64,000 nt of DNA from Methylobacterium sp. (GTDB lineage: Bacteria > Pseudomonadota > Alphaproteobacteria > Rhizobiales > Beijerinckiaceae): the NCBI GenBank assembly GCA_002928875.1, contig PERO01000016.1, positions 9,519-73,518 of the forward strand, in the 5' to 3' direction. Below, piece after piece: positions 1 through 64,000 of the stretch; position 1 is the first letter of the stretch, and the number at the start of each line of letters is the position of its first letter. Position numbers and translations under genes: made by a program. Below the pieces are notes generated by a model that ran no database searches, had not been told where the DNA came from, and saw only the letters and a list, made by a program, of their open reading frames with translations.

Positions 1-113
1 CTCCCTTGGTCGGGCCTCACGGAATTGTCAAATGGGCCTCCCTGCCCCGAATTGACCGCATTGGCATGCTGACCTACTGCAATCTGACGCGTTCCCTGAT
101 CTGCCGAGCCGCA

Positions 114-1532
114 ATGCGCCACGTCGCCCGGTCTGCTTCCCTGCCCTCCCCGGTCCGGATTCTCGCGGCCGGGCTGGTCGCGCTTGCGCTCCTGCTGCAG
201 AGCCTCGCCCCGGCCTTCGCGCAGCAGCAGCGCGGTCCGCGCCTGAGCTTCATCCGCGATGCCGAGATCGAGCAACTGATGCGCGAATATCTCGATCCGC
301 TGCTAGCCGCGGCGGGTCTGCGCAAGGGCTTCATCCGCGTGGTGCTGGTGGCGGATCGCTCGTTCAACGCCTTCGTCGCGGATGGCCGGCGGGTGTTCGT
401 GAATATCGGCGCCATCATGGAATCGACGACGCCGAACCAGATTATCGGCGTGCTGGCGCATGAAACGGGGCATATCGCCGGCGGGCACCTCGCCCGGCTG
501 CGGCAGGAACTCGGCAATGCGCAGGCCATCGCCATCATTGGCACGCTGCTGGGTGGCGCGGCGGTGATCGGGGGCGCACGCGGCGGCGGCGGGCAGGTCG
601 GCTCGGATTCGCGCGGCGCTCTCGGCGCGCTGACCGGCGGTTCCGAACTCGCGCGGCGCTATCTCCTGGCCTATCAGCGCACGGAGGAAGCCGCGGCGGA
701 TCGCGCGGCGCTGAAATTCCTGGCGGCGACCGGCCAGTCCTCGCGCGGCATGCTCGAAACCTTCGAGCGCATGGCGAGCGAGCAGCTTTTCGCCGCCACG
801 CGCATGGACCGCTACCTGCAGAGCCATCCCACGGCGGCGGATCGCGTGGCGATCCTCAGGGACACGGCACCCCAAAGCCCGCATTTCAACGCGAAGGACC
901 CCCCGGCGCGGCAGGCCCGGCATGATCTCGCCCGCGCGAAACTCTATGCCTTCACGAGCAGCCCCAGCGAGATCGCGCGGCGCTACCCGGTCTACGATAC
1001 CTCGCTCGCGGCGCGCTACGCCCGCGCGATCATCGAATATCGCGCCGGCCAGCCCGACGCGGCGCAGCGCCAGATCGATGCGCTGATCCAGAGCCAGCCG
1101 GGCAACCCCTATTTCTGGGAACTGAAGGGGCAGGCCCTGCTGGAAGCGGGGCGTCCCAACGAAGCCATCCCGCCCTTGCGCCGGGCGGTGGCGCTGGCGC
1201 CCGGCCAAGCGCTGATCCGCACGCTGCTGGGCCATGCGCTGGTGGCGACCGACAATCCGCGCTTCGTCGATGAAGCGATCAAGGAACTCTCGAATGCCAC
1301 GGGCCGGGACCCGGAGAATTTCGAAGGTTTCAGCTATCTCGCGCAGGCCTATGGGCGGAAGGGCGACGAAGGCAATGCTTCGCTCGCCGCCGCCCGGGCC
1401 GCGCTCATCTCCGGCCAGAACGAGGAAGCCCGCCGCCTCGCGCGCCGGGCCATGGGGCTTCTGCCGGCGGGAACGCCGGGCCATCGCCTCGCGACCGACA
1501 TCTTCGAACAGAAACCCGAACGCAACACCTGA
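114..1532 (+). CDS. M48 family metalloprotease with C-terminal TPR-like repeats (BepA/YfgC-like)
   Basis: HExxH motif (AHETGH), FNAFV, QRTEEAAAD and LQSHP motifs; signal-peptide-like N-terminus. Start uncertain (ORF is open from 6). Confidence 0.9.
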   Translation: MRHVARSASLPSPVRILAAGLVALALLLQSLAPAFAQQQRGPRLSFIRDAEIEQLMREYLDPLLAAAGLRKGFIRVVLVADRSFNAFVADGRRVFVNIGAIMESTTPNQIIGVLAHETGHIAGGHLARLRQELGNAQAIAIIGTLLGGAAVIGGARGGGGQVGSDSRGALGALTGGSELARRYLLAYQRTEEAAADRAALKFLAATGQSSRGMLETFERMASEQLFAATRMDRYLQSHPTAADRVAILRDTAPQSPHFNAKDPPARQARHDLARAKLYAFTSSPSEIARRYPVYDTSLAARYARAIIEYRAGQPDAAQRQIDALIQSQPGNPYFWELKGQALLEAGRPNEAIPPLRRAVALAPGQALIRTLLGHALVATDNPRFVDEAIKELSNATGRDPENFEGFSYLAQAYGRKGDEGNASLAAARAALISGQNEEARRLARRAMGLLPAGTPGHRLATDIFEQKPERNT

Positions 1533-1580
1533 CGGATAGATCTGGGTCTTCCGTATTCCGCCGACAAAGGACAGCGCCCT

Positions 1581-2354
1581 ATGGCCTTCTCGTTCCCCCG
1601 CCTCGCAGCCGCGAGCCTCGCGCTTGGCCTTTTCGCCCTCCCCGCGCTCGCGCAGCAAAGCACGGCCCCAAAAGCGTTCACGCGCGCGGAGATCGAGGCG
1701 ATCATCCGCGAATACATCGTGAAGAACCCGGAAATCCTGCAGGAAGCCGCTGTCGAGCTGGAGCGCCGGCAGGCCGAGGCGCAGGCCGCCGCCATCAAGC
1801 AGGTGACGGCCGATCCCAGGAGCCCGCTCTACCAGTCGCCCCACCATGTCGTGCTCGGCAACCCGAACGGCGATGTCACGCTGGTCGAGTTCTTCGATTA
1901 CAATTGCGGCTTCTGCAAGCGCGGCCTCAACGACATCAAGCAGCTGGTCGAGACAGACAAGAATCTCCGCGTCATCCTGAAGGACCTGCCGATTCTCTCG
2001 GAAGGCTCGAAGGATGCCGCCGCGATCGCCTATGCGCTGAAGAAGCAGGTTTCGCCGGACACCTACTGGAAATTCCACTTCAATCTCATGGGCCAGCAGG
2101 GCCGCATCGGCCGGGAAGAGGCGCTCGGCGTCGCGAAAAGCCTTGGCGTCGACATGAAGCGCCTCGAGGCCGATCTCGCGAAGCCCGGCTTCGAGGATGC
2201 GGTGGAGGAAACCAAGATGATCGCCAGCGCGCTCGGCATCAACGGCACGCCATCCTATGTCGTGGCGGAGGATATCGTGGTCGGCGCACGCGGCTACGAT
2301 GCGCTGGCGAGCCGCATCGCGAATTTCCGCAAGTGCAAGAAGGCCGAGTGCTGA
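1581..2354 (+). CDS. DsbA family thiol-disulfide oxidoreductase
   Basis: EFFDYNCGFCK CxxC motif, GINGTP cis-Pro loop, signal peptide. Confidence 0.92.
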   Translation: MAFSFPRLAAASLALGLFALPALAQQSTAPKAFTRAEIEAIIREYIVKNPEILQEAAVELERRQAEAQAAAIKQVTADPRSPLYQSPHHVVLGNPNGDVTLVEFFDYNCGFCKRGLNDIKQLVETDKNLRVILKDLPILSEGSKDAAAIAYALKKQVSPDTYWKFHFNLMGQQGRIGREEALGVAKSLGVDMKRLEADLAKPGFEDAVEETKMIASALGINGTPSYVVAEDIVVGARGYDALASRIANFRKCKKAEC

Positions 2355-2537
2355 TAGGCCGAGTGCTGAAATTCCCCGGTTCCGGACCGGATTATGACAG
2401 CCTTTTCGGGGGATTGAAGGCGAACGACGCAACGCCGGCTTTGCAATTCCCGGCGGAAGCGACTAGACACCCCGCCACGGATGCGTCGGCCCGATCCGGA
2501 ATGGGCCGCCATCGTTCGGGGAGTGTCACGCCGCGCC

Positions 2538-2978
2538 ATGCGCCAGATCCACGTTCTCAACGGGCCGAATCTCAATCTGCTCGGCCAGCGCGAACCCGGC
2601 ATTTATGGCGCCGCCACGCTTGCCGATGTCGAGGCCGAGATGCGCGCGCTGGGCGAGAAGCATGGCGTCGCGGTCACCTGCCGGCAGTCGAACCACGAGG
2701 GCGACCTCGTGACCTGGCTGCAGGAAGCCGGGCGGACCGGCGCCGATGTCATCCTGAATGCGGGTGGGTATACGCATACTTCGGTCGCGATTCGCGATGC
2801 CATCAAGGGCGCGGGCACGCGCGCCATTGAAGTGCATATCTCGAATGTGCATGCGCGGGAGGAATTCCGCCATCATTCCTATCTCTCGCCGGTCGTGGCG
2901 GGTATCATCGTGGGCTTCGGGATTGCGGGTTACCGCCTTGCCTTCCAGGCCCTGCTGGAGATGACGCCCGCGCGCTGA
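2538..2978 (+). CDS. aroQ: Type II 3-dehydroquinate dehydratase
   Basis: LNGPNLNLLGQREPGIYG and EVHISNVHAREEFRH signatures; lies upstream of accBC. Start placed at ATG 2538. Confidence 0.97.
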   Translation: MRQIHVLNGPNLNLLGQREPGIYGAATLADVEAEMRALGEKHGVAVTCRQSNHEGDLVTWLQEAGRTGADVILNAGGYTHTSVAIRDAIKGAGTRAIEVHISNVHAREEFRHHSYLSPVVAGIIVGFGIAGYRLAFQALLEMTPAR

Positions 2979-3023
2979 GCCGGCGGGCCAACGAGTGTTC
3001 CGTTCAAGAAGGTCAAATTGCCC

Positions 3024-3548
3024 ATGTCCAAAGACATGCCTGCGAAGAACTTGCCCACGCGGAGTTCGCCGAGCAAGGAGCTGCCGATCGATCCCACGCT
3101 CGTGCGCGAGATCGCGGCCCTGATTTCGGAAACCGATCTCACCGAGATCGAGGTGGAGAAGGGCGATCTGCGCATTCGCGTCGCCCGGCAGGTCACCGTG
3201 CAGGCCGCGCCCGTGCAGCAGATCGTGACGGCACCGGCGGCGATGGCCAGCGCGCCGGCCGCGCCGATGGCCGTGCCCGCAGCGGCGCCGGCCGTGAACG
3301 ATCTCTCGGCCCATCCTGGCGCGGTGCGCTCGCCGATGGTCGGCACGGCCTATCGCCGGCCCTCGCCGGGCGCGACGCCGTTCATCGAGATCGGCACGGT
3401 GGTGAAGGCGGGCGAGAAGATCCTGCTCGTCGAGGCGATGAAGACCTTCAACGAGATCGTCGCCCCGCGCGCCGGCACCGTGACGCATATCCTCATCGAG
3501 GATGGCCAGCCGGTGGAATATGGCGAAGCCCTCGTCGTGATCGAGTAA
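3024..3548 (+). CDS. accB: Acetyl-CoA carboxylase biotin carboxyl carrier protein
   Basis: EAMKT biotinylation motif, SPMVGT, Ala/Pro-rich linker. Confidence 0.97.
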
Positions 3549-3610
3549 CGCATTTGTTTTTTATCGCATTTTCTTCACGCGGACCGGTATCCACTTCGCT
3601 TGAAAATGCC
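3549..3610. repeat. Short palindromic intergenic element of the rhizobial RIME/Bru-RS-like type
   Basis: gcattttc (3566-3573) and gaaaatgc (3602-3609) are inverted and bracket cgcggaccggtatccacttcgc. Resembles, from memory, a dispersed Hyphomicrobiales repeat. Only one copy in the window. Confidence 0.6.
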
Positions 3611-3621
3611 CAGGAGCCCGC

Positions 3622-4980
3622 ATGTTCGACAAGGTTCTGATCGCCAATCGCGGCGAGATCGCTTTGCGCATCCTGCGCGCCTGCAAGGAGCTGGGCATCG
3701 CGACCGTCGCGGTGCATTCCACCGCCGATGCTGATGCGATGCATGTGAAGCTCGCCGACGAGAGCGTCTGCATCGGCCCGCCCGCCCCACGCGATAGCTA
3801 CCTCAACATCCCCTCGATCATCGCGGCCTGCGAGATCACGGGCGCGGATGCCGTGCATCCCGGCTACGGCTTCCTCTCCGAGAATGCCCGTTTCGCCGAG
3901 GTACTGGAGAAGCACAAGATCGCCTTCATCGGCCCGACCTCCGAGCATATCCGCACCATGGGCGACAAGATCGAGGCCAAGCGCACCGCGAAGGCGCTCG
4001 GCATCCCGGTCGTGCCCGGTTCGGAAGGCGGCATCACCGATGATGTCGAGGCGAAGCGCATCGCCGCGGGCATCGGCTATCCGGTGCTCGTGAAGGCCGC
4101 GGCCGGCGGCGGCGGGCGCGGCATGAAGGTCGCGCGCACCGAGGATGATCTCGTCGAGGCGTTGCAGACCGCGCGCACCGAAGCCAAGGCTGCTTTCGGC
4201 GATGATGCGGTCTATCTCGAGAAATATCTCGAGAAGCCGCGCCATATCGAGATCCAGGTGCTCGGCGACGGCCAGGGCGATGCGATCCATCTCGTCGAGC
4301 GCGATTGCTCGCTGCAGCGTCGCCACCAGAAGGTGTGGGAGGAAGGCCCCTCGCCCGCATTGAACACCGAGGCGCGCGACCGGATCGGCGGAATCGTCGC
4401 CAACGCGATGAAGAAGCTTGGCTATCGTGGCGCGGGCACCATCGAGTTCCTCTACGAGAACGGCGAGTTCTACTTCATCGAGATGAACACGCGCATCCAG
4501 GTCGAGCATCCCGTCACGGAGATGATCACTGGCATCGATCTCGTGAACGAGCAGATCAAGGTCGCGGCCGGCGCGGGCCTTTCGGTGAAGCAGTCGGATG
4601 TGAAGGTGAATGGCCACGCGATCGAATGCCGCGTGAATGCCGAGCACCCCGCGACCTTCCGCCCCTCGCCGGGGCTGGTCAGCTATTTCCACCCGCCGGG
4701 CGGGCTGGGCGTGCGCGTCGATTCGGCGGTCTATCAGGGCTATCGCATCCCGCCGAATTACGATTCGCTCGTGGCGAAGCTCATCGTGCATGGCCGCACG
4801 CGCAACGAATGCCTGATGCGCCTCAGGCGCGCGCTCGACGAATTCGTCGTCGATGGCATCGAGACGACATTGCCCTTGTTCCGCACGCTCGTGCGCAATG
4901 CCGAGATCCAGGACGGGCTCTACGATATCCACTGGCTGGAAAAGTTCCTGAAGGCCGGCGGGATGGACGAGCCGGCGTGA
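3622..4980 (+). CDS. accC: Acetyl-CoA carboxylase biotin carboxylase
   Basis: [47 protein letters not shown]. Confidence 0.98.
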
Positions 4981-4999
4981 GGGCTTCCGGATTTCGGGC

Positions 5000-5674
5000 A
5001 TGAGCGAGGACTTCCCCGTCACGCCCGAGATCCTGCTGCGCGCCTATGCCGCCGGCATCTTCCCCATGGCGGAGAGCGCGGATGATCCCGGCCTCCACTG
5101 GATCGAGCCCAAGCTGCGCGGCATCATTCCGCTCGAGGAATTTCATCTGCCGCATCGCCTCGCGCGGCTCGTGAAGCACCATGATTACGAGGTGCTGGCT
5201 GACCGCGATTTCGCCGGCGTGATCGCGGCCTGCGCCGCCCCGCGCGGGCCCGAGCGCGAGACCTGGATCAACAGTCCCATCCGCCGGCTCTATGGCGCCC
5301 TGTTCGAGATGGGGCATTGCCACACCATCGAGGTGCGCAAGGCGGGCGAGCTCGTCGGCGGGCTCTACGGCGTCTCGATCGGCGCGGCCTTCTTCGGCGA
5401 GAGCATGTTCCACCGCGAGCGGGATTGCTCGAAGCTCGCGCTCGTCCATCTCGTGGCGCGGCTGCGCGCCGGCGGTTACCGGCTGCTCGACACGCAGTTT
5501 GTCACGGATCACCTGCGCCAGTTCGGCGCGATCGAGATCCCGCGGCTGCGCTACCGGACGATGCTGGAACGCGCGATTCACCAGCGCGCGGATTTCGGCA
5601 TCTGGCCGAAGGATGTCACCCCCACGCCGGAGATCGTGCTGGCCGCCCTGGCTGAGACGCCTCAGCGGCCCTGA
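5000..5674 (+). CDS. aat: Leucyl/phenylalanyl-tRNA--protein transferase
   Basis: [31 protein letters not shown] motifs. Confidence 0.96.
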
Positions 5675-6321
5675 CCGGCCGGATCGCGCAAGCCACCTGC
5701 CCCGTTATTGGTGGGGAAGAAGCGCTGCTGCGGCGCGGGCCGGGGCGGTTGTGTGGCACCGGGAGGCGCGCCCGCGCCCGGCAGGCGCAGGGGCGCGTTG
5801 TTCGCACCGGCAGGCCCCGGCGGCCGGGAACCCGGCAGGGGTTGCGCGGGCCGGGCATTGCGGCGGGTCTCGGCGGGCAAGGGTGGCGGCGGCTCGTCTT
5901 CCACTTCCGGCGCGGTCTTGATGATATCCTTGCCGCCTTTGCACTCGGACAGCCAGATATCATAGACCGCGTGCTCGATGGCGTTGAGCCCGGGGCTCGA
6001 GGCGAACATCCAGCCGGTGAAGAGCCGCTTGTAGCTGTTGTCGAAGCCGACCTCATCCACTTCCACGAAGCTCGTGGTCTGCGGATTCTCGTATTCCGGC
6101 CGCGAGTAGCAGACGCGCGCCGTCAATTGCAGCGAACCGAACTGCACGGTCTCATCCACAGCCGCCTCGAAGGTGATGATCCGCCCGGTGATCTTGTCGA
6201 GTCCGGAGAACACCGCCATCGGGTTCTTGATCTTGTCGGCTCGCGCCGGCACCACGGCAAGCGCGAGCAGGGCCGTGGCGGCGAAACCGGAAATGCGGAG
6301 AGAACGGCTCATCGGCGGCAT
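5662..6321 (-). CDS. DUF2155 family protein with Pro-rich tail
   Basis: GLDKITGR and [24 protein letters not shown] motifs; signal peptide; usual neighbour of aat. Confidence 0.85.
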
Positions 6322-6422
6322 AGGGCCCTGAAAACTCGGTCATCCGGGAGCGACGTCCCGCTGCCCGGCCCGCGGGCTCTAGCACGCGAATCGTGCCGGA
6401 AAAAGGGCGGTGCCAACCGGCT

Positions 6423-6833
6423 TCAGCGCGCGGGGTCCCACGGTTCGTAATCGCCCGTCGCCGGCGGACGCTCGCCGGAACGCAGCACCGAGCCTTCCGG
6501 GCGGTAGGCGTTGGGCGTGCCGGTGGCGTTCGGCTTGTGAGGCTGCTCCCACTCGCGCGGGCGGTAATCCTCCTGCGCGGGCGTTGTATCGAAGCGGTGA
6601 TGCATCCAGCCATACCAGCCCGGCGGGATTTTCGAGGCGTCGGCTTCACCGTTGTAGATCACCCAGCGACGCTCATGGCCAAGCGCGGGGTCCTTCGCGC
6701 CGCCACGGCTGCGGTAATAGGTGTTGCCGAACTCGTCGGTGCCGACCTTCTCGCCCTTGCGCCAGGTGAAGAGTCGCGTGCCGAGCGTCTGCCCGTTCCA
6801 CCAGGTGAAGAACTGGAGAAGGAAGGTCTTCAT
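6423..6833 (-). CDS. NADH:ubiquinone oxidoreductase subunit NDUFA12-like protein
   Basis: VGTDEFGNTYY, RRWVIY, IPPGWYGWMH, PNATGT motifs. Confidence 0.92.
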   Translation of the reverse strand: MKTFLLQFFTWWNGQTLGTRLFTWRKGEKVGTDEFGNTYYRSRGGAKDPALGHERRWVIYNGEADASKIPPGWYGWMHHRFDTTPAQEDYRPREWEQPHKPNATGTPNAYRPEGSVLRSGERPPATGDYEPWDPAR

Positions 6834-7290
6834 GCGCGCCTCGAACCAGGATGCGACGGGAGCCCGGATGCGCCGGGCAAGTCTCGTCCGCGCTTCTCGC
6901 AAATTCGGCCTGCCGCGTAAAGGCGCTTCGCGCGCGCATCATCCACAGGGATGCGGCTTGCGGCGGCTCTCCGGCCGAGGCCTGTCATGCGCCTGACATG
7001 CACCTGGCATGCGCTACATGCGCGGACGCTGAGTCGCACGGTCGGCGGCCACCTCGCAGGGCGATTCTTGCGCAACCCAGGCGCGATTCGACCCCGCGTG
7101 TTCACCACAGGCTGCGGCGGATCCGGCCCGATCGGGCCCCGGAAATGCCTCTGCGAAGGCGCGGGAACCGGCAGAATCCGGCTTGATTTTTTGCGCTTCC
7201 CTGTTCGTGCCGTTCGCCGGAATGGAATCCGCAAAAGAATAGAGGACTTTGGCGAGAATCGCCCATTTGTCCCCAACATTCACAACTTCT

Positions 7291-7338
7291 CCACCAGATG
7301 TTGCGATCCTGAGCATCGGGCATAACTAGATGTTGACG
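7291..7338 (+). promoter_or_regulatory. Tandem NrdR boxes upstream of the ribonucleotide reductase
   Basis: ccaCcAgATgTtGcga (7291-7306) and taaCtAgATgTtGacg (7323-7338) fit the acaCwAtATaTwGtgt consensus and start 32 bp apart. Confidence 0.8.
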
Positions 7339-7604
7339 TGGCTTCGTCGTGCAATCTAGCTTGCCAGAACCAAAGACTTGCGGACCGCACGGCTTTTCAC
7401 GAAGGCGCGTGCCGGACCAACCACCCGATGGCCGGACCGGGGAGAAACCCCGGCAAGCGCACAAGAGGATGGAACCGCGAGACGGCGGAGGGGCGTTGAA
7501 CATAACGACAAATCGGCAGGCGGGGTCCGCGCGGTTCAAGCGTGGCTCGACGGGATGATCGTCCCGTCATGAACATGGGCCCGGGACGGCCCAAGGGGAC
7601 TGAT

Positions 7605-10600
7605 ATGAAATTCGAACGGATCCACACCCAGGCAGGCCAGTCCCCGTATGCGGGGATCACCTTCCATACGACCAAGTCGGAGATCAAGAATCCCGACGGG
7701 TCGATCGTGTTTCGCCTCGAGGGGCTGGAGGTTCCCGATTTCTGGAGCCAGGTCGCGGCCGATGTGCTGGCGCAGAAATATTTCCGCAAGGCGGGCGTGC
7801 CGGCGAAGCTGAAGCGCGTGGAAGAGAACGATGTCCCCTCGTTCCTCTGGCGCTCCGTGCCCGATGAGGCCGCCCTCGCCAGCCTGCCCGAGGCTGAGCG
7901 CTATGGCTCGGAAACGAGCGCCAAGCAGGTCTTCAACCGCCTCGCCGGCTGCTGGACCTATTGGGGCTGGAAGGGTGGCTATTTCACCTCCGAGGCCGAT
8001 GCCCACGCCTTCTATGACGAGATGTGCTTCATGCTGGCGACCCAGCGCGTGGCCCCGAACTCGCCGCAATGGTTCAACACCGGCCTGCACTGGGCCTATG
8101 GCATCGACGGTCCCGGCCAGGGCCATTTCTACGTCGATTACAAGACCGGCAAGCTCACGAAGTCGAAATCCTCCTACGAGCATCCGCAGCCGCATGCCTG
8201 CTTCATCCAGGCCGTGAAGGACGACCTCGTGAACGAGGGCGGCATCATGGATCTCTGGGTGCGGGAAGCGCGCCTCTTCAAATATGGTTCGGGCACGGGC
8301 TCGAACTTCTCGGCCCTGCGCGGCGAGGGCGAGCGTCTCTCGGGCGGCGGGCGCTCCTCGGGCCTGATGAGCTTCCTCAAGATCGGCGACCGCGCGGCGG
8401 GCGCGATCAAGTCGGGCGGCACCACGCGTCGCGCCGCGAAGATGGTGGTGGTCGATGCCGATCACCCCGATATCGAGACCTATATCGACTGGAAGGTGAA
8501 GGAAGAGCAGAAGGTCGCGGCCCTCGTGACCGGCTCGAAGATCGTCCAGAAGCACCTGAAGGCGATCATCAAGGCTTGCGTGAACTGCGACGGCCCGGGT
8601 GATGCCTGCTTCGACCCCGAGCAGAACCCGGTGCTGAAGCGCGAGATCAAGGCCGCGCGCAAGATGATGGTGCCGGACAATTACATCAAGCGCGTCATCC
8701 AGTTCGCGAAGCAGGGCTACACCGATATCGCCTTCGACACATACGACACCGATTGGGACAGCGAAGCCTATCTCACGGTGGCCGGCCAGAACTCGAACAA
8801 CTCGGTTTCGCTGAAGGATGACTTCCTGCGCGCGGTCGAGAATGACGGCGAGTGGAAGCTGATCCGCCGCACCGACGGCAAGATCGCCAAGACTCTCAAG
8901 GCCCGCGACCTGTGGGAGAAGATCGGCTACGCCGCCTGGGCCTCGGCCGATCCGGGCCTGCATTTCAACACGACGATGAACGACTGGCATACCTGCCCGG
9001 CCTCGGGGCGCATCAACGCCTCGAACCCGTGCTCGGAATACATGTTCCTCGACGACACCGCCTGCAACCTCGCCTCGATGAACCTGCTGCGGTTCTATGA
9101 TGCCGAGGCACGCCAGTTCGACATCAAGGCCTACGAGCACACGATCCGCCTCTGGACCCTCGTGCTCGAAATCTCGGTCACGATGGCGCAGTTCCCCTCG
9201 AAGGAGATCGCGGAACTCTCCTACGAATTCCGCACCTTGGGTCTCGGCTACGCCAATATCGGCGGCCTGCTGATGACCATGGGCCTCTCCTACGATTCCG
9301 ATCAGGGCCGCTCACTCTGCGGTGCGCTGACCGCTGTCATGACCGGCATCTCGTACCGCACCTCGGCCGAGATCGCTTCGGAAGTCGGCCCCTTCCCCGG
9401 CTACAAGAAGAACGCGGCGCATATGCTGCGCGTCATCCGCAACCACACCCGCGCCGCGCATGGCAAGGCCGAGGGCTATGAGGGCCTCTCGGTCAACCCG
9501 GTGCCGCTCGACCATGCGAACTGCCCGATTCCGGCGCTGCTGCCGCGCGCCACGCTCGCCTGGGATGAGGCGCTCGCGCTCGGCGAGAAGCACGGCTATC
9601 GCAACGCGCAGGTCTCGGTCATCGCCCCCACGGGCACGATCGGCCTCGTGATGGATTGCGACACCACCGGCATCGAGCCCGATTTCGCGCTGGTGAAGTT
9701 CAAGAAGCTCGCGGGCGGCGGCTATTTCAAGATCATCAACCAGGCGGTTTTGCCCGCGCTCCGCACGCTCGGCTATTCCGAGGCGCAGATCGGCGAGATC
9801 GAGGCCTATGCGGTGGGCCATGGCTCGCTGCGCCAGGCGCCCGGCATCAACCACACGAGCCTCGCCGCGAAAGGCTTCACGGCCGAGACGCTGGAGAAGC
9901 TCGAGAAGGCCCTGCCTTCCGCCTTCGACATCAAGTTCGTCTTCAACCGCTGGACCCTCGGCGACGAGCAGATGAAGGCGCTCGGCGTCACCGACGAGCA
10001 GCTCAACGACATGAGCTTCGAGCTTCTGCCCTTCCTCGGCTTCGCGAAGAAGGAGATCGAGGCCGCGAACATCCATGTCTGCGGCGCGATGACCCTCGAA
10101 GGTGCCCCGCACCTGCGAACCGAGCATTACCCGGTCTTCGATTGCGCCAATCCCTGCGGCCGCCTCGGCAAGCGCTATCTCTCGGTCGAGAGCCACATCC
10201 GCATGATGGCGGCGGCGCAGCCCTTCATCTCGGGCGCGATCTCGAAGACCATCAACATGCCGAACGAGGCGACGGTCGAGGATTGCAAGAGCGCCTATCT
10301 CCTCTCCTGGAAGCTCGCGCTGAAGGCGAACGCCCTCTATCGCGATGGCTCGAAGCTCAGCCAGCCCCTGAACTCGGCCCTGATCGAGGACGAGGCCGAG
10401 GATGCCGACGAGGCAGTGGAAGCGCTCCTCGCCCAGCCGGCGGCGGCGCGCACCGTGCAGGTCACGGAAAAGATCATCGAGCGCGTCATCGAGCGTATCG
10501 AGAAGATCCGCGAGCGCGAGAAGCTGCCGAACCGCCGCAAGGGCTACACGCAGAAGGCGATCGTCGGCGGCCACAAGGTCTATCTGCGCACCGGCGAATT

Positions 10601-11318
10601 CGATGACGGCCGCCTGGGCGAGATCTTCATCGACATGCACAAGGAGGGCGCCGCCTTCCGCGCGATGATGAACAACTTCGCGATCGCCATCTCGCTCGGC
10701 CTGCAATACGGCGTGCCGCTCGAGGAATATGTCGATGCCTTCACCTTCACCCGGTTCGAGCCGGCGGGCATGGTGCAGGGCAACGACGCGATCAAGAACG
10801 CGACCTCGATCCTCGATTACGTGTTCCGCGAGCTCGCCGTCTCCTATCTCGGCCGCGAGGATCTGGCCCATGTGACGCCGGATGATCTCGGCTCCACGAC
10901 CATCGGTCGCGGCGACGAGGCCGAGGGCCTGCCGGAAGACGCCGCTCCGCCGCCCGCGACGCGGCACATCTCCACCGGCCTCGTGCGCGGGCGTTCCACC
11001 AACCTCCTCGCGGTGACGGGGGGCGGCACCACCGCTCAGGCCTCCTCCACGGTCTATGCCTTGCACACCTCGGGCGCGACCGCGCTGAAGCCCGATGCCG
11101 ACATCGCCGCGGCGATCGAAAGCCTCGGCTTCGCGGAAGCGGCCGCAGCAAAGGCAAGCCCGGCCGCGAAGGCCGACGACATGGCCACCAAGCGCTCCAT
11201 CGCCAAGATGAAGGGCTATGTGGGCGATGCCTGCGGCGAATGCGGCAACTTCACGCTCGTGCGCAACGGCACGTGTCTGAAGTGCGACACGTGTGGCAGC
11301 ACGACCGGGTGTTCGTGA
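7605..11318 (+). CDS. nrdJ: Vitamin B12-dependent (class II) ribonucleotide reductase with C-terminal TSCPD-like domain and Zn ribbon
   Basis: [40 protein letters not shown], terminal CGECG..CDTCG. Start placed at ATG 7605. Confidence 0.96.
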
Positions 11319-11323
11319 GAAAT

Positions 11324-11382
11324 ATGAGGCCCTGAGATCGCCCCGCTAGGAAAAGCGGCTACCCGATCTCAGGCTACCTCAT
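11324..11382. terminator. Long imperfect hairpin immediately after nrdJ
   Basis: Nested inverted pairs atgagg/cctcat, cctgagatcg/cgatctcagg and ccgct/agcgg. No U-tract. Confidence 0.45.
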
Positions 11383-11585
11383 CCCAAGACGTCGGCCCAA
11401 AGGAGTCCTCTGCTATGCAAGACCAACCGATGGATACCCGACCTCCACTTGGGGCGTCCAAAAGCTGAAGTACAAGGCTTAAGGACTAGCGATGCTCTGA
11501 TGAACGGCGCGAAGTTCCGTTCCGATCAGGCGCCTTAAACGCAACCCTTTTTGGGCTGCGCCGGCGTGGCCCGGAGGATTACGCA

Positions 11586-11672
11586 ATGCGGAAATCTTTC
11601 CGGATCACCGTGAACATCAATGTTGCAGCATGCTTCTGGGCAATCGCGGCAATCATCAAGATGCTCAAATAA
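11586..11672 (+). CDS. 28-aa hydrophobic peptide MRKSFRITVNINVAACFWAIAAIIKMLK (not in the ORF track)
   Basis: GGAGG at 11573-11577, ATG at 11586, TAA at 11670-11672, followed directly by a terminator-like hairpin. Confidence 0.55.
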   Translation: MRKSFRITVNINVAACFWAIAAIIKMLK

Positions 11673-11711
11673 ACAGGGAGGCGGGAGCGAAAGCTCTCGC
11701 CTTTCCTGTTT
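11671..11711. terminator. Rho-independent terminator-like hairpin, possibly bidirectional
   Basis: aaacagggaggcgggagc-gaaa-gctctcgcctttcctgttt: long stem with a GAAA tetraloop. Confidence 0.7.
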
Positions 11712-11712
11712 C

Positions 11713-11925
11713 AAGACGTGGATGGCCGGAATGAATCCGGCCATGACGGTGGAGGGTGGAACAGCCGCCCGCCTTTCCTCTCTCGACGTCATGGCCGGGC
11801 TTGGCCCGGCCATCCACGTCTTGCTATCGGCCTGAGCACGGGCAACGCGGCGCAATCCAAGCCCCTTTTCCGAAAAGACGGGCGGCATAAAGTCGTGGAT
11901 GGCCGGGCCAAGCCCGGCCATGACG
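11713..11925. repeat. Cluster of three CGTC-tagged REP-like palindromes in alternating orientation
   Basis: Copies at ~11717-11748, 11787-11818 and 11894-11925. Copy 3 is the exact 32-nt reverse complement of copy 2 (cgtcatggccgggcttggcccggccatccacg). Each copy is itself a hairpin. Confidence 0.9.
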
Positions 11926-11951
11926 TTCGAGCAATCCGGTGCGTGGCAAGC

Positions 11952-12236
11952 ATGGGCGGCTATGTCTACCTCATGACCAACCGCCCGAATGGCACGCTCT
12001 ATTGCGGCGTCACCAACGACATCGCCCGGCGGGCGTATGAACATCGCGAGGGGCTCGTACCCGGCTTCACCAGGCGCTATGGCCTGAAACGCCTCGTCTG
12101 GTTTGCGTTCCATGACGATATCCGCGATGCCATCCAGCATGAGAGCACCATGAAGCATTGGCCGCGCGCCTGGAAAACGCGGCTGATCATGGCGGACAAC
12201 CCGGACTGGAACGATCTCTACGAAACGCTCGCATGA
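11952..12236 (+). CDS. Stand-alone GIY-YIG nuclease (94 aa)
   Basis: GYVYLM...TLYCGVT..IARR..EH, AIQHE..MK.W.R.WK..LI..NP.W.DL pattern. Confidence 0.9.
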   Translation: MGGYVYLMTNRPNGTLYCGVTNDIARRAYEHREGLVPGFTRRYGLKRLVWFAFHDDIRDAIQHESTMKHWPRAWKTRLIMADNPDWNDLYETLA

Positions 12237-12319
12237 GGTCATGGCTGGCCGGAAAGAAACTGGCCGTTCCGCTTGAGCCCCTCACTGATCCCCGCCCGGC
12301 GCTCCGGGGTTCGTGGCCC

Positions 12320-13477
12320 CTACTCCGCCGCGGCGGTCGCAGCCGCCCCATCCGTGCGACGGGCGCGCCAGAGCCGCAGCCGCGTGCGGGCGCGGCTGCC
12401 CACCTCATCCGCCAGCATCGCGACATGGCCGAGGGGTGAGCCCGCGCCGGCCATCGAGGCGAGCGGCACGGCCTCATTGGCGAAGCGGTTCTTGAAATCC
12501 TCGTCGCCCGTGAGGAAATCCACCTCCTCGAGGCCGTGATCGAAGGCCCAGCGGATGTAATCCATCATCAGCACCATGCCCGGCGAACCCTGATAGACGA
12601 CCGGATCATAGGCCGTGACGAAGGCGCGCAGGCTGCGTGCTTCCACGAAATTCATCGAAATCGCGATCGCCTTCCCGTCGCGCTCCAGCACGAAGATGCG
12701 CAGCATGCCCGCTTCGTGCAAAACCTGCGCGAGCGCCGGCAGCAGCGGCGCGCCCTCGTCGAACAACGGGGCGGTGATGCCGGTCCGGGCGAGCCAGAGC
12801 CGCTTGAAGGCAGCGAGCTCGACCAGAACCGGCCGGAAATCCTCCTCCGGCGGCAGCAGGCGGAAGGCCACGCGCGCTCCGCCCTCCTGCAGGAATTTCA
12901 GGCCGCGCTTATAGTTCTGGCGGATCTTCTTCGGAAAATGCCCGAACCAAGCCTCGCCGCTGGCCCAATCGCCGGTGACGCGCATGGAATGCTCGAGCCG
13001 CCGGTTTCCCGTCAGACGGGGACGCAACCCCTTCGCGTGCTCCAGCGACCACACCGAGGCATCCGGCAGCAGGCGATTGAGCAGGCTCACATCGAAGCGC
13101 GAGACCGCCGCCGCCTCGGTCCACAGCCGATGCAGCACGGCCGGAGGCGTGCCGGGCGCGGCCAGCGCATCGCAATAATCGCAGGCATCGCGCCCCGCCC
13201 ATTCGAGCACGCGCAGGCCTCGATGCGGATGGGTCGCCAGCGGCAGCACGGCGATCAGTTGCTCGCCCTGCCAGGCGGTCGCGATCACCAGCGCACGGCT
13301 CGCACGATCCGAAATGTTGTTCCACCAGGCGGAAATCCAGCCATGGCTCTGGAAGATGGGCGCACCTGCACGCAACCACAGGGCCTGCCAGGGCCCGGCG
13401 AGCCGCGCGAGACCCTCCGCGTCACGGATGATCTCGATCCGCTCGCGGATCTCGGGCAGAGGCGTATGCGCATTCAT
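12320..13477 (-). CDS. GNAT family N-acetyltransferase (CelD/BcsL-like)
   Basis: FQSHGW, DACDY, SPGMVL, VDFLTGDEDFKNRF motifs. Confidence 0.85.
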   Translation of the reverse strand: MNAHTPLPEIRERIEIIRDAEGLARLAGPWQALWLRAGAPIFQSHGWISAWWNNISDRASRALVIATAWQGEQLIAVLPLATHPHRGLRVLEWAGRDACDYCDALAAPGTPPAVLHRLWTEAAAVSRFDVSLLNRLLPDASVWSLEHAKGLRPRLTGNRRLEHSMRVTGDWASGEAWFGHFPKKIRQNYKRGLKFLQEGGARVAFRLLPPEEDFRPVLVELAAFKRLWLARTGITAPLFDEGAPLLPALAQVLHEAGMLRIFVLERDGKAIAISMNFVEARSLRAFVTAYDPVVYQGSPGMVLMMDYIRWAFDHGLEEVDFLTGDEDFKNRFANEAVPLASMAGAGSPLGHVAMLADEVGSRARTRLRLWRARRTDGAAATAAAE

Positions 13478-14490
13478 GAGGCAGAGCTTTCGGGTGTGGT
13501 GGCCAGCGTTCCCGCCGTTTTGCGGTGTGGGCCGGGCGCAATCAGGCGGCGCAGGCCGGGAATGTGCTGCGCCATGCGGATCAGCGGCAGCACCCAGAGG
13601 CCGAACAGGGACTGATACTCATCGCGATCCCGCTCGACGAGACCGAACTGGAAGCTCTCGTCCTTCGCCGGCACCGCGAGCGTTCCGAACCAGCGATCCC
13701 AGAACGAGAAGAGCAGCCCGAAATTCTTGTCGTAATGCTTCGGGTCGGCGCTGTGGTGCAGCTGGTGCCAGTGCGGGCAGAGCACCACGTCGTTCAGCTT
13801 GCCGAACGAGATTTTCAGATGCGTATGGCGCACGAAATCCATCATCAGGATGTTGCGCATGACATAGACGTTGAGGCCGAAAATGGTGGCCTCCACCGGG
13901 TCCAGCGACAGCAGCGTCCAGATCCCGAAGGCGATGCCTGGGATCACGCCGTCCCAGACGCGGTTCATCATGTCGTCGAGCGGATGCACGCGGTCCTTGG
14001 TGATGCCCACCATCACCTCGGCCGAATGGTGCACCTTGTGCAATTCCCACAGGAACGGGATTTTGTGCTGCGCATAATGGTAGAGGTAATAGGAGAGGTC
14101 ATAGGCGAGCAGCATCGTGACCGTGAAGAGCACGATCAGCACCGGGCCAGGCGCACCGAGCAGCGGTTCACTGATGCCGAACAACCCGCCCAAAGCCTGG
14201 TTCGTGAGATAGCCCATGCCGGCCACGAACACCGCGCCGGCGGGGATCATCAGGAACGGATAGGCGATGCGCCGGGTGATCCAGAACCAGAAATCCGCCT
14301 TCGCCGAAGGGTGGGTCATGATCTCGTGCGGCCAGAGGAATTCGAAAAATTCGCGCCAGCTGCGTTCGCGCGTGGTCGTCCAGTAGACATAGAGCGCCGA
14401 GCCGAGCGCGGTCGCGAGCAGCAGGCCGGCCACCGCGAGATTTTCGAATTCCAGTTTTGACGCAACCTTCTGGAGAAACCAGTCCAGCAT
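13474..14490 (-). CDS. Sterol desaturase / fatty acid hydroxylase family membrane enzyme
   Basis: His boxes HYAQH, HKVHH, H..HQLHH and KNFG; transmembrane segments; 4-bp overlap with the GNAT gene. Confidence 0.9.
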   Translation of the reverse strand: MLDWFLQKVASKLEFENLAVAGLLLATALGSALYVYWTTTRERSWREFFEFLWPHEIMTHPSAKADFWFWITRRIAYPFLMIPAGAVFVAGMGYLTNQALGGLFGISEPLLGAPGPVLIVLFTVTMLLAYDLSYYLYHYAQHKIPFLWELHKVHHSAEVMVGITKDRVHPLDDMMNRVWDGVIPGIAFGIWTLLSLDPVEATIFGLNVYVMRNILMMDFVRHTHLKISFGKLNDVVLCPHWHQLHHSADPKHYDKNFGLLFSFWDRWFGTLAVPAKDESFQFGLVERDRDEYQSLFGLWVLPLIRMAQHIPGLRRLIAPGPHRKTAGTLATTPESSAS

Positions 14491-14591
14491 CCGCGCAGCT
14501 CCGTGTCATGGCGAGACAGGCTCGAAGGCCTTGCAAGCTCGGGAGCATGGCCCGTGCCGGAAACTTCGGCGATCGAGCGGATGGCTGGCGC

Positions 14592-15278
14592 TCAGGCGGG
14601 CGATAGACCGGGTTGCAGCCGGCGGGCATGCCGCGCCAGCGCGAGGAGCAGCGTCGCCAGCACCGTCGCGTTCGCGAGATGCCAGAGGAAGTGCAGGCCC
14701 GCGGGCACGGCGCCACAGAGCGGACGATCGAGCGTCCGCAAGGTGAGCGAGACCGCGAAGATCAAGCCAGCTACGGCGAGATGCCGGGCCGCGAGCCGGC
14801 TCGCCGCATCGCCCTTGAGCCGGGCCGCGAGCGCGACGCCGAACAAGGCCGCGAGCGCCGGGACATAGCCGATGCCGCCACCGAGCGCGCGGCTGCCCGC
14901 GAGCGAGACCAACGCGCTGCTGCCTACGAGAAACAGCACCGGGCCGATTACCGCCACCCAGCGCGGCAACGCGAGATAGCGGCGGAGCGCGACGCCGAGA
15001 TAGAGCAGGATGAACCCCTGGATCGGCAGCACGTCCAGCATCACGGTGATGCGGTTGGGGATGGTGTGGAACAGGAAACTCCCGACGCCAATCGCGAAGG
15101 CAAGGCCGGCGAGAATCGCCAGCGGCAGATCGCGCCGGCCGCGCAGCAGGTGAAATCCCAGCCCGGCGGCGAGCAGGAACGCCGCGTTGGTCACCGCATT
15201 CAGCGGTTCGGCCCAGAAGGCGGGATCGCCCGCGCGCTCGCAATAGGCGGCGAGAAAGGAGCGTTCGGCCTGAAACAT
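14592..15278 (-). CDS. Ceramidase (CREST superfamily) membrane protein
   Basis: YCER...FWAEPLNAVTN, GSFLFHT, HFLWH motifs. Confidence 0.85.
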   Translation of the reverse strand: MFQAERSFLAAYCERAGDPAFWAEPLNAVTNAAFLLAAGLGFHLLRGRRDLPLAILAGLAFAIGVGSFLFHTIPNRITVMLDVLPIQGFILLYLGVALRRYLALPRWVAVIGPVLFLVGSSALVSLAGSRALGGGIGYVPALAALFGVALAARLKGDAASRLAARHLAVAGLIFAVSLTLRTLDRPLCGAVPAGLHFLWHLANATVLATLLLALARHARRLQPGLSPA

Positions 15279-15346
15279 GCGGCTATCCCCGTCGAGAATG
15301 CACGCCCACCCTGCCCTTCGGGCGCGCGGGCTGCTAGAGGATGGAC

Positions 15347-16156
15347 ATGCTGATCGCGACCTTCAACGTCAATTCCATCCGCCAGCGGCTTCCGCATCTC
15401 ACGCGCTGGCTGCAAACCCGCGCGCCGGACATCGTCTGCCTGCAGGAACTGAAATGCCTCGACGAGGCCTTCCCCCGTGAGGAGATCGAGGCCCTGGGCT
15501 ATCAGGTCGAGACGCATGGCCAGAAGACTTTCAACGGCGTCGCCATCCTCTCCCGCCACGGCATCGCCATCGAGCATCGCGGCCTGCCCGGCTTCGAGGA
15601 CGAGCAGGCGCGCTATATCGAGGGGGTGGTGAGCCTGCCGCAGGGGCAAGGGCCGGCGACCACGAAAAATCCCTCAGTTCTGCGCATCGCCGGGGTCTAT
15701 TTCCCGAACGGCAATCCGCTCGGCAGCGAGAAATTCGCCTACAAGCGCAACTTCATGGCGGCGCTGACCCGCCATGCGAAGGACCTGCTGGCGCTGGAGG
15801 AGCCGCTGGTCATCGCGGGCGATTACAACGTTATCCCCCAGCCCGAGGATGCGCGCTTCCCCGAGAACTGGCGTGGCGACGCGCTGTTCCAGCCGGAATC
15901 GCGGGCGGATTTCCGCAAGCTCGCGGCCCTCGGCTTCACGGATGCGATCCGCGCGACAAGCGACAGCGACCGCCTCTATTCCTTCTGGGATTATCAGGCC
16001 GGGGCGTGGCAGCGCGACAACGGCATCCGCATCGATCACCTGCTGCTCTCGCCGCAGGTCGTGGATCGGCTGGTGGAAGCGGGAATCGACCGGGAATTGC
16101 GGGCGGAGGAGAAACCGTCCGACCATGTGCCGGTCTGGTGCCGGCTCAGGCTGTGA
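15347..16156 (+). CDS. xth: Exodeoxyribonuclease III
   Basis: ATFNVNS, CLQELK, GDYN, RIDH, SDHVPV motifs. Confidence 0.96.
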   Translation: MLIATFNVNSIRQRLPHLTRWLQTRAPDIVCLQELKCLDEAFPREEIEALGYQVETHGQKTFNGVAILSRHGIAIEHRGLPGFEDEQARYIEGVVSLPQGQGPATTKNPSVLRIAGVYFPNGNPLGSEKFAYKRNFMAALTRHAKDLLALEEPLVIAGDYNVIPQPEDARFPENWRGDALFQPESRADFRKLAALGFTDAIRATSDSDRLYSFWDYQAGAWQRDNGIRIDHLLLSPQVVDRLVEAGIDRELRAEEKPSDHVPVWCRLRL

Positions 16157-16159
16157 GGC

Positions 16160-16996
16160 TCAGCGGCCGGCACGCTCGTATTTGCGCAAGTAGGCATCGG
16201 CGAGGCGACGCTCATCCTCGGAGGCGATGGAGCGGGCGCGGGCATTGAGCTCCACCACCCAGTCATCCTTGCCGGGGAAGGCCTTGTTGGCCGCGACCTG
16301 CATCCACATCAGCCCGCGCGGGCCCTGCCGGGGCACGCCATCGCCGTTGAACAGCATCTGCCCCAGCCGCGCCTGCGCCGGCACATGGCCCTTCTCGGCC
16401 GCGAGATTGAACCAGCGCGCGGCCTGATGCAGATCACGCGGGCCGGCCGCACCTTCCGAGAAGATCCGGCCGAGATGGTATTGCGCATCCGCGTCGTCGA
16501 AATAGGACGCGGCGTAATGGAACATCTCCGTCGCCCGCGTCGGATCGCGCTTCACGCGGGAATTCGGGATGCCCGCGAGATGATAGCCGCCGAGGGCCAC
16601 GAAAGCCTGCGCCACCACGCGGGCCTGCGGCGAATCGGGGCTCACATCCGCGTGGCGGTTCGCGATTTCCGAGAAGTGCTGGTAGGCCTTGAGATCGTCG
16701 CGGCGCACGCCCTCGCCGACGGCATACATGCGGCCGAGCTTCCATTGCGCGGCCACATTGCCTTCCCGGGCCGCATAGCCCAGGGCTTGCACCGCCATTT
16801 CGGAATTGCCGCTGGAGAGGGCGTTGAGACCCTCCCGCAGCGAATCGCCGATGGAATTGAACAGCATGCCCTTGGGCGGATTGGCCGGGGCCGGCCCTTC
16901 CTTCACGTCAAACGCCAGCGCGCTGCCCTGCACGGCAAGCGCGATGACCAGCGCCAGAGGCGCCGCCGAGGGTCGGAACGTGTCAGATATCCGCAT
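16160..16996 (-). CDS. exoR: Sel1-repeat protein, ExoR-like
   Basis: AQWKLGRMYAVGEGV and AQYHLG Sel1 repeats; signal peptide; convergent with xth. Confidence 0.75.
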   Translation of the reverse strand: MRISDTFRPSAAPLALVIALAVQGSALAFDVKEGPAPANPPKGMLFNSIGDSLREGLNALSSGNSEMAVQALGYAAREGNVAAQWKLGRMYAVGEGVRRDDLKAYQHFSEIANRHADVSPDSPQARVVAQAFVALGGYHLAGIPNSRVKRDPTRATEMFHYAASYFDDADAQYHLGRIFSEGAAGPRDLHQAARWFNLAAEKGHVPAQARLGQMLFNGDGVPRQGPRGLMWMQVAANKAFPGKDDWVVELNARARSIASEDERRLADAYLRKYERAGR

Positions 16997-18713
16997 AGAC
17001 ATGTTTCTCGGCCTTGCCGCCCGGATGAGTCACCGCGCCATCACGCGCGGGGCCAACCTGCTGGGCGTATTTCCAAAGCGCGCCGGACTGGTAATCCGTT
17101 TCGCGCGGTTTCCAATGCTCACGACGCGCTTCCAATTCGGCATCCGTAAGGCGAACGTTGAGCACACCTGTGACCGCATTGAGCTCAATGATGTCACCGT
17201 CGCGGATGAGCGCGATCGGCCCGCACACCGCCGCTTCGGGGCCGACATGGCCCACGCAGAAACCGCGCGTCGCGCCGGAGAAGCGGCCATCGGTGATGAG
17301 CGCGACCTTGTCGCCCATGCCCTGGCCGTAGAGCGCCGCCGTGGTGGCGAGCATCTCGCGCATGCCGGGGCCGCCCCTGGGGCCCTCGTAGCGGATGACG
17401 AGAACCTCGCCTTCCTTGTACTGGCGGTTCTTCACGGCCTCGAAGCAGAGTTCCTCGCTGTCGAAGCAGCGCGCCGGGCCGGTGAAGGCCAGCTTGTCCT
17501 GCGCCATGCCGGCGATCTTCACGATCGCCCCTTCCGGCGCGAGGTTGCCCTTGAGGCCCACGACACCGCCGGTGACGGTGATCGGGTTATCCGCCGGGCG
17601 AACCACGTCCTGGTTGGGGTTCCATTTCACGTTCGCGAGGTTCTCGGCCATGGTGCGGCCGGTGACTGTCATGCAGTCGCCATGCATGTAGCCATGGTCG
17701 AGCAGGGTCTTCATCAGCAGCGGGATGCCGCCGACCTCGAACATGTCCTTCGCGACATATTTGCCGCCGGGCTTCAGGTCCGCAATGTAGGGGGTCTTGC
17801 GGAAGATTTCGGCCACGTCGAACAGGTCGAAATCGATGCCGCATTCATGCGCGATGGCCGGCAGGTGCAAAGCCGCGTTGGTGGAGCCGCCCGAAGCCGC
17901 GACCACCACGGCCGCATTCTCGAGCGCCTTGCGGGTCACGATGTCGCGCGGGCGGATGTTCTTGGCGATGAGTTCCATCACCATCTCGCCGGCCGTCATG
18001 CAGAAGCTGTCACGGATCTCGTAGGGCGCCGGCGCGCCGGCCGAATAGGGCAAAGCGAGGCCGATCGCCTCGGAGACGGTCGCCATGGTGTTGGCGGTGA
18101 ACTGCGCGCCGCACGCCCCGGCCGAGGGGCAGGCCGCCTGCTCGATTTCCTCGAGGCTCTGGTCGTCCAGCGCGCCCACGGAATGCTTGCCGACCGCCTC
18201 GAACACGTCCTGCACGGTGATCTGCTGGCCGCGCCAGGTGCCGGGCAGGATCGAGCCGCCATAGATGAAGACCGACGGCACGTTGAGGCGCACCATCGCC
18301 ATCATCATGCCCGGAAGCGATTTGTCGCAGCCCGCGAGGCCCACCAGCGCATCGTAGCTATGGCCGCGCATGGTCAGCTCGACCGAATCCGCGATCACCT
18401 CGCGCGAGGCGAGCGAGGACTTCATGCCCTGATGGCCCATGGCGATGCCATCGGTGACGGTGATGGTGCAGAACTCCCGCGGCGTGCCGCCGGCAGAGGA
18501 GACGCCCTTCTTCACCGCCTGCGCCTGGCGCATCAGCGAGATGTTGCACGGCGCGGCCTCGTTCCAGCAAGACGCGACGCCGACCAGCGGCTGGTGGATC
18601 TGCGTCTTCGTGAGGCCCATCGCGTAGAGATAGGAGCGATGCGGCGCCCGCTCCGGCCCTTCCGTCACGTGACGGCTCGGGAGCTTCGCCTTGTTGTATG
18701 TGAATTCAGTCAT
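16983..18713 (-). CDS. ilvD: Dihydroxy-acid dehydratase
   Basis: [32 protein letters not shown] motifs. Confidence 0.97.
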
Positions 18714-19019
18714 GCGCCGGTCCTTCCCGTCCTTGAAAGCACGATGTTTCTCGCCGTTTCCACCCGCCCTAGCGATTGCCACAGGTGCGCGCCTGTCTCA
18801 ATCACCGGAGCCGGCATGCGAAGACGGTTTGGTTAACCGACCAAACCGCCGTTCAGGCGGAAAAATCGTAAGCTTCCAAGGCCGTTAGCGGCACTATGGA
18901 TGGCGCGCAGTTTGTGGCGCAAAAGCGGCGGATGCCGCGCCGCCCCGGGGCGGATTTCGAATCCCCCCGGGCTGTTGCGGAAACAGCACAAAGGCCGCGT
19001 TGGCCGGGCCCGCCGACTT

Positions 19020-19211
19020 TTAATAGAAACTGAACGGACGGCTCGGGCGCTCGTTGCGATAGCCCCAAGAGCCGGCCATGTTTCGCTGGCCGTCATTCAT
19101 GATGATCCGCGTGCCCCAGGCGTTCGTGCCGTTGCGCACCACGTTGCAGGGCCGGTCGCTCCTGGGTTCGAACAACTGCCCCTGCACGGTGCCGGGCGCG
19201 ACGAAATCGCC
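19020..19211 (-). pseudogene. Possible 3' gene remnant (63 codons, GDFVAPGTVQGQLFE...GSWGYRNERPSRPFSFY)
   Basis: Stop-to-stop frame with host-like GC-ending codons, preceded by an in-frame TAA. No clear RBS or start. Confidence 0.3.
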
Positions 19212-19237
19212 TTAGAGCGCCCGCGCTGGAATGAGGC

Positions 19238-22200
19238 TCACCCCAGCCTTTTCAGCGCCTCGTCGATCCGCGCGATGCGGTTCTCGGCCTCGGCGAGGCG
19301 CTCGCGGTTCTCCTCGATCACCTCTTCGGGCGCACGGGCCACGAAATCCGGGTTGTCGAGCTTGCGGCGGGTGCCGTCCATGTCCTTCACGAGCTTCTCG
19401 CGCTCGCCCGAGAGACGCTTCTTCTCCGCCGCGATGTCGATGATGCCGGCGAGCGGAATGCATGCCACCTGCCCCCGCACGAGGATCTGCACGCTCTGCG
19501 CCGGCGCTTCATGCATGAACTGGATTTCGGAGACGCGCGCCATGCGCCGCAAGGCATCCTCCGCCGCCTTCGCACGCGTGACGCCCGCCGCATCGGCATT
19601 CACGAAGACCAGCGGCGCGGTGGTCGCCACCGGCACGTTCATTTCGGCGCGCGCCGAGCGGATCTCGGAGATGAGATCGACCGTGAAGCCGATCTCGGCC
19701 TCGGCAGAGGCGTCCGAAAGGCCGATGGGCTTGGGCCACGAGCCGGTGCACAACTGCCCGCGCGTCACGCCGGCAAGCTCGCCATAAGCGGCGTTCAGCT
19801 CCTCCGTGATGAAGGGCATGAAGGGGTGGAGCATCGCCACCGTGCGGTCGAGCACGAAGGCCACGGCCGCGCGCGTCTCATCCTTGGGAGCGCCATCTTC
19901 GCCCTGCAGCACGGGCTTCGCGAGTTCGAGATACCAGTCGCAGACGATGTTCCAGGTGAAGCGATAGGCCGCGAGCGCCGCCTCGTTGAACTTGTAGCCC
20001 TCGATTCCCGCCTCGATCTCGGCCAGAGCCTTGTCGGCCTCGGCCATGATCCAGCGGTTGAGCGGCAGCGTCACGCTGCCCGGGTCGAACCCGGCCACGG
20101 CGCGGCACTCGTTCATCTCCGCGAAGCGCGATGCGTTCCACAGCTTGGTGCAGAAGTTGCGATAGCCCTCAGCGGTCTTCACGCCGAGCTTGGGGTCGCG
20201 CCCCTGCGCCGCGAGGCTCGCGAGCGTGAAGCGCAAGGCATCGGCACCCAGCGCATCGATCACCACCAGCGGATCGATGACGTTGCCGACGGATTTGCTC
20301 ATCTTCCGGCCCTTCTCGTCGCGGACGAGGCCGTGGAGATAGACATCGCGGAAGGGAGGGGCCTGATCGGTGGCCGCCGACGCCATCATCATGCGCGCGA
20401 CCCAGAAGAACAGGATGTCGAAGCCGGTGACGAGCGCCGAGCCGGGATAGTACCGCGCGAGTTCGGGTGTGGAATCCGGCCAGCCCATCGTCGAGAACGG
20501 CCAGAGCGCCGAGGAGAACCATGTGTCGAGCACGTCGGGATCGCGGGTGATTGGAAGAAAGGTATCCGCCTCAGCCAGACGAAGAAGCTCGATCCAATAC
20601 TGATCACCGTGAAATGCGCGATGCTCGGTCTCCGTCTTTGATGCCAGATGCTTCCTAACTTGAGCCGCAGACATGTACTCTTGAAAGTATTTATTCGCCT
20701 GCTCAAAAGGAACAATCTGTGCGGGCTTTTTGGCTCGCTCTGAGTATTTGGAAAGCGCCTCGGCTTCGCTGATGGCGATCACATAATCGCCATCCGGCCC
20801 GTACCACGCCGGGATCTGGTGCCCCCACCACAATTGCCGCGAGACGCACCACGGCTCGATATTCTCGAGCCAGCGGAAGAAATCCGCCTCGCGGTTCGCG
20901 GGCATGATGCGCGTTTTCCCCGCGCGCACCCAGGCCATGGCCTGCTCGGCCAAGGGCTTCACGTTCACATACCATTGCTCGGTGAGCCACGGCTCGATCG
21001 GCACGCCGGAGCGGTCGCCATGCGGCACCTGCTGGCCATGCGGCTCGATCTTCGCGAGGAAGCCCGCCGCTTCCATCATTTCGACCACCTTCAGGCGCGC
21101 CGTGAAGCGCGGCAGGCCGTGCAGCGCCCGCGTCTCGGCGGGGATATTCGCGAAAGCCGCCTCCGAGAGATCAACCGCCCCCTCGCGGTCGAGCATGTTG
21201 ATGAGCGGCAGGTTGTGCCGCTTGCCAACCTCGAAGTCGTTGAAATCATGCGCGGGCGTGATCTTCACCGCGCCGGTGCCCTTCTCGGGGTCGGCATACT
21301 CGTCCGCGATGATCGGGATGAGGCAGCCGACCAGCGGCAGGACGGCATGCCTGCCGATAAGAGGCTTCAGCCGCTCGTTTTCGGGGTGAACCGCCACGGC
21401 CGTATCGCCCAGCATCGTCTCGGGGCGCGTGGTGGCGACACGGATGAAGGTCGAGGGGCTCGCGGGGTCGTACGTTTCGCCCTCGATGGGGTAATCGAAG
21501 TAATAGAGATGCCCGCCCGGCTCCTTCGCCAGCAGCTTGCCGAGAGCCTCCGAAGAAAACGCCTTGGGATTTCCTTCCTTGTCCACCTCGCCGGGTTTTT
21601 CTTGCCCGATCACCTCCGGAGAATTGGTCTCCTGCCCTCGCTCCGGACGATGCTCGTCCGCTCGGGCATTGGGCTCGTCCGGCGATCGGGAGGCACGCGC
21701 CCACGCGTAGGAACCTTTCACTTCCTTCTGCTCGACCTCGAGATCGGAGATCGCGGTCAGCAGTTTCGGGTCCCAGTTCACGAGGCGCTTGGCCTTGTAG
21801 AGCAGACCCTTCTCGTGCAGCGTCACGAAGAATTGCAGCACGGCGCGCTGCATCTGGCCCTTTTCGCCATCCTCGCGATTGCCCATGGTGAAGCGCCCGC
21901 GATCCCAGTCGCAGGAGGCGCCGAGCCGCTTCAGCTGGTTGATGATGGTGCCGCCGCTCTCTTCCTTCCAGGCCCAGACCTTGTCGAGGAATTTCTCGCG
22001 GCCGATGGCGTGACGGTTCGGCTCCTGCCGCTCCATCATCTGGCGCTCCACCACCATCTGCGTGGCGATGCCGGCATGGTCCGTGCCGGGCTGCCAGAGC
22101 ACGTCGCGGCCCTTCATGCGCCAGTAGCGGCAGAGAATATCCTGCAGCGTGTTGTTCAGCGCGTGGCCCATATGCAGCGAGCCGGTGACGTTCGGCGGCG

Positions 22201-22318
22201 GGATGACGATGGTGAAGGGCTCGGCCGCGACGCGACCGGCCCGGAAGGCTCCGGCCTTTTCCCATTCCGCGCTCCAGCGGGCCTCGATGCGCGCGGGGTC
22301 GAAGGTCTTTTCCATCAT
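19238..22318 (-). CDS. valS: Valine--tRNA ligase with two in-frame insertions
   Basis: PPPNVTGSLHMGH, TTRPET, WCVSRQLWWGH, DVLDTWFSS, KMSKS, C-terminal coiled coil. Confidence 0.98.
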   Translation of the reverse strand: MMEKTFDPARIEARWSAEWEKAGAFRAGRVAAEPFTIVIPPPNVTGSLHMGHALNNTLQDILCRYWRMKGRDVLWQPGTDHAGIATQMVVERQMMERQEPNRHAIGREKFLDKVWAWKEESGGTIINQLKRLGASCDWDRGRFTMGNREDGEKGQMQRAVLQFFVTLHEKGLLYKAKRLVNWDPKLLTAISDLEVEQKEVKGSYAWARASRSPDEPNARADEHRPERGQETNSPEVIGQEKPGEVDKEGNPKAFSSEALGKLLAKEPGGHLYYFDYPIEGETYDPASPSTFIRVATTRPETMLGDTAVAVHPENERLKPLIGRHAVLPLVGCLIPIIADEYADPEKGTGAVKITPAHDFNDFEVGKRHNLPLINMLDREGAVDLSEAAFANIPAETRALHGLPRFTARLKVVEMMEAAGFLAKIEPHGQQVPHGDRSGVPIEPWLTEQWYVNVKPLAEQAMAWVRAGKTRIMPANREADFFRWLENIEPWCVSRQLWWGHQIPAWYGPDGDYVIAISEAEALSKYSERAKKPAQIVPFEQANKYFQEYMSAAQVRKHLASKTETEHRAFHGDQYWIELLRLAEADTFLPITRDPDVLDTWFSSALWPFSTMGWPDSTPELARYYPGSALVTGFDILFFWVARMMMASAATDQAPPFRDVYLHGLVRDEKGRKMSKSVGNVIDPLVVIDALGADALRFTLASLAAQGRDPKLGVKTAEGYRNFCTKLWNASRFAEMNECRAVAGFDPGSVTLPLNRWIMAEADKALAEIEAGIEGYKFNEAALAAYRFTWNIVCDWYLELAKPVLQGEDGAPKDETRAAVAFVLDRTVAMLHPFMPFITEELNAAYGELAGVTRGQLCTGSWPKPIGLSDASAEAEIGFTVDLISEIRSARAEMNVPVATTAPLVFVNADAAGVTRAKAAEDALRRMARVSEIQFMHEAPAQSVQILVRGQVACIPLAGIIDIAAEKKRLSGEREKLVKDMDGTRRKLDNPDFVARAPEEVIEENRERLAEAENRIARIDEALKRLG

Positions 22319-22483
22319 CGTGTCGAAATCCGTCACCGGTCGCGCGGAGGCAAGCCGCACGACGAAAAGGGGCGCCCCGGTGGGACGCCCGAACCGTGAT
22401 TTTCGAATACCGTGCTGGCGCTATGCGTCAAGCATTCGTCTGGATTGCCGGCGCGGGACCGGCATCCACCGTCAACGGCGCGA

Positions 22484-23119
22484 TCAGCCGCCGCGCGCCA
22501 CGCGCTCGATCTCGGCGCGCACGAGGCGCTCCACAATTCCGGGCAGATGGCTGTCCATCCACTCGCGCAGCATCGGGCGGAGCATTTCGGCGACCACATC
22601 CTCCAGGCTGCGGCCCGGGGCCGGCATCGGCGTGTTGCGCGAGAGCGTCGCGAAGGCATTCGCGACGAGCCCGCTGGTCTGGCTGCTGATGATGTGCTCC
22701 TGAATGGCGACGGGCGTGGCCAGCGGCGGCGGGGTCACCATCACGGGAACCGGCTCCGGCATGTCTTCCGGCAGGACCATCACGGCCTCCGGCTCGGGCA
22801 GGCCGGGGAATTCCTCTGCTTCGGCGGTCACGTCCTCGGCCTCGCCGATCATCATGTCGTCGTCCGGCTCGGGTGCGGCGAGCGTGCCCACTTCGGCGAG
22901 ATCGAGCACGTCGGCGTCGAGATCCTCTTCCGGCTCGACGACCGCAGGCGCAGCAGCCGCCGGCGGAGGGGGCGGAGGCGCCGCGGCGGGGGTGTTGTCC
23001 TTCTTCGTGCCGAGGCTGTCATCCGCGATGATGCGGCGGATGGAGGCGAGAATCTCCTCCATCGACGGCTCGGCACCGGGCTGCTGGCCTGGCTGGAGGG
23101 CGGCGGCATTGTTGGCCAT
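22484..23119 (-). CDS. popZ: Polar organizing protein PopZ (DUF2497)
   Basis: EPSMEEILASIRRII, acidic Pro-rich linker, LRPMLREWMD..LP..VERLVRAEIERV; located between tolC and valS. Confidence 0.9.
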   Translation of the reverse strand: MANNAAALQPGQQPGAEPSMEEILASIRRIIADDSLGTKKDNTPAAAPPPPPPAAAAPAVVEPEEDLDADVLDLAEVGTLAAPEPDDDMMIGEAEDVTAEAEEFPGLPEPEAVMVLPEDMPEPVPVMVTPPPLATPVAIQEHIISSQTSGLVANAFATLSRNTPMPAPGRSLEDVVAEMLRPMLREWMDSHLPGIVERLVRAEIERVARGG

Positions 23120-23324
23120 GGATCACTCCGTTCCGGTCAGGGGGTCCCGAACGACACCCTGGCGATTCGACGGTGAAGGATGCGGACAAATCCTGCACAA
23201 ACCGTTGAGAATCACCCAAAAACAATCGCGGCTCTTGCGCTTGCGATCAAGGCCCCGTTTTGGCCGAAACCCGATGAGCCTGGGGACAGCCGCTGCCCCC
23301 CGCCCGAAATTCATCCATCGAAAA

Positions 23325-24701
23325 TCAGTCGCCGGAGGGCGTGCGCAGGCCGAACCACTTGTCCTGCACCTGCTCGGTATGCACCTTCGGATCATAGGTC
23401 GCGACCTTCAGCCCCAGCGCGCGGGCCGAAAGCTGCCCGGTGGACGACAGAACCGAATAGGTCGCGACGACCCGATCGCGCTGGGCGCTGACGAGCGCCA
23501 CCCGCGCGTTCAGCATTTCCTGCTGCGCGTCGAGCACATCGAGCGTGGTGCGCTGGCCGACCTTGTATTCCTCGCGCACGCCGTTCAGCGCGATTTCCGC
23601 GGCCTGGACCTGGGCGGTGGCCGCCTCGATCTGGAACTTGGTCGCTTCCATCAGCGCCCAGGAGGACACGACGGCCGCCACGACGCGGTCACGCGCCGAA
23701 TCGACCTGAATGCGCCGCTCGCCAAGCGTTTCCTTGGCCTGACGGGTGCGGGCATAGGTCGAGCCGCCATCATAGAGCGGGATCGAGACCGCGCCGACGA
23801 GCGAGGCCGAATTGCGCCGGTCGCCACTCACCTGCGAATCGAAACGCCGGGCCAGCGAACCGGTGAGCGTGACCGTGGGCAGCAATTCGCCCTCCACGAT
23901 CTTCACCTGCAACTGCTGGGCATCGACGCCGTGCAGTGCCGCGGCGATGGCCGGATGGTCACGCAGTGCGCGCGCCACCGCATCCCCTTGCGTCTTCGGC
24001 AGGCGCCCGGCCGCAACCGGCTGAACCGGCGAGAGCTTCTTCGGCTCGAGCCCCGTCACCTGCTTGAAGCGCGCCACGGAGCCGCGCAGGTTCGACTGGC
24101 TGAGCGCGAGATCAGAGCGGGCGCCCGCGAGGCGTGCCTCGGCCTGCGCCACGTCGGTGCGCGTCACTTCGCCCACGCCGAACCGGTCGCGGGTCTGGCG
24201 AAGCTGTTCGGCGAGCACGTTCACGTTGCTCTGCCGGAGGCCGAAGATCGCGGTGTCGCGCACCACGTTCATGTAGGCCGTCACGGCATCGAGCAGGGTA
24301 TTCTGCTCGGTGTTGCGCAGGGTTTCGCGCGAGGCGAGCACGTTCGATTCGGCCGCGCGCACGGAATTGCCGCCGCGACCGCCGTTATAGAGCGTCTGCG
24401 AGACGGAAAGGCCGATGCCCGCCGGATTGAGATCGCTCGTGCCGCGATTCCCGCCGCTGCTCGAACTGGTGCCGGTATAGCCGTAATCGGCCGAGCCCGA
24501 GACGCGGGGCCGGTGAATCGAAGCCGCGTTCGCAATGGTTTCGTCGACGGCGCGAAGGTTCGCGCGGGTCGCGTTGAGATCAGGGTTTGCCCGGTAGGCG
24601 CTCGAAAGCGCGGCTTCCAGAGACTGCGCAGAGGCGGCCGAAAGGGCGAGCGGGGAAACCGCGAGCGCCAATCCAAGAGCCAGAGCCGTGACGCGCTGCA
24701 T
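23325..24701 (-). CDS. tolC: TolC family outer membrane efflux protein
   Basis: RFGVGEVTRTDVAQAEARL and VGQRTTLDVLDAQQ repeats; signal peptide. Confidence 0.93.
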   Translation of the reverse strand: MQRVTALALGLALAVSPLALSAASAQSLEAALSSAYRANPDLNATRANLRAVDETIANAASIHRPRVSGSADYGYTGTSSSSGGNRGTSDLNPAGIGLSVSQTLYNGGRGGNSVRAAESNVLASRETLRNTEQNTLLDAVTAYMNVVRDTAIFGLRQSNVNVLAEQLRQTRDRFGVGEVTRTDVAQAEARLAGARSDLALSQSNLRGSVARFKQVTGLEPKKLSPVQPVAAGRLPKTQGDAVARALRDHPAIAAALHGVDAQQLQVKIVEGELLPTVTLTGSLARRFDSQVSGDRRNSASLVGAVSIPLYDGGSTYARTRQAKETLGERRIQVDSARDRVVAAVVSSWALMEATKFQIEAATAQVQAAEIALNGVREEYKVGQRTTLDVLDAQQEMLNARVALVSAQRDRVVATYSVLSSTGQLSARALGLKVATYDPKVHTEQVQDKWFGLRTPSGD

Positions 24702-24981
24702 GAAAACTCCTCGAAACACCTGCGCCGGAATTCAAAGGTCCGGAAGGGCCGACGACGACCAAAAACATGGACACAGCCGGAAGCGACCGCCCCCGACAAC
24801 GCCGGTCCCGATAGTTCTAGTCAGCAAATCGGCGCTGTAAACATGTTCTTAGCGTTTTGGTGAGCGGCCTGACATCGATTCGTCAGAACCTGTTTCCTAA
24901 ATGGCACAGATCGACTGCTGCGATGACAAAATGATGAAATCATTCAGAGATTCAGTCGCAGATCCACTGCGCCCGGCCAGC

Positions 24982-25650
24982 TCAGAACACGAAGCCGGGC
25001 TCCTCCCGGAAACCGGGAAGCACGGCAGCCTGCGCATCGAACGCGACCCGGTGCGAGAAAACATCGCCGGTGCGCAGATAGATGCGAGCCTGCGCCGCGC
25101 GCCCCTGCTTCACCACGGTTCCCAACCGACCGCCGTCGCGCAGGCAGGCGAGCAGGGCCGTCGGCTCGCGCTCGATGGCACCATTCACGAGAATCAGGTC
25201 GAAGCTGTCGCCGGCGAGGGCCACGCTGGTCGCCGTCAGCGGCGCCGCCGGCAGCACGCGAACCGGTTCCGGTGTGCCGGCCAAGGCCTCGCTCGCGCGG
25301 GCCACCAGCGTCGAATCGGTTTCGGCAAAGGTCGTCTTCAGGCCGAGATCCGCGAGGATGGCCGCCGAGTAGCCGAGGCCGCCGCAACAATCGAGCGCGC
25401 TTTCGCCGGCTTTCGGGGCGAGCGCCTGGACGAGCCGCGCGAGCACCAGCGGCACCAGCAAAGCCCGGCTCTCCGTCGCACCCTTCACGACGAGTTTCGC
25501 ATCGGAATAGGCCAGGGGCACATCCGCCGGCTCGACGAAACGTTCGCGCGGGACGACGTCGAATGCCGCCAGGACCTCGCGATCCGTCACGTCGAAGGTG
25601 CGGATCTGGTTATCGACCATCACGCGACGTGCGAGCGACAAGTCCGGCAT
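24982..25650 (-). CDS. pcm: Protein-L-isoaspartate O-methyltransferase family protein
   Basis: MVDNQIRT, VPRERFV, SAM loop CCGGLGYS; pcm-tolC-popZ-valS gene order. Confidence 0.85.
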   Translation of the reverse strand: MPDLSLARRVMVDNQIRTFDVTDREVLAAFDVVPRERFVEPADVPLAYSDAKLVVKGATESRALLVPLVLARLVQALAPKAGESALDCCGGLGYSAAILADLGLKTTFAETDSTLVARASEALAGTPEPVRVLPAAPLTATSVALAGDSFDLILVNGAIEREPTALLACLRDGGRLGTVVKQGRAAQARIYLRTGDVFSHRVAFDAQAAVLPGFREEPGFVF

Positions 25651-25709
25651 GCTGGGCTCCCCCGAGTGAACCGGTCCGGCCCGCGGGCGCCGGCCCGGAT
25701 TTGCGATTC

Positions 25710-25783
25710 TGGAGGCCTCGGAGGGAATCGAACCCCCGTACAAGGATTTGCAGTCCTCTGCGTAACCACTCCGCCACGAGGCC
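25710..25783 (-). tRNA. tRNA-Cys (GCA)
   Basis: 74-nt cloverleaf GGCCTCG...ACTGCAAAT...GTTCGATTC...CGAGGCCTCCA. Confidence 0.97.
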
Positions 25784-25971
25784 ACCATTTGCAATCGGGG
25801 GCCCGTATAACAAGCGCGTGATCGATAGCGCAAGCGTCGCGGAACCTGCGATCGCGCTTTCCCGACGAATTATCGCGCCGCGCGCGAACCTTCAGGAAAT
25901 CTTAACTGCGTTGGCGCGATTTCAGGGATTGCAATCGCCGGCCGATTTTTCTATGTCGCGGCTCTAGGCAT

Positions 25972-26047
25972 TCCTCGATAGCTCAGTTGGTAGAGCGTTC
26001 GACTGTTAATCGAATGGTCGCTGGTTCGAGTCCAGCTCGAGGAGCCA
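25972..26047 (+). tRNA. tRNA-Asn (GTT), probable integration site
   Basis: 76-nt cloverleaf TCCTCGA...CTGTTAA...GTTCGAGTC...TCGAGGAGCCA. Confidence 0.97.
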
Positions 26048-27682
26048 TTTCGGAACGAAACTGCGAACGCCGTGCGTCGCCGTTTCCACTCCATAGCCTC
26101 CTCCGGACGCCACGAGCGTCTGGAGGAGCCTTGGCTTCGAACCCATAATCCTAATTTCGTCTGTTCCCACTTCGATACGCTGGACCAGCGCCTGGACGTG
26201 GCTTCGACGGAAACCACCGTCACGCGCCCGGATCTTCTTGCGCGCTTCGATCCCAAATCGGCGCAAAAGCTCGGGGGTCAGCCGTTTGCCCTTATCGTCC
26301 GCACGGCTTTCCGCCCGGTCCGCGTCTGCCCTGGCAGCATCGCGCATCCGCTTCAGCTCGACAATTCGTCCCTTCAGGTTGCAGTCGTCTAGGTCAGCGA
26401 GACCGTTCTCGATTGCCTCATAAAGCCGCGTGAGCTTGGCTTCGGCGTCTGCCGCCTGCCTCCTCAGTTCGGCGACCCGCCCTCGTAGACGCTCCGTATG
26501 CTCCTCCCGGCGTTTCAGGAGACCGGAGAGCAGTTCCTCCAGCCGATCGGGCGCCAACAGCCGCTCCTCGAGATGGCCCACAACCATCTCGTCCAGCTCA
26601 TTCATCGGAATGGTGCGTCCTCGGCAACCACTCTTCCCCTGTCGGGCAGCGGTGCAGCAGGTGTAGTAACGATATTGGTCGCCCTTTCCGGAGGTGCGAA
26701 GCGTCATCGCTCCGCCGCAGTCGGCACAGAAGCACACTCCGCCAAGCAGCGTACCAGCGGAGACAAACCGAGGCGCTCTGAGCTGCGGGCTTCGCGATCG
26801 CATCACTTTCTGAACTTCGGCGAACTCTTCCTCGCTGATGATCGGCTCGACCGCCATTTCAACGATCTCATCCTCGGATTTCCTCTCGCCCTTCCGCTTG
26901 CCCGAGACGTTGAATCGATGCCTGCCAATGTATGTTTCACGCGTAAGAATCTGGTGGACTGCGCCGACGCCCCACCGGCCACCCGTCTGGGTCCGAATGC
27001 CATGTGCGTTAAGGTAGTCGGCGATCTGACGCGAACCCATGGGACCGTCTTCACTACCGATTCTAGCGAGGCGGAACATGAGCCGAACAGTTTCAGTCTG
27101 CGAGGGGTCTGGCTCAATCTTCTTCTTTGCGCGCGCGCCTCGCTGCTCAGCGACTGCGATTTTGTAGCCAAACGGCGGGCGCGAGCCGTTCCAGTATCCC
27201 TGGCGCGCGTTCTCTCGCATGGCGCGAAGGGTATGCTTGGCATTCTCCTTCGACTGATATTCATCGAACAGCGCCATGATCTGACGCATCATCACGCTCA
27301 TTGGATCATCACCGAGATCCTGCGTGATGGAAATCAGGCGTATCCCGTTCTTCGCCAGCCGCCGAACGTAGAACTCGAGCTGGAACTGATCGCGGAAAAA
27401 TCGTGAGAATGAGTGGACGATAATGCAGTCGAACGGCGCGGGCTTCTCCGCTGCGGCGTCCATCATCCTCTGAAACTCGGGACGACGGTCGTCCGTAGCG
27501 GATGCTCCCGGTTCGACGAACTCGGCGACCACGGCAATCCCCTTCCCGTCGCAATAGGCGCGAAGCTGCCGCCGCTGATCGGGAATCGACAAATCATGCT
27601 CGGCTTGGCGGCCAGTTGAGACGCGGAGATAGAGAGCGGCACGCCCCGGCGGCACCAGGGCTGGGGTTGCTCTGGCGTTCAT
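26006..27682 (-). CDS. Large serine recombinase (integrase)
   Basis: YLRVST catalytic Ser, SFSRFFR, PPFGY recombinase domain, Zn ribbon CADCG..YYTC..C, coiled coil. Confidence 0.95.
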   Translation of the reverse strand: MNARATPALVPPGRAALYLRVSTGRQAEHDLSIPDQRRQLRAYCDGKGIAVVAEFVEPGASATDDRRPEFQRMMDAAAEKPAPFDCIIVHSFSRFFRDQFQLEFYVRRLAKNGIRLISITQDLGDDPMSVMMRQIMALFDEYQSKENAKHTLRAMRENARQGYWNGSRPPFGYKIAVAEQRGARAKKKIEPDPSQTETVRLMFRLARIGSEDGPMGSRQIADYLNAHGIRTQTGGRWGVGAVHQILTRETYIGRHRFNVSGKRKGERKSEDEIVEMAVEPIISEEEFAEVQKVMRSRSPQLRAPRFVSAGTLLGGVCFCADCGGAMTLRTSGKGDQYRYYTCCTAARQGKSGCRGRTIPMNELDEMVVGHLEERLLAPDRLEELLSGLLKRREEHTERLRGRVAELRRQAADAEAKLTRLYEAIENGLADLDDCNLKGRIVELKRMRDAARADADRAESRADDKGKRLTPELLRRFGIEARKKIRARDGGFRRSHVQALVQRIEVGTDEIRIMGSKPRLLQTLVASGGGYGVETATHGVRSFVPKWLLELDSNQRPFD

Positions 27683-27703
27683 GCAGGACCTCCGTTCAGC
27701 AAG

Positions 27704-27946
27704 TCAGTCTGTCGAGCGCAGCAGCTCATCAATGAGCGGGCCGAAATGGGCTTCGAACAGGTCCAGTTCAGCCTCGGTAACTGGTACGCGTGCGGGCCAA
27801 TCGTCAGTGATCTCCATCCCGGATCGAGTGGTCTCGGGTCGGCGCTGAATGCAACTCCTCCGAGGGCTTGTGCGCGGCTCGGGTGAGGCGTAGTCGAAGA
27901 AGTCGATGACTTCCGCTGAAGCGGGTTCTGCAGCCTTGACATCCAT
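27704..27946 (-). CDS. Small acidic protein upstream of the recombinase
   Basis: 80-aa ORF ending 21 bp before the integrase start; C-terminus DDWPARVPVTEAELDLFEAHFGPLIDELL. Confidence 0.55.
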   Translation of the reverse strand: MDVKAAEPASAEVIDFFDYASPEPRTSPRRSCIQRRPETTRSGMEITDDWPARVPVTEAELDLFEAHFGPLIDELLRSTD

Positions 27947-28192
27947 TCACTCAAGATTGCACGAAATCGAGAAAAGAGCACGCACATCAATGGGTTGCGG
28001 CGCATTCTACCGGCACACAATTTCCAGTATCCGGCGCCACTCGGCGCTCTTGGCGCAGGGTATCGAACCCTGGAGGAGTGCAAAATCGCACAATTGGCGG
28101 GATTCTGTGCTTGCATGACAATCGCAATTGCATTTTCCATTTTCTCTGGCTATATCTATCACGACAATTGAACCTTTCCAAGGGATATCGCC

Positions 28193-28879
28193 ATGGCGCC
28201 CACAGCTTCAGCCGGAACTCGCCGCCGCAGTCGCGCCAGCCACTTCGGAGGAAACGCCACGTCCACGGGAGCTACGCGCAGCCGCCGCTCGGAGCCGGCT
28301 CCGAGCGAGGATCTTGTCGAGGCCTTTGTCCTTCGAACCGGCAGAGCTCTCGCACGCATTGCCGAGCGCATGCCACGCGAGCGCTTGTTGGCCGCCGTCG
28401 GCGCGTCGACCGACACAGATGTGCTGTTTAGCTCACTGCGTGAAGCCGCCGCCATCGGGGCGGAAATCGAGCCGGACAAGCCCGATCCGCTTACAGAGGC
28501 TTTCCTCCGCGGATCAGAGATGAAGCGCGAAATGCTGAAGGCGGAAGGCGGTGCACTCTCTGCGCAGCAGCTCGCCGAGCATCTAGGAATTACCGCGCAG
28601 GGCCTCGGCCGGAAGCGGGAGCGTAACCAGGTCTTCTGGCTCGACGTTGGAGACGGTTATGTCTACCCGGCCTTCCAGATCGGCAAGAACGGCCTGCTGC
28701 CGGGCATCCGGGAGGTGCTCGATGCCTTCACAGTTGACGACCCATGGATGCGCGTCAACTTCATGCTCACGGGCGATCAGCGCCTTGGCGGCAAGAGGCC
28801 GATCGATCAGCTTCGCAAGGGCAAAATCGAAGGCGTGGTGACGGCAGCGGCGGCCTACGGCGAACATGGCGCCGCCTAG
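28193..28879 (+). CDS. Xre/MbcA/ParS-like antitoxin
   Basis: HTH-like LSAQQLAEHLGIT, YPAFQ, LGGKRPIDQL; overlaps the RES gene by 14 bp. Confidence 0.75.
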   Translation: MAPTASAGTRRRSRASHFGGNATSTGATRSRRSEPAPSEDLVEAFVLRTGRALARIAERMPRERLLAAVGASTDTDVLFSSLREAAAIGAEIEPDKPDPLTEAFLRGSEMKREMLKAEGGALSAQQLAEHLGITAQGLGRKRERNQVFWLDVGDGYVYPAFQIGKNGLLPGIREVLDAFTVDDPWMRVNFMLTGDQRLGGKRPIDQLRKGKIEGVVTAAAAYGEHGAA

Positions 28880-29459
28880 TCCCGGTCCATTTCCGCCCGC
28901 CGATTTCGCCAGCCGCGAGCTCCCTATTGAGGAGATTCCCAGCGGCGCTCGCCTTATACGCATCCACCGCAGCGACCGCGGCCCGCTCTTTTTTGGCTCG
29001 ACAGGCGGCAATCGCTTCGACGATCCGGCAAAGATCTATGGGGTCTGCTATCTTGCGACGACACTTGAAGGTGCCTTTGCGGAAACCTGCCTACGCAGCG
29101 TTGGCGCACGCTTTGTTGCCCTGACTTTCCTGGAGGCGCGATCCTTCTCCGAGATAGAGGTCTCTGCGCCCCTCCGCTTGGTTTCCCTTCACGGCCCCGG
29201 CCTAGCGCAGATCGGCGCGACCGGTGCCGTCACGAGTGGGCCTCATGCCGTCGCCCAACAGTGGTCGCAAGCCATCCACGACCATCCTACGGTGCCGGAT
29301 GGCATTGCCTACCGCTCCAATCACGACAATGGCGAGATTTGTGTCGCGCTGTTTGAGCACGTCGGCGATCACCTCGCTCCGAGCGATCCTCAGCCTATGA
29401 CAACGAACCGGACCAGATTGGCCAAACTTCTCGCACGCTACAAAGTCGGTCTCGGCTAG
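28866..29459 (+). CDS. RES-domain toxin
   Basis: NRFD, CYLA, AFAET and DGIAYRS supply the R-E-S residues. Confidence 0.88.
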   Translation: MAPPSPGPFPPADFASRELPIEEIPSGARLIRIHRSDRGPLFFGSTGGNRFDDPAKIYGVCYLATTLEGAFAETCLRSVGARFVALTFLEARSFSEIEVSAPLRLVSLHGPGLAQIGATGAVTSGPHAVAQQWSQAIHDHPTVPDGIAYRSNHDNGEICVALFEHVGDHLAPSDPQPMTTNRTRLAKLLARYKVGLG

Positions 29460-29473
29460 CGCGGGCATCGGCG

Positions 29474-29971
29474 ATGGAATTTTCACCGAGAATCAATTGG
29501 ATCGTCCGCTACATGGCGGCCAGCTCAGAGCGCCCAGTCGGCACGCCTCGCCTCGCTCGCCATCTCCTATCAGCGGCGTTCGCGCTCATGCTACTCTCGT
29601 GGGCTGCGCCGGCACAGGCCGACCCGTGCGAAGGGCGCCTTCCTGCAGCGGCCGGGCAAAAATTTGAGGGCTTGATACGCTACGTTGGTGACGGCGACAG
29701 CCTCTGCGTTGGTCAGTCGCCGGACCCCCAGAATTGGATCGAGGTCCGGCTTGCCGACTTTGATGCGCCTGAGCTTCACGCCCCCGAAGGCCGCCGTGCA
29801 AAGATGCTACTTGAGCAGATCGCGTTCGGCCGCAGAGCGCAATGCGAGGCTCGCCGCGGCCGGAGCGGACGCGTCATCTCCCATGATCGAGTCATCGCAG
29901 TGTGCCGCGTGGACGGGCGGAGCGTTGGGGACCTGCTGAGGGAACGTCACGCGCCCCAAGGCGGGAATTGA
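29474..29971 (+). CDS. Thermonuclease (SNase-like) family protein
   Basis: DGDSL, VRLADFDAPE, DRVIAVC motifs; hydrophobic signal segment. Start uncertain. Confidence 0.85.
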   Translation: MEFSPRINWIVRYMAASSERPVGTPRLARHLLSAAFALMLLSWAAPAQADPCEGRLPAAAGQKFEGLIRYVGDGDSLCVGQSPDPQNWIEVRLADFDAPELHAPEGRRAKMLLEQIAFGRRAQCEARRGRSGRVISHDRVIAVCRVDGRSVGDLLRERHAPQGGN

Positions 29972-30045
29972 CGCCTTGGAGATGGTCACAGTGCCACTGA
30001 GTCAGCTTGGCTTTCTCTCCGCGGCCAATGTCTCAGGCAGCCCGA

Positions 30046-33000
30046 TCAGTGGGCTGCACGCCCAACAATATCCATTAGCTTCTCGTAGCTCGTCACGACG
30101 TCGTATTTGACGCGATCCTCCGTGACCCTCCGGCCGATCTCGTCGAAGAACTTCCGGGCACACTCGATCTTGGTGTTCTCGATCTCGCGGAGCTTCATCG
30201 AGGACATCGTGCCCTTGGTTTCGGCGACAAAATAGATGTGCTTGACGCTGCCCTCCTTGAAGGAAATCGCCCAGTCCGGGTTGTAATCGCCCACCGGCGT
30301 CGGAATAAGGAAGCCGCGAGGGAGCTTCGCATAGACCACCACTTCGCTGCTTGCATCGAGCTGATCGGCAAACCGACGCTCGATGTCCGAGTCTGTGACG
30401 ACATAATCGTACACGTGGTTCTTCAGCTTCGAGCTGGCTTTGGAGAAGTCCTGTCCGGTCTGATTGGCCGTGAAGATGTCCACGTCGTAGCGATCGGACA
30501 GGCCGTCATAGGCGAGCCGTTCGATGATCATCGTGGCCTTCTGCTCGGCGATGATGCGCGAGGCCTCAGAAATGAAATGCTCTGGATTCTCCCTGAACTG
30601 GCCAAATACGCTGGCGGCAACCCCGGTGAAGATTTCGGCCACTGTCTTTCGCGTGAGTTCGGTGTTTTCCGCGACGTTGCCGAGAAGATCGTATCTCACG
30701 AGTGAATGGACCGACCCACCGCGCTCGGTCGTTGAGCCGGTGAGCTTGAAGCCGTCGCCAGCTTTCAGCTGATCATCCGTAAGGCCGTCGCCCTGGAGTC
30801 CAGTCTGAACGGTGTACTGGAGCGGCGTGACCCGTAGCTGGCTATCAAGGGCGTTCACACATTTGCGGATAAGCTCATCGGAATCGAACTCGACGCGATA
30901 TACGGCCTTCTGGTTGATACGTGCCCAAAGCTCCCGGAACTCTTTCTTCTCGAAATTGTCATTCAACGGATTGGTCTTGGGCTTCCGGCCATCATCCACC
31001 TTCGGCAGTTGGGCGTCGCTGAATATGCTATCGACGAGTTGGAAAATCTGCTCCGCATGGGGCTTCAGCTCGTCCGGCAAGTCCGCCAAAGTCCCGGCTT
31101 CTTTGGCCTCGTGGTAGGTCTTGGAAATTTGATCCGCGTCGTCGGAGTAGTCGTTTTTCACTAGGTAGCGATAAATCTGCTTCGCCATGGCCGGCGTAAT
31201 CTCGACCGGACCACTCTCGGTTGCGATGGTCTTGCCGGTGAAATACGCCTCGGTCGCTTTCCGGGGCCGGGACGACAGCGTGTCGGCAATCTCCTTTTGC
31301 AGGCCGCCGACAAAATCCTTGTAGCTCTCGCTGGCGACGACCGTGAGCACATTGATGTCGTGAACGACAGCGGGGTGATCCATGCGGTCGCCGTGCTGGT
31401 CGACCGAAAGCCGAAGGCCGCGACCAACCTCCTGACGGCGCGAGATCGTATTGTCGCTGTGCTTGAGCATGCACATGACGAAGACATTGGGATTGTCCCA
31501 CCCTTCGCGGAGCGCCGAATGCGAGAAGATGAAGCGCGTCGGCTCGCCGAAGGATAGCAGCCGCTCCTTGTCCTTTAGGATCAGGTCGTAAGCGTCCACG
31601 TCGTCCGAATCGACCGAGCGAGCGCCAACGGTGGGATCTTTCAGCCGGTTGGTTTTCTTGTCGATCGAGAAATAGCCGTTGTGGGTCTTCGACGTTTCGA
31701 TTGCCCCGAGATGCTTACGATAGACCTCATTGTCGATCGCGAGCTCCGACAGATATTCCGCCTTGAGAAGCTCATACTCCTCCTCGAAGACGCGCGCATA
31801 TTCGCCCTTCTCGTCGGGTCGCTCGTAGTCGCGGTACTTCACCACCTCGTCGATGAAGAAGAGCGAAAGCACCTTGATGCCCTGGGCGAAGAGCTGCTTC
31901 TCCTTGTCGAGATGCGCCTTGATGGTTTCGCGGATTTGGATGCGCCGGATGTCGCGCTCGGAAACGTCCCCAGTCGCTTCGCCCGCCCGAAGCACCGCAC
32001 CGTTGGTGAATTCGACGGTGTCGTTGCGGGCATCGATCTGCGAGATTGTAAAGCCGTCGCGATACTGGTCCAGCTCGCCGGACTCAGAGAAAAGATCGTC
32101 GCGGAACTCCAGCCGCTTGAGCTGACGCTTGATCTCGCCGGACTTGAGCTTCACCTCCAGCTCGATCCGCGCCACCGGAGACTTCTTCGAGATGTCGATA
32201 CCCTCAAGGTACAGATAGGCGTTCGTGCCGGCCAGGCCGCGAGTTTGGATGCCGCGCACGGCGATCTTCTTCACCAGCTTCTGATTATAGGCATCGAGCG
32301 CGTCGAGCCGGTGGACGCGGTTGTGCTGCGTCCGGTGCGTGGCTGAATAGCGAAGGATCATCAGCGGCTTGAATTTCGGCAGCGCCTCCATGGTGGCGGC
32401 GCCTTCCATCTTCTGCGGTTCGTCGAGAATCAGGATCGGCCGGTTGCTGGCGATCACGTCGATGGGTTTGCGCGACTGGAAGTCGTCCAGCTCGTCATAG
32501 ATTCGCCGGTTGTCGGCACCCCGGGCGTTGAACGCCTGGATGTTGATCACCATGACGTTGATGCCCGCGTCGGACGAAAAGCTCTCCAGCTCGTGCAGCC
32601 GCTTAGAATTGTAGATGAAAAAGCGCGCCTTCTTGCCGTAGCTCTCAGTGAAATGGTCGGCGGTGATCTGCAGCGACTTAAAGACGCCTTCGCGGATCGC
32701 GATGCTGGGCACCATGATGATGAACTTCGACCAGCCGTAGCGTTTGTTCATCTCGAAGATGGTCTTAATGTAGCAGTAGGTCTTGCCAGTGCCCGTCTCC
32801 ATCTCAACGTCGAGGTTGAACCTGCACCCGGCACTGGAAACCAGCGCGTCGGAAACGGGCAGGTTTTGTCTCCGCTGGACCTCCTTGATGTTGGCCAGCA
32901 CCTGAAGGTCGGTGAGCGCGATGTCCGCGTTCTTGAACCCTTCTTCGAAGGCGCTCGCCTGCGCCTTCCGGCCAGGGTCGATCCGATAGGTGACACCACT

Positions 33001-33084
33001 GACCAACGGCTGCCCAGCAAAGCAATCGACGACCGATTCCACGGCATTGGTTTGATAGGGCTGGACCTTGAATTTCAGCTTCAT
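30046..33084 (-). CDS. res: Type III restriction endonuclease subunit Res
   Basis: [34 protein letters not shown]; C-terminal YNPDW...ETKG nuclease motif. Confidence 0.95.
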
Positions 33085-33094
33085 GCCCGCCCCC

Positions 33095-34990
33095 TCAGAT
33101 CGACTTGACGTCGGTGCCGGGGGAGAGCTGGCGGAAGACCTGCTCGACATTGATCTTCACGGCGTCCGAGACGAACCCGTTGTCGCGGAAAACGACGCGC
33201 AGGGGCTCGCGGCCGGCGAGTTCCTTTACCAGCTCCTCGGTCACGCCCAAATCGAAGCAGGCAACCAGCGCGTTCTCGTCCACGAAGAAGACAGTCTTGC
33301 CTTGCACCGTCTCGCGACGGATCGGCAGGGTCAGGTCTACGCCCCAATCGACCAGCACTTGGAAGAGAAGGTCTTCGGGCGTGCGGTCGGGCTTGATGTT
33401 GTCGACCGCGTGGAGCAGGTCCCTCTGATCGACCTCATCCGGACGGTAATACACGTCCTGCATGTTCGACGTATCGATCTTTAGGACGCGAAAGCCGACG
33501 TCGAGACCCTCGGCGTCCACATTTTCGCTCTTGAGCTTCTGCCCAGCACGGCGGACGCGCTCCTTCGTAACTTCCGCAATGGTTGAGTATCCGCTCTTTT
33601 CGGAAGCCTCTGGAAGCTGCACAAGAATGAAGCGCCGTATATTTTTGTCTAGTTGGTTGGTTTCAAGAACGGCATGACCAGTTGTCCCGCTCCCTGCAAA
33701 GAAGTCTAGGACTATGTCTCCATTCCTTGTTGCGATTTGAATAAGCCCGCGCAACAAAGAAAGTGGCTTCGGATACTCAAGCAACTGGGAACCAAACAGG
33801 TCACGCAATTCCTTAGTTCCTTCCTGATTTAGCCCAGCCGCTAAACCATTGGACTCCCCTTCTTGCGCGCCGTCAGTTTTCGTCTGGATCCATGACGAGA
33901 TAGGATTCAACTTTTCTTCCCCCTCAAAGTATCTCGTCTTGAATCGAGGTCTGGTCATCCTTCCGTTCGGATTGTCATCGGGCCAGATAATGTTTTCGTC
34001 CTTTATTTGTTGCTCCATGGTTTTCGGCTCAAATCGCCACACCCTCTCATCCGGAGGTAAGTATTCTGTTCCGTATGTCGGGTGACGGATTGCATAATAT
34101 TGGTTCGGTCGCATTTCCTTAGTCATGCCGACCGTTAGGTCCGTGCTGCGGTATGCACTTTTTTCATCAGAGAAGGGGAAATCACTTTCTTTGCGAGCAA
34201 ACCCGTACAGCTTTACCTGACTAATATTCTTTGCAAACGCGACGACGTATTCGTGGTCTGGCGAAACTGCGGTATCGCGCATTCCAGTCGCCATTCGGCG
34301 GCGACGAACAAACGTACATACAAAGTTTTCTGCTCCGAAGATTTCATCGCAGATCTTCCGGAGATTGTGGGCCTCGTTGTCATCAATGCTGATGAAAATA
34401 ACGCCATCATCCCGGAGGAGGTTGCGAGCAAGTCGCAAGCGTGGGTACATCATGCAGAGCCAATCGGAATGGAAGCGTCCGTTCGCCTCCGTGTTGGCCA
34501 CGAGGGTATTGCCGGCTTCATCCCTTTGGTTTGAGCGCAGGAAATATTCCTCCGAGCTCTCTCTGAAGTCATCGTTATACAGAAAATCATTGCCGGTGTT
34601 ATAGGGAGGGTCGATGTAGATCATCTTGATCGATCCCAAGTACGTGTCTTGAAGAATCCTCAGAGCGTCGAGATTGTCCCCCTCGATAAACAAATTACGG
34701 CTTGCGTCGAAATCGACACTTTCCTCGCGATAAGGCCGAAGTGTCTTGGCGATCGGAGCATTCGCCGTAGCCAGCGCCTGCCGTTTGCCCGGCCAGTCCA
34801 GTCGATATCGTTCATGAGGCCCTTCCACGAGGTGATCACTTAGCTCCTGACGAAGCTGATCGAAATCCACTCTCAGCCGCACCTTCCCGCTATCGTCCGT
34901 CGCCTCGGTGACGCATCCAGGGAACAACGTGCGAATTCTGGCGATGTTGTCCTGCTGCAGGTCGGGGCTGTGCATCTTCAACTTTTCCAT
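33095..34990 (-). CDS. mod: Type III restriction-modification adenine methyltransferase Mod
   Basis: [25 protein letters not shown] (beta-class motif order). Confidence 0.95.
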
Positions 34991-35000
34991 CCTTGTCCTC

Positions 35001-35693
35001 TTACTTTTCCGCCGCAGCACCGACGGGATCGCCCGCAGTCAGCCGCTCCAGTTCCTGCTTCGCCGCGCGCAGCTCCGCATTGATCGCCACGCGTTTGTTG
35101 AATTGCTTCTCGCGGGCAAGCCGCGCCTTGATCCGCTCTAGCTCCCGCGTCTTGGCTCGGATCGCCTCCATCCGGTCCACCCGCATCTGGATGTCCTCGC
35201 TGACTTGCGCGGACGCGGGCATCATGGCGGTGAGCAGTCGGTCATAGAGCGCCCCCAGATCGAGCGCGACCGGCAGCGGCTCACGCGGCGCATCATCCGG
35301 CGCCCAATCGGTCGCGAAATACTCGCTGATCACCCACTTCGAACCGTCCGCCTCGCTCGGGCGCTTGAACGCGGCCGTCGCCTTGCGCTTGCCGCGCCAG
35401 GTCAGCTCGAAGATCAGGGGAAATGGAATCGCCTTGTCGATAGCGCGCAGGACGGCCTCGTCGAGACGTCCGGTCTTGAGCGATATCCCGAACACCTGGA
35501 TCTCGGTCACGGCCGAGGTGGCGTCGAGATTGGTCGTCTCGGGGGCCAGCTTGAACCGCCAGAGAATCTGATCAACCTCGCGCACGAACAGATCCTTGAG
35601 CGCGGTGTTGGCGCCGGCATGCTCGTATATCTTGTTCTTCGGCACGACCCGGCCGAAGGCCGCGCTCTTGGGATAGTCGAAGAAGGCTGTCAT
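35001..35693 (-). CDS. DUF4391-like protein
   Basis: FGRVVPKNKIY, IDKAIPFP, C-terminal coiled coil EKQFNKRVAIN; sits between the SNF2 helicase and mod. Confidence 0.8.
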   Translation of the reverse strand: MTAFFDYPKSAAFGRVVPKNKIYEHAGANTALKDLFVREVDQILWRFKLAPETTNLDATSAVTEIQVFGISLKTGRLDEAVLRAIDKAIPFPLIFELTWRGKRKATAAFKRPSEADGSKWVISEYFATDWAPDDAPREPLPVALDLGALYDRLLTAMMPASAQVSEDIQMRVDRMEAIRAKTRELERIKARLAREKQFNKRVAINAELRAAKQELERLTAGDPVGAAAEK

Positions 35694-38600
35694 TCGTCGG
35701 CCCCCTCGATCACGACAAAGGCGATCAGCTCAAAGTCATTCAGCCCCGCAATGGTATGCAACAGCGCCGTGGTGCGACCACCGCTGAAGAGGCTGTCGAT
35801 ATCTTTCTCTTCCTTCACTTCGATCATCGAACGGATGGCGCTGCTCAACAGCTCGGAGTAGCGATCCATCTTCCGGCCGTCCTGCGTGCGCTCATTGAAG
35901 GCGCGACAGACTTCCTGGATCGGCTCCGGCCGGCCCTTGCAGCTTGTGCGGATGAGGTCGAGCAGGCGTTTCACCTCGGTATGGTCGGCGACGATCTCTC
36001 CGTCATTGCCGATGTAGACCAGGTAGTAGGGATGCAACCGGTTCTGCTGATTGATGTTGACACTGTCGTGGATGTTCTTGAGCGCGAAGATCGCGCCAGG
36101 CCGAAGACACAGATCGGGCTGAGCGGGGACGACGGCATGCATCCCGTTCGGCAGGTTATCAAGCTCGCCGTGCTCCTTGACGTAGTTGAGCAGGTCCATC
36201 CGAAAATCGTTCAGGCCGAGATCGGTGATCGAGATGCCGGTCTTCACGTCCTCCAGCTCGATGACCTCTTCCTGAAGGCGTCTCAGCTGGTCCTTGCGGT
36301 AGGCGATGTCGCTGCTCTTGGCGGTGAGGACGTTGTCGTCGCCGGTGGCACTCACGTCGGCAATCACCATGCGGTTCTCGACGCGCTCCTTGAGATTGAT
36401 GTACTCGTCAAGCGTGATGTCGGGCCAGTAGTTCACCAGCTGGATCTGGGTGTTCGGCGAGCCGATGCGGTCGATTCGGCCGAAGCGCTGGATGATGCGC
36501 ACCGGATTCCAGTGAATGTCATAGTTGACGAGGTAATCGCAGTCCTGAAGGTTCTGGCCTTCGGAGATGCAGTCCGTGCCGATCAGGATATCCAACTCGC
36601 CCGGTTCGTTGGGCAGGACGACCGCCTTCTCCTTGGACCGCGGCGAAAAGAGTGTGAGCACGCCCTGAAAGTCATAACTCTTTCTGAGGGTGGTTTTCGG
36701 CGCGCCGGAGCCCGTCACCTTTCCGGTCTGCAACCCCAGCTGCTGCGCGAACGGTGCCAGATTGGCGTAGAGATAATTTGCCGTGTCGGCGAAGGCCGTG
36801 AAGATCAGCACCTTCCTGTTGCCCGGATTAAGCGGTTCGCTCACCTTCTGCCCGAGCACCTGCATGAGGTGCTGGAGCTTGGCGTCATCGTCCGGGCCGA
36901 CTTTGTCCATCGAGGCGATCAGGTCCTCGATGAGCGCGAGATCGGCCTCGAGATCGTGCTTCCATGACGGCAGGTCCATATCGGCAAGGCTGATTTGCAC
37001 CTTCTTGCCAACGGTGATGTCGCCCAGCCCGGCCAGATCGTCGTCTTCGGCGTCGAGCAATTCCTCGTCCGCCAGAAAATCGCTCACGCTTTGCGTGCCG
37101 CCTGACCGCTCGAAGTCACGAATGGCGCCCAGGGCGCGCGAAATGTTCCCGCTGAGCGAACGCAGGGTGAGACGGAACGCCTCGACAGAGCTTTCGAGGC
37201 GCTTGAGCAGATTGGTGGTCATAAGCGCCTGAAGGCTGCGCTCGCGATCGGCTTGCCGCAGCTTGCCCCGGCCGCCCTCGACCTGGGTGTCGTAAATCTC
37301 CTCGTACTTCCGCAGTCGGCTCGGAAGGATGTAACTGATGGGCGCATATACCGCGAGCTTCAGCACGGATAGCTGAGTGAAGATGTCATTCAGGCCCATC
37401 ACGTCTGGACGCTGCGTAATCGGGCAGTGAAACGACAACGGCTTGCAACGCTGGGGAAACTTGCCAATGTCCTTCGTGTCATAGAAGGTCTCGATGTGCT
37501 TGCGTGACCGGGCGATCGTCACGGCATCGAGAAGCTCGAAGAAATCGAAATCCAGCGCCTTGAGGATCGAGGCCGCAGTTCGCTCGTCCGGCGGCAGTAT
37601 CGTCCAGGCGTTGAAAGCCTTCTGCGCGCGGCGGAAGATTTCCTCGATGCTGGTTTGTGCCTTCAGGTTCTGGCTGAGGGCCTCCGACTGCCCCTCATAC
37701 GCAAGCGCAAGCTGGTTGCGCAGGTCGGTGAAGCGGTTGTTCACCGGTGTCGCGGATAGCATCAGAACCTTGGTCTTCACGCCTGCGCGGATGACCTTGT
37801 TCATCAGCTTCTGGTAGCGCGTCTCCCGATCCTTGAAGACATCGTTGTTCCGGAAATTATGCGACTCGTCGATCACGACGAGGTCATAATTCCCCCAGTT
37901 CACACGGTTGAGCGGAATGCCGAAGGACTCGCCCGATGTCCGCGACAGATCGGTGTGGCAAAGGACGTCATAGTTGAACCGGTCCTTGGCGAAGATGTTA
38001 GTCGTCAGGTTGGTGTTGTAATTCCGCCAGTTGTCCGCGAGCTTTTTCGGGCAGAGCACCAGGACGGCGCGGTTGCGCAGCTCGTAATATTTGATGACCG
38101 CCAGCGCGGTGAACGTCTTACCCAGACCGACGCTGTCGGCGAGGATGCAGCCGTTATAGGTTTCGAGCTTGTTGATAATGCCGGTGGCGGCGTCCTTCTG
38201 GTAGTTGAAAAGCTTGTTCCAGACGACGCTGTCACGATACCCGGTGAGGTCGTTTGGCAGAACGTCCTCGTCGATATCCTCAAGGAAGTCCTGGAAGATG
38301 TTGTACAGCATCAAAAAGTAGATGCGCTCCGGCGAGTTCTCGTGATAGACGGACTCAATGTGGTCGCAGATCGCGGCCGTGACATCATCGAGCTTCTCCG
38401 GGTCCGACCAGATTTGGTCGAACAACTGGAGGTACATCTGAGTGTGGTTCGGGTCGTCGAACCGCGTCACGAAATTCGAGACGGCATCGCCTTTCTGGTA
38501 GCCGAGATCGACGGCCGTAAAGCCGCCGATCGGCATGTAGGCAATTCCGCCGTCATCGCTCGCCATATGCAGGAACTGCTGCATCGGAGCTTTCGTGGTG

Positions 38601-38962
38601 TTCGACCGGAACCTGGCCTTCTTGCGAATCCAGTCGGCGCATTCGCGCGCCACGGCCCTTTGCGTCAGCTTGTTGCGGAGCTGGATTTCAAACTCCGTTC
38701 CGTAAAGGCCACTCTCCCGCCGCGCTTTTGGGATGAAGAACTCTCGCCGTTCCTTGCGCAGGCGGTCCGTGACCTCCATCGGCACAAACGTCGGTGCGGT
38801 AAAAATGAACTGAAGGCTTTCGATCTTCGAAAGCTCAGACTTGAGCGCCTCGAAGGCGTAAATCGAGAAGCACGACGCAGCGATCTTCAGTCGGGCGCCA
38901 CGCCCGACTGTCGCTTTCAGATCGTCACCGAACAGCTGCGAGGTGTTATCGATGATCTTCAT
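35690..38962 (-). CDS. SNF2-related SF2 helicase with extended N-terminal domain
   Basis: LADSVGLGKT, IDESHNFRN, LSATP, SEGQNLQD, QRFGRIDR motifs. Confidence 0.93.
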   Translation of the reverse strand: MKIIDNTSQLFGDDLKATVGRGARLKIAASCFSIYAFEALKSELSKIESLQFIFTAPTFVPMEVTDRLRKERREFFIPKARRESGLYGTEFEIQLRNKLTQRAVARECADWIRKKARFRSNTTKAPMQQFLHMASDDGGIAYMPIGGFTAVDLGYQKGDAVSNFVTRFDDPNHTQMYLQLFDQIWSDPEKLDDVTAAICDHIESVYHENSPERIYFLMLYNIFQDFLEDIDEDVLPNDLTGYRDSVVWNKLFNYQKDAATGIINKLETYNGCILADSVGLGKTFTALAVIKYYELRNRAVLVLCPKKLADNWRNYNTNLTTNIFAKDRFNYDVLCHTDLSRTSGESFGIPLNRVNWGNYDLVVIDESHNFRNNDVFKDRETRYQKLMNKVIRAGVKTKVLMLSATPVNNRFTDLRNQLALAYEGQSEALSQNLKAQTSIEEIFRRAQKAFNAWTILPPDERTAASILKALDFDFFELLDAVTIARSRKHIETFYDTKDIGKFPQRCKPLSFHCPITQRPDVMGLNDIFTQLSVLKLAVYAPISYILPSRLRKYEEIYDTQVEGGRGKLRQADRERSLQALMTTNLLKRLESSVEAFRLTLRSLSGNISRALGAIRDFERSGGTQSVSDFLADEELLDAEDDDLAGLGDITVGKKVQISLADMDLPSWKHDLEADLALIEDLIASMDKVGPDDDAKLQHLMQVLGQKVSEPLNPGNRKVLIFTAFADTANYLYANLAPFAQQLGLQTGKVTGSGAPKTTLRKSYDFQGVLTLFSPRSKEKAVVLPNEPGELDILIGTDCISEGQNLQDCDYLVNYDIHWNPVRIIQRFGRIDRIGSPNTQIQLVNYWPDITLDEYINLKERVENRMVIADVSATGDDNVLTAKSSDIAYRKDQLRRLQEEVIELEDVKTGISITDLGLNDFRMDLLNYVKEHGELDNLPNGMHAVVPAQPDLCLRPGAIFALKNIHDSVNINQQNRLHPYYLVYIGNDGEIVADHTEVKRLLDLIRTSCKGRPEPIQEVCRAFNERTQDGRKMDRYSELLSSAIRSMIEVKEEKDIDSLFSGGRTTALLHTIAGLNDFELIAFVVIEGADE

Positions 38963-39803
38963 CGACACCCCGTTCATTCAGAAGCACGATTTGCTGGTCT
39001 TGCGGGCGACGAGCGGCCGGTGGCGTATCGAGACCCAATCGCCTCAGAGCATAGTAGCGCAGCGCCTTTCGAACACGAATCTGTGCGCGCCCACTTCGCA
39101 TGCCATAGTCGAGGGCGATTATCCGCTTCTGGCTTTCGGAAAGGTCTGGGTGCGGCCCTATTTCCAGTGTGACGAATTCGTTCCAGTCGGTGTCATGCTC
39201 AGCCGATACCTCGCTCGGTCGAAGTGATCTGGTCTCAATGATTCTGGACAGCAGGAAATCCTTGAACGTGCGATCGACCTCACAAAAGGCACGGGTGTGC
39301 CAGCGGTATCCGTCAAAGCCGATCGCATGCGGCGCAATCCATCGCCACCTGGGATCATCGCTAGATAGCGATTGATACTTTACTTCCACTGCCTCTTTTT
39401 GACGGATCGCGGCGACGATTGTTCGCAATGTTTCGGTGTTCACCCCCCGGGCCGGGACAGGCGGCCCGCCGTAGGGCGGAAGATGCGCTATCCAAGACTC
39501 GGATGAGTCCAAGATACCGTCGGCAACGGATCGAAGCTGGTTGAGGTATTGCTCGGCTTCAGGCTTCAGGAAAATTGGCGAGAACTGTGGACTCGCAACA
39601 TAGCGCTTAGCACTCTTGTCGTAGACGGCGTTGTGTGGCGCTCGCTCCTGATAGAGCGTCAAATCCTTCGACGCTTGAGGCACTGACACGTCGAACACAT
39701 CAATGATGTCGGAGCGGTTCACGCCCCCGTCCCAGAAGAGGCGGAACTCGATGAATTCGAGCCGGCGCTCTACGCCCCATTTCAGCGCCACAGCGGCATC
39801 CAT
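38946..39803 (-). CDS. WYL-domain transcriptional regulator (CapW/BrxR-like)
   Basis: N-terminal wHTH ERRLEFIEFRLFWDGGVNRSD..SKDL..Y; WYL region YQSLS..PHAI..GYRWHTRAFC..DFLLSRI. Confidence 0.9.
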   Translation of the reverse strand: MDAAVALKWGVERRLEFIEFRLFWDGGVNRSDIIDVFDVSVPQASKDLTLYQERAPHNAVYDKSAKRYVASPQFSPIFLKPEAEQYLNQLRSVADGILDSSESWIAHLPPYGGPPVPARGVNTETLRTIVAAIRQKEAVEVKYQSLSSDDPRWRWIAPHAIGFDGYRWHTRAFCEVDRTFKDFLLSRIIETRSLRPSEVSAEHDTDWNEFVTLEIGPHPDLSESQKRIIALDYGMRSGRAQIRVRKALRYYALRRLGLDTPPAARRPQDQQIVLLNERGVDEDHR

Positions 39804-39976
39804 CGCTCCACCTCCGTTTGCCGATACGCATAAAAGCTATATGGACATATCGACGCGACCCGTGTAATTACTATTCATATCGGGGGCATCGGTCAAGGTG
39901 GATTGCGGCGCGTCAAAGAGCGCGCCGCCTTCATCCACCAGAAGCGATGCAACGGGCTTTAGGGCGGGGGCAACCA
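39804..39976. promoter_or_regulatory. AT-rich divergent promoter region between the two defence operons
   Basis: 173-bp gap; catatcg repeated at 39846 and 39876; ccgata (39821) is inverted to tatcgg (39878). Confidence 0.5.
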
Positions 39977-42637
39977 ATGCAACCAAAAGAACGGCGCACG
40001 ATCGTCGCCCACGGACGATTAGCGATGCGTGAAGTGCGGCTCGCCGCCGCACGTGAGCGCCGTCATGGCCTCCAGATCATAACCTTCGAGGGGCTCGCCG
40101 CGCGCCTGGCCGGCGGCTTGTCGCGTCCGGTCGACGACGAGACATTGCGCACCACCATCCAGCGGATGCTGCCGGACGTCGAGCTAGGCGAGCTTGATGG
40201 CCTCAAGGCTCTGCCAGGCATGGTGGGAGCCGCCACTGAAACGCTCCGCAAGGCATGGCGCGCGGGCGTCGACTTGCAGGCGCGTGCCAGCGAGCACCCA
40301 CGCATTGCATCTCTCGCCAGCCTTGAAGAAGCAGTGCTTGCCGCCTTGCCGCCGGCCATGATGCGTCCGGTCGATTTGGTCGCGGCAGCCTTGCAGCGGC
40401 TGGACCATGTCGACGCCCTCTTCGGGCCGATCGAGATCGTCGGAATAACCGAGCTGTCGCCGTGCTGGCGGCCGCTTCTGCACGCTATCGCTCAGCACGT
40501 GCCGGTTACCTGGAGCGCCGGTCCGCGGTCGACGCCTGCCTGGCTCGACGGAGCTGTTATCGACGTGACGCGGAGTGATCCGCACACGCCAGAGATTGTC
40601 ACCGTCAGCGCCTCGACCGCCTATCACGAAGCCATCGAGGCGCTCCGTTGGGCACGGCAGCTCGTCGCGTCCGGCGCGGCTGATCCCGCCGAGATCGCCA
40701 TCGCATCGGTCACGCCGGCTGATTACGACGACCATTTCCTGGCTTTGCGGGCCGACGCCAATCTCGACCTTCACTTTGTGCATGGCGTCAAGATCACGGC
40801 CTGTAGGGAAGGTCAGGCAGCCGCCGCGCTCGCGGACATCCTTGTGCGCGGGCTTTGTCAAACGCGGATGCGGCGTCTGTCGTCCCTGCTGGCCGCTTAT
40901 CCCGGCGCATTTCAGGCTTTGCCACCGGACTGGACGCGCGTCCTGCCGGCAGATGCTCCCCTGGCGTCGCCCCAAGCCTGGACCCACCTGCTCGACCGCC
41001 TGACCGCTGCCGACTGGCCCGACGAAATCGATCATGGTCCGGCGTTGCGCGAGATTATCGGTCTGCTGTCGCAGGGCGTAGCTGCGGCCGAAGCAGTTGG
41101 TGAAGCACTGCTGAATGGCAGGACCTTGGCCATCTGGCGCAAGGCGCTCCTTGCCGGCCCGGCCGCCTCGCTTGATCTTACCCTGGAGACGTTGAAGCAG
41201 GACGACGGTCTGGATGCCTGCGTCTCGGTCGCATGGATGCCTGCAAGCGCGTTGGCGGCATCGCCGCGCCGCTTCGTTCGACTCCTCGGCCTCAATTCCT
41301 CGCGTTGGCCGCGCGGCATTTCGGAAGATCGCCTCCTCTCCGATCACATCATCCCCACGGCTGAGCTCGACCCGCTCCCTGTCGGCGCGGCCGACCGGCG
41401 GGATTTCGCAACAATCCTCGCGACCAGCGAGCGCCAGGTTGTCCTGTCGCGGGCGCGACGGGACAGCGATGGCCGCCTCCTCGGCCGCAGCACCCTCCTG
41501 CAGGGCCAGCCCGATGAGGTTTATCTCCGGCGCAACCGGGTGCCGGATCACGCCTTCAGCGAAACCGACCGGCTGACCGCCCGGCCGCAGGAATTCCGCG
41601 CGCTCCCGCAAGCCGTTTCGGCGGCCGCCTGCTGGCGCAACTGGCTGCGGGAGGAGATTACTCCCCATGACGGACTCGTTCGTGCCGACCATCCGGTGAT
41701 CCAGGCCATCCTGGCGCGCACCCAATCGGCCAGCTCCCTTCGCAAGCTCTTGCGCAATCCGCTCGGCTTCGTCTGGCACTACGGCCTGCGCTGGCGCGCG
41801 CCCGAAAGCGGCGACGACCCGCTCGTTCTCGATGCGCTGGCAATGGGCGATCTCGTTCACCAGATTCTGGATCGGGCTCTCCGCACACTCGAAGCCAATG
41901 GCGGACTGGCCGCTGCAACGGGGCAACAGATTGCCAGCGCCGTCGATGGCGCTGCCGGTGAGGTTGCCGAAATCTGGGAAACCGAACGTCCTGTGCCGCC
42001 GCGCGTAATCTGGCGGCGCACCCTCGACGAGGCGCGGGAGTTGAGCCGGCGAGCCCTCGCTTTTGGCGACGAGCGCCTGCCTGATGCCCGCGCCTTCGGC
42101 GAGGTCCCTTTCGGAGGCGCCGAGCCCAAGACCAATGACGCGCTGCCCTGGGACGCCACCGCCAGCGTCGGAATTCCTGGCACTGACTTCCGGATCGCCG
42201 GCTACATCGATCGGCTTGATGTCTCCGCCGGCGGCCGCCGCGCTCTTGTGCGTGACTACAAGACCGGCCGTAAGCCCAAGGACACCATCATTCTCGATGG
42301 CGGCAAGGAGCTGCAGCGCTGTCTCTATGCCTTCGCCGTGAAGGCGATGCTCGGCGACGATGTCGCCATCAGCGCCTCCCTGCTCTTTCCCCGCGATGAG
42401 GTTGATCTGCGGCTCGAGGATCCCGAAGGCACTTTAGCGGACGTCGCCGGCTATCTGTCCGCCGCGCACGCCAGTCTCCTTGCCGGCGGTGCCGTACTCG
42501 GGGCCGACACCGGCGGGACATATGACGACCTCGCCTTCGCATTGCCGGCTAACGCCGGCGCCACCTATTGCAAGCGCAAGATTGCCGCCGCCACCGAGCG
42601 CCTCGGGGACGCCGCGCAGGTCTGGGAGGCTCAGTAA
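39977..42637 (+). CDS. AddB-like PD-(D/E)XK nuclease
   Basis: SASSL..LLRNP, GDLVHQIL, EVPFG, GYIDRLD..VRDYKTG, Q..LY motifs. No Walker A visible. Confidence 0.85.
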   Translation: MQPKERRTIVAHGRLAMREVRLAAARERRHGLQIITFEGLAARLAGGLSRPVDDETLRTTIQRMLPDVELGELDGLKALPGMVGAATETLRKAWRAGVDLQARASEHPRIASLASLEEAVLAALPPAMMRPVDLVAAALQRLDHVDALFGPIEIVGITELSPCWRPLLHAIAQHVPVTWSAGPRSTPAWLDGAVIDVTRSDPHTPEIVTVSASTAYHEAIEALRWARQLVASGAADPAEIAIASVTPADYDDHFLALRADANLDLHFVHGVKITACREGQAAAALADILVRGLCQTRMRRLSSLLAAYPGAFQALPPDWTRVLPADAPLASPQAWTHLLDRLTAADWPDEIDHGPALREIIGLLSQGVAAAEAVGEALLNGRTLAIWRKALLAGPAASLDLTLETLKQDDGLDACVSVAWMPASALAASPRRFVRLLGLNSSRWPRGISEDRLLSDHIIPTAELDPLPVGAADRRDFATILATSERQVVLSRARRDSDGRLLGRSTLLQGQPDEVYLRRNRVPDHAFSETDRLTARPQEFRALPQAVSAAACWRNWLREEITPHDGLVRADHPVIQAILARTQSASSLRKLLRNPLGFVWHYGLRWRAPESGDDPLVLDALAMGDLVHQILDRALRTLEANGGLAAATGQQIASAVDGAAGEVAEIWETERPVPPRVIWRRTLDEARELSRRALAFGDERLPDARAFGEVPFGGAEPKTNDALPWDATASVGIPGTDFRIAGYIDRLDVSAGGRRALVRDYKTGRKPKDTIILDGGKELQRCLYAFAVKAMLGDDVAISASLLFPRDEVDLRLEDPEGTLADVAGYLSAAHASLLAGGAVLGADTGGTYDDLAFALPANAGATYCKRKIAAATERLGDAAQVWEAQ

Positions 42638-45600
42638 TGAATGCCCCGCTGAAACCGCTCGCCGATGATGTGGCGCGGCGCACTGTGATCGCGGTTCACG
42701 ACCGCTCGTTCTTGGTCGAAGCCGGTGCGGGTTCCGGCAAGACCGCCGTCATGGCCGGTCGCATCGCCCTGATGCTGGCCGAAGGCATTGCGCCAAGGAC
42801 GATCGCCGCGGTGACGTTCACCGAGCTCGCGGCCAGCGAGCTTCTCATCCGTGTCCGCGACTTCGTTGGCGAGTTGGTGGCAGGTCGCATTCCCGCCGAG
42901 CTTCGGGTTGCCTTGCCCTATGGCTTGTCCGAAGACCAACGCCGCAATCTCGCGGCTAACAGCGCGGCGATCGATGAAATCACCTGCTCGACCATCCACG
43001 GCTTCTGTCAACGCCTGATCAAGCCTTATCCCGTCGAGGCGGACATCGATCCCGGGGCGGTCGTGATGGACCGCGACCAGGCGGACCTCGCCTTTGCGGA
43101 AATCGTTGAAATCTGGCTTCGGGAGGAACTTGCCGACGATGCTGGCGGACTGCTTGCCGAAATGGTCCTGCAGGATCCGGGCGAGACCGTCGGGCTGATC
43201 CACAAGATTCTCACGCATCTCCGCAGCCGCCGCACGCTGGCTGTTGAGGCGCCCGAAGCGCTGGAACCGCTCATCGGAGCCGTCCGGCAGACAGCAGACG
43301 GCTTCGCATCTTGGCTGCACACGGCCGGAGTCGATGAGCCGGAGACCGCTGACATCGCGACGCGATTCTTGGAAATGGCCGAAGCCATTGAGGCAATCTC
43401 GCCGGCGGAGCCGGCCGATCTGGTGCGGCTGTTGCTCGCGCGCGCCCATCCCGATCTCTGCACGGCCGGAGGAAGCTTTCGCGCCTACAAGAAGAAAGGC
43501 AAGTGGTGCGAAGCCGCCAAACACGCGGGCCTCGCCAAGGCGGATGGCGATCGCTTGAACGCTGGCGCGGAAGGCCACTACAAAGCCTGTTGCGAAGCAT
43601 GGACCGTACTGTCGCAGGCGGCCGCGTCGCGCATCCTCGCCGAATTCGTCCAGCTAGTGCAGCCGGTCATGGATCGCTTCCGCGACTACAAGCGCTCGGC
43701 TGCGCTTCTCGATTTCGATGACCTCATCTTCGCCGCACGCGCCCTGTTGCGCGACCATGGAGCGGTGCGCCGTGCGCTGGCCGCGCGCTTTGCGCATGTC
43801 CTCGTCGATGAGTTTCAGGACACCGACCCTTTGCAGACCGAAATCTTCTGGCGACTGTGCGGCGACCCGCAGGCTGGAGCAGACCGCGACGATTGGACCA
43901 CGTTCCAAATCCGGCCGGGAGCGCTGTTCCTGGTGGGCGACCCCAAACAGGCGATCTACCGCTTTCGTGGCGCCGACGTGGCGGCCTACATCCAGGCGCG
44001 GGAAACCTTCCTTGCGCAGGCACCCGACAGCGTCGTGTCGATCTCGACCAATTTTCGGTCCTGCGAACCAATCCTGAATTATGTGAACGATCGCTTCGAA
44101 CTCCTGCTGTCGGCCGAGAACGGCCAGCCGGGGTTCACCGCTCTTGATGCGTTCCATCCTGAACGGAACGACGGACTGTGCGTCGCGGCCCTCGACATTG
44201 CCGTGGCCGATGCCGACGGCAAGGCCTCGGCCGAACGCCAGCGCGACGGCGAAGCCGAGGCTGTCGCCGACATGTGCGCGCGCCTGATCGGCAGCGAGGC
44301 CATTCTCGATCGCAAAACCGGTGAGCGCCGCGCCTGCCGGCCTGGTGACATCGCTCTTCTCGCGCCGACGGGAAGCGATCTGTGGCGCTATGAAGAAGCG
44401 CTGGAGCGGCGCGGCATTCCAGTTGCGACTCAGGCCGGCAAGGGACTGTTCCGGCGCCAAGAGATCCAGGACCTCATCGCGCTCACGCGAGTGCTTGCCG
44501 ACCGCCGCGACACGCTCGCGCTGGGCGCGCTGCTTCGTGGTCCACTGGTCGGGCTGACTGAGGAAGAATTGCTGGACATTGTCTGGGCGCTCCCGCGCTC
44601 CGAAGATGCGCCCGACGCCTTGCCGCGACTGGACCTCCACGTGGCTCCGGAAACGATCACTCATCCACATGCGCGCGACATCATCGAGAAACTTCAGGCG
44701 CTGCGGCTGAGGATGAACGCCACGACGCCGCACGACCTGCTGTCGCAGGCCATCGACGTGCTGCGCGTGCGGCCGATCCTCCTTCATCGGCATCGCGACC
44801 AGGCCGAGCGTGCCCTCGCCAATGTCGATCTCTATCTTAGCCTCAGCCGGGCGTATGCGGTCCGCGGCCTGCGTGCCTTCGCGGAGGCGATGACGGCCGC
44901 GTGGACCGACGAGGCCCGCGCCGTCGAAGGCCGCCCCGATGCTCAGGAGGAGGCGGTTGCGCTCTACACCATGCATGCCGCCAAAGGGTTGGAATGGCCG
45001 ATCGTCGTCCCCGTCAACACAATGACGCAGATCATGGCACCGGAGAGCGCGATCACCGACCGTGCCACCGGCCGCTTCTTTTGTCCGGTGTTCGGCGTGA
45101 AGCCGACGGGTTACGAGGCGGCGCGCGATGCAGAGAAGGCCGAGCTCGACCGCGAGCGCATCCGTCTCTGGTATGTCGCCGCTACGCGGGCGCGCGAGCT
45201 GCTGGTTCTGCCGAGGCTCGATGTCGCTGCGAAGGGATCGGCCTGGATTTCCCTTCTGGACCTGTCGCTGGCGGAACTGCCGGCGCTCGATCTTAGCCAT
45301 CTGCCGCCCGAGGTCGGGTCCGATGGGGCTGGCGCGCAGAATCCCCAGACCCGCGAAATCTTCGCGGCCGAAGCGGAGATGATCGCAGAGCGCCGCCAGC
45401 GCATTGTCTGGCTCGCCCCCAGCCGCGACGAGAATGCCACCGGACCGGCGTTGCATGCCGAGCTACCAGAGATCCTGGTGACCGATGTCGACGATGCGCC
45501 TGTTGAGGACGGCATCGTCCAGACGATCCAAGGTGGTCGCGAGCGCGGCGTCATTCTGCACAAGCTCATCGAAGAGGTCCTCACTGGCGAAACAGCGGAG

Positions 45601-46041
45601 ACGGAGCCCGCTCTCATTGCCCGCGCCGAAGCCTTGATCCGCGCCATTGGCCAGCCGGTGGCCCCTGACCCTGCTCAGGGACTTGCAGCGGCCGAACTCG
45701 CGGCTTGTGTTCTTCGCGCTCTCGCTTTGCCGGAGATAGTCGCTCTGCGGCCCGGTCTCTTGCCGGAATTTCCAGTCTACGCCTCCATCTTGACCGAAGA
45801 GCAGGAGGAAGCAACGGCCGGGATCGCCGATGCGATTGCCTTTGGCCCCGATGGCGCGCCTCAGGTGATCGTCGATTGGAAGAGCGACGTCGCGCCCGCG
45901 CCCGAGACGCTCGACCACTATCGCACTCAAGTGCGCGCCTATTTGGATATGACCCAAGCCGAACGCGGGCTGATCGTGCTGGTGACCTCCGGCGCAATCA
46001 TCCCCGTCGGACGCACGAACCCGGCCGTCGCGGTTGCCTGA
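42637..46041 (+). CDS. AddA-like UvrD helicase with C-terminal RecB-type nuclease
   Basis: AGAGSGKT, STIHGFC, VDEFQD, GDPKQAIYRFRGAD, TMHAAKGLE, YVAATRAR; GIAD...VDWKSD. TAATG stop/start overlap with the upstream gene. Confidence 0.92.
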   Translation: MNAPLKPLADDVARRTVIAVHDRSFLVEAGAGSGKTAVMAGRIALMLAEGIAPRTIAAVTFTELAASELLIRVRDFVGELVAGRIPAELRVALPYGLSEDQRRNLAANSAAIDEITCSTIHGFCQRLIKPYPVEADIDPGAVVMDRDQADLAFAEIVEIWLREELADDAGGLLAEMVLQDPGETVGLIHKILTHLRSRRTLAVEAPEALEPLIGAVRQTADGFASWLHTAGVDEPETADIATRFLEMAEAIEAISPAEPADLVRLLLARAHPDLCTAGGSFRAYKKKGKWCEAAKHAGLAKADGDRLNAGAEGHYKACCEAWTVLSQAAASRILAEFVQLVQPVMDRFRDYKRSAALLDFDDLIFAARALLRDHGAVRRALAARFAHVLVDEFQDTDPLQTEIFWRLCGDPQAGADRDDWTTFQIRPGALFLVGDPKQAIYRFRGADVAAYIQARETFLAQAPDSVVSISTNFRSCEPILNYVNDRFELLLSAENGQPGFTALDAFHPERNDGLCVAALDIAVADADGKASAERQRDGEAEAVADMCARLIGSEAILDRKTGERRACRPGDIALLAPTGSDLWRYEEALERRGIPVATQAGKGLFRRQEIQDLIALTRVLADRRDTLALGALLRGPLVGLTEEELLDIVWALPRSEDAPDALPRLDLHVAPETITHPHARDIIEKLQALRLRMNATTPHDLLSQAIDVLRVRPILLHRHRDQAERALANVDLYLSLSRAYAVRGLRAFAEAMTAAWTDEARAVEGRPDAQEEAVALYTMHAAKGLEWPIVVPVNTMTQIMAPESAITDRATGRFFCPVFGVKPTGYEAARDAEKAELDRERIRLWYVAATRARELLVLPRLDVAAKGSAWISLLDLSLAELPALDLSHLPPEVGSDGAGAQNPQTREIFAAEAEMIAERRQRIVWLAPSRDENATGPALHAELPEILVTDVDDAPVEDGIVQTIQGGRERGVILHKLIEEVLTGETAETEPALIARAEALIRAIGQPVAPDPAQGLAAAELAACVLRALALPEIVALRPGLLPEFPVYASILTEEQEEATAGIADAIAFGPDGAPQVIVDWKSDVAPAPETLDHYRTQVRAYLDMTQAERGLIVLVTSGAIIPVGRTNPAVAVA

Positions 46042-46059
46042 AAGCGGGACGCGACGCGG

Positions 46060-47238
46060 ATGTCATCTCTTGCCTGGATCGATTTCGATGAAGCCGAGCG
46101 CCAGCGCGCGCAGCGGATCATGGCTCTCTTTCAGGAGCGCGAAAGCCGCGACGAGCTGGGGCTGGGCGCCATCCGGGATTCGATCGCGGACCACCTTTTT
46201 CCGGGGACGAGCACGATCCAGACCCGCTTGCGGTATATGCTCTTCATCCCCTGGCTGTTCCGCACGCTGGAAGGTCGGGACGTTCCCGAAAGCCAGCTTC
46301 GCACCGAGGCGCGCGCCCTGGAAATTCGGCTAGCCGACGCGCTGAAGGCTGGCGGAGAGTCGAATGGCATCATCGGCCGCGACGCCGGTCCAAGGCTGCA
46401 GCGGCTGCCCAGCTCAGTCTATTGGGCCGGGCTCGGCGCCTGGGGCATCCGCCTCTTCCCGGGCTCGATCGATAGCCTTTTCATCTCTCTGCGTGGCCTG
46501 AAGCGGCCGCGCGTCTCGTCGGACAGCGAGGACGCCGCGGCAGGTTCACGGGCGGCAGCTATCTGGAATCCAGCCTTGCCACAGGCGCCCAACGGCCTGC
46601 TCGACTGCGCCGCCTTCAGCCTGACCGCGGACGAAGCGCAGTTCATCATCGATCGCCTGGTTGCGGCCCAACCGGCGGCGCTACTGACCATGCTGGCGCG
46701 TGACGGTATCGATGCGGAATGCGACCATATCTGGACCCATCCACATCTGGCATCCTTTCCGGCGGACGCGCGCCGTCTGGTCCGCCACGGCGAGATATTC
46801 TCGCATGTGATGCATGGGGCGGCGCTCCTCTACAATCTCGCGCTCAGCGAATTGCGTGGTCGTGACGATTGGGTCGCGGACTATCGCGAGCGCATTGCGG
46901 CCTGGGCCGCCGAGCTGGATCTTTCCGTCGTTCGCAACTGGTCCCTCGACGATTTCTGGGACGCCGTCGAACATCCCGCCCACAGCGTCCGGCCCGCGGC
47001 CAAGCGCTTCGTGGCGCAGTGGCTCGAACTCGTGGTCGATGGCACCACGCAGATTGCTTCCGCGCCTGCGGCCCGACAACTCGTGGAAGAGCGGGAACGC
47101 CGATTGAAAACCAGTCAATCGCGCTACGCCAACCACGCCGTCCGCGATCGCTGGACTGGTGCTTCCGGCGTCGACCGCCTGAACTTTCGCTGGAACCAGG
47201 CGAGATCGCATTTGAGGGACCTGGCTCATGCTGAATAG
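46060..47238 (+). CDS. DUF6361-like protein (possible Azaca component)
   Basis: WIDF...RDELGLGAIRD..LFPGTSTIQTRLRY..FIPW and PSSVYW patterns, recognised from memory. Confidence 0.7.
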   Translation: MSSLAWIDFDEAERQRAQRIMALFQERESRDELGLGAIRDSIADHLFPGTSTIQTRLRYMLFIPWLFRTLEGRDVPESQLRTEARALEIRLADALKAGGESNGIIGRDAGPRLQRLPSSVYWAGLGAWGIRLFPGSIDSLFISLRGLKRPRVSSDSEDAAAGSRAAAIWNPALPQAPNGLLDCAAFSLTADEAQFIIDRLVAAQPAALLTMLARDGIDAECDHIWTHPHLASFPADARRLVRHGEIFSHVMHGAALLYNLALSELRGRDDWVADYRERIAAWAAELDLSVVRNWSLDDFWDAVEHPAHSVRPAAKRFVAQWLELVVDGTTQIASAPAARQLVEERERRLKTSQSRYANHAVRDRWTGASGVDRLNFRWNQARSHLRDLAHAE

Positions 47239-49084
47239 GCGCAGCCTCGATCCCGAACAGCGAACCCTCTACGGCGCCAACCTCCAGCCGCCGGCCGGCT
47301 ATATCTTCGACGCCGCCGTCGCCACCACGTTCTCGCTCGACTTCGAGACGGCACTCGCGGTGCCGGTCAGCCTGGCGCTGTTTGCCGCCGAGAATCGCGA
47401 GGACATTCTGACTCATCCCTTGGCGCTGCTCGAAGGAGCCGAGCGCATCGCCGGCCGTCTCCTTGTCTTCACTGACGCCGGACATATCCAGGCGCACACG
47501 CGACCGCATTCTCGCCTGTGCTCGTTGCTAGAACGTATCATCGTGGAGGTCGCGGCGCCCAGCGGCGGCGCTTTCCATCCCAAGATATGGGCGCTCCGCT
47601 TCAAGCCGGTACGCTCCGACGAACCGACTCGCCTTCGCCTGCTGGTGCTGTCGCGCAATCTCACCCGCGATCGCTCGTGGGATATCGCGTTGACGCTCGA
47701 CGGCGTGGTCGCGCGACGGCCGCAGGCCCTCAATCGACCTTTGGCCGATCTCATTCGCCGCCTGCCGTACTTTGCGACGGCCGGTCTGCCCGAGGGGGCT
47801 CGCGACCTCACCGAGGGAATTGCCGAGGACCTGCGCCGCACCGATTGGAGCTTGCCCGAACCCTTTCAAAGCCTCGCGTTCGCCGTGAATGGTCTGGGAG
47901 GCAAGCAATGGCGTCCCGAACCCTGCGCCCGGCTCGGCGTGATCTCACCGTTCTGCGACGACACGGCACTGTCAATGCTCGCAGATCTCGCCGGCGCCGA
48001 GAAACCCGTCCTGATCGGCCGCTCGGATGAACTCGCGCTGGTCCCTGCTGCAACGCTCGGCCGTTTCGCCCGGGTGGCGGTGATGGACGAGATGGCGGCC
48101 ACCGAGGATGGCGAGGAAGTAGACGCGACCGCTCTCCAGGGGTTGCACGCCAAGGCCTTCATCACCGAGATGGGCTGGGACACAACGATCACGGTCGGAT
48201 CCGGTAACGCCACCCGCCCCGCTCTTTTGTCGGGAAGCAATATCGAGGTCTTCGCCACGCTCACCGGCAAGCGCTCACGTGTCGGCAGCATCGAGGAGAT
48301 TCTCGGCGAAAAGGGGTTTGGTCGGCTCACACGTCCCTTCGTGCCGAACGAACTGGTCGCCGTCGATTCAGCCCTGCGGGCAGCCGAGGCGCGGTTGGAT
48401 GCCGCTCGCCGCGACATTTGTTGCAGCGGCTTGAAGCTTCGTTGCGAGCGCACCCAATCAGCCGATGACGACGGTCTGCTCTGGCGTGTCTGGCTGATCC
48501 CTTCCACACCGCTCCCGCTCGCCGGCATCGGTGCCTTGCGCATATGGCCCATCACGCGCGGCGAAGGCCATGGCCAAGATGCTCTTGAGAGGCTGCGGCT
48601 GGGGCAGCCGATTGATCTCGGCGCAATGCCGCTGATCGATCTTACACGCTTCCTCGCTTTCCATCTGGTCGACGGGAATGGCGAAGTCTCCCTTCTGTTC
48701 AGCACCGGCCTCCTTCTGGAAGGCCTGCCTCCGGAACGGCACGCCGCAATCCTGCGCTGGGTGATCGACAGCAAGGATGCCTTTTTCCGCTATTTGCGGC
48801 TGCTGCTCTCCGAACTTGGCGACCCGTTCGCCGCCGCGCTCGCCGCACAAGAGGGCTCCGGCCACGGCGCATGGCGCATGGCCGCCGATGACGCGCCGCT
48901 CCTCGAGGAGATGGTGCGCGCCTTCTGCCGGGGCGGCGATCAGCTCCGCGCTATTGAACGGCTGATCACCCGATTGGAGACCGTCGAGCCAGGCGAAGCC
49001 GACCCCATCCCGGCCGAGTTCCGCACCCTTTGGGAGACATTCCGCGTCGCGCTCAAAGCTCAAGGGGGCGTGCATGTCCAGTGA
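47228..49084 (+). CDS. Phospholipase D superfamily protein, probable nuclease, with two HxK motifs
   Basis: TTFSLD, FHPKIW...SRNLT and LHAKAF...GSGNAT. Confidence 0.85.
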   Translation: MLNRRSLDPEQRTLYGANLQPPAGYIFDAAVATTFSLDFETALAVPVSLALFAAENREDILTHPLALLEGAERIAGRLLVFTDAGHIQAHTRPHSRLCSLLERIIVEVAAPSGGAFHPKIWALRFKPVRSDEPTRLRLLVLSRNLTRDRSWDIALTLDGVVARRPQALNRPLADLIRRLPYFATAGLPEGARDLTEGIAEDLRRTDWSLPEPFQSLAFAVNGLGGKQWRPEPCARLGVISPFCDDTALSMLADLAGAEKPVLIGRSDELALVPAATLGRFARVAVMDEMAATEDGEEVDATALQGLHAKAFITEMGWDTTITVGSGNATRPALLSGSNIEVFATLTGKRSRVGSIEEILGEKGFGRLTRPFVPNELVAVDSALRAAEARLDAARRDICCSGLKLRCERTQSADDDGLLWRVWLIPSTPLPLAGIGALRIWPITRGEGHGQDALERLRLGQPIDLGAMPLIDLTRFLAFHLVDGNGEVSLLFSTGLLLEGLPPERHAAILRWVIDSKDAFFRYLRLLLSELGDPFAAALAAQEGSGHGAWRMAADDAPLLEEMVRAFCRGGDQLRAIERLITRLETVEPGEADPIPAEFRTLWETFRVALKAQGGVHVQ

Positions 49085-52000
49085 ACGGTTCCGCGCTGCG
49101 CCGGCCTTGGAGCCCCTGAAGGCGTTCCAGCGCCGCACCGTCGACTACGTTTTCGACCGGCTCTACGGCCCGGATGATCCTGTCCACCAGTTCCTGGTGG
49201 CCGACGAGGTGGGGCTGGGCAAAACCATGGTCGCCCGCGGCGTTATCGCCCGAATGATCGAGCATCTGTGGGACAGCGTCGAGCGGATCGACATCCTCTA
49301 CATCTGCTCGAATCAGGCGATCGCGGCACAAAACCTAAACCGGCTGAACGTCCTCGGCCGGCGGGAACTAGCCCTGCCGACCCGAATGACGCTGATACCG
49401 CTACAACTGCGGGACCAGGAGGGACTCGACGCCAACAAAGTCAACTTTATCAGCCTCACTCCGGGCACCACATTCGATCTCCGATCGGCGACCGGCGTAA
49501 CGCAAGAGCGCGCGCTGTTGCTGCACCTGCTGAAGGATCTCGTCTCGCGTCCGCGCGGGCTCCACAACCTACTGCAGGTCACCGCCGGCGTTGACGGCTG
49601 GACCTGGGCCGTCGACAGCTTGGATTTGCGCGGCGTCGACACGCGCATCATCGAACGCTTCCGCCGCGATGTGCAGGCTGATCGCGATCTCTTCCAGGAG
49701 TTGGAGCGCGTTTGCGAGATGTTCCCGCGCCGGCGGGACGCGTACCCGTGGGAAATGACCCAACCGCGCAACAGCCTCGTGGCAAGGTTGCGCGCGAAGC
49801 TGTCTCACGCCTGCGTGGATGCGCTTCAGCCTGATCTGATCATCATGGACGAGTTTCAGCGCTTCCGCGACCTGCTGCACGGCGACAGCGACGCCGCGAT
49901 CCTGGCGCGCGAACTGTTCGACTATTCAGGCGGCGACGGTCACGCCGCCAGAACCTTGCTCCTGTCCGCGACGCCCTATCGCATGCTGACCCTTGCCGGC
50001 GACGAGCCCGACGAAGGCGATCACTATCAGGACTTCCTGGAGACGTTGAGCTTTCTCTACGGCCGCGACAGGGGGCCGGAGGTAGCCAAGACGCTGGCGC
50101 GCGAGATGCGCGCCTTCCGCGGGTTCCTGCACGGCTTGCCCGCGTCACATGCCGCCGCAGTCGAGGCGCGCAAGACGGTCGAGCAACGTCTACGCCGGGT
50201 AATTGCGCGCACCGAGCGCGTCGCCAGCACTGTCGAGCGCGATTCCATGGTGGGCGAGCCGCCCGTGGCCGTCTCGGTAGCGCCGGCCGATCTCGCGCAG
50301 GCGGCCGCGGTCTCGAATGTGGCGCGTGCGCTCGATGCCCCCGAGATCATCGAGTATTGGAAATCAGCGCCATACCTACTGAACTTCATGCGACACTACA
50401 GCTTGAAGCGCCTGTTGGAAGAGCGAACGAACACGCCATCCGCAGCGCTTCGCAACGCGATCCTGGCAGCGCGGCCTGCCATGCTCGATCACGACTCGCT
50501 CGACGCTTACGCTCCGCTTGATCCAGCCAACGGTCGCATGCGTGCGATCATGGATGACATATTCGGCGCTGGCCTTGAACAGAACCTCTGGATCCCGGCA
50601 GCCATGCCCTACTATGGCGCCCAGAGATCGCAGCCGCCGCTGACCAAGGCACTCATCTTCTCCTCTTGGTCCATGGTGCCCGACGCCATCGCTGCGCTCC
50701 TGTCCTATGAGGCGGAGCGGCGCATGGGCGTCGGCGAATCCGGCCGGCGCTATTTCGAGCATCATCGCCTGCGGCCGTTGCAGTTTCGGCAGGACCAGGG
50801 CCGGTTGGCCGGACTGCGGACGCTCCTGCTGATCTATCCGTCCCCCAAATTGGCCGAGATGGCCGACCCGCTTTCGATCTTCGCCGAGCGAAACGAGCTA
50901 CGGTCGCAGGAAGCAATGCGCGCGGCCATTGCCGACCGTCTCGAGCCGGCGCTTGACGCGCTCAGGCAAGTCGCGGCGCAGGATGGCGGGACCGCCGTTA
51001 ACGAATGGGCCGCCCCTGCCGTGATTGACGAGCTGCTGGGCTCGGGTGCTGGCGCTTGGCTTTCGGCGCCGGGAGGTATGGCCGCATTGGCCAGTGAGGA
51101 GGGATTTCGCGAGCACGTCGCAGAATTGAGCAGCGCCGCGAAGCAACGTGACTTCGGTGCTCTCCCCGACGATCTTCGCGACCTGCTCGTTGACGTGGCG
51201 CTGGGCAGTCCGGCGGTGTGCGCGCTGCGCGCCCTGCGCAGGATCGCGCCGGAGCTTGCTTGGGACCATCCACGTTTGCTCAGCGCCGCCGCCGAGGTCG
51301 CTTGGGCGTTCCGCACGCTGTTCAACCAGCACGACGCCATCGCCCTCCTCCGGCGCGGCGCCGACGATCGCTATTGGCATCGCGTTCTGACCTATGGCGT
51401 CGACCAGAACCTCCAAGCCGTGCTGGATGAATACGCGCACTATCTTGTCGATGCTGAAGGCCTGGGTTCTCGGCCGCCAGCAGAGCGGGCCGTCGGCGTC
51501 GCCCGGGCGATGGCGACAGCCTTGTCCATTCGGCCCTCGCAGATCGATGTCGATGACGTCCACGTCGAAGGCGATGCCCTCACGATCGGGAAATTCCAGA
51601 TGCGCGGCCGTTTCGCGATGCGCCTGGCCGATTATCGGGACGAGGAAGGCGCCGTTGCGCGCCTCGGCGGCGTCAGGGACGCGTTCAATTCCCCGTTCCG
51701 GCCCTTCGTCCTCGCTACCACCTCCATTGGCCAGGAGGGGTTGGATTTCCACCCGTATTGCTACCGCGTCTACCACTGGAATCTTCCGGGCAATCCGGTC
51801 GACCTGGAACAGCGCGAAGGGCGCGTTCACCGCTTCAAGGGACATGCCGTGCGCCTCAATCTGGCGGAACGCCAGGTCTCCGCGGTCCGGGGCAATGGCC
51901 ATACGCCGGATGATCCTTGGAGGCAGATGTTCGACCAGGCCAGATCCGAAGCCCCCGTCGACACAGACCTCATCCCCTATTGGATCTATGAGGGCTCCGT

Positions 52001-52226
52001 CCGCGTCGAACGGCGCGTACCGATGCTGCCTTTCAGCCGCGAGGTCACCCGCCTAGCGTGGCTCAAACGCAGCCTTACAGTCTACCGTCTAGCCTTCGGC
52101 CAGCCGCGGCAGGACGACCTGCTGGATTACCTGCAGACATTGGTCGGAGCTGGGATGAATACCGTCGATCTGGCCGATCTGCAGATCCGACTCGAGCCGG
52201 GGATTCTCGATGATCCAGCGCGATAG
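49074..52226 (+). CDS. SF2 (SNF2-like) helicase
   Basis: VADEVGLGKT, MDEFQ, LSATP, IGQEGLDFH, EQREGRVHR motifs. Confidence 0.9.
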   Translation: MSSERFRAAPALEPLKAFQRRTVDYVFDRLYGPDDPVHQFLVADEVGLGKTMVARGVIARMIEHLWDSVERIDILYICSNQAIAAQNLNRLNVLGRRELALPTRMTLIPLQLRDQEGLDANKVNFISLTPGTTFDLRSATGVTQERALLLHLLKDLVSRPRGLHNLLQVTAGVDGWTWAVDSLDLRGVDTRIIERFRRDVQADRDLFQELERVCEMFPRRRDAYPWEMTQPRNSLVARLRAKLSHACVDALQPDLIIMDEFQRFRDLLHGDSDAAILARELFDYSGGDGHAARTLLLSATPYRMLTLAGDEPDEGDHYQDFLETLSFLYGRDRGPEVAKTLAREMRAFRGFLHGLPASHAAAVEARKTVEQRLRRVIARTERVASTVERDSMVGEPPVAVSVAPADLAQAAAVSNVARALDAPEIIEYWKSAPYLLNFMRHYSLKRLLEERTNTPSAALRNAILAARPAMLDHDSLDAYAPLDPANGRMRAIMDDIFGAGLEQNLWIPAAMPYYGAQRSQPPLTKALIFSSWSMVPDAIAALLSYEAERRMGVGESGRRYFEHHRLRPLQFRQDQGRLAGLRTLLLIYPSPKLAEMADPLSIFAERNELRSQEAMRAAIADRLEPALDALRQVAAQDGGTAVNEWAAPAVIDELLGSGAGAWLSAPGGMAALASEEGFREHVAELSSAAKQRDFGALPDDLRDLLVDVALGSPAVCALRALRRIAPELAWDHPRLLSAAAEVAWAFRTLFNQHDAIALLRRGADDRYWHRVLTYGVDQNLQAVLDEYAHYLVDAEGLGSRPPAERAVGVARAMATALSIRPSQIDVDDVHVEGDALTIGKFQMRGRFAMRLADYRDEEGAVARLGGVRDAFNSPFRPFVLATTSIGQEGLDFHPYCYRVYHWNLPGNPVDLEQREGRVHRFKGHAVRLNLAERQVSAVRGNGHTPDDPWRQMFDQARSEAPVDTDLIPYWIYEGSVRVERRVPMLPFSREVTRLAWLKRSLTVYRLAFGQPRQDDLLDYLQTLVGAGMNTVDLADLQIRLEPGILDDPAR

Positions 52227-52348
52227 TCCGATCGAGGCTATTTGCCGCCGATCTGTGCGCAAGAAGCCTACACGCCAACCGTGGAAGCGGCGGGCTTCGG
52301 TTCCTTTAGTATTCAACAAAAGCAATGGTTCCGTGCGGGGGCGATTCG

Positions 52349-55036
52349 ATGGCCAGCTTGAAAGATGATCAGAAACCGCTTGAAGACGTAGCCCGCGAGA
52401 GCCTCGGCACCTTCGCAGCAATTGCCGACGCCGCCAGGAACCATCTGGCTTCCGCTACCAAAGCCAGCCTCTCAGTACCGATCGCCGACAACACCTGGAC
52501 GTCCCCGGAACCTGACAGGAATAGGCGCCGCATCGATCAGGAAAACGCAGACGGCTACCGGCTGCTTTCACTCGAACCCGCCATCGCACGCGTGGCGGTT
52601 GTCGATGAAGAGGGCTCCAAAACGACATACTACATCTGTCGCGCAGCGCCCGTCTCCGTCGCGGACAAACGGATAAAGCTGGCAAGCTATCGTTCCCCTG
52701 TAGGCCGACTGGCGGCACTTCCCGTCGGAGCGGATCATACCTTGCGTCGCGACGGTCACACGATTTCGGTCGAAGTTCTGGAATATGCGCGGTTTCAGCC
52801 GAAATTCGCCGACGGCGAATGGGATGCTCGAAATTCGATCGTCGAGGGAGACGCCTACGGTCCCCTGACGATTGAGTCGCTTCGCAGGCTCCTGGAACGG
52901 GGTGAGCCGGACATCGACGCTACGTTGCTCGACAACCTGCTGGGAGAAGAAAGTGAGGCAGCGAATGTCCGCGAGGGGCTGCGCCGCAGTGTCATTACGA
53001 AGATGGACCTGCGAGACCAGCCCATCCTCGACCAATACCAGGACGACATCTTCCGCCTGCCTTTGAACAGCCGTCTTCTGATTCTGGGCGCACCAGGCAC
53101 CGGAAAGACAACCACATTGATCCGCCGCCTCGGTCAGAAGCTCGACATTGCGTTTCTCGACGAGGACGAGCAGCGGGCCATCGGTGCAGGATCGCGCGAC
53201 GGCCAGACTAACCATGCCCGGGATTGGGTCATGTTCACGCCTACCGAGTTGCTGAAACTCTATGTCAAGGAAGCCTTCAACCGCGAAGGAATCCCTGCTC
53301 CTGACGATCGCATCAGCACCTGGGCCGATTTTCGCGACGACCTCGCCCGGAACGAATTCTCCATTCTCCGATCAGCATCCAACAGCAGCTCCTATGTGCT
53401 GAAAGAAGCCGCGCGCACCCTCAAAGCCGAGTCGGAAAACGACGCGATCGGCTGGTTCAGTGATTTCGACCAATGGCAGAAAGCCGCCTATTGGGATGAG
53501 ATGCGAGCCTCGGCCAGGAGCTTGAGCGAGCATGCTGCGCCCGATGTTGCACGCGTTGGCGCGAGGCTTCTCGCCACGATCGGCACAGATGAAGCGGAGG
53601 CGCCACATATTTTCCTCTCGTTGCTGCCGATAGCCGACGAAATTCGCGCAATGGTGGAAACCCGAAAGGACGCCACGGATGCGAAGATCCGTGGAGCGCT
53701 GAATTTGCAGGTCAACAAGGACCGTCGTTTCCTCGACGACTTCGGGAGCTTTGTCGAAGGGTTGTCCGACCTTATCGATGAGGCAGACGATCAAGATAGC
53801 GAGGATGAAGACGACGCCGGCCCGCCGCGCGTCGGCAGGGCTGCCGCCCTAAACCACTACATGCGCGTGGTGCGCTCGCAGGCTCGCGCTCGCGCCCGAA
53901 AACGAACGGTAGCTAAAGCCAGCCGAACGGGCCGCATCATCGAATGGCTCGGCGACAGGACACTCCCTGATCCCGACCTGCAGGCAATCGGCGAAAGCCT
54001 TCTGATCCAGTCCGCACTGCGATGGTTCGTGAACCCCGTACGAAGATATGTGGACGGCGTGCCTCAGCGCTATCGTCGCTTTCGCCGCGCTCGTCAGGCG
54101 GAGGCCCTGTGGTATCGACCTGAAGGCTTCAGTCCTACGGACATTCATCCCCTCGAAGTCGACATCATCCTTCTCGCCATGATGCGCGGCACGGACGACC
54201 TGGTGAGACGTGCCCGTCGTCTTGTCGACACTGAAAACCCGGCGCGATCGATTCTGGAACGATTGAACCACCTGTACCGAACGCAGGTGCTCGTCGATGA
54301 GGCTACCGATTTCTCGCCCATTCAGCTTTCCTGTATGGCGACGCTGGCGCGCCCCGGAACGCGGTCATTCTTTGCCTGTGGTGACTTCAACCAGCGTGTC
54401 ACAAGCTGGGGCACTCGCTCAGTCGAGCAAATGCGGTGGGTGATCCCTGATATCGAGACCCGCTCGATCTCGGTTGCCTATCGACAAAGCCGTCGGCTGC
54501 ACGAGCTTGCGCGACAATTGGTACGTCTCGCCGGCAACGGCGCCGCCGAAGTCGTGCTTCCGGACTACGCCGAAAACGAAGGCGTTCCACCGGTTCTCGC
54601 GCTGAACATGAATGACACGTCAAAGACTGCAGCGTGGCTGGCTCAGCGAGTTCTCGAAATCGAAAACTTCGTTGGAGAACTGCCGTCCATTGCGGTCCTT
54701 GTGAACAGCGAAGCTGATGTTCGCGCCGTGGCGGATGCGCTCGGTGATGCTCTTGTCGCGCACAATATCCGCGTGATCCCGTGTCCTGATGGCCAAGTCC
54801 GAGGGCGCGAGAACGCCGTGCGAGTGTTCAATGTCCAGCACATCAAGGGGCTGGAATTCGAAGCCGTCTTCTTTGTCGGCGTCGATACGCTTGCAGAGAA
54901 TCAACCCGATCTGTTCGACAAGTATCTCTATGTCGGTGCAACGCGTGCAGCCACATACCTGGGAATGACATGCGAGCATTCGCTGCCCGCCCGAATGGTG
55001 ACCTTGCGTGAACAATTCGAGGAGGCGTGGCGGTAG
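52349..55036 (+). CDS. SF1 helicase-like ATPase (HelD/UvrD-like)
   Basis: Q..IFR...LILGAPGTGKT, VDEATD, GDFNQ, YRQS, IKGLEFE, YVGATRA motifs. Confidence 0.85.
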   Translation: MASLKDDQKPLEDVARESLGTFAAIADAARNHLASATKASLSVPIADNTWTSPEPDRNRRRIDQENADGYRLLSLEPAIARVAVVDEEGSKTTYYICRAAPVSVADKRIKLASYRSPVGRLAALPVGADHTLRRDGHTISVEVLEYARFQPKFADGEWDARNSIVEGDAYGPLTIESLRRLLERGEPDIDATLLDNLLGEESEAANVREGLRRSVITKMDLRDQPILDQYQDDIFRLPLNSRLLILGAPGTGKTTTLIRRLGQKLDIAFLDEDEQRAIGAGSRDGQTNHARDWVMFTPTELLKLYVKEAFNREGIPAPDDRISTWADFRDDLARNEFSILRSASNSSSYVLKEAARTLKAESENDAIGWFSDFDQWQKAAYWDEMRASARSLSEHAAPDVARVGARLLATIGTDEAEAPHIFLSLLPIADEIRAMVETRKDATDAKIRGALNLQVNKDRRFLDDFGSFVEGLSDLIDEADDQDSEDEDDAGPPRVGRAAALNHYMRVVRSQARARARKRTVAKASRTGRIIEWLGDRTLPDPDLQAIGESLLIQSALRWFVNPVRRYVDGVPQRYRRFRRARQAEALWYRPEGFSPTDIHPLEVDIILLAMMRGTDDLVRRARRLVDTENPARSILERLNHLYRTQVLVDEATDFSPIQLSCMATLARPGTRSFFACGDFNQRVTSWGTRSVEQMRWVIPDIETRSISVAYRQSRRLHELARQLVRLAGNGAAEVVLPDYAENEGVPPVLALNMNDTSKTAAWLAQRVLEIENFVGELPSIAVLVNSEADVRAVADALGDALVAHNIRVIPCPDGQVRGRENAVRVFNVQHIKGLEFEAVFFVGVDTLAENQPDLFDKYLYVGATRAATYLGMTCEHSLPARMVTLREQFEEAWR

Positions 55037-55300
55037 CCCCTAACGCCGAGAGGCGAGGATAAGGCTTCAGAAGGTCCTTTGCTCCGGTGCAGAGTTGCTG
55101 ACCGTGATAATTGGAAGTCAGCGGCACGGCGGTTGGGACTCACGAAGCCGCCAGCATTGTGTGACTGACTGATGGGGAAAGGCCTTCCCCTGCGGCTGAG
55201 CCTGCCGTCTCAGCCGACCCCTTCTCTCATGTCCATTGTCAAGGGCTGAGGGCGCGACGAAGCACCCGGCGGCTGGCCGAGCCAAAGATCAGACGTCCAT

Positions 55301-55483
55301 GCGCAGGGTCGGAGGCGGGGCTCAAGACGACGGTCGATCAGACACTCATGCGCGGGTTGGTTACCGCAAGACCTCGGTATTCGTCTCGGAGCTTCCTCTG
55401 TCAGCGGGCGGGCGTCGGCACGATGGCCGGCCACAAGAAGGGGCCGAGGGTTCTCCTGACCGGCCCCGCCCCCGATACTGCGC
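55301..55483 (-). ncRNA. Candidate IS110 bridge RNA
   Basis: 20-bp closing inverted repeat, 55301-55320 versus 55464-55483 (17/20 match), enclosing smaller hairpins; lies downstream of the transposase. Confidence 0.65.
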
Positions 55484-55533
55484 ACCGACGAGATGTGCTG
55501 GTGCTATCCTCCTTTCCGGTCCTGATACGGGCT

Positions 55534-56676
55534 TCAAGCCGCCTGCGCGACAGGCTGTTCGCCGGGCAGCTCGACACGCCGGCTGACCGCCCAGATGAAG
55601 CCGACGAGCTCGCGCGCGACGGCCGTGATGACGACGTTCTTCGGCTTGCCGGTCGCGGCGAGCCGGCGATAACGGTCGTGCAGCCGGAGCTGCGCCTTCC
55701 AGGCGATCTTGACGATCTCCAGCTCGACGCCTTCCTGACGGCGCTGGATCTCCTGGCTGACCCGAGGCGCGCGGCAGTAGGTCCAGGCGCTCTCGACCAA
55801 GAGCCGGCGCGCACGCGTGTTGCCGGCCTTCGTGATCCCGCGGCGCCGGATCTTCGTGCCGCTCGAGTGCTCGGCCGGCACTAGCCCAAGGTACGCCATC
55901 AAGTGCCTCGGCGTGGCGAACCGGCTAAGGTCGCCGATCTCCGCGACGATTGTGGCCGCGGTGATCAGCGCGATGCCCCGCATAGCCTGGAGAGCATTGA
56001 CGAGCGGCGCGGCCGACCAGCTCGGTACGACGGCCTCGATCTGCTTGACGAGGCGATCGTGGCGAGCGTCGGCTTCCTGGATCGCCAGGATGTACTCCTG
56101 CATCGTGATCTGCTTGGCCGGGTGCTCCAGCTCGATGGTGGCGAGCCAACGCCAGTATGCGACCGTCCAGGCTTTGCGTCCGCCGTAGCGGTAACCGTGC
56201 CGGAGCAGGAAGCTGGAGAGCGCCTGCCGAGCCTTATTCCGCCAGTACATGGCCGTCTCCCGCGCACGGACCAGGTCCCGCACCGCTTCGTGGCGGGCGT
56301 CCGGCATCCACACCGACGTCAGCTCGCCGGCGCGGTGCATCTTCGCCAACGTGGTCGCATCCCGCTTGTCGGTCTTGATATGGTCGCCGGGCCTGCTCGG
56401 GATCAACGACGGCGCGACGACGAGGCACTCGTGACTGGCGTCGACCAGTTCGCGCGCGAGGCCATAGCCGCACGAGCCGGCCTCGTAGCAGAAGGAGAGC
56501 CGCGCCCCAGGGTGCTTCGTCAGCAGCCGACGCGCGAACTCCACGAGCGCGCCTGGCCGGTGCGACAGGGTGCCGTGGAACCTGACCTCGCTTGATCGCC
56601 CGGCCGGCGCGACCGCCACCGCGATCGTCGCCTTATGCACGTCCAGTCCAATGTAGATGACTTCCTGATCCACCAT
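55534..56676 (-). CDS. IS110 family transposase
   Basis: IGLDVHK, CYEAG, KTDKRDA (DEDD RuvC-like) and YLGLVPAEHSSG...GITKAG. Confidence 0.96.
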   Translation of the reverse strand: MVDQEVIYIGLDVHKATIAVAVAPAGRSSEVRFHGTLSHRPGALVEFARRLLTKHPGARLSFCYEAGSCGYGLARELVDASHECLVVAPSLIPSRPGDHIKTDKRDATTLAKMHRAGELTSVWMPDARHEAVRDLVRARETAMYWRNKARQALSSFLLRHGYRYGGRKAWTVAYWRWLATIELEHPAKQITMQEYILAIQEADARHDRLVKQIEAVVPSWSAAPLVNALQAMRGIALITAATIVAEIGDLSRFATPRHLMAYLGLVPAEHSSGTKIRRRGITKAGNTRARRLLVESAWTYCRAPRVSQEIQRRQEGVELEIVKIAWKAQLRLHDRYRRLAATGKPKNVVITAVARELVGFIWAVSRRVELPGEQPVAQAA

Positions 56677-56816
56677 CCTTCTCCCGTCGCGAGCAGCGCG
56701 CCGGCATCGCCGGCGCTGGCGGCACGGTCGCACAGGGTCGTGCTCGGGCCATCAGGAGATGGACATCGGGTCAGCGGGGAGACCCCGCAACGCCCCCAAG
56801 AGTGGGAGTGCAGGTC

Positions 56817-56874
56817 GGGATTTCCGTGACGGGTTGAAAGCTGGAGGAGAGGCCTCCGGCGCCCGTCGCGGAGA
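56817..56874 (+). repeat. Leader hairpin repeat, copy 1 (upstream of ardC)
   Basis: gggatttccgtgacgggttg...gagaggc...gcccgtcgcggaga, near-identical to the copy before parB. Confidence 0.8.
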
Positions 56875-56880
56875 CCCGCG

Positions 56881-57840
56881 ATGTCCAGACATGCTACGCG
56901 CGCCCGTTCCGGCTCCGACCGGACGAGCCTCTATGACGAAGTCACCGGAAAGATCCTCGCCGAGCTGGAAGGCGGAAGGCTACCCTGGGTCCAGCCGTGG
57001 GGAACGGCGGCGGCGAAGGCGCCGCTTGCCATGCCGAAGAACGCCGCCACGGGCCGAGGTTATTCCGGCATCAATGTGCTGATCCTCTGGGGTGCCGTGA
57101 TCGAGCGTGGCTTCCCGGGTCAGAGCTGGCTGACTTTCCGTCAGGCCCTCTCTCTCGGGGGAAATGTGCGCCAAGGCGAACGTGGAACCACGGTCGTCTA
57201 TGCCGATCGCTTCGTCCCCGACGACGAGAAGCAGCGCGCCCGCGAAGCTGGGGAGGAAGCCCAGGCGATCCCGTTCCTGAAGCGCTTCACGGTTTTCAAC
57301 CTGGCGCAATGCGAGCGCCTGCCCGACGACCTCGCCATTGTCGCGCCGCCGCCCGAACCCGGCCTGATCGAGCCGAAGGTGGATGCGCTGATCAAGGCGA
57401 GCGGGATCGATTTCCGGATTGGTGGCGACCGTGCGTTCTACGTGCCGGCGCGCGATTATGTGATGGTCCCGCCGCCCCAGGCTTTCTTCGAGCCTATCAA
57501 CTGGCATCGAACGGCCCTACACGAATGCTCCCATGCCAGCGGGGCACCGCATCGCCTGAATCGAGACCTTTCCGGTTCTTTTGGCACGAAGAAATACGCC
57601 TTCGAGGAGCTGGTCGCCGAGATCTCAGCGGCATTTTGCTGTGCAGCACTCGGCATCGTGCCGACCGTGCGGCACGCCGATTACATCGGCTCATGGGCTG
57701 AGGTCCTGCGCGAGGACAATAGAGCCATCGTCCGCGCAGCATCGCAGGCGAGCAAGGCTGCAGATTACCTCCTCAGCTTCCTGCCCGAACATGACCCGTT
57801 CGCGGTGTCCGTCGACACCGGCGAGCGGGAGGCGGCCTGA
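56881..57840 (+). CDS. ardC: ArdC antirestriction protein (ssDNA-binding plus zincin-like domain)
   Basis: PWVQPW, YSGINVL, WLTFRQA, FTVFN, HECSH, YAFEELVAE motifs. Confidence 0.93.
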   Translation: MSRHATRARSGSDRTSLYDEVTGKILAELEGGRLPWVQPWGTAAAKAPLAMPKNAATGRGYSGINVLILWGAVIERGFPGQSWLTFRQALSLGGNVRQGERGTTVVYADRFVPDDEKQRAREAGEEAQAIPFLKRFTVFNLAQCERLPDDLAIVAPPPEPGLIEPKVDALIKASGIDFRIGGDRAFYVPARDYVMVPPPQAFFEPINWHRTALHECSHASGAPHRLNRDLSGSFGTKKYAFEELVAEISAAFCCAALGIVPTVRHADYIGSWAEVLREDNRAIVRAASQASKAADYLLSFLPEHDPFAVSVDTGEREAA

Positions 57841-58391
57841 TGCGCGCGCCATCTCCATCGCGCCGGCGACGCCACCGACAGAAGCCTCCGTCATCCGCAG
57901 CGGCCGGTCATGCGTCCGCGCCGGCGCGCGGCTCCCCCACACGTTGGCGGGGGAAGTATCTCTTCGACAATGCCGTCGGTTTCCTTGCCGGAGCACGCCA
58001 CCTCGTGTCCGCGAGCGATCACCATTCTCGCGAAAACTTTCTCCAACTCATCGGATGCGCTGTCGAGCTGGCGTTGAAATCCTATCTGCATTTCGCGGGA
58101 TGGGATGACGATCGGTGCCGCGCTGAGGTCCGGCACGATCTGATCAAGGCACTCGCCGCCGCGGAACGGCTCGGATTTCATCCCCGCCATCCGGACACGC
58201 GGATGCTGACGCGGATCTTGTCGCCCTATTATCGCTGCCATCGCACCCGTGAGCTGGCGAGGCTCGAGCCGACGTCATTGTCGTCCGAACGGGCGCTGCG
58301 GGCGGCCGACGGACTGCTGGACGAAGTTTTTTTTGGCTGCCGTCGCGGCGCGTCCCCGTTCTGGGGGCTAACCGGATGCCGGTGTCTGTAA
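57840..58391 (+). CDS. Hypothetical protein with HEPN-like motifs
   Basis: AVELALKSYL and RHDL; TGATG overlap with ardC. Confidence 0.55.
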   Translation: MRAPSPSRRRRHRQKPPSSAAAGHASAPARGSPTRWRGKYLFDNAVGFLAGARHLVSASDHHSRENFLQLIGCAVELALKSYLHFAGWDDDRCRAEVRHDLIKALAAAERLGFHPRHPDTRMLTRILSPYYRCHRTRELARLEPTSLSSERALRAADGLLDEVFFGCRRGASPFWGLTGCRCL

Positions 58392-58458
58392 CGCGCCGGC
58401 CCTTCCTCCTTCACCCCTCGGCCTCCGCTTTCGCCGCTGCGAGAGGAAGAGGGCCGAG

Positions 58459-58517
58459 GGGATTTTCGTGACGGGTTGGAGGCCGGGAGAGAGGCTTTCG
58501 GCCGCCCGTCGCGGAGA
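58459..58517 (+). repeat. Leader hairpin repeat, copy 2 (upstream of parB-like)
   Basis: gggattttcgtgacgggttg...gagaggc...gcccgtcgcggaga. Confidence 0.8.
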
Positions 58518-58524
58518 ACTCCCG

Positions 58525-60645
58525 ATGGCTACTGCTGTTCAGAAAATCACCCTGTCGTCCTCGCGCGACATCCCCTTCAACAAGCTGGTGCTTTCCCAGT
58601 CCAACGTGCGGCGCGTGAAGTCCGGTGTCTCGATCGAGGAGTTGGCCGAGGACATCGCCCGGCGCACGCTCCTCCAGAGCCTCAACGTCCGGCCGGTCCT
58701 CGACGCCGAAGGCGCCGAGACCGGCATGTTCGAGATTCCCGCCGGCGGCCGCCGCTACCGGGCGCTCGAACTGTTGGTCAAGCAGAAGCGCCTGGCGAAG
58801 AACGCGCCCGTGCCATGTGTGGTGCGCGATGCGGCGACCGACATCCTCGCTGAAGACGATTCGCTTGCCGAGAACGTTCAGCGAGCGCCGCTTCATCCCC
58901 TCGACCAGTTCCGCGCGTTCCAGGCGATGCGCGAGAAAGGGCGGTCCGAGGAGGACATTGCAGCGGCCTTCTTCACCTCGGCCAATGTCGTGAGGCAGCG
59001 CCTGCGGCTCGCCAGCGTCTCGCCGAAGCTGCTCGATATCTATGCCGAGGATGGCATTTCTCTTGAGCAGTTGATGGCCTTCACCGTCAGCTCCGATCAT
59101 GCCCGCCAGGAGCAGGTCTGGGAGACGATCTCCGGCTCGTGGTCGAAGGAGCCCTATCAGATCCGCCGCATGCTGACCGAGAAGACGGCGCGCGCCTCCG
59201 ACCGCCGCGCCATGTTCGTCGGCCTTGACGCCTATGAAGCGGCCGGCGGCATGGTCCTGCGCGATCTCTTCCAGCAGGACGATGGCGGCTGGCTCGAGGA
59301 CATCGCCCTGCTCGACAACCTGGTCGCGGCGAAGCTCAAGGCCGAGGCGGAGACCATCGCCGCCGAAGGCTGGAAGTGGATCGAGGTCGCGACCGACTTC
59401 CCCTACGGCCATACTCTTGGGCTGCGTGAGCTCGACGGCGTAACGCCCGACCTGACGGCCGAGGAACAGGCGACGATCGACGCGCTCAACGCCGAATACC
59501 AGAAGCTCGAGGCCGAGTATGAGGACGCCGACGAGCTGCCGGACGAGGTCGACGCACGGCTCGGCGAGATCGAGACTGCGCTTGGCCAGTTCGACGATCG
59601 CCCCGTCACCTACGATCCCGCCGACATCGCTCGCGCCGGTGTCTTCGTCAGCATCGGCCCCGATGGCAGGCTCTTTGTCGATCGCGGCTATGTCCGCCCC
59701 GAAGACGAAGCGCCGGCCGTCGATCCTGGGCACGAGATCGATGGCGACGTCGCCTCCGCCGATCAGGATGGCGCCGAAGCGGGCGCATCCACCGTGCAGC
59801 GCGCGGTCATCACGATCGGCGGCCAGCCGGCCGAGCCCGAGGACGAGGAAGACGATGTGGTCAGGCCGCTGCCCGACCGGCTGGTGATGGAGCTGACCGC
59901 CCATCGCACATTGGCGCTGCGCGATGCGGTCGCCAACAATCCGCATGTCGCGTTGACGGCGCTGCTGCACAAGCTCATCGTCGACACCTTCCAGCGCGCC
60001 GTCACGAGCGGCGGATGCCTGGAGGCCTCGGTGCGCCACGTCTTCTTCCCGGTCCAGGCCGCCGATCTCAAGGACAGCCCGTCCGCCCGATCAATCGCAG
60101 AGCGGCACGAGGCGTGGAAGGCCGATCTGCCCCAAGACGACCAGGCGCTGTGGGACTGGCTCGCGGCGCTCGACGAAACGAGCCGGCTGTCACTGCTCGC
60201 CCACTGTGTCAGCTACGGCGTCAACGCCCTCTATGAGAAGCCGAACCCGTATGGCGGCAACGGCGTCTCCCAGCACGGCCTGGAACGCCGTCTCGCTCAG
60301 GCCGACCGGCTCGCCCGGGCCACCGGCCTCGACATGGTGGAAGTCGGCTGGGCGCCAACGGTCGACAACTATCTCGGTCGCGTGCCGAAGCGCCGCATTC
60401 TCGAAGCGGTGCGCGAGGGCGCGGGCGAGCGGGCCGCGCAGCTTATCGATCACCTCAAAAAGGGCGACATGGCCAAGGAGGCGGAACGGCTGCTGGCCGA
60501 AACCGGCTGGCTGCCCGAACCGCTGCGCCTCGCGGACGGCGAGGAGCCGTTGGCCGGAGGCAGCGATGCAGAGACCGACGGCGACATCGAAACGCTGCCG
60601 GAGTTCCTCTCGGGCGACGACGACGTACCGGTCGCCGCAGAATAG
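58525..60645 (+). CDS. Long ParB/Spo0J-family protein typical of ICE/plasmid leading regions
   Basis: NVRR, LLQSL, AGGRRYRAL, SLAENVQR..LHP motifs; C-terminal WLPEPLR. Confidence 0.92.
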   Translation: MATAVQKITLSSSRDIPFNKLVLSQSNVRRVKSGVSIEELAEDIARRTLLQSLNVRPVLDAEGAETGMFEIPAGGRRYRALELLVKQKRLAKNAPVPCVVRDAATDILAEDDSLAENVQRAPLHPLDQFRAFQAMREKGRSEEDIAAAFFTSANVVRQRLRLASVSPKLLDIYAEDGISLEQLMAFTVSSDHARQEQVWETISGSWSKEPYQIRRMLTEKTARASDRRAMFVGLDAYEAAGGMVLRDLFQQDDGGWLEDIALLDNLVAAKLKAEAETIAAEGWKWIEVATDFPYGHTLGLRELDGVTPDLTAEEQATIDALNAEYQKLEAEYEDADELPDEVDARLGEIETALGQFDDRPVTYDPADIARAGVFVSIGPDGRLFVDRGYVRPEDEAPAVDPGHEIDGDVASADQDGAEAGASTVQRAVITIGGQPAEPEDEEDDVVRPLPDRLVMELTAHRTLALRDAVANNPHVALTALLHKLIVDTFQRAVTSGGCLEASVRHVFFPVQAADLKDSPSARSIAERHEAWKADLPQDDQALWDWLAALDETSRLSLLAHCVSYGVNALYEKPNPYGGNGVSQHGLERRLAQADRLARATGLDMVEVGWAPTVDNYLGRVPKRRILEAVREGAGERAAQLIDHLKKGDMAKEAERLLAETGWLPEPLRLADGEEPLAGGSDAETDGDIETLPEFLSGDDDVPVAAE

Positions 60646-60852
60646 TCGGGCGATGCGGGGCGACTTCGGCCGTCCCGCTTCCCTCTCCTTACCCAGACAA
60701 GCGCCCCGCTTCACGGCCGGGCGCTTGTTTCATGTCGGCCACGGCCGACCGGCTTGAGAGGGAGAGACAGGCCGGGACGGGTTTGAGCCCGCGCGGTCGA
60801 GAGAGAGCGCCGGCAGGCTCGTCCCGTTCCCGCTCTCCTCGAGGCTTTCCCC

Positions 60853-63800
60853 ATGCACAGTCTTTCCTCGCGCGCGACCGCCCCGGCCGCGCCGCTGTCG
60901 TCCGTCCCGCCTATCGACACCGCCGCCGCCACCCTCACGGTGGCCCGCCAACTCCTCCCGCAGCTCGAGCGCGGCCAGCGCATCGACGCCGCAATCCTCC
61001 GCTCGGCCATGGAAGCCGCTTTCGGCGCTTCCGACACGTCGGGCATCTGGGACTGGAAGACGGCTTATGACGCCTGCGAGGCGGCGACCGTCCTGTTCCT
61101 GCGCAAATACGGAAAGGCGCTTCTCCGCAAAGCCGGCTCTCCGGCCGCCGCGCTGCCGCTGCTCGCCAAGATCGCGGGTCTTCTTCCCACCCACACACGC
61201 CGCTCCGCCGAGAGCGAGGCCTTTCAGCAATTCTCGACGCCAATCCCGCTCGGTCTCGCCGCACTAACCGCGGCCGCCATCACGCCGACCGATCGCGTCC
61301 TGGAGCCTTCGGCCGGCACCGGCCTGCTTGCCATCCTGGTCGAGATTGCCGGCGGCACGCTCATCCTCAACGAGCTGGCCGATACCCGCGCAGGTCTTCT
61401 CGCTTCCCTCTTTCCGGCTGTGCCCGTCACGCGCTTCGATGCGGCGCAGATTGACGATCATCTCGATCCGGCGGCGATCCCGAGCGTCGCGCTGATGAAC
61501 CCGCCATTTTCGGTGATGGCGAACGTCTCTGGCCGGATGGCCGACGCCGCCTGCCGCCATGTCGCCTCGGCACTGGCCCGGCTCGCCGAGGGCGGGCGTC
61601 TGGTGGCGATCACCGGCGCGAATTTCTCGCCGGATGCGCCGGCCTGGCGCGACGCCTTTGTCCGTCTGCAGGAGCGCGGCCGCGTGGTGTTCACCGCTGC
61701 GATCGCTGGTGCGGTCTATGCCAAGCACGGCACGACGATTGAGACGCGGCTCACCGTCATCGACAAGGCGCCGGCCGAAGATCCGGCCGCACTCCCCGCA
61801 TCCCCTGGCATCGCCCCCGACGTCGCAACGCTCATCGACTGGATCGCCGAGCATGTGCCGCCTCGTCCTGCCGTAGCCGCGACCATCGCCGCTCCCGTTG
61901 CATCTGGTCCTGTGCCGAAGACCGTGCGCGGCTATCTTGCACGGGCCGCCTCGAAGCCGCCCGCGAAGGCCTCGCTCGCCGAACCCGAGGGCGTAGACCT
62001 CAGCTATGAGACCGTGGATTGGGCACCGGCCGAGAGCACACGCCTGACCGATGCGATCTACGAAGAATACGGACTTCAGGCGATCCGTATTCCCGGCTCT
62101 CAGGCGCATCCCACCAAGCTCGTACAGTCGGCGGCGATGGCCTCGGTCGCGCCACCCAAGCCCAGCTATCGTCCGCGCCTGCCCGAAAACCTCGTCACCG
62201 ACGGCATCCTGTCCGATGCCCAGCTCGAAACCGTGATCTACGCTGGCGAGGCGCATTCCGACCATCTGGCAGGCTGCTGGACGGTCGATGACACCTTCGA
62301 TCTCGTCACGGCAGCACCCGACGATGCGAAGGGCGCAGTCCGTTTCCGGCGCGGCTTCATGCTGGGCGACGGCACCGGCGCGGGCAAGGGCCGCCAGTCG
62401 GCCGCCATCATCCTCGACAACTGGTTGCGCGGGCACCGCAAGGCGCTCTGGATCTCCAAGTCCGACAAGCTGATCGAGGACGCGCAGCGCGACTGGTCCG
62501 CGCTCGGCATGGAGCGCCTGCTGGTGACACCGCTATCGCGGTTCCCGCAGGGCAAGCCCGTCACGCTTCAGGAAGGCGTCCTATTCACCACCTACGCCAC
62601 GCTACGGTCCGACGAGCGCGGCGAGAAGGTTTCGCGCGTCAGGCAGATCGTCGAATGGTTGGGCTCTGACTTCGACGGAGTGATCATTTTCGACGAAAGC
62701 CACGCCATGCAGAACGCCGCCGGTGGCAAGGGAGAACGGGGCGACGTCGCCCCATCGCAACAGGGTCGCGCGGGGCTCCGCCTCCAGCACGCCCTGCCGA
62801 ATGCGCGTATCGTCTATGTCTCTGCGACCGGCGCCACCACCGTTCACAATCTCGCCTATGCCCAGAGGCTCGGCCTGTGGGGCGGCGAAGATTTTCCGTT
62901 TGCCACGCGGGCGGAGTTCGTGGAGGCGATCGAGGCCGGCGGCGTCGCGGCGATGGAGGTGCTCGCCCGCGATCTCCGATCACTCGGCCTCTACACGGCG
63001 CGCTCGCTCTCCTATGACGGCGTCGAATATGAGCTGGTCGAACACCAGCTCACCGACGAGCAGCGGCGCATCTATGACGCCTACGCCGGCGCTTTCGCGA
63101 TCATTCACAACAATCTCGATGCGGCGATGCAGGCAGCGAACATCACCGGCGAGACCGGCACGCTGAACGCCCGAGCGAAGTCGGCGGCGCGCTCGGCCTT
63201 CGAGAGCACCAAGCAGCGCTTCTTCGGACACCTGCTCACCTCGATGAAGACGCCGACGCTCATCCGCTCGATCGAGCGCGACCTCGATGAGGGCCACGCC
63301 TGCGTCGTGCAGATCGTCTCGACCGGCGAAGCGCTGATGGAACGGCGCCTCGCCGAGATTCCGACCGAGGAATGGAATGACGTGCGCGTTGACATCACGC
63401 CGCGCGAATACGTTCTGTCATACCTTCAGCATTCCTTCCCGGTGCAGCTCTACGAGCCCTTCACCGATTCTGAGGGCAATCTCTCCTCCCGGCCCGTCTA
63501 TCGCGACGGCCAGCCGGTCGAGAGCCGCGAGGCGGTCGCTCGGCGTGACCGGCTGATCGAGCAGCTCGCCGGCTTGCCACCTGTTCCCGGCGCGCTCGAC
63601 CAGATCATCCAGCGCTTCGGCACCGACATAGTGGCCGAAGTGACCGGGCGCTCGCGCCGCATTGTCCGCAAAGGCGACCGTTTGACGGTCGAGAACCGCG
63701 CCGGCTCGGCCAACCTCGCCGAGACCGCCGCCTTCATGGACGACCAGAAGCGCATCCTGGTGTTCAGCGATGCCGGCGGCACCGGGCGCAGCTATCACGC

Positions 63801-64000
63801 GGAGCTGTCGGCGAAGAACCAGCGCCTGCGCGTCCACTATCTGCTGGAGCCTGGCTGGAAGGCCGACGCCGCTATCCAGGGTCTCGGCCGCACCAACCGG
63901 ACGAACCAGGCGCAGCCGCCGCTGTTCCGTCCGATCACGACCGATGTGAAGGCCGAAAAGCGCTTTCTCTCCACCATCGCCCGCCGGCTCGACACCCTGG
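60853..64000 (+). CDS. Methyltransferase / strawberry-notch helicase fusion (runs off the window; absent from the ORF track)
   Basis: Read by hand from ATG 60853: QFSTP, LEPSAGTG, NPPF, LSDAQLE, GDGTGAGKGRQ, FDESH, SATG, QGLGRTNR. Confidence 0.9.
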   Translation, partial: MHSLSSRATAPAAPLSSVPPIDTAAATLTVARQLLPQLERGQRIDAAILRSAMEAAFGASDTSGIWDWKTAYDACEAATVLFLRKYGKALLRKAGSPAAALPLLAKIAGLLPTHTRRSAESEAFQQFSTPIPLGLAALTAAAITPTDRVLEPSAGTGLLAILVEIAGGTLILNELADTRAGLLASLFPAVPVTRFDAAQIDDHLDPAAIPSVALMNPPFSVMANVSGRMADAACRHVASALARLAEGGRLVAITGANFSPDAPAWRDAFVRLQERGRVVFTAAIAGAVYAKHGTTIETRLTVIDKAPAEDPAALPASPGIAPDVATLIDWIAEHVPPRPAVAATIAAPVASGPVPKTVRGYLARAASKPPAKASLAEPEGVDLSYETVDWAPAESTRLTDAIYEEYGLQAIRIPGSQAHPTKLVQSAAMASVAPPKPSYRPRLPENLVTDGILSDAQLETVIYAGEAHSDHLAGCWTVDDTFDLVTAAPDDAKGAVRFRRGFMLGDGTGAGKGRQSAAIILDNWLRGHRKALWISKSDKLIEDAQRDWSALGMERLLVTPLSRFPQGKPVTLQEGVLFTTYATLRSDERGEKVSRVRQIVEWLGSDFDGVIIFDESHAMQNAAGGKGERGDVAPSQQGRAGLRLQHALPNARIVYVSATGATTVHNLAYAQRLGLWGGEDFPFATRAEFVEAIEAGGVAAMEVLARDLRSLGLYTARSLSYDGVEYELVEHQLTDEQRRIYDAYAGAFAIIHNNLDAAMQAANITGETGTLNARAKSAARSAFESTKQRFFGHLLTSMKTPTLIRSIERDLDEGHACVVQIVSTGEALMERRLAEIPTEEWNDVRVDITPREYVLSYLQHSFPVQLYEPFTDSEGNLSSRPVYRDGQPVESREAVARRDRLIEQLAGLPPVPGALDQIIQRFGTDIVAEVTGRSRRIVRKGDRLTVENRAGSANLAETAAFMDDQKRILVFSDAGGTGRSYHAELSAKNQRLRVHYLLEPGWKADAAIQGLGRTNRTNQAQPPLFRPITTDVKAEKRFLSTIARRLDTL

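Follow-up and report, generated by a model that had tools for sequence, protein, structure and literature searches.

An AddAB-like gene pair upstream of an Azaca operon on a genomic island of Methylobacterium sp.

The locus and its genomic island

The window, a stretch of 64,000 nucleotides of Methylobacterium sp. (contig PERO01000016.1), contains five same-strand open reading frames at 39977-52226 (+), which were confirmed from its sequence. Gene 1 (39977..42637) encodes an AddB-like subunit of 886 aa with an inactivated SF1 helicase body and a C-terminal RecB-type PD-(D/E)xK nuclease, and gene 2 (42637..46041) an AddA-like SF1A helicase of 1134 aa, also with a C-terminal RecB-type nuclease. 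They are followed by the three genes of an Azaca system, i.e., zacA (gene 3, 46060..47238, 392 aa), zacB (gene 4, 47228..49084, 618 aa), which encodes a PLD-family nuclease with two HxK motifs, and zacC (gene 5, 49074..52226, 1050 aa), which encodes an SF2 helicase/ATPase. Genes 1 and 2 overlap by 1 bp (TAATG), 18 bp separate gene 2 from zacA, and zacA/zacB as well as zacB/zacC overlap by 11 bp, in exact agreement with the coupled junctions listed in the preliminary description. The five genes share their GC content (0.65-0.67) and GC3 (0.75-0.78), and their neighbours differ. The next gene downstream, gene 6 (52349..55036, +), encodes a HelD/UvrD-like SF1 ATPase with UvrD domains, starts 122 bp after zacC and has a GC content of 0.595, compared to 0.65 for genes 1-5. 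It was rejected as a sixth member, since it is missing after ZacC in two relatives that are 93-99% identical (L105, L182), directly follows gene 2 in two other loci (L049, L061) and differs in GC content; it is variable cargo outside Azaca.

On the other side, a gene for a CapW/BrxR-like WYL regulator (38946..39803, -; Pfam WYL) is divergent from gene 1. It heads a WYL-SNF2-DUF4391-Mod-Res operon, the left arm of the locus (30046..38977, -), which encodes an SNF2 helicase, a DUF4391 protein and type III Mod and Res, and which was characterized as variable cargo by domain and PADLOC searches and by related loci. The preliminary description had placed genes 1-5 back-to-back with a type III restriction-modification operon; this operon indeed adjoins, but the immediate divergent gene is the WYL regulator at its head. 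The 173 bp spacer between the two arms (39804..39976) presumably contains a bidirectional promoter and an operator, a role that is suggested by the CapW architecture (PMC11662680), and a promoter scan of the spacer found no sigma-70 consensus site. Genes 1-5 lie inside a genuine island that is integrated at a tRNA-Asn gene. Its left end (25972..27682), placed by synteny and annotation, comprises the tRNA-Asn gene (25972-26047), at which the synteny with congeners ends, and a gene for a large serine recombinase; the island also carries ArdC and ParB. The claim of a mobile island was therefore borne out.

Genes 3-5 form a canonical Azaca system, with the three families adjacent and in order (PADLOC PDLC03828-30). 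The PADLOC matches cover the full lengths of ZacA (1e-133, profile positions 3-393 of 396; also Pfam DUF6361), ZacB (7e-171, 2-584 of 586), and ZacC (1145 bits, 5-1016 of 1019), confirming a resemblance that had been noted in the preliminary description, while genes 1 and 2 received no call of their own. The two PLD motifs of ZacB, H117-x-K119 and H307-x-K309, are intact as described and 100% conserved in 94 homologues; the textbook x4-D is absent from both throughout this set. In ZacC, the Walker A motif, DEFQ, and motif VI are invariant in 74 homologues. For other ZacABC operons it has been reported that the proteins form a complex, that T4 DNA is cleaved in an ATP-dependent manner, and that the three genes alone confer defence (bioRxiv 10.1101/2025.07.10.664194). 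The locus described here thus shares families, order, full-length profiles, and intact PLD and SF2 motifs with known Azaca systems, but in contrast to the described system of three self-sufficient genes it is preceded by an AddAB-like pair and a WYL regulator.

A non-housekeeping AddAB-like pair

Gene 1 contains a Pfam PDDEXK_1 domain at residues 584-806, and it is predicted to adopt the AddB fold: the top structural match of its AlphaFold model (pLDDT 92.7) is AddB of B. subtilis (4ceh_B, E 3e-25). The nuclease motifs IDRLD (744) and DYKTG (760) are present, and E709, D745, K762, Q780, and Y784 are invariant in 69 aligned relatives. In contrast to B. subtilis-type AddB, gene 1 contains neither a Walker A motif nor a conserved four-Cys Fe-S set, as had been noticed before. 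However, a Walker A motif is also missing from the housekeeping AddB of the host, and therefore its absence was rejected as a distinguishing mark of gene 1. Gene 1 is matched by none of the PADLOC 2.0 profiles at E 0.01. Gene 2 has the Pfam domains UvrD-helicase, UvrD_C, and PDDEXK_1. The nuclease motifs IAD (1063) and DWKSD (1080) are present, and its helicase and nuclease motifs are 96-100% conserved in 103 relatives, so that both nucleases have the intact motif sets that were claimed for them. By fold and motifs, the combination of an inactive-helicase-plus-nuclease subunit with an active-type SF1A helicase-nuclease places genes 1 and 2 in the AddAB fold class. The pair also shares the addB-addA order and the coupled translation with known AddAB enzymes (B. 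subtilis, PDB 3U4Q/4CEH; alphaproteobacterial TIGR02784/TIGR02786 families).

Compared to these known AddAB enzymes, the pair is shorter, the Fe-S cysteines are missing, and the scores are far below the family cut-offs. Gene 2 matches TIGR02784 along its full length with only 284 bits (cut-off 861), and gene 1 is not matched by TIGR02786, whereas searches with the same two models found the true addAB copies, with 950 and 768 bits, on another contig (C2) of the same genome. In the best-matching segment, gene 2 shares about 28% identity with the AddA of the host, and its family forms a clade apart from 23 housekeeping AddA proteins (SH-aLRT 100). The pair is present in 2 of 23 members of the host genus, so it is no single core copy, and it is patchily distributed (8 of 400 sampled Alphaproteobacteria). 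A housekeeping role was thus rejected, as the preliminary description had argued from the gene context; genes 1 and 2 are a mobile AddB/AddA-like pair, a second copy beside the genome's own addAB.

One explanation for a second copy is that the pair works on its own as an effector against phages or plasmids, with Azaca as a mere co-resident; it would then be a Chi-blind AddAB and destroy any free DNA end. The strict conservation of the motor and both nucleases, the many plasmids on which the pair is found alone, and the fact that nuclease-helicase pairs are a common design in defence would fit. So would the region around the Chi-binding residue F68 of B. subtilis, which is only partly kept: in a weak alignment F68 corresponds to F36, while G38 and A41 stand in place of R70 and W73, which we take to be Chi contacts. 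However, Chi sites and the residues that bind them vary between species, and therefore Chi-blindness is not deducible from the region around F68. In addition, the host already has AddAB and the pair is absent from the PADLOC 2.0 systems, and we regard this explanation as unlikely.

Distribution and cargo of the pair

The loci from GTDB and metagenomes represent the 80 best matches, with a bias towards close relatives. Clustering of the pair family at 50% identity (E up to 1e-30) yields 418 clusters, of which many are partial. Genes 1 and 2 lie next to each other in all loci of sufficient length, down to 30% identity. They diverge together (Spearman 0.97), as do ZacA and ZacB (0.94), while the correlation between the two modules is lower (0.60-0.71).

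In 67 informative close GTDB loci, the gene directly after gene 2 encodes ZacA in 14 cases, an SF2 helicase-nuclease of 1113 aa in 13, SIR2-HerA in two, gene 6 in two, and various proteins in the remainder. Azaca-type operons are found within about 4 kb behind the pair in 25 of the 67 loci, in several lineages. ZacA is present in about 1% of the sampled Alphaproteobacteria, compared to 21% of the close loci directly after the pair; hence the five-gene order is found much more often than expected by chance, and Azaca-type operons are more enriched behind the pair than a neutral hotspot would need. Of 41 Azaca loci with at least 66% identity to the ZacA described here, 16 are immediately preceded by the pair and another 12 by the SF2 helicase-nuclease that usually comes after the pair. 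The gaps between pair and Azaca are mostly 4-22 bp. In Rhizobium etli, a distant Azaca (40-45% identical) stands behind an 80%-identical pair, and therefore the association arose more than once. Both pair-bearing members of the host genus have Azaca behind the pair.

These observations, together with the GC and GC3 values common to genes 1-5, would suit a genuine five-gene subtype of Azaca with the pair as a dedicated partner for degradation of the DNA that ZacB has cut, which is essentially what had been proposed at first. However, the co-occurrence at larger distances speaks against this proposal: just 1 of 32 distant Azaca loci has the pair in front of it, and Azaca accompanies none of 39 plasmid pairs with less than 62% identity. 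On each of the two trees, at least 11-12 changes in the link between pair and Azaca are counted, the ZacA tree being built without a second Azaca clade. Pairs that are 93-99% identical carry other cargo (the SF2 helicase-nuclease, SIR2-HerA), gene-1 proteins of 93-95% identity are followed by Azaca or by different cargo, and the near-identical loci L050 and L055 also differ. Conversely, Azaca occurs without the pair among close relatives, e.g., in Ralstonia (75%) and in three further loci (L117, L123, L126). Tight junctions were rejected as proof of a dedicated partnership because the pair is joined equally tightly, at a 2-bp junction, to Shango. The idea of an AddAB dedicated to Azaca in a fixed, extended system was thus not upheld, as the pair is mostly found without Azaca, Azaca mostly without the pair, and three genes suffice elsewhere; co-occurrence and co-divergence of the modules are not obligate, and a five-gene subtype seems very improbable. 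The best reading is that Azaca is the commonest, non-obligate partner of the pair and that the five-gene order is facultative.

The cargo is variable on either side of the pair (the counts on the gene-1 side were read by hand). The pair shares operons or islands with CBASS, a ThiF/multiubiquitin operon, Gabija, BREX, and Hma, and in related loci Hma, BREX, or other systems take the place of the left arm. Type III restriction-modification was rejected as a fixed partner since the same left arm occurs in only 2 of 80 GTDB loci (L009, L040). This variability, the nearly exclusive location on plasmids or islands (39 of 60 pair-bearing plasmids are conjugative), and copies next to plasmid replication genes (repABC) or ordinary genes could also mean that the pair serves the mobile element, either as a spare recombination or repair enzyme that guards element or host against damage by the element's own nucleases or for cassette exchange, with its conserved sequence also as a homology arm for the swapping of cargo. 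Against such a service stand the coupling of the pair to defence genes on a presumed common transcript, its position behind a defence-type WYL regulator, and the occurrence of only one copy in 2.9 million viral contigs; moreover, a homology arm would need no conserved catalytic residues. We consider a service to the element distinctly unlikely.

Two separable modules and their possible cooperation

The explanation that we prefer, and to which we give about an even chance, is that the locus consists of two separable modules, the pair being a general, island-encoded helper in end processing and Azaca the cargo in a swappable slot. Genes 1 and 2 and zacABC would be expressed from one WYL-controlled transcript. 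The first module would be a mobile AddAB-type heterodimer that loads onto dsDNA ends; the SF1A motor of gene 2 would translocate, and the two RecB-type nucleases would cut both strands and free ssDNA fragments. As the constant centre of a hotspot for defence genes that is carried by integrative elements and plasmids, the pair would serve whichever nuclease systems adjoin and finish DNA that they have already cut. The second module is an ordinary Azaca system, whose ZacABC complex would cut phage DNA in an ATP-dependent manner by itself. Since Azaca occupies the slot behind the pair, a cut-then-degrade cooperation is likely to be possible without an obligate five-protein system, and this mechanism is plausible as something that the pair does for its neighbours in general, not for Azaca in particular. 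The copies next to replication or ordinary genes and the enrichment of Azaca-type operons behind the pair weigh against the reading as a general helper.

The ssDNA released by the pair may, in addition, de-repress the adjacent WYL regulator. It has been described that RecBCD products activate the WYL repressor CapW (PMC11662680) and that RecBCD is the shared processing hub in the synergy of Druantia and Zorya (PMC13192584). An extended and more tentative proposal, which we regard as possible though doubtful, is that the pair is a processing hub and signal amplifier, which would degrade DNA cut by its neighbours independently of the host AddAB, which phages may inhibit, and whose ssDNA would release the WYL repressor, resulting in positive feedback on both arms. 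In 48 of 80 loci, a WYL homologue lies beside the pair in divergent orientation; it is the most constant neighbour of the pair. However, about 40% of the close loci have no divergent WYL gene and the co-divergence of WYL and gene 1 is loose (0.51), and therefore the feedback step is not universal.

Host RecBCD and AddAB are known to finish cut phage DNA, to make the ssDNA that WYL proteins sense, and to underlie defence synergy. A mobile, private AddAB with which defence operons begin would, if true, make this dependence directly testable, and the pair would add a widespread accessory family missed by PADLOC 2.0. The five-gene unit matters less, as a frequent combination of the known Azaca with an accessory pair. 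In line with the earlier statement that no account of the five-gene unit was known, a literature search, thin on subscription papers, found neither a description of nor an experiment on the AddAB-like pair or the five-gene set; a paper on BREX diversity does not mention UvrD, RecB, or AddAB, and a 2022 bioRxiv text on the 'expanding arsenal' does not name Azaca. While Azaca is already known, the pair is uncatalogued in PADLOC 2.0.

Two known arrangements are related. UvrD-Cas4-like fusions are ancillary proteins with an SF1 helicase and a PF12705 nuclease in defence contexts, also beside type III restriction-modification and WYL genes, and they are proposed to aid several systems (PMC5704561). 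This family is a single fusion protein, with no mention of an AddB-like partner in the text consulted, which sets it apart by description. In CapW/BrxR islands, as here, a divergent WYL gene separates two arms whose defence cargo varies (PMC9122601, PMC11662680). The locus analysed here differs in that one arm starts with the AddAB-like pair as its constant first cistron, an arrangement of which we found no description; in Desulfosarcina, a WYL homologue of 39% identity heads an operon of CBASS plus the pair.

Five genes on a mobile island

The five open reading frames were confirmed in the window, with junctions consisting of a TAATG overlap, an 18-bp gap and two 11-bp overlaps, and the motifs cited in the preliminary description are present in them. 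Genes 3-5 (46060-47238, 47228-49084 and 49074-52226), which the preliminary description had likened to Azaca, match the PADLOC profiles of ZacA, ZacB and ZacC over their entire length. Their catalytic residues do not vary among 74-94 homologues, and by sequence these genes are assigned to Azaca. The three-protein Azaca complex is required for cleavage of T4 DNA and is sufficient without other proteins, and Azaca operons protect against T4 over a million-fold (bioRxiv 10.1101/2025.07.10.664194).

Genes 1 (39977-42637) and 2 (42637-46041) are a mobile AddAB-like pair. The top structural match of the predicted gene-1 model (pLDDT 92.7) is Bacillus subtilis AddB (E 3e-25), followed by AdnA and RecC, and gene 2 aligns with AddA over its full length, with a score of one third of the family cut-off. 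The motor and both nuclease sites are kept in relatives as low as about 30% identity. That the pair is not the housekeeping addAB has held up: the latter sits on another contig of the genome (C2), gene 2 forms its own clade, separate from 23 housekeeping AddA proteins, and the pair is present in 2 of 23 genus members, 15 congeners having the housekeeping AddA only. Gene 1 stays unassigned in PADLOC, which has no model for its protein, and literature searches found no description of the pair. Azaca is a known system, and the resources searched contain no catalogue entry for the accessory pair. In locus L214 (ENA ERZ27276907), a 39% relative of the pair has ordinary genes as neighbours (aminotransferase, TamB); the family may be chromosomal in some lineages, and is perhaps the main AddAB there.

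The mobile-island setting was borne out by a tRNA-Asn gene (25972-26047) with a large serine recombinase at the left end, and by congener synteny, which ends at this tRNA gene; ArdC and ParB are also aboard. A type III restriction-modification operon had been placed back-to-back with gene 1. Mod and Res are indeed encoded in the divergent operon (WYL-SNF2-DUF4391-Mod-Res), but the gene adjoining gene 1 is that of the WYL regulator. An IS110 transposase (55534-56733) and the anti-restriction gene ardC (56881-57840) share the island with the restriction systems, and a RES-domain gene with its upstream partner (28193-29459) is probably a toxin-antitoxin pair.

Association of the pair with Azaca

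In GTDB, 12 of the 80 closest loci break off too early and 1 is a duplicate, which leaves 67 informative ones. The gene directly behind gene 2 is zacA in 14 of these (21%), a gene for a 1113-aa SF2 helicase-nuclease (SF2 gene) in 13, SIR2-HerA in 2 and gene 6 likewise in 2. Canonical Azaca follows 3 of the 13 SF2 genes, a second, distant DUF6361 clade 5, and a co-directional DUF6361 gene of some kind lies within about 4 kb of the pair in 25 of the 67 loci. On plasmids, zacA is directly behind the pair in 10 of 60 pair records, all ten with an identity to gene 1 of 65% or more, and in 0 of the 39 pairs that are <62% identical. None of five informative distant pair representatives (30-50% identity) has Azaca; one is followed by BREX. 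Seen from the other side, metagenome loci with a ZacA at least 66% identical to that of the window (n = 41) have the pair directly upstream in 16 cases, the SF2 gene in 12 and neither in 13, and loci below 66% have the pair directly upstream in 1 of 32. Evenly drawn Alphaproteobacteria (n = 400) contain the pair in 8 and ZacA in 4 cases, and gene 2 stands directly upstream in 2 of the 9 ZacA loci that the class and phylum draws yielded. Therefore, the link is strongly enriched, yet within each module it is confined to a single lineage.

A congener (genome G795, L229/L230) has the five-gene order as well, from a different lineage: its pair is 68-70% and its Azaca 78-84% identical, and its left arm carries Hma. 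Decayed or rearranged versions also occur (L024, L042, L225): the pair is followed by a ZacA fragment, a distant Azaca lies in convergent orientation beside a gene 2 with a frameshift, or a ZacC end stands alone.

A swappable slot behind the pair

Genes 1-5 are alike in GC and GC3 and both flanks differ, which favours long co-residence in this lineage and speaks for a dedicated five-gene Azaca subtype, as the preliminary description had proposed. On the gene-1 tree the label "Azaca behind the pair" has to change 12 times, and on the ZacA tree "pair upstream" has to change 11 times; well-supported branches force 6 and 8 of these changes, respectively, in quick trees with SH-aLRT support only and with gains and losses indistinguishable. 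Gene-1 proteins that are 93-95% identical have Azaca, the SF2 gene or SIR2-HerA as cargo, and the divergence correlation is 0.97 and 0.94 within modules versus 0.60-0.71 between modules. An 80%-identical pair in Rhizobium etli is accompanied by an Azaca that shares no more than 40-45% identity with the Azaca of its sisters; this mismatch shows independent placement, which fits a hotspot as well as selection for the combination. The tight junctions are little proof of partnership, because other genes join the pair equally tightly: on a Sulfitobacter plasmid Shango ends 2 bp upstream of gene 1, and the SF2 gene starts 4-23 bp behind gene 2. The slot behind the pair is swappable, and with exchangeable cargo and a link limited to one lineage per module, a pair dedicated to Azaca is improbable and the least likely of the readings considered. 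The window adds a measured, lineage-limited link between the pair and Azaca and evidence of an exchangeable slot.

The SF2 gene (e.g., L045:16062-19403; also L019, L030, L084, L094, L221 and others), about as common behind gene 2 as Azaca, encodes a ResIII/DEAD helicase whose C-terminal tail is PD-(D/E)xK-like, has no PADLOC match at 1e-15, and is a candidate uncatalogued defence gene. In the distant clade, the DUF6361, PLD and helicase proteins have about 398, 601 and 1010 aa, with ZacC about 29% identical, and its loci lie either close to the pair or behind a WYL gene of their own (L045, L050, L053, L054, L058, L051, L218, L223, L226). Gene 6 (52349-55036), a co-directional gene of lower GC behind zacC for an 895-aa HelD/UvrD-like SF1 ATPase, is absent from this position in 93-99% identical relatives; Sphingobium and Novosphingobium have homologues directly behind the pair in BREX islands (L049, L061), and gene 6 is a candidate stand-alone defence gene.

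Possible role of the pair

The constant features are the pair itself and the divergent WYL gene, which 48 of the 80 loci have. The cargo to the left of this gene is Hma, HmaA plus a Tiamat-like gene, BREX, type III restriction-modification or other systems, and at other sites the pair is inside or beside CBASS, ThiF/multiubiquitin (Bil-like) operons or Gabija. Because these neighbours are so different, the most economical role would be that of a general helper which finishes DNA opened by other systems, possibly when phage proteins block the host enzyme; this reading has an even chance of being correct. By homology to AddAB, the products of genes 1 and 2 would act as a heterodimer, loading on DNA ends, unwinding the DNA and cleaving its two strands. 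RecBCD serves as the shared hub in Druantia-Zorya synergy (PMC13192584). The WYL repressor CapW is activated by ssDNA products of RecBCD (PMC11662680), and therefore island induction could also be amplified by a private AddAB-like enzyme that a WYL repressor controls. That the pair is instead a stand-alone effector seems unlikely, and a function in element maintenance or repair about equally so.

A possible Hma variant, seen in L075:1141-8870 and some ten loci like it, has a Tiamat-like sacsin-domain protein (1409 aa) behind the HmaA helicase instead of HmaB and HmaC. An IrrE/M78 peptidase-UvrD-PD-(D/E)xK fusion (1133 aa; L071:3954-7355, L008, L086, L012, L037, L056) is followed by multiubiquitin and ThiF (Bil-like) genes, all directly upstream of the pair.
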